Shown here in pieces: positions 1 through 64,000 of a stretch of 64,000 nt of DNA (positions are counted from its first letter, which is position 1; every line of letters begins with the position of its first letter). The position numbers and the translations under genes are program-made. The stretch covers positions 5,920,001 to 5,984,000 of the forward strand of contig OZ250169.1 in NCBI GenBank assembly GCA_965237955.1, written 5' to 3'. The stretch comes from Candidatus Marinacidobacterales bacterium. GTDB taxonomy: Bacteria; Acidobacteriota; Vicinamibacteria; Marinacidobacterales; SMYC01. Below the pieces are notes generated by a model. That model saw only the letters and a program-made list of their open reading frames with translations. It was not told the origin of the DNA and made no database searches.

Positions 1-2
1 AA

Positions 3-2045
3 GCGCTCGAGGAAGTGCCCCAGCTCCAGGAGGCGATCGCGAGCGAGCCTGGAATCAAGAGCCTGGTCGAAGCGGCAAAACGTCTCGAAGGCGTCAGCCG
101 GCATGCGTCGACCCATGCGGCAGGGGTCGTCATCGCGCCCGAACCTCTGATGGAGTACTTGCCACTTTATCGGGGGAGCAAGGGAGAAATCACGACGCAG
201 TACGACATGCGCAGCTGCGAGGACATCGGTCTTCTCAAGATGGATTTCCTCGGCTTGCGTACGCTGACGCTGATCGACAACTGCGTGAAGATGCTCGACC
301 GCCAGTCCGGGGTCACCGTCGAGCTCGACACGCTGCCCGTCGACGATGTCAAGACATATGAGCTGTTCGCCCGCGGAGACGCGTTCGGTGTCTTTCAGTT
401 CGAGAGTGAGGGGATGCGCGACATCCTGCGGCGCTTCAAGCCGGACAAACTAAACGACCTGACCGCTCTCAATGCTCTCTATCGCCCTGGGCCGATTCGG
501 AGTGGGATGATCGACGATTTCATCAAGCGGAAGTGGGGGAAAGTTGCCGTTCGCTATGAGCTTCCCGAGCTGAAGGAGATCCTGGAAGACACGTTGGGCG
601 TCATCGTCTATCAGGAACAGGTGATGCAGATCGCCTCGAAGCTCGCCGGCTTCAGTTTGGGCGAGGCCGACATGCTCCGTCGCGCGATGGGCAAGAAGAA
701 AGCGGACGTGATGCAGGCACAGCGCGACAAGTTCATGAAAGGCGCGCTTGCGAACAAAGTTCCGGAGAAAAAGGCAGCCAAGATCTTCGACCTCATGGAG
801 CACTTCGCCGGGTACGGGTTCAACCGTTCGCACTCGGCCGCGTACGCGCTGCTCGCGTACCAAACGGCGTATTTGAAAGCGAATTATCCCGTGTTTTTCA
901 TGTCGGCGCTTCTAACGTCGGAAAGACAGAACACCGACAAAGTCGTTCAGTACTTGAACGCGTGTCGCGACATGGGGATCGACGTGTTACCGCCGGACAT
1001 AAACGAAAGCGAGCTCGACTTTGCGGTGGTGGGTGACAAGATACGTTTCGGCCTCGCGGCAGTGAAAAACGTCGGGGAGTCGGCGATCGAATCGATACTC
1101 GCAGCACGTAAGAGAGTCGGACGGTTCGAATCGCCCGCGGATCTCTGCGAAGATGTCGACCTTCGTCTCGTCAACAAGCGCGTGCTCGAAAGCCTCGTCA
1201 AATCGGGAAGCTTCGATTCGTTCGGCGCGAAGCGGGCGCAGCTCATGGCGATTGCCGACCGCGCTCTCGACTACGGCCAACAGGCTCAACGAGAGCGCGA
1301 AAGCGGGCAAGGAAGCCTCTTCGGGGACATGGGCGGTGTGCGGAGAAGTCCTGAGCTCGATCGCTTGCCTGATATTCCCGAATGGAGCGACAGCGAGGTT
1401 CTCGCATCGGAGAGAGCGACGCTAGGGTTCTTCTTGAGCGGCCACCCGTTGGACGGCTACCAGGACGAGATCGCGAGCTACACGACCTGTGATACGCGCT
1501 CGCTGCCGGACAAAGGGGAAGAGGGCGAGGTCGCCATCGCCGGCCTCATCGCGAGCATTCGAACACTGCGCACCCGAAAAGGCGATGCGATGGCCGTCTT
1601 CCGTCTCGAGGATCAACACGGCGATGCCGAAGTCGTGGTGTTTCCGGACCTCTACCGCGAAAGCTTCGGACTTCTCAGCAACGATGTGGCAGTCCTTGTT
1701 AAAGGCAAACCCGAAGCCGGAGAAGATGTCGGCAAGGTCTTGGCATCGAAGATGGTCCCCCTCGACGAGGTCAAGCAACGCGAGGCTGGCTCGATGACGG
1801 TGCGCATTCCTCTCGACTCGTTTTTCGAAGACACGCTGCCGCATTTGCGCGAGCTTCTCGAGCATCACAAAGGGGAGTGCGATCTTCGTTTCGAGCTCAT
1901 GCGCGGCGAGTATAAAGTTCTGTTCCGGCCGCATCCGTTCCTGCGCGTCGAGCCGTCGGCGGAGCTCGTCCAAAGCCTCGAAGCGATGTGCGGGGAGGGG
2001 ACGGTCGCGCTTTCGCGCCAGCGCCTCGAGGTCCTCCATCCGTAG
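3..2045 (+). CDS. dnaE: DNA polymerase III alpha subunit (5' part outside window)
   Basis: HAAGVVI, GLLKMDFLGLRTL, FAGYGFNRSHSAAY motifs and OB-fold C-terminus; frame open from window edge. Confidence 0.97.
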   Translation, partial: ALEEVPQLQEAIASEPGIKSLVEAAKRLEGVSRHASTHAAGVVIAPEPLMEYLPLYRGSKGEITTQYDMRSCEDIGLLKMDFLGLRTLTLIDNCVKMLDRQSGVTVELDTLPVDDVKTYELFARGDAFGVFQFESEGMRDILRRFKPDKLNDLTALNALYRPGPIRSGMIDDFIKRKWGKVAVRYELPELKEILEDTLGVIVYQEQVMQIASKLAGFSLGEADMLRRAMGKKKADVMQAQRDKFMKGALANKVPEKKAAKIFDLMEHFAGYGFNRSHSAAYALLAYQTAYLKANYPVFFMSALLTSERQNTDKVVQYLNACRDMGIDVLPPDINESELDFAVVGDKIRFGLAAVKNVGESAIESILAARKRVGRFESPADLCEDVDLRLVNKRVLESLVKSGSFDSFGAKRAQLMAIADRALDYGQQAQRERESGQGSLFGDMGGVRRSPELDRLPDIPEWSDSEVLASERATLGFFLSGHPLDGYQDEIASYTTCDTRSLPDKGEEGEVAIAGLIASIRTLRTRKGDAMAVFRLEDQHGDAEVVVFPDLYRESFGLLSNDVAVLVKGKPEAGEDVGKVLASKMVPLDEVKQREAGSMTVRIPLDSFFEDTLPHLRELLEHHKGECDLRFELMRGEYKVLFRPHPFLRVEPSAELVQSLEAMCGEGTVALSRQRLEVLHP

Positions 2046-2109
2046 CGAAGAAAAGACTCACCGGTACTATTGGTAGCATTTCGGGATGGAGGAGGTTGAT
2101 CTAACCTTA

Positions 2110-2149
2110 GGGTCCGGGCAAGAATGGGTAGTTATTCTTGCCCGGGCCC
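2110..2149. repeat. 40-bp palindromic element flanked by TTA direct repeats (ISAzo13-like ends only; could also act as a terminator hairpin)
   Basis: GGGTCCGGGCAAGAAT (2110-2125) and ATTCTTGCCCGGGCCC (2134-2149) are 15/16 inverted; TTA at 2107-2109 and 2150-2152. Confidence 0.6.
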
Positions 2150-2280
2150 TTAGCACACACGCTGGATGACACTTTTGGCGGGCAGGAATTGTGGAGCGGG
2201 AAGGTTTTTGGGCAGGGGCAGGGGGTGTGCGCTACGTTGTAGAGCACACTGACTGACACTTTTGCTACACTGAGCCCGTC

Positions 2281-3249
2281 ATGGCCACAGAGACCCTAGA
2301 TTTCGAAGCGCCGCTCGCTGCTCTCCAGAAGGAAATCGAATCGCTCACCGGCTATCCGGAGGACACCGGCAAAGAGCGGGAAATCGCACGGCTTCAAACG
2401 AAGCTCGATGCGATGCGGCGCGAGATCTACGCGAAGCTGACGCCGTGGCAGAGAGTGCAAGTTGCCCGGCATTCGCAACGCCCGTATGCGCTCGATTTCA
2501 TCGAGCATCTGTTCACGGATTACCTCGAGATCAAAGGGGATCGCCGCTTCGGCGAAGACCCGGCCGTTGTTTCCGGCATGGCTTGGTTCCACGACGAGCC
2601 CGTCGTCGTCATCGGCCACCAAAAGGGCCGTGACACGAAGCAAAAGATTCGCCGGAACTTCGGGATGGCACGACCGGAAGGCTATCGAAAGGCTTTGCGG
2701 GTGATGAAGATGGCGGAAAAGTTCTCGCGGCCGATCTTCTGCTTCGTCGACACACCGGGCGCTTATCCCGGCATTGACGCGGAAGAGCGCGGGCAAGCGG
2801 AGGCGATCGCCGTGAACATCCGTGAAATGGCACGCATCAGAGTTCCCATCATCGTGACCATCACCGGCGAGGGGGGGAGCGGCGGTGCCCTCGCGATCGC
2901 CGTAGGCGACGAGATCCTCATGATGGAGCACGCCATATACTCGGTAATCTCACCGGAAGGTTGTGCGGCGATCTTGTGGAAGGACGCGGGTCGTGCCAAG
3001 GAAGCGGCCGACGGGCTGCGACTGACCGCACCGGATCTTCTCGAGCTCGGGCTGGTGGATCGCATCGTGCCTGAGCCGGTCGGCGGGGCTCATACCGCGC
3101 ATCAACCGGCCGCCCAAATGCTCAACAAGTATCTCGTCGAAGCGCTCGAGCGTTCGCTACGCCTGAGTCCCGAAGAGCGTGTACGGGCGCGCTACGACAA
3201 ATTTCGCCGCATGGGAGAGGTAGGTCTCGATACGACCGACGCATCATGA
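2281..3249 (+). CDS. accA: Acetyl-CoA carboxylase carboxyltransferase alpha subunit
   Basis: GHQKGRDTK, FGMARPEGYRKALR, DTPGAYPG, GEGGSGGALA motifs. Confidence 0.97.
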   Translation: MATETLDFEAPLAALQKEIESLTGYPEDTGKEREIARLQTKLDAMRREIYAKLTPWQRVQVARHSQRPYALDFIEHLFTDYLEIKGDRRFGEDPAVVSGMAWFHDEPVVVIGHQKGRDTKQKIRRNFGMARPEGYRKALRVMKMAEKFSRPIFCFVDTPGAYPGIDAEERGQAEAIAVNIREMARIRVPIIVTITGEGGSGGALAIAVGDEILMMEHAIYSVISPEGCAAILWKDAGRAKEAADGLRLTAPDLLELGLVDRIVPEPVGGAHTAHQPAAQMLNKYLVEALERSLRLSPEERVRARYDKFRRMGEVGLDTTDAS

Positions 3250-5261
3250 ACGTCGGACAGATACGCTTCGTCAAGCGCGCTCTGTTTGCGCTCTTTCTCG
3301 GTTGCGGTGCGTACGTTGGCTACCACCTGTGGGAGGGCGTGCGCAGTCGCGGGCGGTCGAGTACCGACGTTGTCGAAAAACCGGAGAACCCGACCTCGCG
3401 TGGAGTCGAGCTCGAGCAGCTCGATTCCGAAGGGCGCACCGCTTGGACCCTGACGGCGGCGGAAAGTGTTGGGCGCACCGAATCCGGACAGCAATTCCGG
3501 GACGTCGAGATCCGGTTCAACGCCGGCGAAGACGAAACCCCGATCGTGGTCACCGCTGACGCCTGTGAGATTGGTGCGAACCGCACGGTCCATTTGGAAG
3601 GAAACGTCGTCGTCCACGACGACACCACGGTCCGCCTCGAGGCGAATACCCTCGAGTTCGGGCGGTTTCCGGATCGCGTGTGGAGCACCGAGCCGGTTCA
3701 GTACGAAAAAAAGGGCCTCACCGGCGAGGCCGGCAGCATGCACTACGTCATCAAGCGCGGCGAGCTCGATTTCGGCGACGGCGTCCGGATGACGCTTCAG
3801 GAAGATGGCGCGGCGCCGGTGCGCATCGTAAGCGACATCGCACACATGCGGCGGAACCTTCACTGGGTCCAATACGTCGACGATGTCCGGGTTCGTCAGG
3901 AGAACCGGACCCTGCACGCGAATGACCTCCAACTGTTTCTCGACGACGAGAACCAGGAAATCACGCGAGTCGAAGCCTACGAGAACGTCGAGCTGCGGAT
4001 GTGGGTGACGGCGGATGCTTCCGGCGACGAGTCGGAAGACTCCGAGCGCGTGTTCACTTCAGAGCCTGGGTTGAAACGGCTGGTGACTGACAGGCTCGAG
4101 ATGCTGTTTCGTCCCGGCGGCGAGAATCTCGAGCGCGTCCGTGCCCGTGAAGGCGGGACATTGATCATGCGGCTGCCGCGGAATGCGGTAGAGGGGTACG
4201 ACAAGCGTCTCGAAGGAAACACGCTCGCGTTCGACTTCAACGAGGACGGGCAGCTCACGACTCTCCGGGGACGGGGCGGCGTCAAGCTCATCCTGACCCC
4301 ACGAGACCCCGACGGCGGTGACAGGAAAATCGTGACCGCGCGTCAGCTCGAGAGCGACTTCGACCCCGAGACGGGGGAGCTCATCGAAGCCCGGTGCGTG
4401 CGCTCGGTCGAATTCGTGCACGGCAACGTGCGCGCTACGTCGGATCGGGGCGTGCTCCGTTCTTCCGATTCGCTTCTAACCCTCACCGGAACTCCCCGCC
4501 TGTGGGACCCCCGTGCCAACCTCGAAGCCGAGAGGATCGAGATGAACATCGCGCGCGGCGACGTCGAGGGCTACGGCGACGTGCGCTCGTCGTCTCTCGA
4601 CGACTCTGGCGGAGCGGCCCTGTTCCCGTCAGCGAAAAACGAGCCGGTGTACTTCGTCGCGGATCATCTCGCTTACGACCGTGGTGAAGACATCGCGGTG
4701 TACACGGGCTCTGCGCGCGGATTTCAGGGGCGGAATCGGGTCGAGGCAGAAACGATCCAAATCTACCAGCGGGAAGGCGATTTGATCGCCGGTGGTGGTG
4801 TGCGCACCGTGTTCTTGCAAAAACTCGTCGAAGACGATACCTCGGGCGAGCTGGCGCCGAAACCGACGGTGACGCGCGCGGCGACGCTTCACTATCGCGC
4901 GGCCCGGGAAGTCCTCGAGTACCGAGAAGACGTTCACATGCGCTCCGAGGACATGACGCTTCACGGTGCGAGCATCGATGTGACCCTCGTGAGCGGTGGG
5001 GGAGGCGTTCGCGAAATCTACGCCGAAGGTGGTGTCGAGATCGAGACGGTCGACGGCAAGGCGGCCGGCGAACATGCAAAATACTTGCCGGAAGACAGAA
5101 GCATGACCATAACTGGAGAGAACGCGTGGCTCGAAAATGCCGGTAAACTCACGGAAGGCAAGCAATTGACATTTTTTCTCAGCGATGATAGGATTTTCGT
5201 CGACGGTCAGGAGCAACACCGGACCAAGACAACGTATTCTTCGAGTCCTCGCCCTTTCTGA
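3246..5261 (+). CDS. LptC/LptA(OstA)-like multi-domain LPS export protein
   Basis: N-terminal TM anchor, repeated beta-jellyroll-type segments, directly upstream of lptB. Confidence 0.8.
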
Positions 5262-5986
5262 TGCAGGTTCTGCGGGGCCGGTCGCTCGCCAAGTCCTTTC
5301 GCAAGAAAAAGGTGGTCGACAATGTCAATGTCGAAGTGTGCGCGGGCGAGGTCGTGGGGTTGCTCGGACCGAACGGCGCCGGTAAGACCACGACGTTTCA
5401 TATGGTTGTTGGGTTGACGGAGCCCGATGCGGGCAGCGTTTTCCTGAACGAGCAAGAAATTACGTCGCATCCGATGTACCTACGGGCACGGAGCGGCATT
5501 AGTTATCTGCCGCAGGAGCCGTCGATTTTTCGAAAGCTGACGGTCGAAGAGAACGTACTAGCGATTCTAGAGACGCTTCCGTTGAAGCCGGACGAAAAGC
5601 GGCGGAGGCTTAACGAAGTTCTGGAGGAGCTTGGACTTGCTGACAAAGCTCGTTCTCGAGGCTACACCCTCTCTGGGGGCGAGCGCCGTCGCGCGGAAAT
5701 CACCCGAGCCCTCGTCACCTCTCCCTCCTTTATGCTCCTCGACGAGCCGTTCGCGGGCATCGATCCCATCGCGGTCGGCGACATCCAACGAATCATCCAA
5801 CACCTCAAAAACAGAGGGATCGGCATCCTCATCACGGATCACAGCGTCCGAGAAACACTCAAGATCACGGATAGAGCTTATATAATGAACGATGGGAAGA
5901 TTCTCTGCTCGGGTACGCCCGAGGAGCTCGCGGATAACGAAGTCGTCCGCCGTGTTTACTTTGGAGAAGACTTCAAGCTGGATTGA
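5261..5986 (+). CDS. lptB: LPS export ABC transporter ATP-binding protein
   Basis: [55 protein letters not shown]. Confidence 0.96.
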
Positions 5987-6026
5987 TTCTCGAAGAGACT
6001 ACCAACAGGATTGTGACGGATACAAT

Positions 6027-7215
6027 CTAGTCCCATGGAACAGAAAAAGCTAGACAACACCGGCCCTTCTGTGATCTGCTAAATGCATGAAACACAAGGG
6101 CCGGCGAAAAGCCGAATTGAAGCTGTCGTCTCAAGAAAGCGAAGCGCTGACGCGACTGGCGCGACGCAGCCGTAGTTCGCCGCACCAAGCCTTCCGAGCG
6201 AAGATCGTGCTGGATTGCGCGGCGGGTCTGACGAATATGGAAGTTGCTAGGAAGATGCACACCATGAGGAGCACGGTGGGCAAGTGGCGAAGACGCTTTG
6301 TAGAACAACGAATGGAAGGGTTGTACGACGAACCTCGGCCGGGAGCGGCTCGCAAAATCGGCGATGACCAGATCGAGGAAGTCGTGACCAAGACGCTGGA
6401 GACGACTCCAAAGGGGAGAACCCATTGGAGTACGCGCTCGATGGCCAAGCATCTTGGGCTGAGTCATTCGACGATTGGACGTATTTGGCGAACGTTCGGG
6501 CTTCAACCGCACCGCTCGGAATCGTTTCGTCTCTCGCAAGACCCACAACTGGTCGAAAAAGTACGCGACGTTGTTGGCCTGTATATGAACCCACCGGATA
6601 ACGCGGTCGTCCTGTGCGTCGACGAGAAATCGCAGATTCAAGCGCTCGAGCGTGCTCAACCTGTCCTGCCCATGAGCTTGGGCCAGCCCGAGCGACAAAC
6701 CCACGACTACATTCGGCATGGAACGACTGACCTGTTTGCCGCACTCGACGCCGCAACAGGTGAAGTCTTCGGAAAGTGCTACGCGCGACATCGAGCGCTA
6801 GAGTTCAAGAAGTTCCTCGCTGAGATCGAAGCAGCCGTTCCCAGCGAGTTGGACATCCACGTCGTGCTCGACAATCTCGCCACGCACAAGACACCGGCGA
6901 TCAAACGCTGGCTTTCCAAGCGACCTCGGTTCCACTTTCACTTCACACCGACACACGCCTCTTGGCTCAACTTCGCTGAGCGCTTCTTTGGCTTGCTCAC
7001 CGAACACGCCTTGCGACGAGGCTCGCACACGAGCGTGCCTCAGCTCCGCGTTGCGATACAAGACTATCTCGATGCTCACAACGAGAACCCAAAGCCGTTC
7101 AAGTGGACGAAATCCGCCGACCAAATCCTCGAAACCATCGCTCGGTTCGCCCAGCGAACGCTCGATACACATGGCAAATCGAATTTGGACAGTAATTAAA
7201 GATCCAGGGGACTAG
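6027..7215 (+). mobile_element. IS630-family element, copy 1 (coordinates include flanking CTAG)
   Basis: Ends CTAGTCCCATGGAAC ... GATCCAGGGGACTAG (imperfect IR), CTAG at both ends; matches copy 2. Confidence 0.95.
6087..7199 (+). CDS. IS630-family transposase
   Basis: HTH region, [35 protein letters not shown] motifs. Confidence 0.95.
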
Positions 7216-7221
7216 AGCGCC

Positions 7222-8751
7222 GTGCAACAGAAGCTAACACTTCAAACCAAACTCCAGCAGAAGCTCATCCTCACGCCGTCGCTTCAGCAGGCGATCAAGC
7301 TCCTTCCCATGTCCACGCTCGAGCTCGCGGACATGCTGCAGCAGGAGATCACCGAGAACCCCCTGCTTGAGGAAGAGCTCGAGCGCGAGCGGTCGGAAAC
7401 GCCGGAATCCTCTGACGCACCGACGGAAGGGTCCGAAGGGTCCGAAGAGAGCTCCACCGCCGAAGCCACAAGTGAGGCACAAAGCGTTGAATATGCACCC
7501 AAACCCGAGCCGGAACCGGAACCGGAACCGAAGTCCGACGACTCCCTGAACGAGATCGATTTCGAGTCGTTCTTCAGCGACTACCTCGATGAGGGCTATC
7601 GTCCGCGAACCAGCTACGAAGTTCCCGAGCATCCGCCGATCGAGAACACCCTTTCGGCAACGGCATCGTTGGCCGATCATCTCGACTGGCAGCTCCGGAT
7701 GACGACGATGGACGACAAGTCGCGAGAGATCGGTGAGGCGATCATCGGCAATATCGATGAGCACGGCTACCTCCAAGCCTCCATCGAAGAGCTTTGCGGG
7801 ATGGGCCAATATTCACCAGACGACGTGGCAGGCGCGCTCGCTATCGTTCAAGGATTCGATCCCGTCGGCGTGGGCGCGCGCGATCTGAAAGAGTGCTTGC
7901 TCTTGCAGATCGCCAAGTTGGAGCTCGGCGAAACGCCTCTCGATGCCATGGTGTCGAATCACTTGGATCACCTTCAGAACCATCGCTTCAACGAGATCGC
8001 CAAAGCGATGAAACTCCCTCTGGAGGAAGTCATTCATCACTGCGAGATCATTCGCCGACTGGATCCTCAGCCGGGATCGAAGTTCGTCACCGAGAAAAGC
8101 CATTACGTCACTCCCGACGTCTACGTCGTCAAAGTGGACGGCAAGTACGAAATCGTACTCAACGAGGACCGGCTACCTCAGCTTCGTATCAGCTCCGTGT
8201 ATCAGCGCATGCTCGAGAACAAATCCGACGAGAACCAGGCGACACGAGAGTACGTCAAAGACAAGCTGAGAAGCGCCCTGTGGCTTATCAAGTCGGTGGA
8301 CCAGCGCCAAAAAACAATTTACAAAGTCGCGAACAGCATCGTACGCCAACAGCAGGAGTTTCTCGACGACGGCGTCGAGCACTTGAGGCCCCTGGTGTTG
8401 CGCGACGTGGCCATCGATATCGGGATGCACGAATCGACCGTATCCCGCGTGGTCGCCAACAAGTACATCCACACACCCCAGGGCGTGTGCCAAATGAAGT
8501 ACTTCTTTCATAGCGGTATTGCGAGCATAGGCGGGGATCATGTCTCGTCGGTTACGATCAAACAGCGCATCAAGAAAATCGTGGAAGAGGAGAACCCCAA
8601 GAAACCTCTCTCCGATTCCAAAATCGTCAGAATCCTCGAAGATGAAGGGCTCGTTCTCGCTCGACGCACGATCGCGAAATATCGGGAAGAGCTGCGAATC
8701 CCCCCCTCGAATCAGCGGAAAAATCTCTACAGCAGCCCCTTCGCCTCGTGA
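7222..8751 (+). CDS. rpoN: RNA polymerase sigma-54 factor
   Basis: Q/L-rich region I (LTPSLQQAIKLL), HESTVSR HTH, RpoN box ARRTIAKYR. Confidence 0.97.
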   Translation: MQQKLTLQTKLQQKLILTPSLQQAIKLLPMSTLELADMLQQEITENPLLEEELERERSETPESSDAPTEGSEGSEESSTAEATSEAQSVEYAPKPEPEPEPEPKSDDSLNEIDFESFFSDYLDEGYRPRTSYEVPEHPPIENTLSATASLADHLDWQLRMTTMDDKSREIGEAIIGNIDEHGYLQASIEELCGMGQYSPDDVAGALAIVQGFDPVGVGARDLKECLLLQIAKLELGETPLDAMVSNHLDHLQNHRFNEIAKAMKLPLEEVIHHCEIIRRLDPQPGSKFVTEKSHYVTPDVYVVKVDGKYEIVLNEDRLPQLRISSVYQRMLENKSDENQATREYVKDKLRSALWLIKSVDQRQKTIYKVANSIVRQQQEFLDDGVEHLRPLVLRDVAIDIGMHESTVSRVVANKYIHTPQGVCQMKYFFHSGIASIGGDHVSSVTIKQRIKKIVEEENPKKPLSDSKIVRILEDEGLVLARRTIAKYREELRIPPSNQRKNLYSSPFAS

Positions 8752-8814
8752 ACGGCCCCGTCGCCGCGCGCGGTCACGTTATCCTCTCCTTCTTTCTTAC
8801 CCTTGGAGTGTGAC

Positions 8815-9360
8815 ATGTTGATTCAGATCACTGCTCGACACGTCGAGGTGCCTGCGAAACTCAAGTTGTACATCGAGTCCAGGGTGGAGAAACTCGATAA
8901 GTTCATCGACGGTATTACCGACGTTCACGTAACACTCTCAGCCGAGAAGTATCGACAGATCGCGGAGCTGAATGTCCACAGTCGTGGCAACGTTTACCTT
9001 TCGGCGACCGAGGCCTCGGAAGATTTGAAGTCCTCCGTGAGTCAAGCCATCGAGAAGATCGAAGGTCAAGCGAAGAAACATCGTGCGAAGAAGATCGACA
9101 AGAAACGCCGACGGACGAGCCGTGTCGATGGCGAGGGCACCTTCAACGTGATTGCCAGCGAACCCGGGGTGAATGCCGGCGTGACACAGGTGATCGAGAG
9201 TAGGCGGTTCGTGATCAAGCCGCTTACCGTCGAAGAGGCGGTGATGGAGATTGAAGAAGAGCGTGCCGAATTTCTCGTTTTCCGTAATGCGGCGAGCTCT
9301 CGCACCAACGTTCTTTATCGGCGACCGGACGGCAATTTCGGTCTAATCGATCCTGAGTAG
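8815..9360 (+). CDS. hpf: Ribosome hibernation promoting factor (long HPF)
   Basis: IQITARHVEV N-terminus, C-terminal KPLTVEEAV...NVLYRRPDGNFGLI; follows rpoN. Confidence 0.92.
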   Translation: MLIQITARHVEVPAKLKLYIESRVEKLDKFIDGITDVHVTLSAEKYRQIAELNVHSRGNVYLSATEASEDLKSSVSQAIEKIEGQAKKHRAKKIDKKRRRTSRVDGEGTFNVIASEPGVNAGVTQVIESRRFVIKPLTVEEAVMEIEEERAEFLVFRNAASSRTNVLYRRPDGNFGLIDPE

Positions 9361-9377
9361 GCCGGAGTAAGTCCATC

Positions 9378-10256
9378 ATGACGAAACTCGAAGGCGCGCG
9401 ATTCGTCTTCATCACCGGCCTGTCGGGCTCCGGAAAAACCCTTGCGATGAAAGCGTTGGAAGATGCGGTTTTTTTCTGTATCGACAACCTTCCGGTTAAG
9501 CTCATCCTTCCGTTCGGCGAGCTCACCGCGAAGGGTGGTGAAAATATCGACCGTGTTGCCATCGTCACCGATATTCGAGAGCGCCACTTCGTGAAAGAGT
9601 TTCCCGAAGTCCATCAACGGCTTCAGGAACGAGGTTTCTCCACCACCGTCATGTTCCTGTTAGCGCGGAACGACGTCCTGGTGCGTCGTTTCAGCGAAAG
9701 CCGCCGCCCTCACCCGCTGCAAGCCGAAGGCAGCTCGCTCGAAGAAGCGGTGAAGGCGGAGGAGCGGGAGCTCGCGCCGATCCGGAGACTCGCGGACCGC
9801 GTTCTCGACACGTCGGACTTGACGGTGCACGAGCTCCGCCGCCACGTTCTCGAGAGTTTCGTCGAGAGCGAGCGCAGTCACGGGCCAGCGATCCACGTCG
9901 TCTCGTTCGGTTACAAGTTCGGTGTGCCGACCGGCGCTGATCTCGTGTTTGACGTACGTTTCTTGCCCAATCCATACTTCGAAGCTGGTCTGAGGGAGAA
10001 GGACGGCAACGATCCCGAAGTCGAAGCCTTCCTGTTCGCACATGAACAGACTGAGGAGCTTCTCGACCGGCTCGAAGCTTTTCTCGGCTACCTGTTGCCG
10101 CAATACGCGAACGAGGGTAAAAGCAATCTCACGATTGCGATCGGGTGCACCGGCGGCAAACATCGGTCGGTTGCGATGTCCAATCACATCGGGGAGAGGC
10201 TTCGTGCGAACCACGATCGCGTACGCGTGTCCCATCGAGACATGGAGAACGACTGA
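9378..10256 (+). CDS. rapZ: RNase adapter RapZ (YvcJ family P-loop protein)
   Basis: ITGLSGSGKT, SFGYKFGVP, DVRFLPNP, GCTGGKHRSV. Confidence 0.95.
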   Translation: MTKLEGARFVFITGLSGSGKTLAMKALEDAVFFCIDNLPVKLILPFGELTAKGGENIDRVAIVTDIRERHFVKEFPEVHQRLQERGFSTTVMFLLARNDVLVRRFSESRRPHPLQAEGSSLEEAVKAEERELAPIRRLADRVLDTSDLTVHELRRHVLESFVESERSHGPAIHVVSFGYKFGVPTGADLVFDVRFLPNPYFEAGLREKDGNDPEVEAFLFAHEQTEELLDRLEAFLGYLLPQYANEGKSNLTIAIGCTGGKHRSVAMSNHIGERLRANHDRVRVSHRDMEND

Positions 10257-10694
10257 GTGATCGGTATCGTCGTTGTTACCCATGGTCAACTGGCTCGGGA
10301 GCTTGTCGCTGCCGCAGAGATGATCGTAGGAGAGATTCCGAACGTCACCGCTGTCTCCATCGGGTGGCACGAGAGCCCTGACGACGCCCAGCGGGAGATC
10401 GCTGACGCTATCGGCCGGGCGGAGTCGGGTAAAGGCACGGTGGTGCTCACGGATATGTTCGGGGGCACGCCGTCGAACCTGAGCATGACGTTCCTAGAGA
10501 AAGGGCGCGTCGAAGTCGTCACCGGCGTGAATCTTCCGATCTTGATCCGCCTCGCCAGCCTCCGCGAAGAAGAAGAGGGCGACGACCTTCTCGAGCTTGC
10601 CACCGAAGCGGCACGCGAAGGCAAAGACAGCATTTACTTGGCCGGGAATTTGCTCGCTCGCAAGGAGGACACGAAGGAGGACAAAGGTGGTTGA
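10257..10694 (+). CDS. PTS mannose/fructose-type EIIA component
   Basis: IVVVTHGQLA, TDMFGGTPSN, VTGVNLP. Confidence 0.92.
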   Translation: MIGIVVVTHGQLARELVAAAEMIVGEIPNVTAVSIGWHESPDDAQREIADAIGRAESGKGTVVLTDMFGGTPSNLSMTFLEKGRVEVVTGVNLPILIRLASLREEEEGDDLLELATEAAREGKDSIYLAGNLLARKEDTKEDKGG

Positions 10695-10962
10695 GGGTCG
10701 TGTCGAGATCAGCAACGTCTTAGGCCTTCACGCCAGAGCGGCTGCTCGGTTCGTTCGTACCGCCACCAAGTACCGCGCCAGCGTCACGGTCTCGAAGGAC
10801 GGTACAACGACGGACGGAAAGAGCATCCTCGGAATCCTGTTTCTCGCCGCCGCAATAGGCAGCGAGATCACTATCGCCGCCGACGGGGAAGACGAGAACG
10901 AGGCACTGAAGGCGCTCGTGGAACTGGTTGCCGACGGGCTGGGTGAAAAGGATCAGGTTTGA
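10687..10962 (+). CDS. ptsH: Phosphocarrier protein HPr
   Basis: GLHARAA (His15 motif) and GKSILGIL (Ser46 motif); GTG start at 10687 inside the 10597 ORF. Confidence 0.93.
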   Translation: MVEGRVEISNVLGLHARAAARFVRTATKYRASVTVSKDGTTTDGKSILGILFLAAAIGSEITIAADGEDENEALKALVELVADGLGEKDQV

Positions 10963-12752
10963 GCGTGAGCGTTCCGTCCTCGTCGACCTCGGGCGGCAAA
11001 GGCTCTCCCAAGCCCGGCGTCTTGCATGGGATCGGCGTTGCGCCCGGTGTCGTCATCGCGCGCGCTCTCGTTTTCCAACATCAGGAGATTCCGTTCTTCC
11101 GCGTTCCGTTGCTGCGGCAAGAAGTGAAGCTCGAGGTTGCGCGTGTCGAGCAAGGCAAGGAGTTGACCCGAAAACAGCTCGGCGCTATCAAAGCGCGCAC
11201 CGTCGATGCCCTCGGCGAAGACCACGGTTACATCTTCGATGCCCAGATTTTGATGCTCGAAGACCCGCTCCTCATTGGTCGTATCGAAGAGATCATCCGA
11301 GAGCAACGCGTGAACGCAGAGTGGGCTGTCAAAATCACACTCGAAGAGCTGGCTTCGGTGTTCGATCGGGTTCGCGACGACTACTTTCGCGCGCGGCGCG
11401 GTGACATTTTCGACGTCGCCGATCGACTCGTGCGCAACATCGCAGGTGCGCCTCATCACACGCTAGAGAAATTGGAGAAGGACTACATTCTCCTCGCAGA
11501 AAACGTCCGCCCGTCGGACACCGCTCAGCTCGACTGGGAACACACCGCGGGGCTCGCAATGGAGGTCGGGAGCCGCACCTACCACACCGCTATCATTGCG
11601 CGCTCGCTCGGCATCCCGTGCGTCGTCGGTGTGAGCGACCTGATGCAAAAAGTCGACCACGGCGCGCCACTCGTGCTCGATGGTAGCGAGGGCATCATCG
11701 TTGTCAACCCGGACCGCGCGACCCTCAGGGAGTATCGCGCCAAAAAGAGGCGGCAGAAGGTCCGAGGACAGAAACTCGAACACCTCCGCGAGCTTCCGGC
11801 GGAGACCAAAGACGGTTTTCGTTTACTCGTCCAAGCGAATATCGAGTTCCCCGAAGAGTGCACGACCGCGAAGAAAAGTGGCTCGGAAGGGATCGGCCTG
11901 TTCCGCTCAGAGTGGTTTCTGACGCGGAGCGGAGGCGCATTCCCGAGCGAAGAGGAGCAATACCTCGTGTACCGTAGGATCGCCGAGGAAATGAAGCCGT
12001 GGTCGGTGGTCGTGCGGGCTTTCGACCTCTCCGCCGAACAGTTGGGGGACGATGTCGGCGAGTCGGAATCGAACCCCGCGTTGGGGCTTCGGGCGATTCG
12101 CCTTTTATTGAAACACCGCGACTTGTTCAAAGAGCAGCTCCGTGCCTTGCTGCGGGCGCGCGCGCATGGCAATGTGAAAGTCATGTTCCCGATGATTAGC
12201 GGCGTCGGGGAATTTCGCGACGCGCTCGAGGCCGTCGACGAGGCGAAGCACGAGCTTCGCCGTGATGGGCTCGAGTTCGGCGAAGATCTGCCGTGTGGCA
12301 TCACGCTCGAAGTTCCGTCCGCGGCGGCAACGGCCGACCTCCTCGCGAAGGAGGCCGCGTTTTTCAGTATCGGCACCAACGACCTCATCCAATACCTGAT
12401 TGGCGTGGACAGAGGCAACGACCAGGTGTCGTACTTGTACGAGCCTCTGCACCCGGCCGTGCTCAGAACCCTGCGTTTCGTCATCGACTCGGCGCACCAC
12501 GCGGGCATCAAAGTGGGAATGTGTGGCGAGATGGCGGCGGATCCACTGCTCGTGGCGCTTCTTGTCGGCTTCGGCCTCGATGAGCTATCGATGAACGCGG
12601 TCTCGATCCCAACGGTGAAAAACATCATCCGTCACCTCTCGGCGAGCGAAGCCCGCGCGATCGGTCAACGGGCGCTGGAGCTCGCAACCATCAAGGAAGT
12701 GTCCGCCTTCCTCGGCGAGGAGTTGCGCAAACTGGTGCCCTCTGAGCGATAG
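10959..12752 (+). CDS. ptsI: PEP-protein phosphotransferase (enzyme I)
   Basis: HTAIIARSLGIP, GIGLFRSE, NPALGLRAIR, FSIGTNDLIQY, MCGEMA. Confidence 0.96.
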   Translation: MSVSVPSSSTSGGKGSPKPGVLHGIGVAPGVVIARALVFQHQEIPFFRVPLLRQEVKLEVARVEQGKELTRKQLGAIKARTVDALGEDHGYIFDAQILMLEDPLLIGRIEEIIREQRVNAEWAVKITLEELASVFDRVRDDYFRARRGDIFDVADRLVRNIAGAPHHTLEKLEKDYILLAENVRPSDTAQLDWEHTAGLAMEVGSRTYHTAIIARSLGIPCVVGVSDLMQKVDHGAPLVLDGSEGIIVVNPDRATLREYRAKKRRQKVRGQKLEHLRELPAETKDGFRLLVQANIEFPEECTTAKKSGSEGIGLFRSEWFLTRSGGAFPSEEEQYLVYRRIAEEMKPWSVVVRAFDLSAEQLGDDVGESESNPALGLRAIRLLLKHRDLFKEQLRALLRARAHGNVKVMFPMISGVGEFRDALEAVDEAKHELRRDGLEFGEDLPCGITLEVPSAAATADLLAKEAAFFSIGTNDLIQYLIGVDRGNDQVSYLYEPLHPAVLRTLRFVIDSAHHAGIKVGMCGEMAADPLLVALLVGFGLDELSMNAVSIPTVKNIIRHLSASEARAIGQRALELATIKEVSAFLGEELRKLVPSER

Positions 12753-12795
12753 TTCCGGGCGAAGGGTGTCGGCGAGGTGTTCTGACGAGGACGCG

Positions 12796-13984
12796 CTAGT
12801 CCCATGGAACAGAAAAAGCTAGACAACACCGGCCCTTCTGTGATCTGCTAAATGCATGAAACACAAGGGCCGGCGAAAAGCCGAATTGAAGCTGTCGTCT
12901 CAAGAAAGCGAAGCGCTGACGCGACTGGCGCGACGCAGCCGTAGTTCGCCGCACCAAGCCTTCCGAGCGAAGATCGTGCTGGATTGCGCGGCGGGTCTGA
13001 CGAATATGGAAGTTGCTAGGAAGATGCACACCATGAGGAGCACGGTGGGCAAGTGGCGAAGACGCTTTGTAGAACAACGAATGGAAGGGTTGTACGACGA
13101 ACCTCGGCCGGGAGCGGCTCGCAAAATCGGCGATGACCAGATCGAGGAAGTCGTGACCAAGACGCTGGAGACGACTCCAAAGGGGAGAACCCATTGGAGT
13201 ACGCGCTCGATGGCCAAGCATCTTGGGCTGAGTCATTCGACGATTGGACGTATTTGGCGAACGTTCGGGCTTCAACCGCACCGCTCGGAATCGTTTCGTC
13301 TCTCGCAAGACCCACAACTGGTCGAAAAAGTACGCGACGTTGTTGGCCTGTATATGAACCCACCGGATAACGCGGTCGTCCTGTGCGTCGACGAGAAATC
13401 GCAGATTCAAGCGCTCGAGCGTGCTCAACCTGTCCTGCCCATGAGCTTGGGCCAGCCCGAGCGACAAACCCACGACTACATTCGGCATGGAACGACTGAC
13501 CTGTTTGCCGCACTCGACGCCGCAACAGGTGAAGTCTTCGGAAAGTGCTACGCGCGACATCGAGCGCTAGAGTTCAAGAAGTTCCTCGCTGAGATCGAAG
13601 CAGCCGTTCCCAGCGAGTTGGACATCCACGTCGTGCTCGACAATCTCGCCACGCACAAGACACCGGCGATCAAACGCTGGCTTTCCAAGCGACCTCGGTT
13701 CCACTTTCACTTCACACCGACACACGCCTCTTGGCTCAACTTCGCTGAGCGCTTCTTTGGCTTGCTCACCGAACACGCCTTGCGACGAGGCTCGCACACG
13801 AGCGTGCCTCAGCTCCGCGTTGCGATACAAGACTATCTCGATGCTCACAACGAGAACCCAAAGCCGTTCAAGTGGACGAAATCCGCCGACCAAATCCTCG
13901 AAACCATCGCTCGGTTCGCCCAGCGAACGCTCGATACACATGGCAAATCGAATTTGGACAGTAATTAAAGATCCAGGGGACTAG
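12796..13984 (+). mobile_element. IS630-family element, copy 2 (transposase 12856-13968)
   Basis: Same ends, CTAG flanks and 370-aa transposase as copy 1. Confidence 0.95.
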
Positions 13985-13997
13985 GTAACGTACGACG

Positions 13998-14807
13998 ATG
14001 AAATCTATTTTGATAGCGGCTCTACTGCTCGGGGCCGTACCGAAGACTCTCGAGCCGCAGACTCTGGAGCTCGATCGCGACCGGCTCGAGCGCAACGAGG
14101 ACCTTTCCGAATCGCTCGCGAATCAACTGTTGGCGATGTCGGTCGCGGTGCGGCGCCAAGATCTGACCGAGGTCGCATCGAGCTTCCCTGCCACCGACCC
14201 ATTGGAAGCAACTCCGTTTCCGGAGCAGCCCGGACCCGACGCGCTCGTCGTGAAGTGGATCGAGCGCCACGAGTGGAATCTCGATACGGAGGCGAGTACG
14301 ATGCCGGCTTCCGAGCTCTTGAGCAGTCTCGAAGCGTTTCTCGGTCATTTCGAGAGCATCGATGACGTCCGCTTCAAGGTCAAGAACGCCGAGTTCGAGC
14401 CGAAGGAACCAGCCACTGGAAGGGCCAAGATCTTCTTCGTTCTTGTTGGGCGAAATCACGACGGCGAGCGCGAGTGGGTCCGTGGATGGAGCGACGTGCG
14501 TGCCACGCAACGACCCGACGAGACGTGGCGCATCGACTACTGGCGGTGGAGCGAGCTCGACTCGATGATGTCGACGCGCGATCTCTTCTCCGAGATCACC
14601 GAGCCCCTCGGAATGTGGGAAGACGTGCCACGGTTCGGCGATCCTCCGAACGATGGTTTCGTGGCGCATGGGGCCGCTGTTGCCGACGTCGATCTCGATG
14701 GACGGCTCGACGTGTTCACGAGCGGGGTAATGGCAAACCGGTTGTTCCTCAATCGCGGCGGCGGCAAACCGTTCGAAGATGTTTCCGAGGAGACGCTCGT
14801 TTTCTTG
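13998..14807 (+). pseudogene. 5' part of a secreted FG-GAP/ASPIC-UnbV (CRTAC1-like)-TlpA protein, interrupted by IS1595
   Basis: Signal peptide MKSILIAALLLGA; FG-GAP repeat AVADVDLDGRLDVF; joins 22033 in frame once the IS and one 8-bp DR are removed (EETLVFL|TRRGTGTIFLDYDNDGD). Confidence 0.88.
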
Positions 14808-14877
14808 GGGAATTATATACTATACTACACGCCAGTCCGCCGGACCTGTGCTACGATTGGTACAGGGTACAGCTTTA

Positions 14878-15180
14878 ATGACGGACGATCAAAAAGGACA
14901 GGAAATCGGGAGCCGCACGATTCGGCTAAGTTCCATACGAAGCGAACTGACTGTCGCTCGCAACGAACGAGATACGGCACTTGGCCGCCTTCGTCGCGCC
15001 GGGGAACAGGCCGACGACTACTTGAAAAGACATGCGAATGATTGCGAATGGCCCACGCCTTCGGAGATTAGATCTCTAATCTCTCGTGTGATCAAGTTGG
15101 ACCAAGAAGCACACAAGATCATTTCCGAACTGCGAGGACTAGGCGCTGACGCCGACCTGTTCAAGATGAATGGCGACTAG
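14878..15180 (+). CDS. Hypothetical helical/coiled-coil protein (IS1595 passenger)
   Basis: 100-aa ORF from ATG 14878, converging on the 65-aa ORF; no recognised motif. Confidence 0.5.
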   Translation: MTDDQKGQEIGSRTIRLSSIRSELTVARNERDTALGRLRRAGEQADDYLKRHANDCEWPTPSEIRSLISRVIKLDQEAHKIISELRGLGADADLFKMNGD

Positions 15181-15374
15181 CTTTTCGTCCTAGTCGGCTT
15201 CTTCAAATACCGCCACCCGCCTGGTGGAACCCTCGGACTTGTCAGCACCGCTCTGGCGATATTCTCCGGGGTGTCTGGGATCAGGTCCGGCATCGGCTTC
15301 GCAGGACGGCCACGCCCTCGCTTTGCCTTCGGTTCCTTCTCCTTCGTGGTCGCTCCTTTTTCCACTTCTTTCAT
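15177..15374 (-). CDS. Small basic protein with AT-hook-like RGRGRP motif (IS1595 passenger)
   Basis: 65 aa, KRGRGRPAK and PDTPENIARAVL; starts immediately after the stop of the 15376 ORF. Confidence 0.6.
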   Translation of the reverse strand: MKEVEKGATTKEKEPKAKRGRGRPAKPMPDLIPDTPENIARAVLTSPRVPPGGWRYLKKPTRTKS

Positions 15375-15375
15375 G

Positions 15376-17022
15376 TCATTGAACCAGAAGTGCCCTCGCT
15401 ATACCAATGACAGCTGTCTTTGCTTCCGATTGTGACATCCCAGTTTCTTGCCGCGCAACCAGATAGGCGGACCACCATTCGGAGCACTTCATTGTGTCCA
15501 ACCCAAGAGCCGACACCTGGCTTGTAATCGAGAACAGATTGTTAGAAAGCGCTAAGAGCCCTTCTTCTGACCCGAGCCCGGCCTTTTTCATATCATTCCA
15601 AGAGAAGACCAGCATATCGGATGCCTTCATTGGAGTTCCGATATCGTTGCACATACGTACGAACCGTGGAACTAGAAACTCAAATCGGGTTCGCGTGGTT
15701 ACTGATTCACTTCTTTGCGGTTGCGCAAGTGTCGTCAACATCTCCGGAACGCTTCGCTTTTGGCTTGCATCAGATACAGCTGAAGACCCTAGCCCCCTGG
15801 ATCTTTAATTACTGTCCAAATTCGATTTGCCATGTGTATCGAGCGTTCGCTGGGCGAACCGAGCGATGGTTTCGAGGATTTGGTCGGCGGATTTCGTCCA
15901 CTTGAACGGCTTTGGGTTCTCGTTGTGAGCATCGAGATAGTCTTGTATCGCAACGCGGAGCTGAGGCACGCTCGTGTGCGAGCCTCGTCGCAAGGCGTGT
16001 TCGGTGAGCAAGCCAAAGAAGCGCTCAGCGAAGTTGAGCCAAGAGGCGTGTGTCGGTGTGAAGTGAAAGTGGAACCGAGGTCGCTTGGAAAGCCAGCATT
16101 TGATCGCCGGTGTCTTGTGCGTGGCGAGATTGTCGAGCACGACGTGGATGTCCAACTCGCTGGGAACGGCTGCTTCGATCTCAGCGAGGAACTTCTTGAA
16201 CTCTAGCGCTCGATGTCGCGCGTAGCACTTTCCGAAGACTTCACCTGTTGCGGCGTCGAGTGCGGCAAACAGGTCAGTCGTTCCATGCCGAATGTAGTCG
16301 TGGGTTTGTCGCTCGGGCTGGCCCAAGCTCATGGGCAGGACAGGTTGAGCACGCTCGAGCGCTTGAATCTGCGATTTCTCGTCGACGCACAGGACGACCG
16401 CGTTATCCGGTGGGTTCATATACAGGCCAACAACGTCGCGTACTTTTTCGACCAGTTGTGGGTCTTGCGAGAGACGAAACGATTCCGAGCGGTGCGGTTG
16501 AAGCCCGAACGTTCGCCAAATACGTCCAATCGTCGAATGACTCAGCCCAAGATGCTTGGCCATCGAGCGCGTACTCCAATGGGTTCTCCCCTTTGGAGTC
16601 GTCTCCAGCGTCTTGGTCACGACTTCCTCGATCTGGTCATCGCCGATTTTGCGAGCCGCTCCCGGCCGAGGTTCGTCGTACAACCCTTCCATTCGTTGTT
16701 CTACAAAGCGTCTTCGCCACTTGCCCACCGTGCTCCTCATGGTGTGCATCTTCCTAGCAACTTCCATATTCGTCAGACCCGCCGCGCAATCCAGCACGAT
16801 CTTCGCTCGGAAGGCTTGGTGCGGCGAACTACGGCTGCGTCGCGCCAGTCGCGTCAGCGCTTCGCTTTCTTGAGACGACAGCTTCAATTCGGCTTTTCGC
16901 CGGCCCTTGTGTTTCATGCATTTAGCAGATCACAGAAGGGCCGGTGTTGTCTAGCTTTTTCTGTTCCATGGGACTAGTCCAACTGTAACAAGAATCACAA
17001 AAGACAGTATCGGTCGGAACAT
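15376..17022 (-). pseudogene. Secreted hypothetical protein (~153 aa, IS1595 passenger) interrupted by IS630 copy 3
   Basis: Removing the IS630 restores MFRPILSFVILVTVGLGSSAVSDASQKRSVPEMLTTLAQ... (signal peptide, GAAAGG upstream). Confidence 0.75.
15789..16977 (-). mobile_element. IS630-family element, copy 3 (transposase 15805-16917)
   Basis: Reverse copy with CTAG flanks; one aa change (IKCW vs IKRW) and one terminal base change. Confidence 0.95.
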
Positions 17023-17400
17023 TGGGATGTTTGGCCTTTCCCCCACCCTGGCGGGCACCATCGATTAGGTGCCGTCGGGCCGGTTGCCAGGACGACCGGC
17101 GTTTGGCATGCGCAGAGTACACGCAACTTGCGCGCGCGTGTCCAGATAATTCTAGGGCATCAGCGGATTTCCAGCAGGACCTGGAAATGCAGTAGAATAG
17201 AGCCTGAAAAAGGAAACGCCCCTCGTTGGACGTCGCATGGTCTTTTCTTCCGTTACTCGTTCTTCAAGAACGGCAGACAAGTAGAGCAATGGCTTTGTTT
17301 CTGGGCTTTCTGCGCATTCCTGAGCCGGTCTAGCACCTTAGAATATTGCGGGGTGTCGTTGTACAACCAGAATCCAAATAGACGTAAGGAGAACAAAATC

Positions 17401-17703
17401 ATGGGTATTTTGAGTCAGTGGTGGATGCTGGCTGAAGCGATTGTGCGCTACGAGCGAGACGACCCTGGCGCTTACGAACTTGGCGATTCGAACAAATACA
17501 CCGTCTATGTTGGAAGCTCTGGTAAGGTTAAGAACCGTTTAGGCGATCACATTGATGCTCCAACGGATAGCTGTATCGGAAGCAAGGCGCGTTACTACCG
17601 CGTCGAGTACTGCTCTAACTACGAGCAGCGGGAGAGGGAGCTATACGATGAGCACGTTAGGTCGTATGGACAACCACCAGAATGCAACGCTGTCAGGCCA
17701 TGA
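17401..17703 (+). CDS. Small GIY-YIG-superfamily nuclease-like protein (IS1595 passenger)
   Basis: PGAYEL...VYVGSS...KNRLGDH...EREL...PECN pattern; AAGGAG SD before ATG 17401. Confidence 0.7.
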   Translation: MGILSQWWMLAEAIVRYERDDPGAYELGDSNKYTVYVGSSGKVKNRLGDHIDAPTDSCIGSKARYYRVEYCSNYEQRERELYDEHVRSYGQPPECNAVRP

Positions 17704-17941
17704 TCGGGTCGTCGGCCTTGCAGACGTCGCGGGCACTCTCGACCGACTCTCGTATCTTCCCCGCATCTTCGCTGCGCCCTACGCCCCGGCCCCAGCCGTC
17801 GTAATAGCCATCCGGCGTGAAATAGTGGTCGAGGTTTGGGTCCTGGATTTGGTTGAGCAAGCTTCCATTGACGCAGATCATATTCCCGCTGAGCGTCAGA
17901 GTCTCGACGCTGCCGTCTTCCCGTAGAACCTTCACCTTCAT
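17693..17941 (-). CDS. Hypothetical protein (IS1595 passenger)
   Basis: 82-aa ORF with GGAGG upstream, co-oriented with and downstream of the transposase. Confidence 0.55.
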   Translation of the reverse strand: MKVKVLREDGSVETLTLSGNMICVNGSLLNQIQDPNLDHYFTPDGYYDGWGRGVGRSEDAGKIRESVESARDVCKADDPIMA

Positions 17942-18337
17942 GGACTGAGCCCTCCGATTTAAGGTACACTTAACCTGAAGGCTCGAGTGGGATAGGTCGG
18001 GAAACTTGGCCCGCGAGCTTTTGCTGCCTACTTCTATTTTGCAGCTACCACTTTAGCTGTGAGATCCTTGTAGCGCAAGCGCTTCCCGTCCATGCCTCGA
18101 ACCATCGCGGCCATCTGGTCGATGGTGTCGGCGGTTCGGACATTGTGGCGGCCGGAGAACTCGTCCACGTAGCGGTGAAGGTGCTTCGGGCTCATTCGGT
18201 GGTAGGTGCCGTAGTAGCCGCGCTTGAGCATGGCCCAAAAGCTCTCGATGCCGTTCGTGTGCGCCATGCCGTTCACGTACTCGCTCACGGAGTGGCGGAC
18301 CGTCTCGTGGTTCGGCAGGCCCGCGTAGCCTGCGTAT

Positions 18338-18490
18338 TCCGGGGCATCGTGAACGCAGATTCCAGCCGAAGGTGAACATCCATTCCAAAGCACCGTGAAC
18401 ACGGATTCCGGGGATCGTGAACATCGATTCCGGGGAAGGTGAACACGGATTCCAGGCAACGTGAACGCCGGTTCCGGCATCGCGAACGCT
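18338..18490 (+). repeat. Tandem ~22-bp subterminal repeats of IS21 (transposase-binding sites)
   Basis: About seven units of the form TTCC-N-GTGAAC; inverted copies near 21205-21270. Confidence 0.85.
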
Positions 18491-18550
18491 CATCGATAGC
18501 ACGTTTCAAGGCAACTCTAGGTCGTACCCGGAAGGAGGACGATCTAGGAA

Positions 18551-20107
18551 ATGGCAGCTAAGAGGTTATCGATGAGAAAAACACGAGAGGTTCTAAGGTT
18601 AAAGTACGAGCTGGGTTTTACTCACCGCATGATCGCAAAGGCACTTCGCGTGGCGGTTGGAACGGTGAGTGAGTACCTGGCCAAGGCGAAGAAGGGTGGT
18701 CTGAGCTGGCCGCTCCCGGAGGAGCTGAGCGACGGGGAGCTGGAGGCAGGGCTGTTTCCGCCGCCGGGCTCGTCTGGCGCACGGCCGGGTCTGGACTATG
18801 CCCACATCCACGAGGAGCTGAGGCGTCACCGAGAGCTGACGTTGCTGCAGCTGTGGGTGGAGTACGCGGAGAATAAGCCGGGAGCGTACGGCTACAGCCG
18901 TTATTGCGAGCTGTACGGTCAGTGGAAGAAGAAGCTGAACCCGACGATGCGTCAACGGCATCGAGCAGGCGAGAAGACATTCGTCGATTTTTCGGGGAAG
19001 AAGCCTCACATCGTCGATCCGAAAACGGGAGAGCTCGTCGAAATGGAGCTGTTCGTCGGGACGTTGGGCGCGAGCAGTTACACCTACGTCGAAGCGACAC
19101 TGAACCAGTCGCTGGAATCGTGGGCGAAGGCCCATAAGGGGATGTCGGATTACTTCGGTGGCAGTACGGAGATCTGGGTTCCGGACAACTTGAAGAGCGG
19201 CGTGGATTTGGTGGACCGTTACGAGCCAGGGATCAACCGGACGTACGAAGAGCTGGCGACGCATTACGGTGCGGTTGTGGTCCCGGCTCGGGTGTTCAAG
19301 CCGAAAGACAAAGCGAAGGTGGAGTCGGCAGTGCAGGTGGCGCAGCGCTGGATCCTGGCGGTGCTTCGTCATCGCACGTTCTTCAGCCTGGCGGAACTGA
19401 ACGAAGCCATCTGGGAGAAGTTAGAGGTCCTGAATGCGCGTCCGATGCAGAAGCTCGGTGTGAGTCGGCGGGAGTTGTACGAAAGGCTAGACCGGCCCGT
19501 ACTGAAACCGCTACCGCAGGAGAGCTACGAGTTATCGACGTGGAAGCGGTGCAGAGTGAACATCGACTACCACGTGGAGGTGGAGAACAACTTGTACAGC
19601 GTTCCCTATCAGCTCATTCACGAGAAAGTCGAGGCACGGGTGACGGCCTCGGTGGTGGAGGTCCTGTTCAAGGGAAAGCGCGTCGCGTCGCATCCCCGCA
19701 AGAAAGGAAAGGGGCACTACTCCACGAACCCGGAGCATATGCCACGTTCGCATCGGGAGCACCTGGAGTGGACGCCGTCGCGGCTGCTCCACTGGGCGGA
19801 GCAGTCAGGTCGCGCCACGGGAAGGCTGGTTGCGGGGATTCTAGAGAGTCGGCCTCACCCGGAGCAGGGATTTCGCTCTTGCCTGGGAGTCATGCGACTA
19901 GGCAGCCGCTGGGGCAGTGAGCGTCTCGAGGCCGCTTGCGCACGAGCGGAAGCTTTGAGCTCTTACAGCTATCGCACGGTGAAAAACATTCTCTCGGCTG
20001 GTCTGGATCGTGTGGTGCTCGAATCGGACGCCGAAGCGAAACCGCGAGAGGAGCACGAGAACATCCGAGGCGCGGATCACTACGAAGGAGGAGAGTCCCG
20101 ATGCTGA
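18551..20107 (+). CDS. istA: IS21 transposase IstA
   Basis: RQRHRAGEKTFVDF, VPDNLKSGV, KPKDKAKVE, NIDYHVEV. Confidence 0.95.
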   Translation: MAAKRLSMRKTREVLRLKYELGFTHRMIAKALRVAVGTVSEYLAKAKKGGLSWPLPEELSDGELEAGLFPPPGSSGARPGLDYAHIHEELRRHRELTLLQLWVEYAENKPGAYGYSRYCELYGQWKKKLNPTMRQRHRAGEKTFVDFSGKKPHIVDPKTGELVEMELFVGTLGASSYTYVEATLNQSLESWAKAHKGMSDYFGGSTEIWVPDNLKSGVDLVDRYEPGINRTYEELATHYGAVVVPARVFKPKDKAKVESAVQVAQRWILAVLRHRTFFSLAELNEAIWEKLEVLNARPMQKLGVSRRELYERLDRPVLKPLPQESYELSTWKRCRVNIDYHVEVENNLYSVPYQLIHEKVEARVTASVVEVLFKGKRVASHPRKKGKGHYSTNPEHMPRSHREHLEWTPSRLLHWAEQSGRATGRLVAGILESRPHPEQGFRSCLGVMRLGSRWGSERLEAACARAEALSSYSYRTVKNILSAGLDRVVLESDAEAKPREEHENIRGADHYEGGESRC

Positions 20108-20859
20108 CACCCGAAACGATAGAAAAGATGAACGCCATGAAGTTGTTCGGCTTGGTGTCCGCGTTCGAAACCCAGTTGAGCTCGAGCGAATACAAGGAGC
20201 TGAGCTTCGAGGAACGTGTGGGACTCCTGGTCGATGCCGAGTGGACCGCCCGCGAACAGCGTAAGCTTTCTCGACGACTGCGAGCGGCAAAGCTCCGCTA
20301 TCCGGCATGTTTGGAGAACGTGAACTTCCAAGCGCCTCGAGGCTTAAACCGCGAACAGATCTTGAGCCTGGGCAACTGCCGCTTTGTCGGTGAGCGCCAT
20401 AACCTGCTCATCACCGGCCCGACGGGGATTGGCAAATCGTTCTTGGCTTGCGCCTTCGTGGAGCGGGCCTGTCGTCGCGGCTTCACCGGATGCTACGTGC
20501 GAGCACCGCGCTTGCTCCACGAGCTCGCGGTCGCTCGTGGTGATGGTTCCTACGCCCGGCTTTTGACGAAACTCGCCAAGCTGGACTTACTGGCTATCGA
20601 TGATTGGCTGCTTCACCCGCTGAAAGAATCGGAGAGACGGGATCTAATGGAGGTCATCGAAGACCGCGCCGAGCGTGGCTCCACACTCATCGCGACCCAG
20701 ATTCCGCTCAAGCAGTGGCACGAAGCGATTGGCGACCCAAACCAGGCAGACGCTATCTGCGATCGCATTCTCCACAGCGCGCACCGCATCACTCTCAAAG
20801 GAGCTTCTCTGAGAAAGACCAAGGCTGCGCCAAAGGCATTTGACAACGCCGATGCATGA
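20101..20859 (+). CDS. istB: IS21 helper ATPase IstB
   Basis: GPTGIGKS, LLAIDDW, ADAICDRILH; ATG 20101. Confidence 0.95.
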   Translation: MLTPETIEKMNAMKLFGLVSAFETQLSSSEYKELSFEERVGLLVDAEWTAREQRKLSRRLRAAKLRYPACLENVNFQAPRGLNREQILSLGNCRFVGERHNLLITGPTGIGKSFLACAFVERACRRGFTGCYVRAPRLLHELAVARGDGSYARLLTKLAKLDLLAIDDWLLHPLKESERRDLMEVIEDRAERGSTLIATQIPLKQWHEAIGDPNQADAICDRILHSAHRITLKGASLRKTKAAPKAFDNADA

Positions 20860-22032
20860 GCGAGCGAGGGACCACAGCGTCGATGCGATAAAAACGGGTG
20901 AAACCGCCAAACCCGGGGTACCAGACGATGCGGCGCCAAAACGACGCGCGAGAATGCCTCAGGAAGCGTCTTCTCGAGCCAGGCCATACCCCAGCAACCC
21001 CCCGAAACCAGCCCCACATCGCCCGGGGTTCGGCCGCGGCAGGTCGCTGCCTACGGGAGCGGGAAGGTCGCTTCGCGTCTTTCCTTACGCCCGCTCCCTC
21101 CGGCACCGACCTGCCGCCCCTTGCTACACAACACGCAGGTAAGATAGGTTCACGTTTTCAATCAGTGGAAAGGAGGTCACCCAACACTTCATCGCTTCGA
21201 TGAGCGTTCGGCTTCACCGGATTCGCTGTTCAGCTTGCTCTGGATTCGGCGTTCACGATGGCTGGAATACGCAGCGTAGCCTCGATGATCGTCGGTGTAC
21301 ACCTTTGCGCCAGGTTCGGTGCGCTGCACCACGAAGCCCTTGAGCGTGTCGCCGTCCGTACTCTCGATGACCTCGGCGCTGACGCGGTTCGTCTGGCGGT
21401 CCTTCGCGCCGATGACGGCGGTCTTGCCGACGGTGCCGCGTCCCTTGATGACTTGCTCGCGTTTGTGCGCGTGCATGTTCTTGGCTTTGCCACCGATGAA
21501 GGTTTCGTCTATCTCAACCGGCCCGCTGAACGGAAGCCCATCGCGGCCCCATGACTCGCGGATACGATGCGCCAGGTGCCACGCTGTTTTCTGCGTGACC
21601 TCAATGTCTCGGTGGAGCTTCATGCTGGAGGCTCCTTTCAAGTTGGTCGAGAGAAGGTAGAACGCGATCGCCCACTTCTGCAATCCTAGGTTTGACGCTT
21701 CTATGGGCGTCCCCGTTCTGACGCTGAAGTACTTCCGGCAGGCCCCGCAGTAGTAAGGCATCGGCCTGCGATTCTTTCTCGCTTTGACGCGCTCACTGGT
21801 GTCACAGTACGGGCAGGTTACGCCATTGGGCCAGCGAGTCTCAACGAACCAACGTTCGGCAGCGGCATCGTCGGGAAACATGCGGGTGAGTCCTACGAGC
21901 GAAAGACCTTTGCGGTAGTGTTTGCCAGGTGCTGTGTGCGCCATCCGTGTGCCTCCAATAATGGAAGCGTACTACACATAACCTGGCCTGTCAAGCCTTT
22001 TGTGTAGTATCGTATATAATTCCCTTTTCTTG

Positions 22033-23949
22033 ACCCGGCGGGGAACCGGTACGATTTTTCTCGACTACGACAACGATGGCGATCGGGACATCTTCATGGC
22101 GGCGGTGGGAGAGCAGATACTTCTCCAAAACCAGCTTCGACCGGAAGGCCGCCTGGAGTTTATCGATGTGTCGGCCGAAGTGGGAGTCGACCATCGTGCG
22201 GTCGGGTTCAGCCCGGTCGCTGCGGATGTCAACGGAGACGGCCACACCGATATCTACGTTTGCTCCTACAACCTCTATGGCCAAATCATGCCGAACTCAT
22301 GGAGCCGCGCGACAAACGGCACGCCGAACTTGTTGTTCATCAACCAGGGCGACGGTACGTTTCGTGAGGAAGCGCGGACGTGGGGGGCGGCGGACGCTCG
22401 TTGGAGCTACGCCGGCGCGTTCGCGGACGTCGACGGTGACGGGCGGCAAGATCTCTACGTGGCGAACGATTTCGGCGAGAACGCGCTTTTCATGAACCGG
22501 GTTGACCACTTCGAAGACGAGGCGAGCGCCCGCGGTGTCGTGGATCCCGGCAACGGCATGGGGGTGTCGTTTGGCGACTACGACAACGACGGCGACCTGG
22601 ACTTGCACGTGACCAACATGTCGTCGACGGCCGGAAATCGAATCCTCGCCCGACTCATGCCCGAGGCGAGCGCCGACGACGCGGTGTTGAAAAAGCTCGC
22701 CGCGGGCAATTCGCTCTTCGAGAACAACGGTGACGGGACGTTCCAAAACGTTGCTGAGTCTGCTGGCGGTTTCGGCGCGGGGTGGGCGTACGGCGGCGGG
22801 TTCGTCGATTTCGACAACGATGGATGGGAGGATACCTACTCGGTGAACGGATTCGTTTCCGGCAAGACGATGAAGGACACGTGAAGCCTTTTCTGGCGCC
22901 ACGTCGTGGCGTCCGCGAGCGAGCAGGAGGCGGCCGGCAATCGCTCCTACCAGAACGAGCACATGGCTCAGCTTTTCGACGAAGGCATGTCGTTCAGCGG
23001 GTTCGAGCGCAACAACCTCTACCTCGCTCGCGGAGACGGTACCTACGTGGACATCTCGGGCGTCTCCGGACTGGACTCCATCACCGATGGACGCGGACTG
23101 GCGTTCGGAGATTTGGACAACGACGGCGATCTGGACGTGGTGATAACGCCGGTGCAAGAGGTCGCACGGCTGGTCTATCGCAACAACGTCGGGCAGGACA
23201 ACGCGTTCGTCCGCATGACGGTCAAGGGAACGCAATCGGCGAGTGATGCGTTCGGAACCGTATTGCGTCTGGAGACGGAGTTGGGTACGCAGACGCAGAT
23301 CAAAGCCGGAGGTCGCGGATTTCTGTCCTTCAGCGATCCACGGGTTCTCTTCGGCGTGGGGACCGTGAATGCGGAGCCTTATCGTCTCACCGTGCTTTGG
23401 CCTTCCGGCCTCGAGGAGAGCTACGACGTTCGCGCCGGCGACAGCGTTCTCGTGACCGAGAACGAGGGTATGGAGCGCATCAAAGAGAAACCTTTCGAGC
23501 TTCCCGATCCGGAGACGGCGTCTGAGAGAATTCTTCGCACGTTGAACCTCGAACAAGGCGCGCCCTTTCCCACCCTCGCCGGTGTGGGAGCCATGGGAGA
23601 CTCCGGACGGCGGACGCTTCTGAACATCTGGGCGACGTGGTGCGTGCCTTGCTCGGTAGAGATGCCCGAGCTCGAGCGCGCCTATCCTGCGCTGCAAGCG
23701 GCGGGGATCGATCTCATCGGCCTCAGTGTCGACACCGCGCCGGAAGGCGTGCCCGGCTATCTGGAGGCGAAAGGGATCACGTACCCGAACTTCGTCGTTG
23801 CCGAAGACGATTTCCCCAAGATCTTCAAGGGCGACGCGCTCACGGTTCCGCTCACGGTACTCCTCGACGAAGCGGGTCTCGTGGTAGAAGCGTATTCGGG
23901 CTGGAGTACTGACACCCGCGCCAAGATCGACGCTTTAGCGCAACAATAA
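22033..23949 (+). pseudogene. 3' part of the FG-GAP/ASPIC-UnbV-TlpA protein with in-frame TGA at 22882-22884 (candidate Sec)
   Basis: DxDxDG repeats, ASPIC/UnbV-type region (GFLSFSDPRVLFGVG...VLWPSG), C-terminal WATWCVPC; ORFs 22000 and 22906 share one frame separated only by TGA. Confidence 0.85.
22895..22913 (+). promoter_or_regulatory. SECIS-like hairpin
   Basis: GGCGCCAC-GTC-GTGGCGTC 8-bp stem, G-first loop starting 18 nt after TGA. Confidence 0.6.
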
Positions 23950-24000
23950 ATGCTCGGCTCGCGACGCGAGTCGCACCGACTCACGGCCGCTATGTGCAAG

Positions 24001-24135
24001 CAGAAGCCTTTGGTCATCGGCCGCAAGCCTTTTGGCAGAATCGCCATCGCCAACTCGGATGCCGGCGCTTCGGCCACTACCAAATAGGCCATCGACCAAG
24101 CATGGCGTGCGGTACGGGAAACGTTGAGCTCCTAG
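24001..24135 (+). pseudogene. C-terminal remnant of a spermidine-dehydrogenase-like FAD oxidoreductase
   Basis: Translates QKPLVIGRKPFGRIAIANSDAGASATTK*AIDQAWRAVRETLSS*. Confidence 0.6.
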
Positions 24136-24191
24136 AATCAAGCAGAGCCTGGGCGCGCTAGTTGGTCCCGATGCGATATAGTCTTTTTTTA

Positions 24192-27075
24192 ATGTCGGGC
24201 AAGCAGGTTTTTCTCAGCTATTCCCTCGAGGATATCGAAATGGCTCGGCACGTGGTTCGTGCCATCGAAGCTCGCGGTTGGCCCATTTCCTGGGAGCGGT
24301 ACGACGACCCCGACGCGATTGCAACCCTTGCGCTCCGTGAAGCGCTGACCGCTTCCGATTGCGTCGTCGTGCTGTGGTCGGCGCATTCGGTCGACTCCGA
24401 AGCGATTCGTGAGGAGGCGAGCTCCGCGAGAAGTCGAGGTGCTCTCGTCCAGGGGACGCTCGACGATGCCGCGGTACCCATGCCGTTCGTGCTCGACGAG
24501 CCGACCCCTCTCACCGATGAGTGGAGTGTGACGACGTTGGTGCAGCAGATCGCGCGCGTTCTCCACGACGAGGCCACTACGCTTTCGAGAGAATCGCAGG
24601 AGCGGACGCCGAACGCCGAAGTACGACTCGAAGCGCGTGTGCTCGATATTGCGGAACAGCATGCCGACGCCGGTGAGCTCGACAAAGCCATCACCGCCTA
24701 CGAGCGCTGGATCGAGTGTTTCGGTTCAGCTGGAACATGACAGTCCTGAAGTTAAAATACGCACATGGAAAAAGGAGCTGTCATGAGCAAAGGTCGTCGT
24801 CGTCACACTGCGGAGCAAAAGGCAGAGCTGTTGCGCCAGCACGTTGCCGAGAAAAAGCCGGTCTCGGAGGTATGCAACGAGGCAGAAATCCAGCCGAGCC
24901 TGTTCTACACATGGCAAAGGGAGCTATTGGCTGGAGCCCATACGGTGTTTTCGTTCCGTCGTGCGCCGAGCCGTGAGAAGGAGCTAGAGGAGAAGCTCTC
25001 CCGTCTCGAGGCGAAGGTGGCCCGTAAGGATCAGATCATCGCTGAGGTGACCGAAGAGTACGTGACACTCAAAAAAAAACTTGGGGAAGCCTGAGTGGTG
25101 CCTGGATTCCCCATGACCGTCGTGACGAGGTTGTCGACTTCGTGAACACAATCGCCACCAAGACCCAGCTTCCGGTCCAGCAGATCGTTCAGTGGTGCGG
25201 GATCGCTCGGGGCAAGTTCTACGACTGGCGCAAGCGGTACGGGAAGGTGAATGAGCACAACGGCCTGGTGCCGCGGGATCACTGGATCGAAGAATGGGAG
25301 CGCCAGTCCGTGATCGACTACTTCGACTGCCACCCACTGGACGGGTATCGCCGACTCACGTTCATGATGCTGGACGAAGACGTGGTGGCAGTTAGCCCCT
25401 CGACGACGTACCGGGTGTTGTCGAAGGCGGGTCGTCTGGACCGTTGGAACCCGAAGCCGTCGAAGAAGGGAACGGGCTTCGTTCAGCCGCTGCGAGCGCA
25501 CCAGCACTGGCACACGGATATCTCGTACTTGAACCTGGGTGGGACGTTCTACTACCTCTGCTCGTTTCTGGATGGTGCGAGCCGCGCGGTGGTTCACTGG
25601 GAGATTCGTGAGTCGATGACGGAAGCGGATGTGGAGTGCATCTTGGAGCGAGCAAAGGAGCGGTACCCCGATGCGCGGCCTCGAATCATCTCGGACAACG
25701 GTCCGCAGTACATCGCGAAGGACTTCAAGGCATTCATCCGCATCTCAGGGATGACGCACGTGAGGACCGCGCCGTACTACTCGCAATCGAACGGGAAGAT
25801 CGAGCGTTGGCACAAGACGATAAAATCGGACGCCCTGCGTCCTGCCAGCCCCACGAGCCTCGAAGAGGCTCGCCGCTTGATGGAACGATTCGTCGAATAT
25901 TACAACGGGGTTCGCCTGCACAGCGCGATCGGCTACATTGCGCCGCTGGACTTCATGGATGGCAAGGCCACCCAGATCTGGTCGGAGCGAGACCGCAAAC
26001 TCGAGCAGGCTCGGAAGCTGCGGCGTGAGCGCCGTGCGAACAAGGTGCCCGCATGAACACTCTGATCCCAGGAGCCCCACTCCGTTCCCTCTCGCCCACA
26101 AGCATTGAGTACCAGAGAGCGCAGGGGGCGTCAAGGGCGGCGAAGCCGGCGCGCGCAGCGCGCTTTACCCTTGACGCCCCCGAGCACTCTGGTACGATCC
26201 CTGGGGCGATAGGGGACATCCTGCCGCCGGGCGTTGCGTTAACGTCCAACCTCGCTGTCATCTTCACGCTGAACCAATACACGAGGAGAAAGCCGATGAC
26301 ATGAAGGCGGTGCGCCGGCTGGGCGATCTCTACCTCGCGTCGGATCGCGATCAAGACGCCGCAGCCCAATACGAGCACGTTGCCGAGCACTACGCAACCG
26401 CCGGGTTTCTCGTGCCCGCGATCGAGACTTACAAGCGCATGGTCGAGCTCACACCTGACAACGAGGCGTTTTCCGCTCGTCTCGCCGCGCTCGTCGAGGA
26501 GAAGGAGCTCCAAACGACGAATACTCAACGGGCGATGTCCTCCGTCCAATTCACTCTCACCGCGCCGCCGTACGTGAGAGCCGGAGAAACCTTCTCCCTC
26601 GACGTGTGGGCGCATCGTGAAGACGACCGCGCCGAGGTAACGAAGCGTCTCGATGAAGGCTACGGGCGCGACAAGTCCGAGGCGGTCGCGGGACCTGCCC
26701 TCACCGCCCGGGTGCACATCGATGGCCTCGACATCAGAAGCTCCGAGATGAGTCTGAGGTGGGACCGGGGCCTCGGGACGGGAACGTTTCAGGTCTCAAC
26801 TACGGCAGCGACCGTTCCCGGAGCACGTACCGGCGTCGTTGGCATCTACTTTCTCGGACTCCAAATCGCGCGGATCCACTTTCTAGTCCCGATCGGGGAT
26901 AGGACCGCTCCTCGCGAAATCATCCCGTCCCGCCAGGACCGCCACACACGTGCCTTGGCCTGTTTCGCCCCCGAGGATCGCGACGCCGTCGAAGCTCGCA
27001 TCCGCTCCTTCGAGCAAGCGGCTCCGGGGGTCGATGTGTCTCTCGACGCCATCGAGCTGCGCGGGAGGGAAAATG
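24192..27075 (+). pseudogene. TIR-TPR multidomain protein interrupted by IS3 and truncated in a second TIR-like domain
   Basis: VFLSYSLED...DCVVVLWSAHSVDS TIR motifs; rejoins in frame ERWIE|EKADDMKAVRRLGDLY; ends abruptly after ACFAPEDRDAV...VSLD. Confidence 0.75.
24717..26281 (+). mobile_element. IS3-family element (orfA 24783-25094, orfB to 26056, -1 frameshift at A9C 25071-25080)
   Basis: TG...CA ends with IR (TGTTTCGGTTCAGC/GCTGAACCAATACA), 4-bp DR CGAG, DDE motifs WHTDISY, SDNGPQY, NGKIERW. Confidence 0.93.
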
Positions 27076-27079
27076 GGCT

Positions 27080-27670
27080 GTCCGTGGACTCTTCACCAAC
27101 GAAGCGGGCCTCGGAAGCGCCCCGATCGTACATGCGGCGGCGGTAACCGATCACCCGGTGCGTCAAGCCTTGTACGGTATCTTCGAAGTGTTCATCGACA
27201 CGTTCGTGGTCTGCGTCGCTACCGGTCTCGTGATTTTGACGACCGGTGCGTGGGAGGAAGGCCTCACCGGCGCCGCGCTCTCGGCGAGAGGGTTCGAGCT
27301 GGGACTTCCGGGAGCGTGGGGTCACGGCATCGTGACAATAGGTGTGCTCCTGTTTGCGTTCTCGACGCTGATCGGGTGGTCGTTCTACGGTGAGACTGCC
27401 GCCGTGTACCTGCTCGGCCGCAAGGCCGTGCTTCCGTATCGACTCCTGTGGAAATAGGGGCCATTTGGATCGGTGCGACCGGAAGCCTGCAGCTCGTGTG
27501 GCAGGTCTCGGACACGCTCAACGGGTTGATGGCAGTGCCAAACCTGATCGCGATTCTCGGCTCGTTGGCATTGATCCGAAAGCTCATCAAGGAGTTCTTC
27601 AGCGGGGCGTACTCTCGCTCATGATGTCGGTGAGGAAGATGAAGAGGAAGTCGACACAAACAGAATCGTG
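27080..27670 (+). pseudogene. C-terminal remnant of an alanine/glycine:cation symporter (AlsT/AGCS family)
   Basis: VRGLFTNEAGLGSAPIVHAAA, EVFIDTFVVC, FAFSTLIGWSFYGE; frameshift near 27455 then DTLNGLMAVPNLIAI; 5' part absent. Confidence 0.85.
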
Positions 27671-27683
27671 AGGAGTACCTTTT

Positions 27684-28484
27684 TCACGAGGAACCTTCTT
27701 TCGTTGGGCGCGGTTGCCTGTGCTCTCCGAGGATCCAGCTGGGTTTCGGCTCCCACTCGAGACCGAACTTCGTTCGTGCCGATTGTAAAACTCGCGAGAC
27801 GGCCTCCTCCGGCGAGTCCGTGATGGTGAGACGATCGACGTCTTCCTGGTCGATCGTCCCTTCGCGAACCATTTTCTCCTCGAGCAACTTGATAAGCGGG
27901 CGCCAGTAGTCTTCACCCATGATGACGATAGGGAAGTCTTTCATCTTGCCGGTTTGAATCAAGGTGGCTGTCTCGAAAATCTCGTCCATCGTTCCGAAGC
28001 CTCCCGGAAGCACGATGAACGCATAGGAGTACTTCACCAGCATGACCTTGCGGACGAAGAAGTAGTGAAACTCCACCATGACGTCGAGATACGGGTTGCC
28101 CGCCTGCTGTGAGGTAGCTGGATGCTGCAGCCGACCGAGTTCCCGCCACCTTCCTTGGCACCCCGATTTTGCGGCCTCCATGATGCCAGGGCCGCCTCCG
28201 GTCATGGTCGTGAAGCCCGTGCGGGCTAACCGTTCACCGACCTTCCGGGCCATTTGATACTAGCGGTGGGTCTCGTCGAAGCGCGCCGATCCGAAAACCG
28301 TGACCGCCGGGCCCACGAAGTGGAGCGTCCGAAAACAGCGAATGAACTCCCACGCGATGCGAAGGGTGCGGACGAACTCGGAGCGTCGGGATTCGGGGCC
28401 GGCGAGGAAGCGGCCTTCTTCGACCGTCCCCGAGCCCCGCTCGAACAAATCTTCGGGATGGCGTTTCGGTGCAGGTTCGTTCAT
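27684..28484 (-). pseudogene. LOG/TIGR00730-type Rossmann-fold protein with nonsense codon and compensating frameshifts
   Basis: VTVFGSAR, TGGGPGIMEAA, FFVRKVMLVKYS, PGGFGTMDE; TAG at 28260-28262. Confidence 0.85.
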
Positions 28485-28531
28485 GATGGTGTGCTCGACG
28501 AGAGTATCATGCCAATTTCGTGGAGGTAGCT

Positions 28532-29275
28532 TTGACGACGAACGTGGTGCTTTACGAATCCAAGAACAACATAGCTGTCATCACCCTGAATCGCCCCGAA
28601 AAGCTCAACGCGATGAACGACGATATGTGGGGAGCTCTCGAGGCCACGTGGCGCCGTTTCAACAACAGTGAAGATAAAGTCGCCATTATCACCGCGGCGG
28701 GGGACAAGGCGTTTTGCGTCGGCGCCGACTTGTCGAGCCCGTCTCTCGACGTGTGGCGCGCGATTCCCGGTCATATCGTCGACGTCGAAAAGCCGATCGT
28801 GGCGGCGGTGTTCGGACATTGTCTCGGCGGCGGGTTAGGGTTGGTGCAATTCGCCGACATTTGCGTCGCGGCCGAGGGGGCTCGGTTCGCGTTTCCGGAA
28901 GCGAAGGTGGGGCTCGCCATCGGGGCCGCGAGCTCGTTGGTGGCGCGCATCCCCCACAAGATCGCGATGGAGCTCATGCTGACGGGTGACCCGATCTCGG
29001 CGGAGCGCGCGTACGAGGCAGGTCTCATCAACAAAGTCGTTCCCCGCGATGAGCTGATGCCGACAGCCACGGCCTACGCGGAACGTATCGTCGAGAACGC
29101 GCCGCTTGTCCTCGGTATGCTCAAGCGCTACGCCCATGAAGTCATGCCCAAAGGGCCGGTCGAGACGTCCGCGCTCTGGCGGCGCGGTCCCGAAATGATC
29201 TTTTCGAGCCGGGACGCCGAAGAGGGAGTTGCCGCGTTTCGAGAGAAGCGGAAACCGAAGTTCATCGGCATCTAA
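28532..29275 (+). CDS. Enoyl-CoA hydratase/isomerase family protein
   Basis: ITLNRPEKLNA, AFCVGADL, GHCLGGG, FPEAKVG. Confidence 0.93.
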   Translation: MTTNVVLYESKNNIAVITLNRPEKLNAMNDDMWGALEATWRRFNNSEDKVAIITAAGDKAFCVGADLSSPSLDVWRAIPGHIVDVEKPIVAAVFGHCLGGGLGLVQFADICVAAEGARFAFPEAKVGLAIGAASSLVARIPHKIAMELMLTGDPISAERAYEAGLINKVVPRDELMPTATAYAERIVENAPLVLGMLKRYAHEVMPKGPVETSALWRRGPEMIFSSRDAEEGVAAFREKRKPKFIGI

Positions 29276-29278
29276 CGG

Positions 29279-30187
29279 CTATTGCAGGAGGATGGCGACG
29301 CCGGCGATGGCGAGGACCGTCCCCGCGACGGCGCGAAACGTGATCGGCTCCCGGAACACGACCCGTCCGATCGGCAGAAGGAAAAGAGGCGTCAGACTCA
29401 TTAGCGTCGACGCCACGCCCAGCGGAGCGCGCTCGATGGCGACGAGGGACAACCATACGCCGGCAATCGGACCGGCGAGCGCGCCGAGGACGGTGAGAGC
29501 CGAAGCCTCTCGGTTGTGGATCCACATATGAAGGGTCTGTCGAGCGCGTCCGGAAAGCGCCGTCACCAGCCACACGGCCGTGGCGGCCGCTAGGAGGCGG
29601 ATCCAGTTCGCCGCCTGGGTTGAAGCGCCTTGGCTCAAGCCCACCTTCGCGGTGACGAGACCAAGGGCCTGGCCGAAGGCACCACCGAGCGCGAACAGAA
29701 GCTCCCAACCGCGTCCCTGGTGGTCATGACCACTGCTTTGGGCGGCTCGTTTTTTCGGAGCGGTCACGACCCAGGCCACGCCGAAAAGCGTCACCGCAAT
29801 GCCGGATATCTCGAAGCTCGACAGTGTTTCACTGAGAAAGACCCAGCCGAGACCTGCCGCGATCGCAGGCACCAGCGCGAAAATGAGCATCGACAGCGCG
29901 GGCCCAATCAAGACGTAAGCACGGAACAGAAGGTCATCGCCGAAGGCCAGCCCGATGATGCCTGAGGCGGCGAGCCACATCCATACGGAGTTCGACAGAC
30001 CGGCGGGGATGAGCTCGCCTCGCGTCACCCAGTAGATCACGATCGCGATGAGCGCCGCCACGAGCAGGCGCGAGCGGTTGACCGCGGACGCCCCTGCGCG
30101 GCGCCCGGCTATCGCAAAGAGTGTGGACGAGATCGCGAAAAACACGGCCGTCCCGATGGCCGCGATCTCGCCCGTCAAGGATTCCAA
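29279..30187 (-). CDS. DMT/EamA-family membrane transporter
   Basis: About 10 hydrophobic helices in two repeats, FLSETLS and FREPIT motifs. Confidence 0.88.
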   Translation of the reverse strand: MESLTGEIAAIGTAVFFAISSTLFAIAGRRAGASAVNRSRLLVAALIAIVIYWVTRGELIPAGLSNSVWMWLAASGIIGLAFGDDLLFRAYVLIGPALSMLIFALVPAIAAGLGWVFLSETLSSFEISGIAVTLFGVAWVVTAPKKRAAQSSGHDHQGRGWELLFALGGAFGQALGLVTAKVGLSQGASTQAANWIRLLAAATAVWLVTALSGRARQTLHMWIHNREASALTVLGALAGPIAGVWLSLVAIERAPLGVASTLMSLTPLFLLPIGRVVFREPITFRAVAGTVLAIAGVAILLQ

Positions 30188-30335
30188 ATTGTCGAGCTCT
30201 TCAGCGGACTATGGGAGGCAATTTGGAAGAAGTGGAGCATAGGCGCCATGGTAGGATACAGCACACTGGAGGATACCGCTTCCCGCCCTCACAGGCCCGA
30301 TGAGACTCGCCCCCCGCGTACTGGCTTGGGGAGTG

Positions 30336-33300
30336 TCAATGAAAATCGCGACTCTTGATACGATTAGGTTCGAGAGAGAGCTTCGGCTTCCATAGCTCGT
30401 CCACGACGATGTGGACTACGCTCTGCTCGGATTGAACCTTACCCGTGGCGCCGAGAAAAGGCGTTGTCTTGGCAAGGACGGCGTACTCTTGAAACTTCTT
30501 GGGCCAGACGACGAGGTTCACGAAACCGGTTTCGTCTTCGAGGGTCATGAATGTCACTCCGGAAGCCGTGCCCGGACGCTGGCGGCAAATGACGAGTCCG
30601 GCGAAGCGCACCCGACGACCATTGCGCATCCCGGCAACGGTTCTGGCATCAGGCAATTTCTGCGCTTTCAGAACTTCGCGCAAGGGCGCTAGGGGATGTC
30701 CGTGCGTGCTGTGAGACGACGCGTCGTAGTCCCAGGCGATGGTCTCGAAGGCGTCGAGCTCGGGGAACGAGACATCGGTCTCGGGAACGGATAGAAATGT
30801 GTCAGGATCGTCCTTCCTGAGTCCTCGTGCTTTCCAAAGAGCGGAGCGGCGCGTCGCCTCGAATCCCTGGAACGCACCCGCCTCCGCAAGCGCGGTGAGC
30901 GCTTTCTCGTCGAGGCGGGTTCGCTTCGAGAAATCTTCCATCGACGCGAACGGACTTTCATGCCGCGCTTTCTCGATGCCCTCCCAATCACCTTCGCCAA
31001 GACCCTTGACGTAGCGGAGCCCCATGCGCACCGCTTCACCTATCATCGTGCAATCCCAATCGCTCGTGCGGACGTCGACGGGGAAGTAGTGGACGCCTCG
31101 TCTCTTGCCGTCGTCGATGATCGTCGCGGGAGAGTAGAAGCCCATGGGCTGTGCGTTCAAGAGCGCGCAGATAAACTCTGCCGGGTAGTGACAGAGAAGA
31201 TAGGAAGCTGCATAGCTGATGAGGGCGAAGCTCGCCGCGTGGCTTTCGGGAAAACCATATTCGCCGAAGCCCGTGATCTGCTGGAACACCCGCTCGGCGA
31301 ACTCGATCGCGATGCCTTTGGCTTGCATGCGGGTCACGAGTCTCTCGCGGTGGCGTTCGATGCGACCCGTTCGTCTCCATGCGGCCATGTCGCGACGAAG
31401 TTGATCGGCTTCGCCGGGAGTGTAGTCGGCGGCGACGACCGCGAGGCGCATGACTTGTTCTTGAAAGAGCGGGATGCCCAGTGTCTTTTCGAGAACGGGT
31501 CTCAAGAGCTCGTGAGGGTAGGTGATGGGCTCTTCACCGTTTCTCCGGCGCAAGTAGGGATGCACCATGCCACCGGTGATGGGACCGGGACGGACGATGC
31601 TGACTTCGATGACGAGGTCGTAATAGTGACGAGGCTTCAGACGCGGGAGCATCGCCATTTGCGCCCGGCTCTCGATTTGAAAAACCCCGACCGTTTCCGA
31701 GCGGCAGATCATGTCGAAGGTCGCTTCGTCGTCCGGGGGGATCGTCGCCATGGAAAGCTCGATGCCCCGATGTTCCTGGAGGAGCCGAAAGCAGAGATCG
31801 AGCTGGGTGAGGGCACCGAGACCCAGCAAATCGACTTTGAACAGACCGAGCGCTTCGATGTCGTCCTTGTCCCATTGGATGACAGTGCGATCTTCCATGG
31901 TGGCGTTTTCAATCGGTACCAGCTGGTACACGGGCTCTTGGCCCAGCAGGAAACCGCCGGGATGGATCGACAGATGCCGCGGGAAATCGAGGATGGTGTT
32001 CGCGAGGCGCAACAAATGCTGGTGGTCGGGCGTCGTCGGATCGAACCCTGCGCCCGCGAGGCTTTCGACCGTGGGGCCGTCATAGTGAGAGAGCAGCTTG
32101 GCGAGACGATCGAGGCTCGTTTCGGAAAGCCCGAGCGCTTTTCCCACATCGCGAACCGCCGAGCGCGCACGGTAGCGGACGACGTCCGCCACCATCGCGG
32201 CCCGGTCGCGGCCGTATTTTTCGTAGACGAACTGGATGACTTCTTCACGCCGCTGGTGCATGATGTCGAGGTCGATGTCGGGAGGCTCGGCTCGATCTTT
32301 CGAAAGAAACCGCTCGAACAAAAGACCCATGCGCACCGGATCGACGGCGGTGATACCGAGGCAATAGCACACCGAGGAGTTGGCCGCGGAGCCCCGCCCC
32401 TGGCAGAGGATCTCGTTGCGACGGCAAAACTGTACGATCTCGTACATGGTGAGGAAGTAGCCACCGTAGTCGAGCTCTTCGATGAGGTCGAGCTCTTTAC
32501 GGAGCTGTTGTCGCATGTCGTCGGGAACGTCGCCTCGGTAGCGCCAGCGCGCGCCTTCGAACGTCAAGTGCGCCAAGTACTCGGACGACGTGTTGCCGTT
32601 AGGTAAACGCTCGGCGGGGTAGCGGTAGCGGATCTCCTGTAACGAGAAGTCGCAACGCTCGGCAATTGAAAGCGTTCTCTCCACCGCGAGCGGGTCGTCG
32701 GCATAGAGCTCCCGAAACGCAATGGGAGTACGAAGACCGAACTCGGCGTTGGGCTTGAGACGACGTCCCGCGGCGCGTACCGTCGTTCCGTGCCGGATGG
32801 CGGTGAGGACGTCCTGAAGGTCGCGCCGCTCTCGATGGTGATAGAGAACTTCCATCCCGGCGACGATGGGAACGTTGTATTGCGCAGCTTTTTCTCGGAG
32901 AGCTTTTTCGTCCGGAACGTCCACGTCGCGCCGATGTCGTGTAGCCAGCGCGTAAACGCGGTTGCCGAAGGCTTCTCGCAAAAGCTCGAGAGGGCCTTGA
33001 CGGATCCAAAGCGCGAGCAAACCTTTCTGATGTTCGAAAACTTCCGTCCAGGAAACCGATGAGCTTCCTTTCTCTGACCGAAGCCGGCCTTTGGTGATGA
33101 GGCGGCAGAGGTTGCGATACCCTTTATGATTCTTGACGAGAAGAAGGATGGTGGCACCGTCGTCCATCGTGACCTGCGACCCAATGATGAGATGAATCCC
33201 GACTTCGAGAGCTTTCAGATGAGCTCGAACGATGCCGTAAACGCCATCGCGGTCGGTGATAGCAAGCCCGGGAAGCCCAAGCCGATAAGCTTCCTCGACG

Positions 33301-33380
33301 AGCTCCTCCGGATGACTCGCACCTTCCAGAAAGGAACTGTTCGATTTACACCACAGAGGGACGTACGGGGCTAGCGCCAC
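30336..33380 (-). CDS. dnaE2: Error-prone DNA polymerase DnaE2
   Basis: [44 protein letters not shown]-terminal SRDFH. Confidence 0.96.
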
Positions 33381-34206
33381 TATTCGATTCGTCCTTCCAA
33401 GAACCATCGGCGGCGAAAGCGGTCATAAAAAACCCAAAACACATCGCCTTGCTGCATCTTGACGAAGTAGTACTCACGCTGGACGGTGCGTTTCCACCAG
33501 CCACCCGACAAGATGTAAGGACCGAGAAAATCTTTGACCGGACCGAACTCCAGGCCGCGTAGCATCCAACCGTCGGGTTCGTGACGGGAACGAGGCGGGA
33601 GTGCCATCGGTTTTTCGTAGATGCGTCGGATGAGAGAGCGATTGCCTTCTTTCAGTGCCGCGGGCCCCCACCCCCACGGCTTCTCGCTTCGCGACTCGCC
33701 TTCGGCTCGCACTGCGCTCGGGCTGAGGGCTCCCGAAGGCTCCATACGAGCCGGAAGCTTCTCCAGAGGCGTCCACTGAAAACGCGCGCCGGGGAGGTGT
33801 CCGTCCAAAAGCTCTGCTTGTACGACCGCTTGATCGCCAAATTCTGCTCGCAATCGGGCGAACGCGCGGCTGCACATCTTGGGATCCCGTTTCGGCTTCT
33901 CCTCGACGAGAGAAAGCTGTTCCACAGTCTTACGGACGGCTTCGGCGCGAACGAGGAGCTCGACCGCACCCGCATTCAGACGTAGCGTTTCGAGCCGCAA
34001 GCGCACGAGACCTATTAGAAGGGGACTGTCGAGTGTCGGGGCATCGGGGTGAAGGACCTCATCGAGGGAGCTGTGGTCGTCGAGCTCGAGCCGGAGGATG
34101 AGCTTGGTCAATGCCAGGCTCTTGGCATCGAGCTCTTCGAGAAGCGCATCGAGAAGTTGTTTGACGAAGAACAGAAGACGCTCGCTGCTCGTTTCGGGGC
34201 TGGGAA
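33380..34206 (-). pseudogene. imuB: ImuB (Y-family polymerase-like) C-terminal part; 5' part lost at IS256 boundary
   Basis: GPYILSGGWW...REYYFV...WVFYDR...WFLEG C-terminus abutting dnaE2; frame runs up to the IS end. Confidence 0.85.
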
Positions 34207-35653
34207 GGGAGATGCCCCTGAGATAGTTGAAGGTTAGGAGTGGCGGCTCCTAAGGCCGGGTTCGATAGAATCCGGCTGTGAAGGAAAAAGAAAGGAGCCA
34301 CCACGATGTCAAATTACCAAATCATCGATGCGAAGAACAGGAAGAAGCTTCGAGAGATACTGAGCTCGAAGGGGCAAGCTCTGTTGCCGTTCTTGGATGC
34401 GATTGAGCGAACCGAGATAGCGATCGACGAAGTGATCGACGTTGCTGGCCGAGCGACGATCGAAGCGGTCTTGGATCTGTCAGCCCAAAGTGTGGCTGGG
34501 GAGAAACACCCGGGGAAGAAGGGTAGCGATGTTCGCTGGCACGGCCGGCAGGGTGGCGTAGTAAGCCTTGCGGAGCGGAAGTTGAGAGTGAGCCGGCCAC
34601 GTCTGCGGCGTAAGGGAAAGGCAGAGGGAGGGGAGGTTGCGATTCCTGCCTACGAAGCGGTGAACAACTCGTCTCGGCTGAGCCAACGCATCTGGGAAAT
34701 CCTGATGCTGGGTGTGTCGACGCGCAAGTACGCGTCGGTTCTTCCCGAGATGGCGGAGACGGTAGGGGTTAGCAAGAGCGAGGTGAGCCGTGAGTTCGTG
34801 GAAGCAAGCGCGGAGCAGTTGCAGGGGCTGATGGAGCGTCCGCTGGACGAGCTGGAGATCGCGGTCGTGTACCTGGACGGGATTCGCTTCGGCGTGCACC
34901 ACGCGCTGGCGGCAATCGGCGTAGATACAGAGGGATACAAGCATGTTCTGGGGCTTCGGGATGGAGCATCGGAGAACCAGATAGTGTGCAAGGCGCTGCT
35001 GGAGGACCTGGTCGAACGAGGCCTGAGCCCAGAGCGGTGTCGGCTGTTCGTGATCGATGGCTCCAAGGCGCTACGGGTCGCCGTCGACGCTGTGTTCGGT
35101 ACCCACAACAAGGTCCAGCGTTGCAGGAAGCACAAGGAGCGCAATGTGCTCGGTTATCTGCCGCAGGAGCTGAAGCCGCAAGCGCAAGCGAGCCTGCGTT
35201 CGGCCTGGCAGCTCCCAGCAAAGAAGGGCAAAGCGCGGTTGGAGCAACAGGCGAAGTGGCTCGAGGACGACTACCCCTCGGCGGCGGAGAGCATCCGGGA
35301 GGGGCTCGACGAGATGTTCACCATCAACGAGCTCGACCTCCCCGCATCTCTGAAACGCTGCCTTGGATCGACGAACATCATCGAGTCGTGCTTCAGCGGT
35401 GCGCGAGGTCGTACCCGTCGCGTCACCCGCTGGCGCAATGGCAAGATGGTTCTGAGATGGGCCGCTTCGGCTCTGCTCGCCACGGAGAAAAATTTCCGTC
35501 GTATCATTGGATACCAATCGCTACCTATCCTCGAAGCGAAGTTAGCGGAGGTCACTGAGAATCAAGCGCTCGACAAGCACGCCAAAGTCGGGTAAACCAT
35601 GTGTCAGGAGCCGCCACCACCTCGAACCTCCAACTATGCTGGGGGCACCTCCC
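34207..35653 (+). mobile_element. IS256-family element (transposase 34306-35595), no target duplication
   Basis: IR GGGAGATGCCCCTGAGATAGTTG vs reverse complement GGGAGGTGCCCCCAGCATAGTTG; VYLDGI, VIDGSKAL, QRCRKHK, STNIIES. Confidence 0.92.
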
Positions 35654-35654
35654 G

Positions 35655-35843
35655 AGCATCACCTTGAGTGAGCACTTCGTGACGTTCATCGAGGAACAGG
35701 TTTCCGAAGGTCGCTACGGCAACGCGAGCGAAGTGATCCGCGCTGGCTTGAGGCTACTCGAAGAGCGTGAAGCCAAACTCGACGCTCTGCGACGCGCGAT
35801 CACTGAAGGAGAAACTGTCGTAGAATCAGTGCCTGATGGGTGA
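35655..35843 (+). pseudogene. ParD-family (RHH) antitoxin, N-terminally truncated, no cognate toxin
   Basis: SITLSEHFVTFIEEQVSEGRYGNASEVIRAGLRLLEE begins at the IS256 end. Confidence 0.8.
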
Positions 35844-38800
35844 GGAGGACAAAGCTCAATCGGATGGCGAGCATACCGTCGTTCAGGACGAGGACGAGCG
35901 TGCACGCTCGAAGGATCGCAGCGCCGAGCTCCCTGAGCCCGAAGTCCCCGGCTACGACGTGAAACGCCGCCTTGGCGCGGGCTCGTACGGGGAAGTCTGG
36001 CTTGCGATTCAAAAGAAGGTTCTCCTGTCGTTTCGGGGGATCTGATTTGTGTTGGAGGGCATGGCCTATGGACGCTGCCGCGATTGTGGAAAACGCCGAA
36101 AACTCCGGGCGAGAGAGGCGTTTAGGGAAAGGTTGTGAGCACGTACAAACGTGGAGCGGCGTTTTCCACAATCGCTTGGAAAACGCTTCGCGTTTCCCAC
36201 GAGCGCCCACAGGCCCCTCCTGATATATATACAAGAAAGATTAATTCATATGGAATAAGGAAGGGGGGGCTCGATTAGTGGAGGCTATGGAAAACGCCCT
36301 TCCAGGCTTCGAAGAGAACTCAGTCGTGAGCAAGGTCTGAACGACCAGAACCGTGGGGGCGTTTCCCACAGCCTTGTCTCCCGCTGAGGGGCAGTGGCAT
36401 TTGGTGAGGCCCGTGGATTGAGAGGGTAAGCCATGTGTAGATGCGCATCGGCGAGAACGCTAGAATCTTTTTTTCCGAAAGAGAAAAGAGCGTTCCCGCG
36501 ATGCGCGTTACTACGTTAGTCAACAAGCTCATCGGATTGCAAGGCCTGTGGGTCCGAGGTTTCCACTTCCAGGCGGACAAAGCCAGAGTGGTGGTGGATG
36601 TAGTACCACGGAGGAGGAAGCCTCTGTGCGGGATTTGCGGACGAAAGGTCCGCAAGAACAAAGATCGCTACAATCGCTACTGGCGGCACTTGGACCTGTT
36701 CGGAGTCCGGACCTATCTTCGCTACTCGATCCGACGAGTGGTATGTCGGCGGTGTGGAGTGGTCAGAGAAAAGGTGCCTTGGGCAGACAAGGGAAGCCGC
36801 TTTACCAAAAGCTTCGAACAAGAGGTAGCGTGGCTGGCACAGAGGACGGACGTCAGCGCCGTAGCGAACTATTTCCGAGTGACGTGGCGTTCGGTGCGAC
36901 GGATCATCCAGCGAGTGGTTGCCGAGCAGCGGGATGAGCGGCGCGAGCTCGATGGATTGCGGGTGATTGGGATGGACGAGATCAGCTACCGCAAACGCCA
37001 CAAGTACTTAACAGTGGTAATAGACCATCTCAGCGGCCGGGTCGTCTGGGCGGGAAAGGAGCGCAAGGCCAAGACGCTGCTGCGGTTTTCCCGCAAGCTC
37101 GGACCACAAAGAGCCGCGGAGCTCGAAGCGGTCAGCATGGACATGTGGGAGCCGTACATAACTGTCGTCGGCAAAAAGGCTCCTCAGGCACGGGTGATCT
37201 TTGACCGCTTCCACATCGTCAAGCATCTGAACGAGGCCGTGGATAAGACCCGGCGCGAGCTGGTGCGCGAGCTCAAAGGGACTGCCCGGCGCAACCTCAA
37301 GAACACCAAGTTTCCCCTTCTCAAGGCCAAACACAACCGCAGCGCGAAAGACAAACGGGTGCTCCGCGAGCAGGTGCGAGCTAATCGTCGCCTCTACCGC
37401 GCCATGCTTCTGCGCGACGACTTCATGGACCTCTACACCTACAAAACCGAGACATGGGCCAAGAAGTTTCTCCGAGGATGGCTGCGGCGCGCTATGAGCT
37501 CGAGGATAGAGCCCGTCAAACGCGCGGCGAAGATGATCCGCAGCCACTTCGATGGCGTCATCGCGTGGGTCACGTGGAGACTCAGCAACGGCCGACTCGA
37601 AGGAATGAACAACAAAATCCGGCTGCTGAGCCACCGCAGCTTTGGACTCCACTCTGCCGAAGCTCTCATCAGTCTCGTCTACCTAAACTGTGGCGGTCTC
37701 ACCCTCGAGAGGATCCACTGAAATGGCAGGAGAGGCCAAAAGAATACGGGACGCGAAGTCGCGATCAAATTCTTCTCGCGGTTCAAGGGTCTCGATTGGC
37801 CTCTCCTCAAAAGGGAAGTGGGAAAGCTCGTCGAAGTCCTCGGCGAGCGACGCGTCGTTCATCTGCTCCAAGTCGGGTGGGACGCCGAACCGCCGTACTA
37901 CGTCATGGAGTACCTTCCTGGAGGCTCGCTCGCCGAGCGTCTTTCCGGACGCGCGATCCCGGTGAAAGAAACGGTCGACGTGTTTCGCGAGGTCGCCGAG
38001 GCGCTCGTGTACTTGCACGGCAAAGCCATTCTTCATTGCGACCTGAAGCCGGCGAACGTGCTCTTCGACGATCACAACCAGATCCGGTTGGCGGATTTCG
38101 GCCAAGCGCGCCTGAGCAGCGAGGCGGGCCCGGCCGCGGGCACGCTCTTTTACATGGCACCCGAACAAGCCGCGCAAGACGCACGTCCCGACGTACGCTC
38201 CGACATTTATTCGCTCGGTGCTCTCGTCTACACGATGCTCACAGGTGCGCCACCGTATTCGGGGGGGAGGGCCACGACCGAGCTCCGCACCAGCAAATCG
38301 ACACGGGAGCGGATCGAACGTTATCGCGAAATCATCGAAGAATCCGACCCGCCGACAACACACCATCGTGTGGAAGGTGTCGACCGCTCCCTCGCCGAGA
38401 TCATCGATCGGTGTCTCGAGAAAAATCCGGATAAACGATACGAGAACGTCCCACAAGTTCTGGAGGCGCTCACGGCTCGGGCCAAGCGCCGCACCCAGAG
38501 ACCGCTCGTTGTTTTCGGTCTGCTGGGACCACTCGCGCTCGTTCTCGCGATGCCGGGCGTTGGAGTGTGGGCGTGGTACGAGGCCGACTCACAGGCGAGA
38601 GACACCCTCACACGACAAAACCTCGAAGGTGCGCTCGGGTTCGGAGAGCTCATCTCGGCGGTTGTCGATCGCAATCTATCCGCGGTGCAACGGCGCGTTA
38701 GCCGTGAAGCCGGACAAGAAGCGCTACACCGCCTCCTCGGCGCGGGACGCTCGACGGCGCTCCAGTCTTACACTGACGAGCTCTACGAAGCCTATCGAGA

Positions 38801-39572
38801 TCGTTCTTTTCACAACTGGGTCGTCACCGACACGAACGCGGTCGTGCTCGCTCGATCCCCGTTCGCCGATGGTGTCGTCGGTTCCCGGTACACGTATCGG
38901 GAATGGTTCACTGGCAACGAAGACGTTCCCCGCGATGAAGCGCCGGAGATCGCGATCCCGCGCTCCAAGACCGGCTTGACGCTGGCTTTCGAAAGCACAG
39001 CCTCCGACAATCCGATTCTCGTGAGCGTGGCGAGCCCGATCGTGTCGGATTCGAAACTCGTCGGCATTCTCATGGCAACGCTGCATCTGGAAACGTTCAA
39101 CGAGTGGTTGGAAGAAGCTGAAGGACCACCTTCGGAGACAGGCTGTCCCACTCGATTCGCCGTTCTTTTGAACCGCGGCCAGCTCGTGCGCCATCCGTGC
39201 CCTGCAGACGACGCGGTCAAACCGCCGGTGGGACGCGCGGAGTACTACGAGCTCAACGAAGTCCAGCGACTCAGGAGTGCTCCGGAAGGGTTCGCGGACG
39301 CCTATCCGGATCCGCTGAGAGGTGGGACGCCGTATCTCGCCACGTTCGTCGAGTTCCAGGACAACCCGGAGTGGAGCACGATCGTGCAACACGATCGCGC
39401 CGAGGCGATGTCGCCCATCACCCAGCTCGTCGATCGGTTCTCGACACTCGGCTGGATCGCGGCCGGGGTCGCGTTTTTTCTCGTGCTCGTCCTGTGGGCG
39501 CTGCTCTATCGCGTTATTCACGAGCGCTCGATCTCGCCGGCGCGCGGGGATCTCATCGAGCTCGATCTCTGA
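35836..39572 (+). pseudogene. Ser/Thr protein kinase with TM-bounded Cache-like sensor domain (~669 aa), interrupted by ISL3
   Basis: LGAGSYGEVW + REVAIK rejoin in frame across the IS; HCDLKPAN, DFG, GTLFYMAPE. Confidence 0.9.
36018..37736 (+). mobile_element. ISL3-family element (transposase ~36501-37721)
   Basis: 8-bp DR CAAAAGAA at 36010-36017 and 37737-37744; IR GGTTCTCCTGTCGTTTC/GCCTCTCCTGCCATTTC; IGMDE, VSMDM, FDRFH, SNGRLEGMNNKI. Confidence 0.93.
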
Positions 39573-39573
39573 T

Positions 39574-41346
39574 ATGTCACGTCTCGTCGCTCGCGGGCCG
39601 GAGCTGAATGAACGTCGCTGCCGCCTCCGTCCCGATCGCCCCGTGCGTCTCGGCCGCCGGCCGACGAAAGATGATCGCTCCGACAGCGAGCTTTTCGCGG
39701 TTCCGTGGGAGTCGAGCCTGTCACGGAATCACGTCGACTTGCGTTGGGTGAAGGGGCGCCTGGAGATCGCGCGCATCGACAGTGCGACCAACCCCTTGTA
39801 CTTCAAAGGAATCGAGCAGGATCGGTTCGTCATGGAGCTCGGTGAGCACTTCGTAGTGGGAGAGACGACTTTCAGCCTTGTCGAAGATCGGGTGAGCGTT
39901 GCCCACGACGATCCGACGCCGCTCGACGTCGTCGGCTACACGATGGCGGAGCTCGCCGAGACGCGCTACCGCGACGCCGACGAGCGCATCGAGCTGCTTG
40001 CGACTCTGCCCGATGTCATCCGGCGCGCTTCGAATGATGAGGAGCTCTTCGCCCGATTGGTGCTCTTGCTGTTCGAAGGCATTGCGGCAGCCGACGCCGC
40101 CGCCATCGTGCGTGTCGTCGGAGACGAGAAGAAGATCCAAGTGTTCTACTGGGATAGCCGCAGGGCGACCACGAGCGAGCTCAAGCCGTCTCGGAAGCTG
40201 ATTCTCGACGCCGTCGACGACCGGCACCAAAGTGTGCGCAGCCTCTGGGGCGCGAACGCTGCCGACACGCCAACCGAGTACACGATGACCGACAGCGTGG
40301 ACTGGGCGTTCGTCACCCCAGTACCCGGGAAGGCGTGCGCAGGTTGGGGAATCTACGTCGCGGGCAAGGCGGGCGAAGCTCGGATCGATCTCCGACCAGA
40401 CGTCAAGTTCACCGAGCTCGTCGCGGACCTCCTCGGCGCGATGCGGGATTTCCAGGGTCTCGAACGACAGCAGGCAACCCTTGGACGGTTCTTTTCTCCG
40501 GTGACGCTTCCGATTTTGTCGAGCCCGGAAGGCGAGAACGCCCTCGCGCCCCGGGAGACGGAAGTCACGGTTTTGTTTTGCGACCTTCGCGGTTTCTCGC
40601 GGGAAGCGGAGCGCTCGAAAGACGACCTCATGGGACTACTTCACCGCGTCAGCCACGCGCTCGACGTGATGACGAAGTGCATTCACTCCCACCAGGGCGT
40701 CATCGGTGACTTCCAAGGGGATGCGGCGCTCGCGTTTTGGGGCTGGCCCCTCGACAGTGGGAACAGCGCGCTCGAGGCGTGTCGGGCGGCCGTCGAGATC
40801 CGCCAACGCTTTGCGAACGCTGCCCAGAGGGAAGACGACCCTCTGTCCGGGTTCCGGTGTGGCATTGGGATTGCGTCGGGACAGGCGGTGGCGGGACGGC
40901 TCGGAACCGCCGGGCAGTTCAAGATCGACGTGTTCGGGCCGGTGGTCAACCTCGCTTCGCGCCTCGAGGGGATCACGAAAATACTTCGGGTTCCGCTTCT
41001 CGTGGATGAGGGAACGGCTCGTCGGGTGCGAGACAACCCGTCCGGAGGCAGCGTGCGATTCCGGCGTCTTGCGCGGCTTCGTCCCTACGGCATGGACCTC
41101 GCCGTGACCGTGAGCGAGCTACTGCCGAATGCCGACGAGACTGGAGTCTTGACTGTCAAAGGGATACATCGATATGAGTCAGCTCTGGACGATTTCATCG
41201 GCGGCGACTGGGATGCCGCGTTCGCGGGCCTCCACGAAGTGCCGCACTGGGATCACGGCAAGGACTTCCTGACTTCTTTTATCTTGAAGCACCAACGGAA
41301 GCCGCCGGCAGGTTGGGACGGGGTCGTCCCCATGGACAGCAAATAG
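39574..41346 (+). CDS. FHA-domain class III adenylate/guanylate cyclase
   Basis: LGR...LSRNH FHA; VLFCDLRGFS, FQGDAALAFWG, VFGPVVNLASRLE. Confidence 0.9.
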   Translation: MSRLVARGPELNERRCRLRPDRPVRLGRRPTKDDRSDSELFAVPWESSLSRNHVDLRWVKGRLEIARIDSATNPLYFKGIEQDRFVMELGEHFVVGETTFSLVEDRVSVAHDDPTPLDVVGYTMAELAETRYRDADERIELLATLPDVIRRASNDEELFARLVLLLFEGIAAADAAAIVRVVGDEKKIQVFYWDSRRATTSELKPSRKLILDAVDDRHQSVRSLWGANAADTPTEYTMTDSVDWAFVTPVPGKACAGWGIYVAGKAGEARIDLRPDVKFTELVADLLGAMRDFQGLERQQATLGRFFSPVTLPILSSPEGENALAPRETEVTVLFCDLRGFSREAERSKDDLMGLLHRVSHALDVMTKCIHSHQGVIGDFQGDAALAFWGWPLDSGNSALEACRAAVEIRQRFANAAQREDDPLSGFRCGIGIASGQAVAGRLGTAGQFKIDVFGPVVNLASRLEGITKILRVPLLVDEGTARRVRDNPSGGSVRFRRLARLRPYGMDLAVTVSELLPNADETGVLTVKGIHRYESALDDFIGGDWDAAFAGLHEVPHWDHGKDFLTSFILKHQRKPPAGWDGVVPMDSK

Positions 41347-41669
41347 TTCCCCGAAAGAAAGCTAGCAGGAAGGACAAGAACCCCAAGTCCGTCGGAGTCG
41401 TATCGTCGTCATAGCGCGAATCTCCAGTGGCTTTGTTGCCGAGAGCTCAGTTTGTCGACCATGGCGACGCGCGCGTCGGCTTCTCGCGAAGATGACCTTC
41501 GCAGGAGGAGGATTCCGCCAGCTACGCGCCCGCGGCATTCCTACGTGAAAGCTGACTATTTTCGTCTTGACATAACAGCGCCCGTGCGACAAAATCTTAC
41601 GCCCTCGACCGTAACGATGCCTATTCATGGCGCAGGCACCGACGAAGCGCCGGAGAAGGAGCTTCAGCA

Positions 41670-43363
41670 TTGGAGGGGACACTAGAGCGGGCCGGGCTGA
41701 CACAAGCCCTCCAAGGATTTCGCTCCGGTCGGCAAACCGGCGTGTTGCACCTGGACCAAGACGGTGCGACGAAGCGCGTTTACTTCAAGAAGGGCGACAT
41801 TGTCTTCGCCAGCTCTGACGTCGGGACCGAAAGGCTCGGGGAGATTCTGGTACGGAGTGGCAAGCTCACACGCTCCGAGCTCGAACTCGCGTGCAAGGTG
41901 CGGGAGAGTTCGCATCTCAGGCTCGGTAAGACGCTCGTCGACATGGGATACGTCAGCGACAGCGAGCTCGACGCCCTGGTCAAACGACAGGTCGAGTCGA
42001 TTCTTCTATCGTTGATCCTATGGGAAACGGGATCCTACCGTGCCGAGCTCCGAGATAACGCCCTCGACGAAAAAGACGAGGACCTGCTGCGCGCCGATAT
42101 CTCGACCGAGAACATTCTACTGGAGACAGTTCGTGGGCTCGATGACTCGGACGCGATTCGAAGCAGCATCGGGAACTTGACCGAACCCCTCCGCTTCGCG
42201 CGCGACCCCGAGTGGATCGGCAAGAACCTGAGGCTCACGCCCGAGGAAGGGTTCGTGTTGTCGCGCGTCGACGGAGAGTCGTCCGCGGATGAGATCGCGA
42301 GGCTATCACCGATGGGTGAAATCGAGACGCTTCGCTGCATTTGTGCGCTCGTCGTTGCCGGCGTGCTCGAAATCGAGTCGACCCGCGCGCCCGACGTGTC
42401 GTTCACACCGGTCGAGCCACTTCCGAAGGCGGCCGCACCACGACCGAATGCGGTAGAATTGCCTCCGATTGCGTCGCCTCCCAAGCCCGTGGAGGCACCG
42501 CCTCGAGATATGGCGGCTTCGCCCACGCCTGCGCCTACGCAAAACAACGAGCTGTCAGAAACGGCGCGACAGTTCCGAGAGGAAATGCTTCGCAAGCACC
42601 ATAACGCGCATCAGGTCACGTACTACGAGCTGCTCGACGTTGATGTCATGGCAACTCCGGACGAGATCAAAGCCGGGTATTTTCGTTTAGCCAAAAAACT
42701 CCATCCCGATCATCGAGCGGGCTTGAAGATTCACGATCCGGACGGCGCCTTCGATGACCTGTATCTCGCTGTCAAAGCTGCGTACGAGGTGCTCTCGAGT
42801 GAGACCGAACGCCGTCGATACGACTTCAGTCTCGAGAAGACGCGGCCGAAGCCTGCGACTCCTGCGGCCGAGCCGCCTCCCGCGGCGAACACCACCACCC
42901 GACCGAAACCAAAGGAAAAGGTCCGGCCGGCCCGCCTTCGCAACACTACGACGCCCGTCAGATGGCCCGCCTGCATTTCGCGAACGGCCAGCGCTTTTTC
43001 AACGAGGGGAGCTTTCACGAATCGATCGAAGAGCTCCAAGATGCGGTTCGTCTCGACGGGGGACAGGGCGAATACCACCGGCTGCTAGGCTACGCGCTCG
43101 CGAAGAACCCGAAGTGGCGACGTCGTGCCGAAACGCACTTTCTGAAAGTGCTCGAAATCGATCAGTTCGATATCGACACGATGATTGCGCTCGGCGAGAT
43201 CTACGAAGCCGGCGGCCTGGAGCAGCGCGCACGCAAAATCTATGAAGAGGCGCTCGGGTTGGATCCGGGCAACCGTCGAGCCCTCGAGAAGCTCGGTGGC
43301 GCCCCCCGCACCAACACCATCGACAAGCTCAAGGGAATGCTGCACCGAAGCAAAGGTCACTAA
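41670..43363 (+). pseudogene. DUF4388/PatA-N-like + DnaJ + TPR protein, frameshifted near 42930
   Basis: TGVLHL...VYFKKGDIVFA, J-domain YYELL...LHPD...AYEVLS; TPR segment continues in another frame (42962-43363). Confidence 0.75.
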
Positions 43364-43471
43364 GAATGCTCGGCTCACTTCGCGAGTCTGGACATCCCCC
43401 CCACTCCAGGCCCTCTCCTCCGTCGGGGGAGAGGGAGGGCCGGGGCGAGTCGCTTTGCGACTCGGTCTTTC

Positions 43472-43909
43472 TTAGAAGGGGACGTCTTCGTCGGTCGCCT
43501 TGAAGGGCTCACGGGTGAAGTCTTCGTCCGGTCCGGGAGGCGGTCCCGCATCTCGTGCCCCACCACCATCATCACCGCCGCGCCCGCCGAGCATGACCAT
43601 CTGGTCGGCTCTGACTTCGGTGGTGTAGCGCTTGTGGCCGTCTTTGTCTTCCCACGAGCGTGTTTGAAGGCGCCCTTCGATGTACACCTGCTTTCCTTTC
43701 GCCAAGTACTCTTTCGCGATTTCGGCGAGCTTGTCCCACGCGACCACGCGGTGCCACTCGGTGCGTTCTTGGCGTTGGCCCTGGGAATCTTTCCAGGAAT
43801 CCGAGGTGGCGAGGTTGAGATTCGCCACCGCGGTGCCGTCGCGGGTGTATCGGATCTCCGGGTCTCGCCCCAGGTTCCCGATGAGTATGACTTTATTGAC
43901 CCCTCTCAT
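43472..43909 (-). CDS. ssb: Single-stranded DNA-binding protein
   Basis: [21 protein letters not shown], acidic tail DEDVPF. Confidence 0.97.
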
Positions 43910-44033
43910 GATTTCCTCCTGGATACCGTATCTTTAGTTCGATTTGCCATCAGCCGTCGGCCATCAGCCATCGGCTTCTTTTTAGTATTTATAGACGAGT
44001 TTTTGGTGTTCGGACCTCCCTACTTATTGGGTC

Positions 44034-44891
44034 TTATCGAGGAGGCGTCGTGCGCATGAGCCCTTCCAGACGCGAGCGGGCGATGCGCTGGTGCTGCGTT
44101 CGGGGAAACTGCTCGATAACCAGCTCGTACATCAACATCGCTTCCGAGCGCCGATCCATGTTCTCGAGCGACATCGCCTTCTTCAAGTAAGCGTCGGAGC
44201 GCTTGTTGCTGTCCGGATAGTCACGCACCACGGTGTCGAAGGAGTCGATCGCCCGCTCGTACCGGCGTTGGGCGAAGTAGCTTTCTCCGACCCAATAATG
44301 TGCGTTGTCCGCTAGGTCCCCACTAGGGTCGGTGGCGAGGACATCCTGGAATCCGGAGATCGCGAGGGCATACCGACCTTGGGTGTAGTCGATACGGGCT
44401 TGGTTGTAGATATCGGTGACGCTCGGACCAGCGGCGACCACGAGTGGAGGGGGAGCGTCCTCGGGGCTCCCGGCAGGTGTCTCGCCTTCGCCGTCTGCGG
44501 TCTCGACCGGCGGTAACAGGAGAGGTTGTTGGTTGTGTCTCATCGAGACGAGCTCTTGCTGCAGGTTTCCGAGGCGACCGTTGGTCTCGTCTACCCGGGC
44601 GGACAGCACGGAGAGGTCCTGCTCGAGTCGCTCGAGCGCGACGTTGCCGTCTGCGAGCGTTTTCCGGAGCGAGTCTTGCTGCGCGGCCGAGGCGACGGTG
44701 AGCTCGTCCAGCACCTTTTTCAAAGCAGCGTGCGAGCTTTGGATCTGCGACAGCTGCGCCTGAATCTGGCGGAGCTGCGCGAGGATGTTGTCCCGGTCTC
44801 GTTGCGCCGTCGCTTCCGGAGCGGAAAGGCTCACGATCGCGAGCGCGGCAACGATTGCAGGGATTGCCGGGATGAGGAGTTGACGCCTCAC
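44034..44891 (-). CDS. cpoB: Tol-Pal system protein CpoB/YbgF
   Basis: Signal peptide, coiled coil, TPRs (ADNAHYWVGE); follows pal. Confidence 0.9.
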   Translation of the reverse strand: MRRQLLIPAIPAIVAALAIVSLSAPEATAQRDRDNILAQLRQIQAQLSQIQSSHAALKKVLDELTVASAAQQDSLRKTLADGNVALERLEQDLSVLSARVDETNGRLGNLQQELVSMRHNQQPLLLPPVETADGEGETPAGSPEDAPPPLVVAAGPSVTDIYNQARIDYTQGRYALAISGFQDVLATDPSGDLADNAHYWVGESYFAQRRYERAIDSFDTVVRDYPDSNKRSDAYLKKAMSLENMDRRSEAMLMYELVIEQFPRTQHQRIARSRLEGLMRTTPPR

Positions 44892-44911
44892 ATCGGTCTC
44901 CTTTATTGCCT

Positions 44912-45505
44912 CTACTTTGCTGTGATCTCGAAGTGTCCGCGACGATTTCGGGTCCACGCGACCTCGTTGTGCCCCGGGTCGAGCGGGAACTCTTTTCCGT
45001 AGCTGATGGTCTTGAGGCGGCTCGCGTTGATGCCGAGGGTCACCAAGTAGTTGTAGACCGCGTTCGCGCGGCGCTCCCCGAGGGCAAGATTGTACTCGAC
45101 CGTTCCACGCTCGTCACAATGGCCCTCGATCAGAATCGTCATGCTCCCGTAGGTCTTCAGGGTGTCTGCGTGCTCGTCGAGCGTCGACCGCGCGTCGGCC
45201 GAAAGCGCAGCGCTGTCGTAGTAGAAACCTACGTCGGCGAGCGGCTGGCGCTCGTTGATGACGTCTAGCTCGAGATCGAGGATACCGAGCGGGTCATCCC
45301 TACCCATCACGATGAGATCGTCCCGCTCTTCGACGAGCACGTCACGCTCGGGCATCGTCTGCTGAGGGACGGTCGTCGTCGCTGGCGGGGCGGGACGGAA
45401 GGTCGTTGACGCCGGTGGGCGATCCACTTTGCCGCCACACGCCGCGACCAGCCACGAGACAACGAAGATTGCGAGCAGTTGGGATGGTATATGTTTTGTT
45501 CTCAA
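44912..45505 (-). CDS. pal: Peptidoglycan-associated lipoprotein
   Basis: Lipobox VAAC, IEGHCDERGTVEYNLALGERRA, ISYGKE, NRR. Confidence 0.96.
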   Translation of the reverse strand: MRTKHIPSQLLAIFVVSWLVAACGGKVDRPPASTTFRPAPPATTTVPQQTMPERDVLVEERDDLIVMGRDDPLGILDLELDVINERQPLADVGFYYDSAALSADARSTLDEHADTLKTYGSMTILIEGHCDERGTVEYNLALGERRANAVYNYLVTLGINASRLKTISYGKEFPLDPGHNEVAWTRNRRGHFEITAK

Positions 45506-45535
45506 TCGCTTTTCTCCTTGCGACGGCCAGTGTGC

Positions 45536-46909
45536 TCAGAAGTCTCCCCCGGTAATGGGGCCCCACTGGGCTGTCTTGTTGTTGCCGTTTCTGGTGAGCC
45601 GTCGTTGGTTGCTGCCATCGCGGTTCATCGTGTAAATCTGATCGGATCCGCCGCGACTGGACGTGAAAACAAGATGCAGACCGTTCGGTGACCAGTCGGG
45701 ACCTTCGTTGCTGCCCCGGCCGGTCGTGAGCTGACGCGTCTGCTTGGTCTGGAAGTCGTACACCACGATGTCGAACGGGCCGCGCTCGATACGAGACGCG
45801 TACGCGATCTCGCTGTATTGGCGTGATGGAGACCAGCTTGGCGAGTCGTTATAGCTGCCCTGGTACGAGATGCGGCGTAGATTGAGACCCTCGGTGTCCA
45901 TCGCGTAGATCTGCGGTGCCCCGGTTCGATCGGAAGTGAACGCGATCTCACGCCCCGTGGGCGACCAGCACGGCGACGTGTCGATGTCGGGGTGATGGGT
46001 GAGACGCTTCAGGCCAGTGCCATCGGCGTCGATGAGATAGAGCTCCGAGTTGCCATCTCGCGTCGACGTAAACGCGATCCGTCGTCCATCAGGAGACCAC
46101 GACGGATTGATGGCCATCCCGGCGCCGGTGTTGAAGATCTCGCCGCGTCCTTCGTAGATATGTGCCAGGTGGAGCGACGGTGTTCCGGTGCGGTACGAGA
46201 TGTACGCGAGTGTGCGCCCGTCGGGCGACCACGTGGGCGTCAAGTTCAGCGAGCGGTTCGCGGTGAGCGGCTTCTGGCTGAAGCCGTCGTAGTCCATGAT
46301 GTAGATCTCTTTGCTTCGCTCGCCGCGCCGATCGCTCGAGAACGCCAGCTTGGTTTGGCTGATGCCTTTGTAGTTGCCCGCCTGGATGAGGATATCGTCG
46401 GCGATGCGGTGCGCCATGCGCCGAGCCGCAGTGACCGGGCCTTCGTAGCGCTTACCGAATACCATCTCGTGAGCGAGGATGGCGTAGATTCTCACCTCGG
46501 TGATGAGCGTGTCCCGTTGGATCTCGGTGACACCTTTGATGAGGATGTCGGCGCCCACAGACTCCCATTGGTAGAAGTCGATCTTGCGCGGATCGGCCGA
46601 TGTCTGTGCGATGCTGTAGTTGCGTTTGGGAACGAGGCGGTAGATCGATGCGAACTCCATGTCGTTCCACACTACGCTCGAGATCGTTTGCGATGCGTCG
46701 GTCGCATCAGCTGTGCCGATTTCGAAGTCGGGGATCGCCATCCGCACCGCTCGTCCGGGATCGGTGATGTTGAAGTACCAATCGCCGCCGCTCGGCTGCG
46801 CGAGCGTCTGCTCTTGAATCGCATCGGCTGAACGCGTAATGCCTTTGAACGTGGTGAGTGCCGCGAAGACGACGCCCATGACGATCGAAGCTCTCAGTAG
46901 ATGTTTCAT
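45536..46909 (-). CDS. tolB: Tol-Pal beta-propeller protein TolB
   Basis: PD40 repeats (PTWSPDG, PSWSPDG), AHRIADDI; operon context. Confidence 0.93.
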   Translation of the reverse strand: MKHLLRASIVMGVVFAALTTFKGITRSADAIQEQTLAQPSGGDWYFNITDPGRAVRMAIPDFEIGTADATDASQTISSVVWNDMEFASIYRLVPKRNYSIAQTSADPRKIDFYQWESVGADILIKGVTEIQRDTLITEVRIYAILAHEMVFGKRYEGPVTAARRMAHRIADDILIQAGNYKGISQTKLAFSSDRRGERSKEIYIMDYDGFSQKPLTANRSLNLTPTWSPDGRTLAYISYRTGTPSLHLAHIYEGRGEIFNTGAGMAINPSWSPDGRRIAFTSTRDGNSELYLIDADGTGLKRLTHHPDIDTSPCWSPTGREIAFTSDRTGAPQIYAMDTEGLNLRRISYQGSYNDSPSWSPSRQYSEIAYASRIERGPFDIVVYDFQTKQTRQLTTGRGSNEGPDWSPNGLHLVFTSSRGGSDQIYTMNRDGSNQRRLTRNGNNKTAQWGPITGGDF

Positions 46910-46934
46910 GGCGCTCGGCTTCCCTCAGTAGGCC

Positions 46935-47672
46935 TCAGTAGTTGTCCGAATAGGTGAAACGCAAATGCACATCGACGCGATCGCGAGGATAGGAGTTGGG
47001 GAGCGGCGGCATGGGCTCCGCGAGTATCACCGCGCGCCTCGCGTTCCGATCGAGGATCGAGAGCGGTGACGACTGCTCGATTTCCACGTTCGCCACGCTA
47101 CCGTTTTTCAAGATGGTGAAGCGCACGATCACCACGGCGGTGCCTCGAACCGGCGTCCGTTGCCAGTTCTGGTGAATACGCCCCAGCATCTGTTGGACGT
47201 AATAAGCGTACTCGAAGTCCTGATCGAATGCCGAGCCACCGCCCACACCCCCGAGTCCGGGCGCACCCGGATTACCTTTCAACGGAGCCGATTCGGCGAT
47301 TGCAGCATCCGCGCCGCGAAGGCCGGAATCCTGCTTCGGTTTCTCCCACCGCGGCTTCTTTTTCACCGACGCGTCGGGCGCCGGGAGCTCCTCACGCTGC
47401 TCGACCGTTGGCCGCACGACCTTCGGCTCGTTTTTGGGGGGCTCCGGCTCCGGCTCCGGCTCCGGGGGCGTTGGGCTTCCGCCGCCGGCGCCCTGAATGG
47501 GTCCCGACTCTCCGAGGTTGATGAACATGCCCACGTTCGGTGCGGGCAACGCGGGGCCCGATGCCCCGAGGTAGCTAGCGAGCGCGAGCGACGTGAACAA
47601 AAGACCGTGAAAGGCACCGGACCACGCGAGCATCTTCTGGAAAGGGTCCTGGTCGCTTCGCGCAATACTCAT
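46935..47672 (-). CDS. TolA/TonB C-terminal-domain protein
   Basis: TM helix with SxxxH, Pro/Glu-rich linker, TonB_C-like domain. Confidence 0.85.
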   Translation of the reverse strand: MSIARSDQDPFQKMLAWSGAFHGLLFTSLALASYLGASGPALPAPNVGMFINLGESGPIQGAGGGSPTPPEPEPEPEPPKNEPKVVRPTVEQREELPAPDASVKKKPRWEKPKQDSGLRGADAAIAESAPLKGNPGAPGLGGVGGGSAFDQDFEYAYYVQQMLGRIHQNWQRTPVRGTAVVIVRFTILKNGSVANVEIEQSSPLSILDRNARRAVILAEPMPPLPNSYPRDRVDVHLRFTYSDNY

Positions 47673-47675
47673 GGG

Positions 47676-48164
47676 TCAGTTGAGCTTCTCTTCGGGATAC
47701 ACGTAGGCGAGGCCCACGGTATCCACTCCGGCTCGTTTCAGCAGGTCCATGATCTTGATGATTTCCTTGTATTGTAGCGTTTCGTCCGCACGCAGGTAGG
47801 CTACCCGAAGATTTTCGACTTCGACGCGCTGCTTGATCTCGTCTTCGAGGAGCTCGATGTTGACCGCTCGGTTGTTGACGAAGGTGCGACCCTGAGCATC
47901 AACGGTCACGATGGTGCGCTCCGACGGGCTGTCTCGCTGGAGCGTCGCCGAAGGCAAGCTCACATCCATCGAGCGCATCAACATCGGTGCTGTGATCATG
48001 AAAATAATGAGGAGCACGAGGACGACGTCAACGAACGGTGTGACGTTGATCTCGGACATCGTGTGGGTCGTGCTCATACGCTTTCGCGCCATGAGCATCG
48101 CCGTCACCGAACCGCCGAGCGGCGATCCGTGACTCGATCCGTTGTCGCCGTTTCCGACCTGCAC
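47676..48164 (-). CDS. tolR: TolR/ExbD biopolymer transport protein
   Basis: EINVTPFVDVVLVLLIIFMITAP; LRAD. Confidence 0.9.
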   Translation of the reverse strand: MQVGNGDNGSSHGSPLGGSVTAMLMARKRMSTTHTMSEINVTPFVDVVLVLLIIFMITAPMLMRSMDVSLPSATLQRDSPSERTIVTVDAQGRTFVNNRAVNIELLEDEIKQRVEVENLRVAYLRADETLQYKEIIKIMDLLKRAGVDTVGLAYVYPEEKLN

Positions 48165-48175
48165 GCCCGCCCCGT

Positions 48176-48880
48176 TTAAGTGAAGTTACGCTCGATGATA
48201 GAAATGTACTCTAGCGCGAAATCATCCATCTGCGTCGACAAACGCTTCACCCAGTTGACGTAAAAGTTGTAGAAGATGACGGCCGGGATCGCAGCGGCCA
48301 GTCCCGCTGCCGTGGCGATCAGAGCTTCGCTGAGTCCGGGCGCAACGACGGCGATGTTCGCCGACTGGATCGCACCAATGCGCTGGAACGCGTTCATGAT
48401 GCCCCATACGGTTCCGAAGAGCCCGATGAACGGCGTTGCGCTTCCGGTCGTTGCCAGAAAGGGAAGTCGCCGCTCGAGCTTCAGCACTTCCGTGTTGGAT
48501 GCCCGCACGAGCGAGCGAGCCACGCTTTCGAGGTTGTGGACGCGCGCGTCACCTTCGCCTTCTTTGGACTTGAGCTGGTAGTTGAGCTCGTTGTATCCGG
48601 AGAGGAACAAGCCCACGAGAGGACTCGTTCGCAGCTGATGGCACACCGCGTGGACTTCCGAGAACTTCTTGCTACGCCGGAAGATTTCGAGAAACGCGTC
48701 CGAATGCGATTCAGCCTTCCGTAGTGTCGTCCACTTGCTGAAGATGATGGCCCACGACACCAGTGAAAATACCAGCAGGATGAACAGCACCGTCAGGGAA
48801 ACGGGACCCGCTTCCAGAACCAGCTGGAAGGGATTCAGCGCCGGAGTCGTCTCGATGGCAGACGGGTTGATCTCGTGCAA
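48176..48880 (-). CDS. tolQ: TolQ/ExbB proton channel protein
   Basis: PFIGLFGTVWGIM, EALIATAAGLAAAIPA. Confidence 0.92.
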   Translation of the reverse strand: MHEINPSAIETTPALNPFQLVLEAGPVSLTVLFILLVFSLVSWAIIFSKWTTLRKAESHSDAFLEIFRRSKKFSEVHAVCHQLRTSPLVGLFLSGYNELNYQLKSKEGEGDARVHNLESVARSLVRASNTEVLKLERRLPFLATTGSATPFIGLFGTVWGIMNAFQRIGAIQSANIAVVAPGLSEALIATAAGLAAAIPAVIFYNFYVNWVKRLSTQMDDFALEYISIIERNFT

Positions 48881-48990
48881 GAGCTAGGGTTCCACCTCGG
48901 CGCAGTCAGACTTCGCCTCGAAACACAAGATACTGTGAGTCGCAGGGCACCCTACCACAAGGACTTGGGGTGTGTCAATGTTTCGGGTAT

Positions 48991-49080
48991 CAGCTTCCAG
49001 CTGCCAATATCCAGTCTCCAGCTGCTTTCAGCTCTACCTGACAAACAGCTGGAAGCTGGCAGCTGGAGACTGGAAGCTGC
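48991..49080. repeat. Inverted arrays of 7-bp repeats (CAGCTTC-like / GCTGGAA-like) in the tolQ-recN divergent spacer
   Basis: CAGCTTCCAGCTGCC...CCAGTCTCCAGCTGC faces CAGCTGGAAGCTGGCAGCTGGAGACTGGAAGCTG. Confidence 0.75.
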
Positions 49081-49112
49081 ATCATCTGAGCGCCTGATAT
49101 ACCATCCCCACC

Positions 49113-50792
49113 ATGCTGCGGTGGATCCGTGTCGAGAATATTGCAGTGATCGAGCGCCTCGAAGTGGATTTCGAACCGGGGTTGAACCTTCTCACCGGGG
49201 AGACCGGGGCAGGGAAATCCATTCTTGTCGATGCGCTCGGCCTCGTTCTCGGCAACCGGGCGTCGACCGAGCTCGTTCGAACCGGTGCGGAGACCGCGAT
49301 CGTGGAAGCGGGCTTCGAGATCGATCCGTTACCGGATGCATTGCGCGCGCGCCTCGACGCTGCCGGCATCGACCCGGACCATGAAGTCGTCATTCGCCGC
49401 GAAATCACCAAAGCGGGCCGCGGCAAAGTGGTCGTCAACGGAGCAGCGAGCTCACGAGCGCTTCTTGGTGATATCGCCACTTTTCTGGTAGACATTCACG
49501 GGCAAGGAGAAAACCTGACCCTTCTTCGTCCCGACGCCGGGCTCGAGCTCCTCGACCGATTCGGAGGCTCGAGTGCACTCCGCGAGCAAGTTCTGACTGC
49601 GTTCGCCGCGATTCAGGACATCGAGGACGCGCGGGCGCGGCTCGCACGCGCGGCCGAGGATCGCGAGACCAAGCGTGAGCTACGCGAGTTCGAGCTGCGC
49701 GAGCTCGATAACGCCGCGCTCGAAAGCGGTGAGGACGATGAGCTCGGAAACGAGCGCAACCTTTTGGCGCACGCTGAAAGGCTCAAAACGCTGTCGGAGC
49801 AAGCCTACGGAGCGCTCTATGACGAGGATGGCTCGGTCCTCTCACGTCTCAAGAGCGTCTTCTCCGATGTCGAGGAGCTCGGATCGATCGACGATCGCTG
49901 GAAGAGCTATGTCGCCGAGCGCGACGCGTTGACGGGGCAGCTGGAAGATCTCGCTCTCGACCTTCGTGACTACACGGGCGGGCTCGAGGTCTCGCCGGGG
50001 AAGCTCGACGACATCGAGTCGCGACTCGCTCTCCTCGAGCGGCTCAAGAAAAAATACGGCGGTACCCTCGAGGCGGTAATCGAAAGGCGAGAAGCCTGCC
50101 GTCGCGAGTTGGAGGATCTATCGAGCTCGACCGAGAAGCTCGAAGCGCTACATTCCAAGCTCGAGTCGAGTCGCAACAAATACAAAGCCCTCGCGACTGA
50201 GCTTTCAAAAATGCGCTCGAACGCGGCTAAACGGCTCGAGCGCGCGGTGACGAAAGAACTACCGAGCCTGGCACTCGAAAAGGCGCGGTTTTCAATCGCC
50301 ATGGGGACGGGCGATTGGCGCGAGACAGGCACCGACACCGTGGAGCTTCTGTTCTCGGCCAATCCGGGAGAGGATCCTCGCCCCCTCGTGCGCGTCGCTT
50401 CCGGCGGAGAGCTTTCACGGTTCATGCTGGCGCTGAAGTCCGTTTCGGCCAAGAGCGAAGATGCCAAGGTGCTGGTCTTCGACGAGGTCGATGCAGGCAT
50501 TGGCGGGCGCGTCGCGGATGCCGTGGGGGAGAAGCTCGAAGAGCTGGCAGCGCTTCATCAGATCATCTGCGTGACCCACTTGCCTCAGATCGCGAGCTTC
50601 GCGCCCGCGCACTACCGAATTGATAAGATAGAGCGCAAGGGCAGAATCGAGACGCGGATCGAGCGGCTCGACAACGAGGCGCGCGTCGACGAGATTGCAC
50701 GCATGTTGGCCGGGGCCGTGGTCACCGAAAGCGCCCGCAAGCACGCGCGCCAGCTCGTTACTGACAAAGTCAAGGTCAAGAGCGCCAGATGA
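49113..50792 (+). CDS. recN: DNA repair protein RecN
   Basis: LTGETGAGKS, VASGGELSR, FDEVDAGIGG, VTHLPQIA. Confidence 0.97.
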   Translation: MLRWIRVENIAVIERLEVDFEPGLNLLTGETGAGKSILVDALGLVLGNRASTELVRTGAETAIVEAGFEIDPLPDALRARLDAAGIDPDHEVVIRREITKAGRGKVVVNGAASSRALLGDIATFLVDIHGQGENLTLLRPDAGLELLDRFGGSSALREQVLTAFAAIQDIEDARARLARAAEDRETKRELREFELRELDNAALESGEDDELGNERNLLAHAERLKTLSEQAYGALYDEDGSVLSRLKSVFSDVEELGSIDDRWKSYVAERDALTGQLEDLALDLRDYTGGLEVSPGKLDDIESRLALLERLKKKYGGTLEAVIERREACRRELEDLSSSTEKLEALHSKLESSRNKYKALATELSKMRSNAAKRLERAVTKELPSLALEKARFSIAMGTGDWRETGTDTVELLFSANPGEDPRPLVRVASGGELSRFMLALKSVSAKSEDAKVLVFDEVDAGIGGRVADAVGEKLEELAALHQIICVTHLPQIASFAPAHYRIDKIERKGRIETRIERLDNEARVDEIARMLAGAVVTESARKHARQLVTDKVKVKSAR

Positions 50793-52114
50793 CAGTGATG
50801 CAAGACAAGAGCTATTTCATCGAGACGTGGGGCTGCCAAATGAACGCCCACGACAGCGAAAAGCTTGCCGGAAGCCTCAGACGCATGGGGCTATCGCTGA
50901 GCGCCTCGGAGAACGACGCCGATGTCGTCATCTTGAACACGTGCAGTGTTCGCGAGAAAGCTCAAGAGAAAGTCTTCGCGCGTCTGAGGAACTTGACCGC
51001 GCAGAAAAAGCATCGCTCTCTCGTCGTGGGCGTTACCGGTTGCGTTGCCCAGCAGGAAGGGGAAGCGATTTTCGAGCGCTCGCCCGACGTTGACTTCGTC
51101 CTCGGAACACAGAGCCTGGTGCAACTACCCGAGGTGATCGCGACGGTGGTGGGCAAGCACGAGCGAGTGGTCGAGCTCGGACGACACCCGGAAAACCTCG
51201 ATATCCCGCCGGAGCAAATCGAGCGCGTCGCGGGTGTCAAGGCGTACGTCACCATCATGGAAGGCTGTGACAATTTCTGCACATTTTGCATTGTTCCGTT
51301 CACTCGCGGGCGCGAACGTTGCCGAGCGATCGGGCACATCGTTCGTGAGGTGCGAGCGCTCGCGGACGCGGGTTTCCTCGAAGTCCAGCTGCTGGGACAG
51401 AATGTCAACTCCTACAAGGACCCGACGACCGGCGCGAGCTTCGAAGAGCTCCTCGATGTGGTCAACGAGGTCGACGGAATTCGACGTCTGAGGTTCACGA
51501 GCCCACATCCGAAGGACTTCGGTCGTCCCTTGATGGAACGCTTCCGTGACCTCGATAAGCTCTGCCCTCACATGCACTTGCCGGCGCAGTCCGGGTCGAC
51601 GTCGGTTCTCGAGCGCATGAACCGAGGTTACACGAGGGAAGAGCTTCTCGCGAAGGTGGAGCTCGCGCGTGAGATTGTTCCCGACCTCGCGCTGTCGACC
51701 GATCTCATCGTGGGGTTCCCGGGCGAAAACGATACCGACTTCGACGACACGTTAGAACTCATCAAAGAAGTCGCGTTCGACAGCATCTATTCGTTCAAAT
51801 ACTCCGAACGACCTTATACCTATGCCGGTCGCGAGCAACCCGACGACGTTCCCGAGCCCGTGAAGGCCGATCGACTCGCACGCTTACAGGCATCTCAGAA
51901 GCAGATCCAAGCCCGGAAGAACGCCGCGTTCGTTGGCCGCACGGTCGAAGTGCTCGTGGAAGGGCGCAGCAAGAAAGTTGCCGAAGAGCTCAGCGGACGC
52001 ACACCTGAAAACCGCGTGGTGAACTTCGTCGGGCATAGCGAACCGGGGAGACTCATCCCGGTACGCATCACGCGCTTTGGTCCCAACAGCCTGTTTGGAC
52101 AGTACGACCACTAA
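50789..52114 (+). CDS. miaB: tRNA methylthiotransferase MiaB
   Basis: TWGCQMN, NTCSVREKA, CDNFCTFC radical-SAM motif, TRAM domain. Confidence 0.96.
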   Translation: MTVMQDKSYFIETWGCQMNAHDSEKLAGSLRRMGLSLSASENDADVVILNTCSVREKAQEKVFARLRNLTAQKKHRSLVVGVTGCVAQQEGEAIFERSPDVDFVLGTQSLVQLPEVIATVVGKHERVVELGRHPENLDIPPEQIERVAGVKAYVTIMEGCDNFCTFCIVPFTRGRERCRAIGHIVREVRALADAGFLEVQLLGQNVNSYKDPTTGASFEELLDVVNEVDGIRRLRFTSPHPKDFGRPLMERFRDLDKLCPHMHLPAQSGSTSVLERMNRGYTREELLAKVELAREIVPDLALSTDLIVGFPGENDTDFDDTLELIKEVAFDSIYSFKYSERPYTYAGREQPDDVPEPVKADRLARLQASQKQIQARKNAAFVGRTVEVLVEGRSKKVAEELSGRTPENRVVNFVGHSEPGRLIPVRITRFGPNSLFGQYDH

Positions 52115-52154
52115 ATACTGTTGACATGGTCGCAACCAACCCCTATATTTAGTG
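52109..52154 (+). promoter_or_regulatory. Sigma70 promoter overlapped by two NrdR-box-like motifs
   Basis: TTGACA (52121-52126)-N17-TATATT (52144-52149); CACTAAATACTGTT at 52109 and CCCTATATTTAGTG at 52141, 32 bp apart. Confidence 0.7.
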
Positions 52155-52199
52155 GAAACCAACCAGTGGGGTCACCGGAAGGGTTTTAGGGTTTTATCA

Positions 52200-52685
52200 A
52201 TGGAAATCGAGATGACCATTAAGGGCTTGATGATCGATCCGATCACGAATATGCCCATCGTGATTCTCAAAGACAAAGAAGGTGACCGTGTTCTTCCTAT
52301 CTGGGTGGGGGTTTTCGAGGCCAACGCGATTGCATTACAAATCGAGAACATCTCGACGCCGCGGCCGATGACCCATGACTTGCTGCGGAACATTCTGAGT
52401 GAGATCGAAGCGGATGTTCAACGCATCGTCGTGTGTGAGCTCAAAGAAAATACGTTCTACGCAATGATCTACCTCGACCGTGAGGGGCAGACCATGGCAG
52501 TCGATGCGCGGCCGAGTGACGCGATCGCTCTCGCGCTCAGGACGAAAGCGCCGATTTTCGTTGAAGACGACGTCGTGGAAAGCGCCAAAGGTTTGGATTT
52601 ATCGAAGGACAAAACTGATTCCGAAAGACTCCAGAAGTGGCTGGAAGGTCTGAACCCAGACGATCTTGGCAAATACAAGATGTAG
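52200..52685 (+). CDS. Bifunctional nuclease family protein (DUF151)
   Basis: LPIWVGVFEA, RPMTHDLL, DARPSDAIALALR. Confidence 0.93.
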   Translation: MEIEMTIKGLMIDPITNMPIVILKDKEGDRVLPIWVGVFEANAIALQIENISTPRPMTHDLLRNILSEIEADVQRIVVCELKENTFYAMIYLDREGQTMAVDARPSDAIALALRTKAPIFVEDDVVESAKGLDLSKDKTDSERLQKWLEGLNPDDLGKYKM

Positions 52686-52782
52686 CGGCGGGTCCGCTCC
52701 CTCCTCTGCGTCCGTGCTACGGCGGACACGTCCCTCATGCACGCTTTTCTCGGGATTATCTCGTCTCGCGGGGGTCAACCAG

Positions 52783-53544
52783 GTGACTAAGGTCATAACG
52801 ATTGCAAATCAAAAAGGTGGTGTCGGCAAGACCACGACGGCCATCAATCTCGCAGCCGCGCTGGCGGCGAAAAAGAAGAAAACCTTGCTGGTGGATATGG
52901 ACCCACAGGGAAACTCGACGATCTCGTTTCTGCAGGACGATGTCATCGACAAGTCCATCTACGATGCGCTGACCGAGCCAACCACGAAGCTCAAGGAAGT
53001 CACCTACCAGTCCGATCTCGAGTGCTTGTCGATCGTGCCGTCGCGGATCTCGTTGGCGAAGCTCGAGAGCAAGCTGCTGGGCGAGATAGATGCTCACTTC
53101 CGTTTGCGAGATCAGCTCGAGGCGGTGCGGTCTTCCTACGATTTCGTCATTATTGATACTCCGCCGACGTTGGGCATGATCACCGTGAACGCCTTGGTGG
53201 CGGCGAGTTATCTACTGATACCCATCCAGTCCTCCTACTATGCGCTCGAAGGGACGGACGACTTGCTCAAGACCCTGGACAAGGTGAAAGCGCGTCCCAA
53301 TCCCGAGCTGCAGGTGTTGGGCGTCCTCATCACACTGCATGACAAGCGGACCACGTTGGCGCGCGACGTCAGCGCGAAGATTCAGAAAGCGTTCGGCGAC
53401 AAGGTGTTCAAGACCGTCATCAGCAAGAGCATTCGTTTGGAAGAAAGTCCGGCCTACAGGGAATCGATCTTCAGCTTTGCGCCGCACTCGAGTGGCGCTT
53501 TCGAGTACTACAGTCTTTCGGAAGAGGTGATGGCACGTGTCTAG
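52783..53544 (+). CDS. parA: ParA/Soj-family ATPase
   Basis: NQKGGVGKTTT, DMDPQGN, IDTPPTLG; GTG start 52783. Confidence 0.92.
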   Translation: MTKVITIANQKGGVGKTTTAINLAAALAAKKKKTLLVDMDPQGNSTISFLQDDVIDKSIYDALTEPTTKLKEVTYQSDLECLSIVPSRISLAKLESKLLGEIDAHFRLRDQLEAVRSSYDFVIIDTPPTLGMITVNALVAASYLLIPIQSSYYALEGTDDLLKTLDKVKARPNPELQVLGVLITLHDKRTTLARDVSAKIQKAFGDKVFKTVISKSIRLEESPAYRESIFSFAPHSSGAFEYYSLSEEVMARV

Positions 53545-54361
53545 AAGAGCTGGTTTACCCACGACGGTGAAGTTTCACAACGAGGCGCACTTTGTCGAAG
53601 AGTTGGGCCCGCGGCAAGGCGCGACCATCGGCCGGATGATTGCCATCGAAGATCTGGAGCCGAACCCGTACCAGCCGCGCCAGCAAATGGGAGACCTTAC
53701 CGAGCTGACATCCTCCATCGTAGAGAAAGGCGTGTTGGAACCGTTGATCGTGCGTCGTCACGGGGGAGTGTTCCAGATCATCTCGGGTGAGCGACGCTAT
53801 CAAGCGGCGCTCCAAGCTGGACTCTCGGAGCTACCGTGCGTCGAGAGAAACGTCGACGACCAAGAGACGCTCGAGCTGGCCCTCGTCGAGAACATCCAGC
53901 GTAAGGACTTGACGCCGTTCGAAGAGGGCGAGGCGTTCGGGCAGTTGGTCCATCACCACGGATACACGCACGAGGCTTTGGCGAAACGGATCGGAAAGTC
54001 GCGGACCAGCATCACCGAATCGCTGAGCCTAAACGGTATGCCGGACGATATCAAGAATCTTTGTCGGCTCGCCGACATTGCCTCAAAGTCACTGTTATTA
54101 CAGATAGTTAGGCAAGACAATCCCGAAAAAATGGCTGCTTTGGTCGAGAGGATTTCGTCCGACAGCCTGAGTCGCGATCAGACGCGCAAGGTCTCCCGCA
54201 AGCCGCGACGGGGTCGGCCGAAGAACTTCGTTTTCAAGTACGGTGCTCGCGGGAACCCGTTCCGCCTTCAGATGACCTTCCGCAAAAGCGAGGTCGAACG
54301 GGAAGAGATCATCACAGCGCTTCGGGCGTTGATCGCAGAGCTCGAGCAAGAAGGAAGGTAG
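53537..54361 (+). CDS. parB: ParB/Spo0J-family protein with atypical C-terminal region
   Basis: PNPYQPR, ISGERRY, LVENIQRKDL, HTH IGKSRTSIT. Confidence 0.9.
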   Translation: MSRRAGLPTTVKFHNEAHFVEELGPRQGATIGRMIAIEDLEPNPYQPRQQMGDLTELTSSIVEKGVLEPLIVRRHGGVFQIISGERRYQAALQAGLSELPCVERNVDDQETLELALVENIQRKDLTPFEEGEAFGQLVHHHGYTHEALAKRIGKSRTSITESLSLNGMPDDIKNLCRLADIASKSLLLQIVRQDNPEKMAALVERISSDSLSRDQTRKVSRKPRRGRPKNFVFKYGARGNPFRLQMTFRKSEVEREEIITALRALIAELEQEGR

Positions 54362-54485
54362 ACTTCCGTTCATTCCGGACGGAATTCGTCGTTTTCCGCA
54401 AAAAACTTCGAATCTAGCAGTTAAGCTGTGGATTTCTTGTTGACAGGACCATGGCTACCTTGATATTTTCCTAATCAGCGCCGAG

Positions 54486-54576
54486 ATGAGGTCAGATCCC
54501 ACTGACCTCGTTAAAAACCGAACAAGCGAAGCTCTGACCCAGTGTTGGGCTGGGAACGCAGAGAAGTCTCTCTCTG
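54486..54576 (+). promoter_or_regulatory. Candidate structured 5' leader RNA
   Basis: Hairpins GAGGTCAG/CTGACCTC and CTCTG-CCCAG/CTGGG-CAGAG between a TTGACA promoter (54440) and the AAGGAGG SD. Confidence 0.4.
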
Positions 54577-54600
54577 AGCGGGGGAAAGGAGGCTCTACAG

Positions 54601-54942
54601 ATGGCCTATCGGGGTAAATCTCTCAAGGCGCTCCGCGAGTCGAAGCGCATCCGCCTTAGACGCATCTCCAACGAGACCCGTATCGGCATGGCCTATCTGG
54701 AGGACCTCGAAACAGAACGATTCGATCGCTTTCCCGGCAAGTTCTATTTCGAGAGTTTCACCAAAGAATACGCGCGATCGCTAGGACTCGACCCGACTGA
54801 GGTGTTGACGGACCTGCAAGCGTCTTACAGGGAGTGGCAAGGAGCCTCGAGCGACCCAGCTTCGAATGAAGCCGCTGCCGCGATGGAAGACGGACTCCTG
54901 AACCGCATCGCGGGCTATATTCGCCGCGCCCAGGAAGTCTAG
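54601..54942 (+). CDS. Stand-alone RodZ-like (Xre/HTH_25) helix-turn-helix protein
   Basis: GKSLKALRES...ISNETRI...LEDLE...FP...YARSLGLD; strong SD. Confidence 0.85.
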   Translation: MAYRGKSLKALRESKRIRLRRISNETRIGMAYLEDLETERFDRFPGKFYFESFTKEYARSLGLDPTEVLTDLQASYREWQGASSDPASNEAAAAMEDGLLNRIAGYIRRAQEV

Positions 54943-54989
54943 TTCTTCACACCCTCCGCCAGAATTGCTGTGCTATAGTGCGCAGGAGT

Positions 54990-55521
54990 ATGAGAATAGT
55001 CCTGCCTAACTTGCTTATTTTCCTAAGCCTTAGCAACGTCGCTGTTCGCACAGGCCAGCGTGGACGTTGGGGACACGGCGCCTGATTTCGAGCTTCGGGA
55101 CTCGGCCGGCAAGACCTACAAGCTTTCCGAGTATCGAGGCGAGAAGGTCGTCGTTGTCGAGTTCTTCCGAAGCGGCGGTTGGTGACCCCACTGCAAGCGG
55201 CAGCTCGGTGAGCTGCAAGGATCACTCGATGCCATCCAAGCCGAGGGCGCCGTCCTCCTCGGAATCTCCAAGTACGACGCGGAGGAAACCGCGAGCTGGC
55301 TCGAGGAGGACGCCTGGGCGTTTCCAATTCTGTGCGACGGCGAGCCCGTCATCGAGTCGTATGGGCTCATCAATCCGGACGTCGGCCGAGAGTCGATGAA
55401 AGGCATCCCGCATCCTGCAACGATTATCATCGACAAGCAAGGCAAAGTGCGCTTCGTGAACGTATGGGTCGACTTTCGGCAGCGAACGTCTCCAGAAACG
55501 ATTATCGAGGAGTTGAAGTAG
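54990..55521 (+). CDS. Peroxiredoxin-like (AhpC/TSA) candidate selenoprotein, UxxC; +1 frameshift in signal peptide
   Basis: [10 protein letters not shown]...[12 protein letters not shown](55183)-PHCKRQL...[14 protein letters not shown]; hairpin GCAGCTC-GGT-GAGCTGC at 55200-55216; absent from ORF track. Confidence 0.85.
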
Positions 55522-55526
55522 ATCCA

Positions 55527-56057
55527 ATGAATGCGAATCGAATTGTCTTCGCGTGCGCGCTCGTCGCGGCGGCCTCCGTGCTCGCCGCAGAACAGATCGA
55601 GATCCCGGACTGGGAGAGCTCGGTGCAGTTTCGACTCGTGACTTCGCAGCAACCCATCCGTCCAGGGGACAGTTTCAGCGTGGCGCTCGTGGCCGAGATC
55701 GAAGAGGGCTACCATCTTTACGGTCCCGAGGAACCCTATCCAAGCCGGACCGAAGTTTCCGTCAATGGCGAAAACTTGAAAGTCGGGGATCCGTCATATC
55801 CTCCCGTCGAAACGCGGGAGCTCTCTGGTCTCGGCACCTACGATCTGTACGAAGGAAGCATCGCGATCCGGATTCCCGTGAAGCTCAGCGACTCGGGGGC
55901 CGCGGGTGAGCACACCGTGAAAGCATCGGTAAACTACCAGGTGTGCACGGATTTCGCTTGTAGCGCGCCCACCTCCGACGAGCTTGCTATCACAGTCGCC
56001 GGCGGCGCCATCGGGGCAGCTATCGAGACGCAGTATCCAGAAATCTTCGAGTTCTAA
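55527..56057 (+). CDS. Secreted DsbD N-terminal-domain-like protein
   Basis: Signal peptide, IEEGYHLYG, YQVCTDFAC; ATG 55527. Confidence 0.8.
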   Translation: MNANRIVFACALVAAASVLAAEQIEIPDWESSVQFRLVTSQQPIRPGDSFSVALVAEIEEGYHLYGPEEPYPSRTEVSVNGENLKVGDPSYPPVETRELSGLGTYDLYEGSIAIRIPVKLSDSGAAGEHTVKASVNYQVCTDFACSAPTSDELAITVAGGAIGAAIETQYPEIFEF

Positions 56058-56141
56058 TAGTGTATTACGCGTCAGATCTCAAGTTAATTCTCTGAGGTGG
56101 TACTTTAGCTTTCGGCGTCTAACCAGGTACAATAAGTTGGC

Positions 56142-56588
56142 ATGGCCGAGCCCGAGTTCCGGTTACCCGCATTCGATGAAGACCGCCACGAGCCCCTTAG
56201 ACCGAAGCGTCGCGCTATCGTTCTCGGCTTTGCGGCGGCGGTGACCATCGGTGGCCTCGGCACCGCGCTCTACGTCGGAAAGCTTGGCTACGACGTTCGC
56301 CGCAACAACATGCACGACTCGCGGCTGAAGAACATCCTTGTGCAAACGCCGACCGTGTACCAGGTGACCGAGGGTCTGAAGGAGAAAGCCCCGCTCGCAT
56401 TGGTGGTGGAAGGTCAAGTGGACCTCGAACAGGCCCTCTCTCGGTGGGGTGCCGACAAAGCAGACGATATTCGCGACAAAGCGGGTGAATGGCCCCAACT
56501 CCGGGTCTACGCCGCAGGAGACATGATGTACTTCATCTACTTCGACGAAGGCAACGTCATGAGAGACTACGTCTACGTGAGTAGCTAA
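56142..56588 (+). CDS. Hypothetical single-TM protein
   Basis: 148-aa ORF with one hydrophobic helix; TACAAT just upstream. Confidence 0.65.
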   Translation: MAEPEFRLPAFDEDRHEPLRPKRRAIVLGFAAAVTIGGLGTALYVGKLGYDVRRNNMHDSRLKNILVQTPTVYQVTEGLKEKAPLALVVEGQVDLEQALSRWGADKADDIRDKAGEWPQLRVYAAGDMMYFIYFDEGNVMRDYVYVSS

Positions 56589-56591
56589 GCT

Positions 56592-57065
56592 ATGGCCAAG
56601 ATCGTTCATACGTCCAAAGTTCGCATCGAGAAAGACAAGGGCCCTCACCGCAGGGCCTACATCGAAGGCTTCGAGACCCCGGTGCATTTCGGGGTGCATT
56701 CCGGCATCAAGAAGTTCTACGGCATCGAGCCCGAAGAGGAGCATCCCGCCACGCTCGACTACATCGTCGGCGCGGTCGGCGGGTGAATGACCGGAACCCT
56801 CGGGCGCGCACTGGAGGTGCGCGGCATTCCAAGCTACCCGGACAAACTGTCGTCCGCGGTCGAAGGCGATATCGAAGACGTGGACGGCGTCATGAAAATC
56901 ACGCGCATCCGAATCCACTACAACATCAATCTTCCGGCTGGAAAAAGGGAAGAGGCCCAGCGCGCTCTCGACGTCCACGAGCGCGGATGCCCGGCAGCGA
57001 TGAGTGTGAACGGCTGTATCGCGATCGAATGGACGGCTGATTTCGAGGAGGCAATAGGTGAGTGA
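56592..57065 (+). CDS. OsmC-family candidate selenoprotein (TGA at codon 65)
   Basis: ORFs 56592-56786 and 56787-57065 are contiguous in frame: LDYIVGAVGG-TGA-MTGTL...HERGCP; hairpin CGCGCAC-TGGAG-GTGCGCG at 56805-56823. Confidence 0.88.
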
Positions 57066-57537
57066 TCTTTCGTTGAAGGACGTGATGCGGACGTTCCCTC
57101 AAGGCGTGACCGTCGTGACCGCGGAAGGAGACGACGGGCCGCGCGGCATCACCGTGAGCTCGTTCACCTCGGTGAGCCTGACGCCGCCGCTCGTCTTGAT
57201 ATGCATCCTGAAGGATTCTAGCGCCCACGATGCGATCAAAAAAGGCCGGTTCGTCGTCAACGTCCTGGCCGAGGGTCAAGGTGCCGTCTCGGATCACTTT
57301 GCGAGCCCGAAGCTGAGCTCGGACGAGCAATTCGACGGGTACGGCTTTCCCCAGCTCGAAGGCTGTCTCGGCTACCTGCACTGCAAGGTCGTCGATCAGA
57401 GTTCGCAAGGCACGCACACCGTGTTCTTTGGTGAAGTGGATCAAATCGAGCTCGGCGCGAGCTCGGACCGAGCGAAACCTCTAGTGTTCTGCTCACGCGA
57501 ATACTGGGGCTTGGGTGAGACTGTTCATGAGCGGTGA
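57058..57537 (+). CDS. Flavin reductase family protein
   Basis: FPQGVTVVT, TVSSFTSVSLTPPLV, GTHTVFFGEV. Confidence 0.92.
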   Translation: MSDLSLKDVMRTFPQGVTVVTAEGDDGPRGITVSSFTSVSLTPPLVLICILKDSSAHDAIKKGRFVVNVLAEGQGAVSDHFASPKLSSDEQFDGYGFPQLEGCLGYLHCKVVDQSSQGTHTVFFGEVDQIELGASSDRAKPLVFCSREYWGLGETVHER

Positions 57538-58054
57538 AGAGTCTGTCAACCAGCTTCTGGGAAGCCTTGGCTATGACGCCGAGCGGGGCGCCTTGTCGCT
57601 CTCGAGTGCGCGCTACGTCATGTTGTCGCCCGCGCTGTTCGTCGAGCTTCAGAAAAGCGTCGAAGCGCATCTCCCGCAGGAAGTCGCGGAAATCATGACG
57701 CAGACGGCGGAGGGCGATGGTGCGTTTCTCGCCAGCCGGTATCGCGACGTCTTCGGCTATCCGCCCGAGCAGGTTCTTACCGCGGTGAGCTATATGCTGT
57801 CGGAATCAGGGTGGGGCGCGATGAGCGTGGAGATGGCGCATCTCGAAGGGGAAGAGCTCGTCTTCAAAGTGCTCGACTCACCGTTTGCCGAAGTCTACGG
57901 CCCGTCGATCCAGCCGGTCTGCTACACGCTCCTGGGTGTGCTGCGCGGGGTCGCGATGACGCTCTTCGACAAGCCCGCCGAAGGCGGGGAAGTCCAATGC
58001 GCGGCGAAGGGCGACAATTGCTACCGATTCGTCGTCAGCGCCAAGGCCGGCTAA
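57527..58054 (+). CDS. V4R (4-vinyl reductase) domain protein
   Basis: GWG, DSPFA, PVC...G, EVQCAAKGDNCYRF. Confidence 0.85.
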   Translation: MSGEESVNQLLGSLGYDAERGALSLSSARYVMLSPALFVELQKSVEAHLPQEVAEIMTQTAEGDGAFLASRYRDVFGYPPEQVLTAVSYMLSESGWGAMSVEMAHLEGEELVFKVLDSPFAEVYGPSIQPVCYTLLGVLRGVAMTLFDKPAEGGEVQCAAKGDNCYRFVVSAKAG

Positions 58055-58689
58055 GATCCTTGAATCTGCTCTTCCAGGTAGACGACGACGCGCTCACGAT
58101 CGTCGCCGCTGAGCTCGGTGAACTCCACACCCAGCCGAAAAATGGCGGCTCCTTTCGCTTCCGCCCACGCCTCGCAGTGGCGCACGACCCCGCGGGTATG
58201 AACGTCTCCCCGCGGCAGGGTGAAGACGAAGTCGTGCTCGCTACGGAATTCGAGAGGGAAGCTCACCGAGAACAGCCCTCCAAAGAGGCTGAGGTTCAAC
58301 ACGCGAAGCTCGATCTCCTTTTTCAGCTGAGCCGGCTGACCGATGAACACGCGCGGCTGCTCACGGCGCTCCTCGGTCAGGCTGTCGCGGATGTAGGCGC
58401 GTATGCGGGCACGCTGCGACACCGGAAGTGCTATGAAACGCACTCCGATCCGATAGAGCGGTTCTTCCTCGAGCGCCTTGCAGTGGACGACGTTGGCCCG
58501 GACCGTGAGCGGCGCGCCGTCGAGAGATAACTCCACGGTCAATTCCGAGTCGAGGCTGAGATGCCGCGGGCTCTCGAGCAGGGCGCCGCTCGGGCTCAGA
58601 TCCACCACGCGGACGTCCGTCCAGAACTGAGCATGTCCCTCGACGCGGGCATCGAGGTTCAAGCGAGGTGCTCGTCGCGCGCGATCCAT
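58051..58689 (-). CDS. Tandem PilZ-domain protein
   Basis: RRAPR...DLSPSG and ERREQPR...NLSLFG PilZ motif pairs; start uncertain. Confidence 0.85.
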   Translation of the reverse strand: MDRARRAPRLNLDARVEGHAQFWTDVRVVDLSPSGALLESPRHLSLDSELTVELSLDGAPLTVRANVVHCKALEEEPLYRIGVRFIALPVSQRARIRAYIRDSLTEERREQPRVFIGQPAQLKKEIELRVLNLSLFGGLFSVSFPLEFRSEHDFVFTLPRGDVHTRGVVRHCEAWAEAKGAAIFRLGVEFTELSGDDRERVVVYLEEQIQGS

Positions 58690-58750
58690 GGTCTCGTTCT
58701 TCCATTTCACCTCCGAAGTCCCGAGTTGAGCGCGTGTTAGAATCGCTCTC

Positions 58751-59659
58751 ATGAGTTTTCTCCGCGCCAACGACAGTAAGTCGAACTCGGGAGGAGGGAA
58801 GTCCGTCGTCCTTGCTATCATCATTTTGCTGTGCCTCGGGGGCGCAGCTTATTGGTTTTACGCTCGAGCGCCTGAGCCGGAACGCGAGCGCGAGGCGGCC
58901 AAGAAAGAGGCACCACCACCTGCACCACCCAAGCCGCGAGCTGACGTGCCCTCGACGGGCTCGCTGATGGTCACCGCTAACCTCGATGGCGCGAGCGTGT
59001 ACGTAAACGGCGCGTCGGTTGGCTCCGCCCCCTTCGAAGACGCCGACATCAGGGTCGGGAGCCATGAAGTTAGGGTGACCAAAGAGGGGTACGCGGATTA
59101 CGTGGAAATTGTGCGCATACGACCGGGGAAAAGCGCCGAGCTACGTGCGTCTCTGGGGCTGTTGGCGCCCAGTCTGCGCATCGTTAGTGATGTCCCGGGG
59201 GCGACGGTGTTTCTCGATCGCAACTACATCGGAACGACGCCCGTCGATATCAAAGCCGTAGAGCCGGGAGAGCATCGGTTGACCGTCTCCGCCGATGGCT
59301 ACGATATGTATACGGAGACGGTGGCCGTGACGACGGGGCACAAGGACATTCGTGTCAGCTTCGAGCAGGCAGCCTCCGAGCTCAACGAGTCCGTGAGTGT
59401 CGTCCACAAGCACAGCTTCGGAAACTGCAGCGGCACACTCATCGCCGACAGCGCTGGCATTCGTTACGAGACCGACCACAAAGACGCGTTCGCGATCCCG
59501 TACGGGTCACTCGAGCGCTTCGAGGTGGACTACATCAAGAAGTACATGAACCTCAAGGTGCGCAAGGGGAAAAACTACAACTTCACCGACCGAAGCGGTG
59601 ACGCCGACGCGCTCTTCGTGTTTCACAAGAACGTACAAGCGTTTCTGGAGAGAATGTAA
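58751..59659 (+). CDS. PEGA-domain membrane-anchored protein
   Basis: TM helix, two PEGA repeats (GASVYVNG, GATVFLD...GTTP). Confidence 0.88.
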   Translation: MSFLRANDSKSNSGGGKSVVLAIIILLCLGGAAYWFYARAPEPEREREAAKKEAPPPAPPKPRADVPSTGSLMVTANLDGASVYVNGASVGSAPFEDADIRVGSHEVRVTKEGYADYVEIVRIRPGKSAELRASLGLLAPSLRIVSDVPGATVFLDRNYIGTTPVDIKAVEPGEHRLTVSADGYDMYTETVAVTTGHKDIRVSFEQAASELNESVSVVHKHSFGNCSGTLIADSAGIRYETDHKDAFAIPYGSLERFEVDYIKKYMNLKVRKGKNYNFTDRSGDADALFVFHKNVQAFLERM

Positions 59660-60182
59660 TGAAACAGGCGGTTCTTGCCATTGCCCACATAGGGTTGGCC
59701 TTCCCGGTTCTCGCGCAAGACGCAGACCCCCTGGCAGGGAACGTTGGGATCCCGAACGACTACCGCGTGCGTGACGACATCGCGACCGCGGGCCAGCCGA
59801 CCGACGAGGCTCTCGAGGACGTGAAAAAGGCGGGGTTCAAAGCGGTCCTGAACCTCCGCACCGAGCAGGAAGGCAGCCTCGAAGAAAAACCCAATGTCGA
59901 AGCCCTCGGTATGGACTACTACAACATCCCGATCGGGCGTGACGGCTTCTCACCGGCGATCCTCGAGCAGTTCAAAGAGATTCTCGCCGACGACGACAAC
60001 CGACCGCTCCTCATCCACTGCGCTTCGTCGAATCGCGTAGGCGCGCTCTGGTACATCCATCAAGTTCTCGACACCGGTGAGGACGGGCCGCCGCACTCGC
60101 CGAAGTCAAGAAGGCAGGCCTGACGTCCGAATCTTTCGAAGCTCGCGCCAAAGAATACGTCAGCACCAACAAGTCCCAATAG
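59659..60182 (+). pseudogene. DUF442/PTP-like phosphatase or sulfurtransferase, frameshifted near 60085
   Basis: AGQPT, VLNLR, HCASSNR; a plausible C-terminus AALAEVKKAGL... lies in another frame ending TAG 60182. Confidence 0.75.
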
Positions 60183-60263
60183 ACAAGCACTTTGCGACGT
60201 ACATCGCCTACTTTGCGTGCAGGGGGAATTGCATATCATATGTAGCTCGTATAAGCTGTAAAT

Positions 60264-60521
60264 ATGGGCACTCATCGCACTACCATCCTCCTCGACGATG
60301 ACACTCGTCACGCCGCACGGGAGCTCGCTCTGCGTTATGGCTGCTCCGTTTCTGAGGCAATTCGCCGGGCAGTCATCCGTCAGCGCGATGCCTCCCTCGG
60401 CGTGCCGGCAGGCACTCGAAAGGAGCGCAGAAAGGTCCTCGAACGCCTCTTCGAACTCTTCGAAGGCAATGACCCGGCCGAAGAAGTGGGACGGCTCAAA
60501 GAGCAGGACGAAGCCTTCTGA
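60264..60521 (+). CDS. RHH/CopG-type antitoxin
   Basis: HRTTILLDD...SVSEAIRRA; stop overlaps the PIN gene start. Confidence 0.8.
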   Translation: MGTHRTTILLDDDTRHAARELALRYGCSVSEAIRRAVIRQRDASLGVPAGTRKERRKVLERLFELFEGNDPAEEVGRLKEQDEAF

Positions 60522-60903
60522 TGCGGGTGCACCTCGATACGGACGTACTGGTCTATGCGCTTTCGGTGACCGGCCCTGAGAGGAGGCGCGTCGTCCAACT
60601 CGCGGAGTCCGAAGCCGAGATTCAGATGAGCGCCATCGCTTGGTACGAGTTCTCACGCGGGCCGAGGACACCGAACAGCTCGCTGTGGCACGGTCATTTC
60701 TTTTTGAGGATGGAATCGTTCCTTTCTCTGCGGACCTGGCGTCGATCTCATCGGAAGTCTTTCGAATTCTCGGCTCTCCGCGGAAACGCGCCGCGGATAT
60801 CGCCATCGGAGTCACCGCGGTGGCAATGGATGCTGTGCTCCTGACGCGCAATGTCAAAGACTTCGCTGGTATCCCGGCGCTCAGGATCGAGCCCTCTGGA
60901 TAA
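60521..60903 (+). pseudogene. PIN-domain (VapC) toxin, frameshifted near 60673
   Basis: HLDTDVL, SAIAWYE in one frame; ADIAIG...LTRNVKDF in the next. Confidence 0.82.
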
Positions 60904-60919
60904 GGCTTCTCGTGTTCTT

Positions 60920-60947
60920 ATTTAACATAATGTATCTTATCGGACGT
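60920..60947 (-). other. XerCD dif-like recombination site
   Basis: Minus strand ACGTCCGATAA-GATACA-TTATGTTAAAT: 11-6-11 layout, XerD arm identical to E. coli dif, intergenic. Confidence 0.88.
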
Positions 60948-61195
60948 TGCGAATTCCGCCTCACGATGCGCAAGGCCTCCCGCGAACGCGCTCTGCGCTC
61001 AATTGCAACATGGTCGCACGACCCCTAGAATTGAGTGTCATATGGCGAAACTCCTCACGGAATTACTTGCGTTAGCTAGGAGCGTCGTCGACATGGTCCG
61101 TCCGCACGTCGCTGCAAGAAGGTTACGCTTCGTCACTAACAGAGACCGGGTATCGAGGTCCCCTAACGCGGGCATCGAGGACAATCGAACACTTA

Positions 61196-63121
61196 GGGCC
61201 GCCGACAAAATAACTGTCTAGTTTTGAGCACACTCTTCCTGTTTCAGGTCGTGATCGCGATGTCGTCTGGCATCACGAGAGCCTGGCAAGCTCCCTAGAA
61301 ACGGAACATTTGTAGATCTTCAGCAACCAGCGCGTGTTTGACAAACGGTCCTCATTTTAGGGAGGATTACGCCTATCAAGGAGCACTTCTCCTATTATGA
61401 GACCTACGAGCTATCAGTCTGAAGATCTCGACCGCCTGTTGAGGAAGCACAAAATAGCTACCCTCGATGATTTGAAGGCAGTGTTGGGTACCGATGTGGA
61501 CTCGACCGTCTTCCGAAAGCTCAATGAGTTGGCGTATCGGACAAGCTACTCCCACCGTGGTAGCTACTACACGTTGGACGAGATCGCCCAGTTCGATCGA
61601 AAAGGTCTTTGGTCGTTGCGCTCAGTGTGGTTCTCGAAGTACGGGACGTTGCTTGCGACGGTAAAAGCGTTGGTCGCGGCCTGTGAGGCAGGCTACTACG
61701 TCGACGAGCTCGAGGACGAGGTGCAGGTTGACGTCAAGGCTCCTCTGTTGAAACTGGTCCGAGAGAAAAGATTGGCGCGCGAGCAGGTGTTCGGCCGATA
61801 TCTGTATCTGGCCACCGATGTGAGCACGCGCAAGCAACAGCTCTCGGCCCGCCAGGTACATGAGGCGTCACCTTCCACGTTGGGCTGGGTCGGGGGAGTC
61901 CGCGTGCTCCCCGTGGAGTTGAAGGCTGCGATCGTTCTTTTCTACAGCCTGCTCGATGAAAAGCAGCGCCGTCTCTACGCGGGAGTCGAGGCCATGAAGC
62001 TCGGTCACGGTGGCGACCAACAGATTGCCGAACTGCTCGGGATGGATCCGAGCACGGTAGCCAGAGGTCGTAGGGAATTGCTAATGAGAGATGTTGAGCT
62101 CGACGGAGTTCGGCGAAAGGGTGGCGGACGGCGCGCCGTGCAAAAAAAACGCCAGAAGTCATCGCCAAGATCGAAGAACTCATGAAGCACGACACCGCGG
62201 GCGATCCGATGACGGGAGTGAAATGGACGCGGCGGACCACCGACAAGATTGCTTGCGAGCTAAGAAGCCTCGGTGTGAACGTCAGCAGCAAAACCGTCGG
62301 TCGACTGCTCAAACAGCTCGGCTTCTCGTTGCGGGTGAACCACAAGAAGCTGTGCGGTGCCACGTCCGAAGATCGCGATACCCAATTCGCGTGTATCGCC
62401 GAACTGCGCGAGCGTTTTGCCGCAGCTGGTCATCCCATCATCAGCGTAGACACGAAGAAACGGGAGCTGGTGGGATTATTCAAAAACGGCGGGCAGGCCT
62501 GGAACCGCGAGCCGACTCTCGTCAAAGACCATGACTTCCGTTCCGAATCGAACGGCATCGCAATCCCCTACGGCGTCTACGATCTGCTCGCGAACCGCGG
62601 GACAGTGTTCATTGGTACCTCGTACAACACCCCGGACTTCGCCGTGAATGCCATCGAGAAGTGGTGGCGAACGGAAGGACGGCGACGCTATCCTGCAGCC
62701 CGTGACCTCGCGATATTGGCAGACGCCGGGGGCAGCAATGGCTATCGGTGTCGGGGTTGGAAGCACGGGCTTCAAACGCGGATTTGCAATCGCCACGACA
62801 TCGCTATCACCATAGCCCACTATCCGTCCGGTTCATCCAAGTGGAATCCAGTGGAGCACCGTCTGTTCAGCGAGATCAGCAAGAACTGGGCGGGCAGGCC
62901 TCTCGACAGCTACGAAACCATCCTCAAATACATCCGCACGACCACCACCTCTTCCGGTTTGCGAGTACGCGCACACCTTATCCGGCGTCGTTATCCGAAG
63001 GGCGTCAAAATCACTGACGAGCGGATGCAGGCGCTTTCCGTTACAAAGGACCAGACTCTACCCAAATGGAACTACACCATCCGACCGTCTTGAAAACGGG
63101 AACTTATTTTGTCGCCGGCCC
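61196..63121 (+). mobile_element. ISAzo13-family element (ORFs 61397-62185 and ~62150-63093 joined by -1 frameshift at A8C 62142-62150)
   Basis: IR GGGCCG(C/G)CGACAAAATAA, 3-bp DR TTA; ISVDTKKRE, ADAGGSNG, SKWNPVEHRLF, WNYTI. Confidence 0.9.
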
Positions 63122-63148
63122 TTAGGGTATAATTGGAAGAGTCCGAGG

Positions 63149-63397
63149 ATGACCACGAACAAAACCATCGACGCGATTTATGAAGATGGCGTCTTTAAGC
63201 CGAAAGACCCCATCGATTTAGACGAAAGGACCGAAGTCCGCCTGGTCATTCAGCATATCGGCTCCTCGGATGAGGCGATCGCTCTTTTGGAGGCCTGGTC
63301 CGAAGGGGACGCTGTCGAGCAGGCTGAGACCTGGGCCTTTTTGAAGAAAGCACTCGACGAAGACCGTCTTTCCTCGCGCAAACTCTTCGAGAACTGA
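63149..63397 (+). CDS. Antitoxin, AF2212/DUF104-like
   Basis: IDAIYEDGVFKP motif; stop overlaps the PIN gene start. Confidence 0.8.
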   Translation: MTTNKTIDAIYEDGVFKPKDPIDLDERTEVRLVIQHIGSSDEAIALLEAWSEGDAVEQAETWAFLKKALDEDRLSSRKLFEN

Positions 63398-63842
63398 TGA
63401 TCGTCGTCCTGGACACAGGGCCGCTCGGGATGGTCACCCACCCGAGAGCATCCGGCGAAAATAGAGAATGCAGCACCTGGCTCCGGGGAATGCTCGAAGA
63501 CGGCCACCGCATCGTCATCCCGGAAATCTGCGACTACGAGCTTAGACGGGAGCTCGTCCGCGCGACAAGCAGGAGGGCTTGAAACGACTCGATGCTCTGG
63601 CGAGCGCTCTCGTTTATCTTCCCCTAGGTACAGCAGTGATGAGGCACGCAGCTCACCTGTGGGCGCTTGCGCGCAACGAGGGTCGGCCCACGGCCTCCAT
63701 GGACGCGCTCGATGCTGACGTCATACTCGCCGCACAAACGCTTTCCTTGCGGTCTGATGATGAGGCACCCCTCGGCGCGACGACGAACGTCGGCCATCTA
63801 GCGCGATTCGTCGACGCACGAGCGTGGCGCGAGATATCCTAA
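63397..63842 (+). pseudogene. PIN-domain toxin, frameshifted near 63563
   Basis: VLDTGPLG, PEICDYELRREL in one frame; LDADVILAAQ...TTNVGHL in the next. Confidence 0.82.
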
Positions 63843-64000
63843 ACGCACTGGCGGGCAAGCATTCACGGCGGCGGAGATCCATGCGGGACGGTCTGAAGAA
63901 TTGGCTGCGCGGATCCTCGTTACGTTGCCCGGCGACTTAGTTGACATGGACCGAAATGATTCCGTGGCGGCTTCCGCTTCAATGTTCAAAGAACGTCGAG

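Follow-up and report, generated by a model that had tools for sequence, protein, structure and literature searches.

The 64,000-nucleotide stretch of DNA considered here (the window) holds one copy of a gene whose family is widespread and shares an in-frame UGA with a hairpin behind it, both conserved; judging from the sequences, this UGA is very likely recoded as selenocysteine (Sec). The product is probably an exported Sec-containing redox enzyme, whose selenium site would be re-reduced by a thioredoxin domain fused to the same chain. The copy in the window has been cut by an insertion sequence of the IS1595 family.

The interrupted gene and its mobile elements

The following features make up the locus.

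13998..14807, + strand: 5' part of the gene, codons 1-270, with a probable signal peptide, the NTF2-like domain and the first FG-GAP blade
22033..23949, + strand: 3' part of the gene, codons 271-908, with six further FG-GAP blades, the Sec insertion, the UnbV/ASPIC domain and the TlpA-like domain
14808..22024, - strand: IS1595-family element, 7217 bp including nested elements (terminal inverted repeats; Pfam PF12762/PF12760; genome BLAST)
14800..14807, + strand: left copy of the 8-bp target duplication TTTTCTTG (sequence reading)
22025..22032, + strand: right copy of the 8-bp target duplication TTTTCTTG (sequence reading)
18331..21273, + strand: IS21 (istA/istB) nested inside the IS1595 transposase gene, with an 8-bp duplication; >30 near-full copies in the genome
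15790..16976, - strand: IS630 nested in IS1595; >35 copies in the genome
12797..13983, + strand: IS630 with duplicated TA target, lying behind ptsI and in front of the gene, with its end 14 nt before the ATG

After excision of IS1595 (14808-22024) and one copy of the duplication, i.e. of 14808-22032, a single frame of 908 codons plus a stop is obtained, and its sole internal stop is TGA 22882-22884, codon 554, in the context NGFVSGKTMKDT-U-SLFWRHVV. The rejoined junction reads ETLVFLTRRGTG and aligns without gaps to intact alleles; five intact N-halves of 553 aa are 94% identical to the reconstruction, with zero gaps. The single frame from 13998 to 23949 with one TGA and a hairpin, as proposed in the earlier note, is thus correct to the base. 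One correction is that the window allele, cut by the element at codon 270, does not itself make the protein; with this insertion and IS630 just upstream, the allele appears to be a recent pseudogene. Close relatives carry intact alleles.

All the features of an IS1595 insertion are present, namely an IS1595 transposase, inverted repeats at both termini (14808 and 22024; 22 of 23 nt identical) and the 8-bp target duplication. The transposase is broken by IS21 into 21189-21944 and 18034-18480, the passenger ORF carries DUF7508, and only one full copy of the element was found in the genome by BLAST. The IS630 upstream of the ATG has the same transposase as the nested copy; in relatives the gene follows ptsI at 50-65 nt without IS630. 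An assembly artefact was considered and rejected, the left IS1595 junction being found in contigs of runs X1, X2 and X3; a contig of run X2 joins across the upstream IS630, and the empty IS site was seen in one contig of the same run. RNA run X18 gave short contigs only, one of which (253 nt) lies in the gene, and says nothing on transcription.

In-frame TGA, hairpin and selenocysteine machinery

22882..22884, + strand: in-frame TGA, codon 554, likely Sec, in the motif D-x-U-S-x-F-W-R-x-V-V (same column in TGA homologues)
22895..22913, + strand: bacterial SECIS-type hairpin GGCGCCAC-GUC-GUGGCGUC, with an 8-bp stem and a GUC loop

Among relatives, TGA stands at one shared column in 25 of 29 places. 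One TGA was also found in 54 of the 78 places that the sample of the window's phylum gave in 60 of its 251 genomes, and in 90 of 99 places in the Planctomycetota sample (46 of 201 genomes, up to eight per genome), these counts coming from a search profile that was derived from TGA carriers and from genomes among which kin are not independent. Every TGA match that was opened lay in the same column (25/25 loci of relatives, 45 aligned rows and 20/20 Planctomycetota loci), TAA or TAG never occurred there in these three sets, and homology runs on both sides of the codon. One could regard TGA as a nonsense mutation confined to this allele, in a gene that the insertion had already killed: the allele is interrupted, and 6 of 14 close N-halves among the matches listed are truncated or frameshifted. 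The identical TGA in the same column of IS-free alleles from two phyla refutes this explanation, the probability of which is negligible.

The earlier note had proposed to check the residue at this column in homologues; TGA is kept and Cys is scarce, and the proposal of Sec stands. Cys was found in 5 of 101 rows, that is in 5 of 56 non-TGA homologues, most of which have S, R, E, A, N, D and other residues, at least 11 residues other than Sec being tolerated. In this rarity of Cys among non-TGA members, the propeller family differs from typical Sec/Cys families. A profile search of the genomes' contigs yielded mostly distant CRTAC1-type genes, and at the chosen threshold the column was covered in 8 of 79 loci (9 rows). 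One CRTAC1-type paralogue (G000:5162239) has a TGA of its own at a different site, where the hairpin is weak; it was left out of the counts.

Bacterial SECIS elements are expected to have a loop 16-37 nt downstream of UGA, G as its first base, a short upper stem and an energy below -7.5 kcal/mol (PMC13188914). The hairpin of the window agrees with this description: its GUC loop begins 18 nt past TGA, the stem has 8 bp and the energy is -12.0 kcal/mol. Of 67 TGA genes, 66 have kept such a hairpin, versus 3 of 17 non-TGA relatives, and it is present in 20 of 20 Planctomycetota loci; by chance, synonymous recodings of the same peptides form it in 1447 of 6700 trials (22%). The stem covaries: positions 15 and 25 pair with each other in 59 of 67 TGA genes, using five kinds of base pair, and in 4 of 17 non-TGA genes. 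The arrangement resembles SelB-dependent recoding at an in-ORF bacterial SECIS, the archetype of which is E. coli fdhF, in its UGA, hairpin geometry, energy and selABCD. It differs in that Sec is outside a CxxU/UxxC motif and not in a metal-cofactor enzyme.

A lack of selABCD, which would have spoken against Sec, is not the case here: selA, selB, selC and selD are all present in the window's genome. Its commonest stop is TGA, and its only UCA tRNA is tRNA-Sec. In Planctomycetota, selA is present in each of the 43 genomes that carry the TGA form (against a background of 152 of 201 genomes, 76%); in the phylum sample it is present in 35 of 37 TGA carriers, and the remaining two carry selB and tRNA-Sec. 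Three genomes that have non-TGA genes and no selA are also devoid of selB and tRNA-Sec. Among relatives the selA background is high (58 of 61). In one relative (G080), the gene sits directly upstream of selA. Of the two conventional Sec candidates reported earlier in the window, one was identified (TGA 55183, FFRSGGW-U-PHC) and the second site was not found.

The codon might instead be a true stop separating two genes, or be translated as Trp or Cys through some other mechanism. Databases do call two ORFs, and a GTG at 22906 could start an ORF of 347 aa. However, the split would fall within one propeller blade and leave the second half without a signal peptide; the column is never TAA/TAG, the hairpin is tied to TGA, TGA forms in the samples were found only in genomes with Sec genes, and there is no second UCA tRNA. 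On these grounds two real genes and an alternative genetic code were rejected as highly improbable. Out of 120 database proteins, 60 terminate exactly before the TGA codon and 29 begin just after it. Almost certainly, SelB would bind the hairpin and bring Sec-tRNA, giving one protein of ~910 aa, not the two database ORFs.

Predicted structure and the fused thioredoxin

14061..14579, + strand: N-terminal domain with a predicted NTF2-like (SnoaL/cystatin-like) fold (AlphaFold2 pLDDT 95)
23248..23424, + strand: UnbV_ASPIC domain PF07593, after the propeller (E 3.8e-10, above cut-off)
23605..23928, + strand: TlpA/ResA-like thioredoxin domain with WATWCVPC; C807 = 23641-23643, C810 = 23650-23652

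A signal peptide is predicted from the sequence (K2 and a hydrophobic run), and relatives show A-x-A or lipobox-like ends. The model of the protein has pLDDT 94 and pTM 0.91. For the N-terminal domain, the top rows of Foldseek are NTF2-like proteins (best E 1e-4, TM ~0.5), and the FG-GAP repeats form a seven-bladed propeller according to Pfam and the predicted model. With murine CRTAC1 (PDB 9etn) the family shares the FG-GAP propeller and UnbV (Foldseek E 4.8e-31, VIA Z 39.7, rmsd 2.4 over 450 residues); it differs in the addition of the NTF2-like domain, the TlpA domain and the Sec-bearing helical insertion, and profile stretch 502-625 has no sequence alignment to CRTAC1. In the model the insertion belongs to blade 6, and vertebrate CRTAC1 does not align to it. 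Sec had been placed in a beta-propeller loop; the propeller holds, whereas the residue is predicted not in a plain loop but as the first of a helix in the helical insertion. Conserved around it are D532, F537, W538, R539, S572, G573, E575, M446, S448 and R453 (model numbering).

The C-terminal domain was correctly recognised as TlpA-like, having a thioredoxin fold and an intact CxxC. It shares the fold, the WAxWCxxC motif and the conserved Glu and Pro with TlpA/ResA thiol-disulfide oxidoreductases; it differs from them in its fusion to the C-terminus of a propeller and in scores far under NCBIfam cut-offs, and its motif is Cys-Cys without Sec.

CxxC is intact in 44 of 45 Sec rows versus 5 of the 51 rows that lack both Sec and Cys; 11 of these 51 retain the TlpA domain with a destroyed CxxC. 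On the tree, 7 of 11 independent pairs change in the same direction and none in the opposite one (median p 0.016 for Sec versus CxxC; p 0.06 with U and C pooled). In 98% of Sec rows, the Glu and cis-Pro typical of ResA are also in place. This joint loss of Sec and CxxC adds support to the earlier suggestion that the fused thioredoxin services Sec, a role that the sequences make plausible. It is rather likely that Sec would act as the catalytic nucleophile of a reduction and that the oxidised selenium would be resolved by the TlpA CxxC, fed by DsbD, the gene of which is present in the window's genome. Sec at a helix N-terminus is in the usual position of a nucleophile. As a guess, the substrate may be a small hydrophobic ligand in the NTF2-like domain or in the propeller pocket.

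A precedent for such a division of labour is Neisseria PilB, a thioredoxin-MsrA-MsrB fusion in which the fused thioredoxin feeds the Msr domains; Sec-containing MsrA also exists. By analogy, the exported protein would use its fused TlpA-like domain to recycle a thiol or selenol elsewhere in the chain. An MsrA or MsrB domain had no Pfam or NCBIfam match here and was absent among the listed fold matches.

Loss of CxxC also bears on the idea that Sec serves mainly as a selenium-dependent translation switch, full length being reached only with Sec-tRNA and the residue itself being nearly irrelevant. The variety of residues accepted once TGA is lost agrees with a switch, as does the incomplete propeller that termination at TGA would leave in the model. 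Nevertheless, a switch leaves unexplained both the decay of CxxC after Sec loss and the existence of Cys forms and U-S-x-F-W-C forms, and we consider it improbable.

Less remote, though still unlikely, is a role of Sec as a metal ligand or sensor in the propeller pocket, with the thioredoxin merely keeping Sec reduced or serving other proteins. Sec does occur in proteins devoid of a fused thioredoxin, namely L174, the two L040 genes and, in Planctomycetota, 4 of 20 loci (of these four, three have a Cys five residues past Sec and one has no nearby thiol), and acidic and Met residues are conserved near it in sequence. Vertebrate CRTAC1 is not known to be catalytic, which also counts for this role. 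Against it, CxxC and the ResA-type Glu and Pro vanish in step with Sec, the helix N-terminal position suits a nucleophile, and the propeller has no conserved Cys/His cluster. Several observations count against the preferred redox enzyme: 4 of the 5 Cys forms lack the fused thioredoxin, 5 forms that have neither Sec nor Cys retain CxxC, some Sec forms lack the fused domain, and around 16 loci, where 46 of 141 ORFs were scanned, no shared operon or hint of a pathway emerged.

Place among known selenoproteins

The earlier note spoke of a possibly undescribed selenoprotein type, and the family is indeed found neither among the 119 selenoprotein families in Table 1 of PMC13188914 (2026) nor in NCBIfam; the unvalidated candidates of Deng et al. 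2026 could include it. No NCBIfam 20.0 model matches any of 13/13 Sec-region sequences, only sub-cut-off thioredoxin matches being obtained, and clusters in the ESM Atlas are limited to FG-GAP/UnbV and C-terminal halves. A literature search revealed nothing on selenoproteins with UnbV or on in-frame-UGA selenoproteins of Acidobacteria and Planctomycetes, and only unrelated papers on selenocysteine with bacterial CRTAC1 or on selenoproteins with FG-GAP.

In our opinion, it is quite possible, if short of probable, that this is among the largest overlooked families of bacterial selenoproteins and a new class of selenoenzymes, in which a CRTAC1-type propeller became an extracytoplasmic reductase through a Sec-bearing helical insertion, the protein having a thioredoxin and a ligand-binding domain of its own and the family reaching up to eight paralogues per genome. 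If true, bacterial ASPIC/UnbV proteins would have a catalytic function assigned to them for the first time, and the Sec site marks the probable active centre in a family without known biochemistry. With Sec in a propeller insertion and few Cys homologues, such proteins are likely to escape searches for Cys/Sec pairs. Since the family occurs in about one fifth to one quarter of the sampled genomes of two phyla and is annotated as two hypothetical genes, counts of their selenoproteomes are too low.

The interrupted allele and its transposons

The locus and the rest of the window comprise the following features (window positions):
13998..23949, + strand: probable selenoprotein gene, interrupted by IS1595
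14800-14807 and 22025-22032: copies of TTTTCTTG, the target duplication
14808-22024: IS1595, bounded by inverted repeats with 22/23 nt matching
17128-17703: DUF7508 passenger ORF within IS1595
24162-24740: gene with a TIR domain, following the selenoprotein gene and truncated near an IS3-like element
6027-7221, 12797-13983, 15790-16976, 18331-21273, 25142-26056, 34306-37721 and 61397-63093: IS630 (three), IS21, IS3-like integrase ORF, IS256-like, ISL3 and ISAzo13

When the element and one duplicate are taken out, 908 codons remain with TGA at codon 554 as the sole internal stop, so that the coordinates and single-frame reconstruction proposed in the earlier note were borne out. The IS1595 transposase is split by IS21, an IS630 is also nested inside, and an additional IS630 ends 14 nt upstream of the selenoprotein gene start codon. 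The reconstructed junction aligns without gaps to intact alleles, and five intact N-halves (553 aa, before the TGA) show 94% identity. The left IS1595 junction was found in contigs from three sequencing runs (X1, X2 and X3), and one X2 contig spans the empty site. The window's allele is therefore broken, a pseudogene, and the breakage was probably recent, in an IS-rich genome with >30 near-identical copies each of IS630 and IS21.

In same-family relatives, the gene is found after ptsI, where the rpoN cluster ends. An IS630 copy is also present between lptB and rpoN. Among the matches listed, 6 of 14 near-identical N-halves (P0139-P0144) are truncated or frameshifted, each at a different place, which reflects either independent gene decay in the lineage or long-read indel errors.

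Probable recoding of the in-frame TGA

Strong matches were found in 18 of 61 related genomes, with one TGA in 25 of 29 places, always at the same column; the remaining places are three distant matches and one that stops short of covering the column. Among 120 database matches listed, 60 stop exactly before the TGA codon, 29 begin just after it, 28 read through the column (R 8, S 6, C 3, E 3, T 2 and six further residues once each) and the last 3 aligned elsewhere. With a region profile, 60 of 251 sampled Acidobacteriota genomes matched, with TGA in 54/78 places, a tally taking in two unpublished genomes (G106 and G202) absent from all other counts; in the 69 loci opened, TGA occupies 45/76 column rows. 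The Planctomycetota sample gave matches in 46/201 genomes and TGA in 90/99 places (maximum eight in one genome), and all 20 loci opened carry it at the column. On these alignments, which follow the comparison of homologous codons suggested earlier, the in-frame TGA is a family trait. Cys homologues are rare, a point against the overall reading.

The downstream hairpin pointed out previously (22895-22913) fits the bacterial SECIS consensus as published in section 5 of PMC13188914. By our own criterion (perfect stem of at least 5 bp, G in loop position 1 or 2, loop 14-23 nt after the codon, <= -5 kcal/mol), it occurs in 66/67 TGA genes versus 3/17 non-TGA genes sharing the peptide motif, a count that omits eight duplicate loci as well as three TGA genes whose downstream peptide differs; 22% of synonymous recodings also have it. 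Stem pair 15:25 is paired in 59/67 TGA genes versus 4/17 non-TGA genes, as C-G, G-U, U-A, A-U or G-C in the former. Judged by sequence, the hairpin behaves like a SECIS.

The window's genome encodes selA, selB, selD and tRNA-Sec, the sole UCA tRNA, and TGA is its commonest stop. Since selA is near universal among the relatives (58/61), its presence there says little. In the Acidobacteriota sample, selA accompanies the TGA form in 35 of 37 carriers, the remaining two having selB and tRNA-Sec; among genomes with non-TGA genes only, 4/19 lack selA, and the three tested also lack selB and tRNA-Sec. In Planctomycetota, selA is present in 46/46 family carriers versus 152/201 genomes overall. Because kin are not independent, these counts are patterns rather than p-values. 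The co-occurrence of TGA with sel genes, which the earlier note proposed to test, holds as such a pattern. Overall, the family TGA is very likely recoded as Sec.

ARAGORN also reported an unassigned 91-nt tRNA (G000:C1:7889963-7890053) and a tRNA-Cys with anticodon ACA (G000:C1:1295353-1295426).

Predicted structure and the fused thioredoxin

An intact relative allele (L007), with Cys substituted for Sec, was modelled by AlphaFold2 with 92 alignment rows (pLDDT 94, pTM 0.91). The modelled core matches the structure of murine CRTAC1, to which the Sec-bearing stretch has no sequence alignment; the C-terminus matches ResA/TlpA and the N-terminal domain matches NTF2-like proteins (TM about 0.5). 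Sec had been placed in a beta-propeller loop: the propeller repeat held, but the predicted position (residue 534 in the model) is the start of helix 534-545, part of a two-helix insertion inside the sixth FG-GAP repeat. The insertion presumably lies on the propeller face opposite the calcium loops, which we assume from FG-GAP topology, not from coordinates.

Loss of Sec and of the thioredoxin motif was compared in 101 sequences (75 locus rows plus 26 of the 28 read-through proteins, the other two being partial or misaligned). A fused CxxC thioredoxin is present in 44/45 Sec forms and CxxC is retained in 1/5 Cys forms; among 51 sequences with neither residue, which include distant paralogues, CxxC is intact in 5, destroyed in a kept domain in 11 and absent with the domain in 35. 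A tree from which the Sec column and the thioredoxin domain were left out yields 11 independent pairs with a difference in Sec; CxxC changes in the same direction in 7 of them and in the opposite in 0 (median p 0.016; Sec and Cys pooled, p 0.06). Exceptions to the co-loss run in both directions and count against the reading. CxxC is present in 14 of the 20 Planctomycetota loci; 2 loci end before the motif could be read, and 4 lack thioredoxin, 3 of the latter reading U-S-x-F-W-C.

This co-occurrence and the U-S-x-F-W-C forms are read as pointing to a catalytic selenol that would require a resolving thiol. In most members the fused domain would provide this thiol, with DsbD, which is present in the window's genome, as the ultimate source. 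In our opinion, recycling of a catalytic Sec by the fused thioredoxin is somewhat favoured. PilB and MsrA are systems for comparison.

In the thioredoxin-less Sec forms L200, L201 and L204, Cys replaces the conserved Arg, possibly as a built-in resolving Cys, and the hairpin is still paired. A second Sec subfamily, DDL-U-LP[YF] (L040, tandem at 4259 and 6787; L174, 4204), also lacks thioredoxin and is sister to non-Sec E-type genes. Neighbourhoods of family genes gave no hint of a substrate, except for one gene beside selA: in the relative G080 (L207, 5324-10337), the family gene shares the strand of selA and precedes it by 440 nt.

Known families and other candidates

The feature is real, and the family is absent, as the proposed check of curated lists found, from the 119 families in Table 1 of a 2026 review (PMC13188914), where no FG-GAP/UnbV protein appears, and from NCBIfam 20.0, no model of which covers the Sec region. 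Term searches of main text and available supplements of deep-Sep (PMC12013277), BSepDB (PMC13326102) and SelCysML (PMC13745706) gave nothing relevant, and two passages of PMC3174227 mention ASPIC/UnbV solely as a paralogue family. Literature searches for the family likewise gave nothing relevant, with incomplete coverage, so prior publication is possible.

Two further Sec candidates occur in the genome:
55183-55185 of the window, + strand: FFRSGGW-U-PHC, conventional candidate (UxxC, peroxiredoxin-like) with hairpin, upstream of an ORF for a DsbD N-terminal domain (55332-56057)
G000:C1:5216091, + strand: WASW-U-AGC, thioredoxin-like candidate with hairpin, probably of the WAxxUGC type

A CRTAC1-type paralogue (G000:C1:5162239) has an in-frame TGA at a different position (NDGH-*-GFEDV), which probably arose from a Trp codon by nonsense mutation; the hairpin there is weak.
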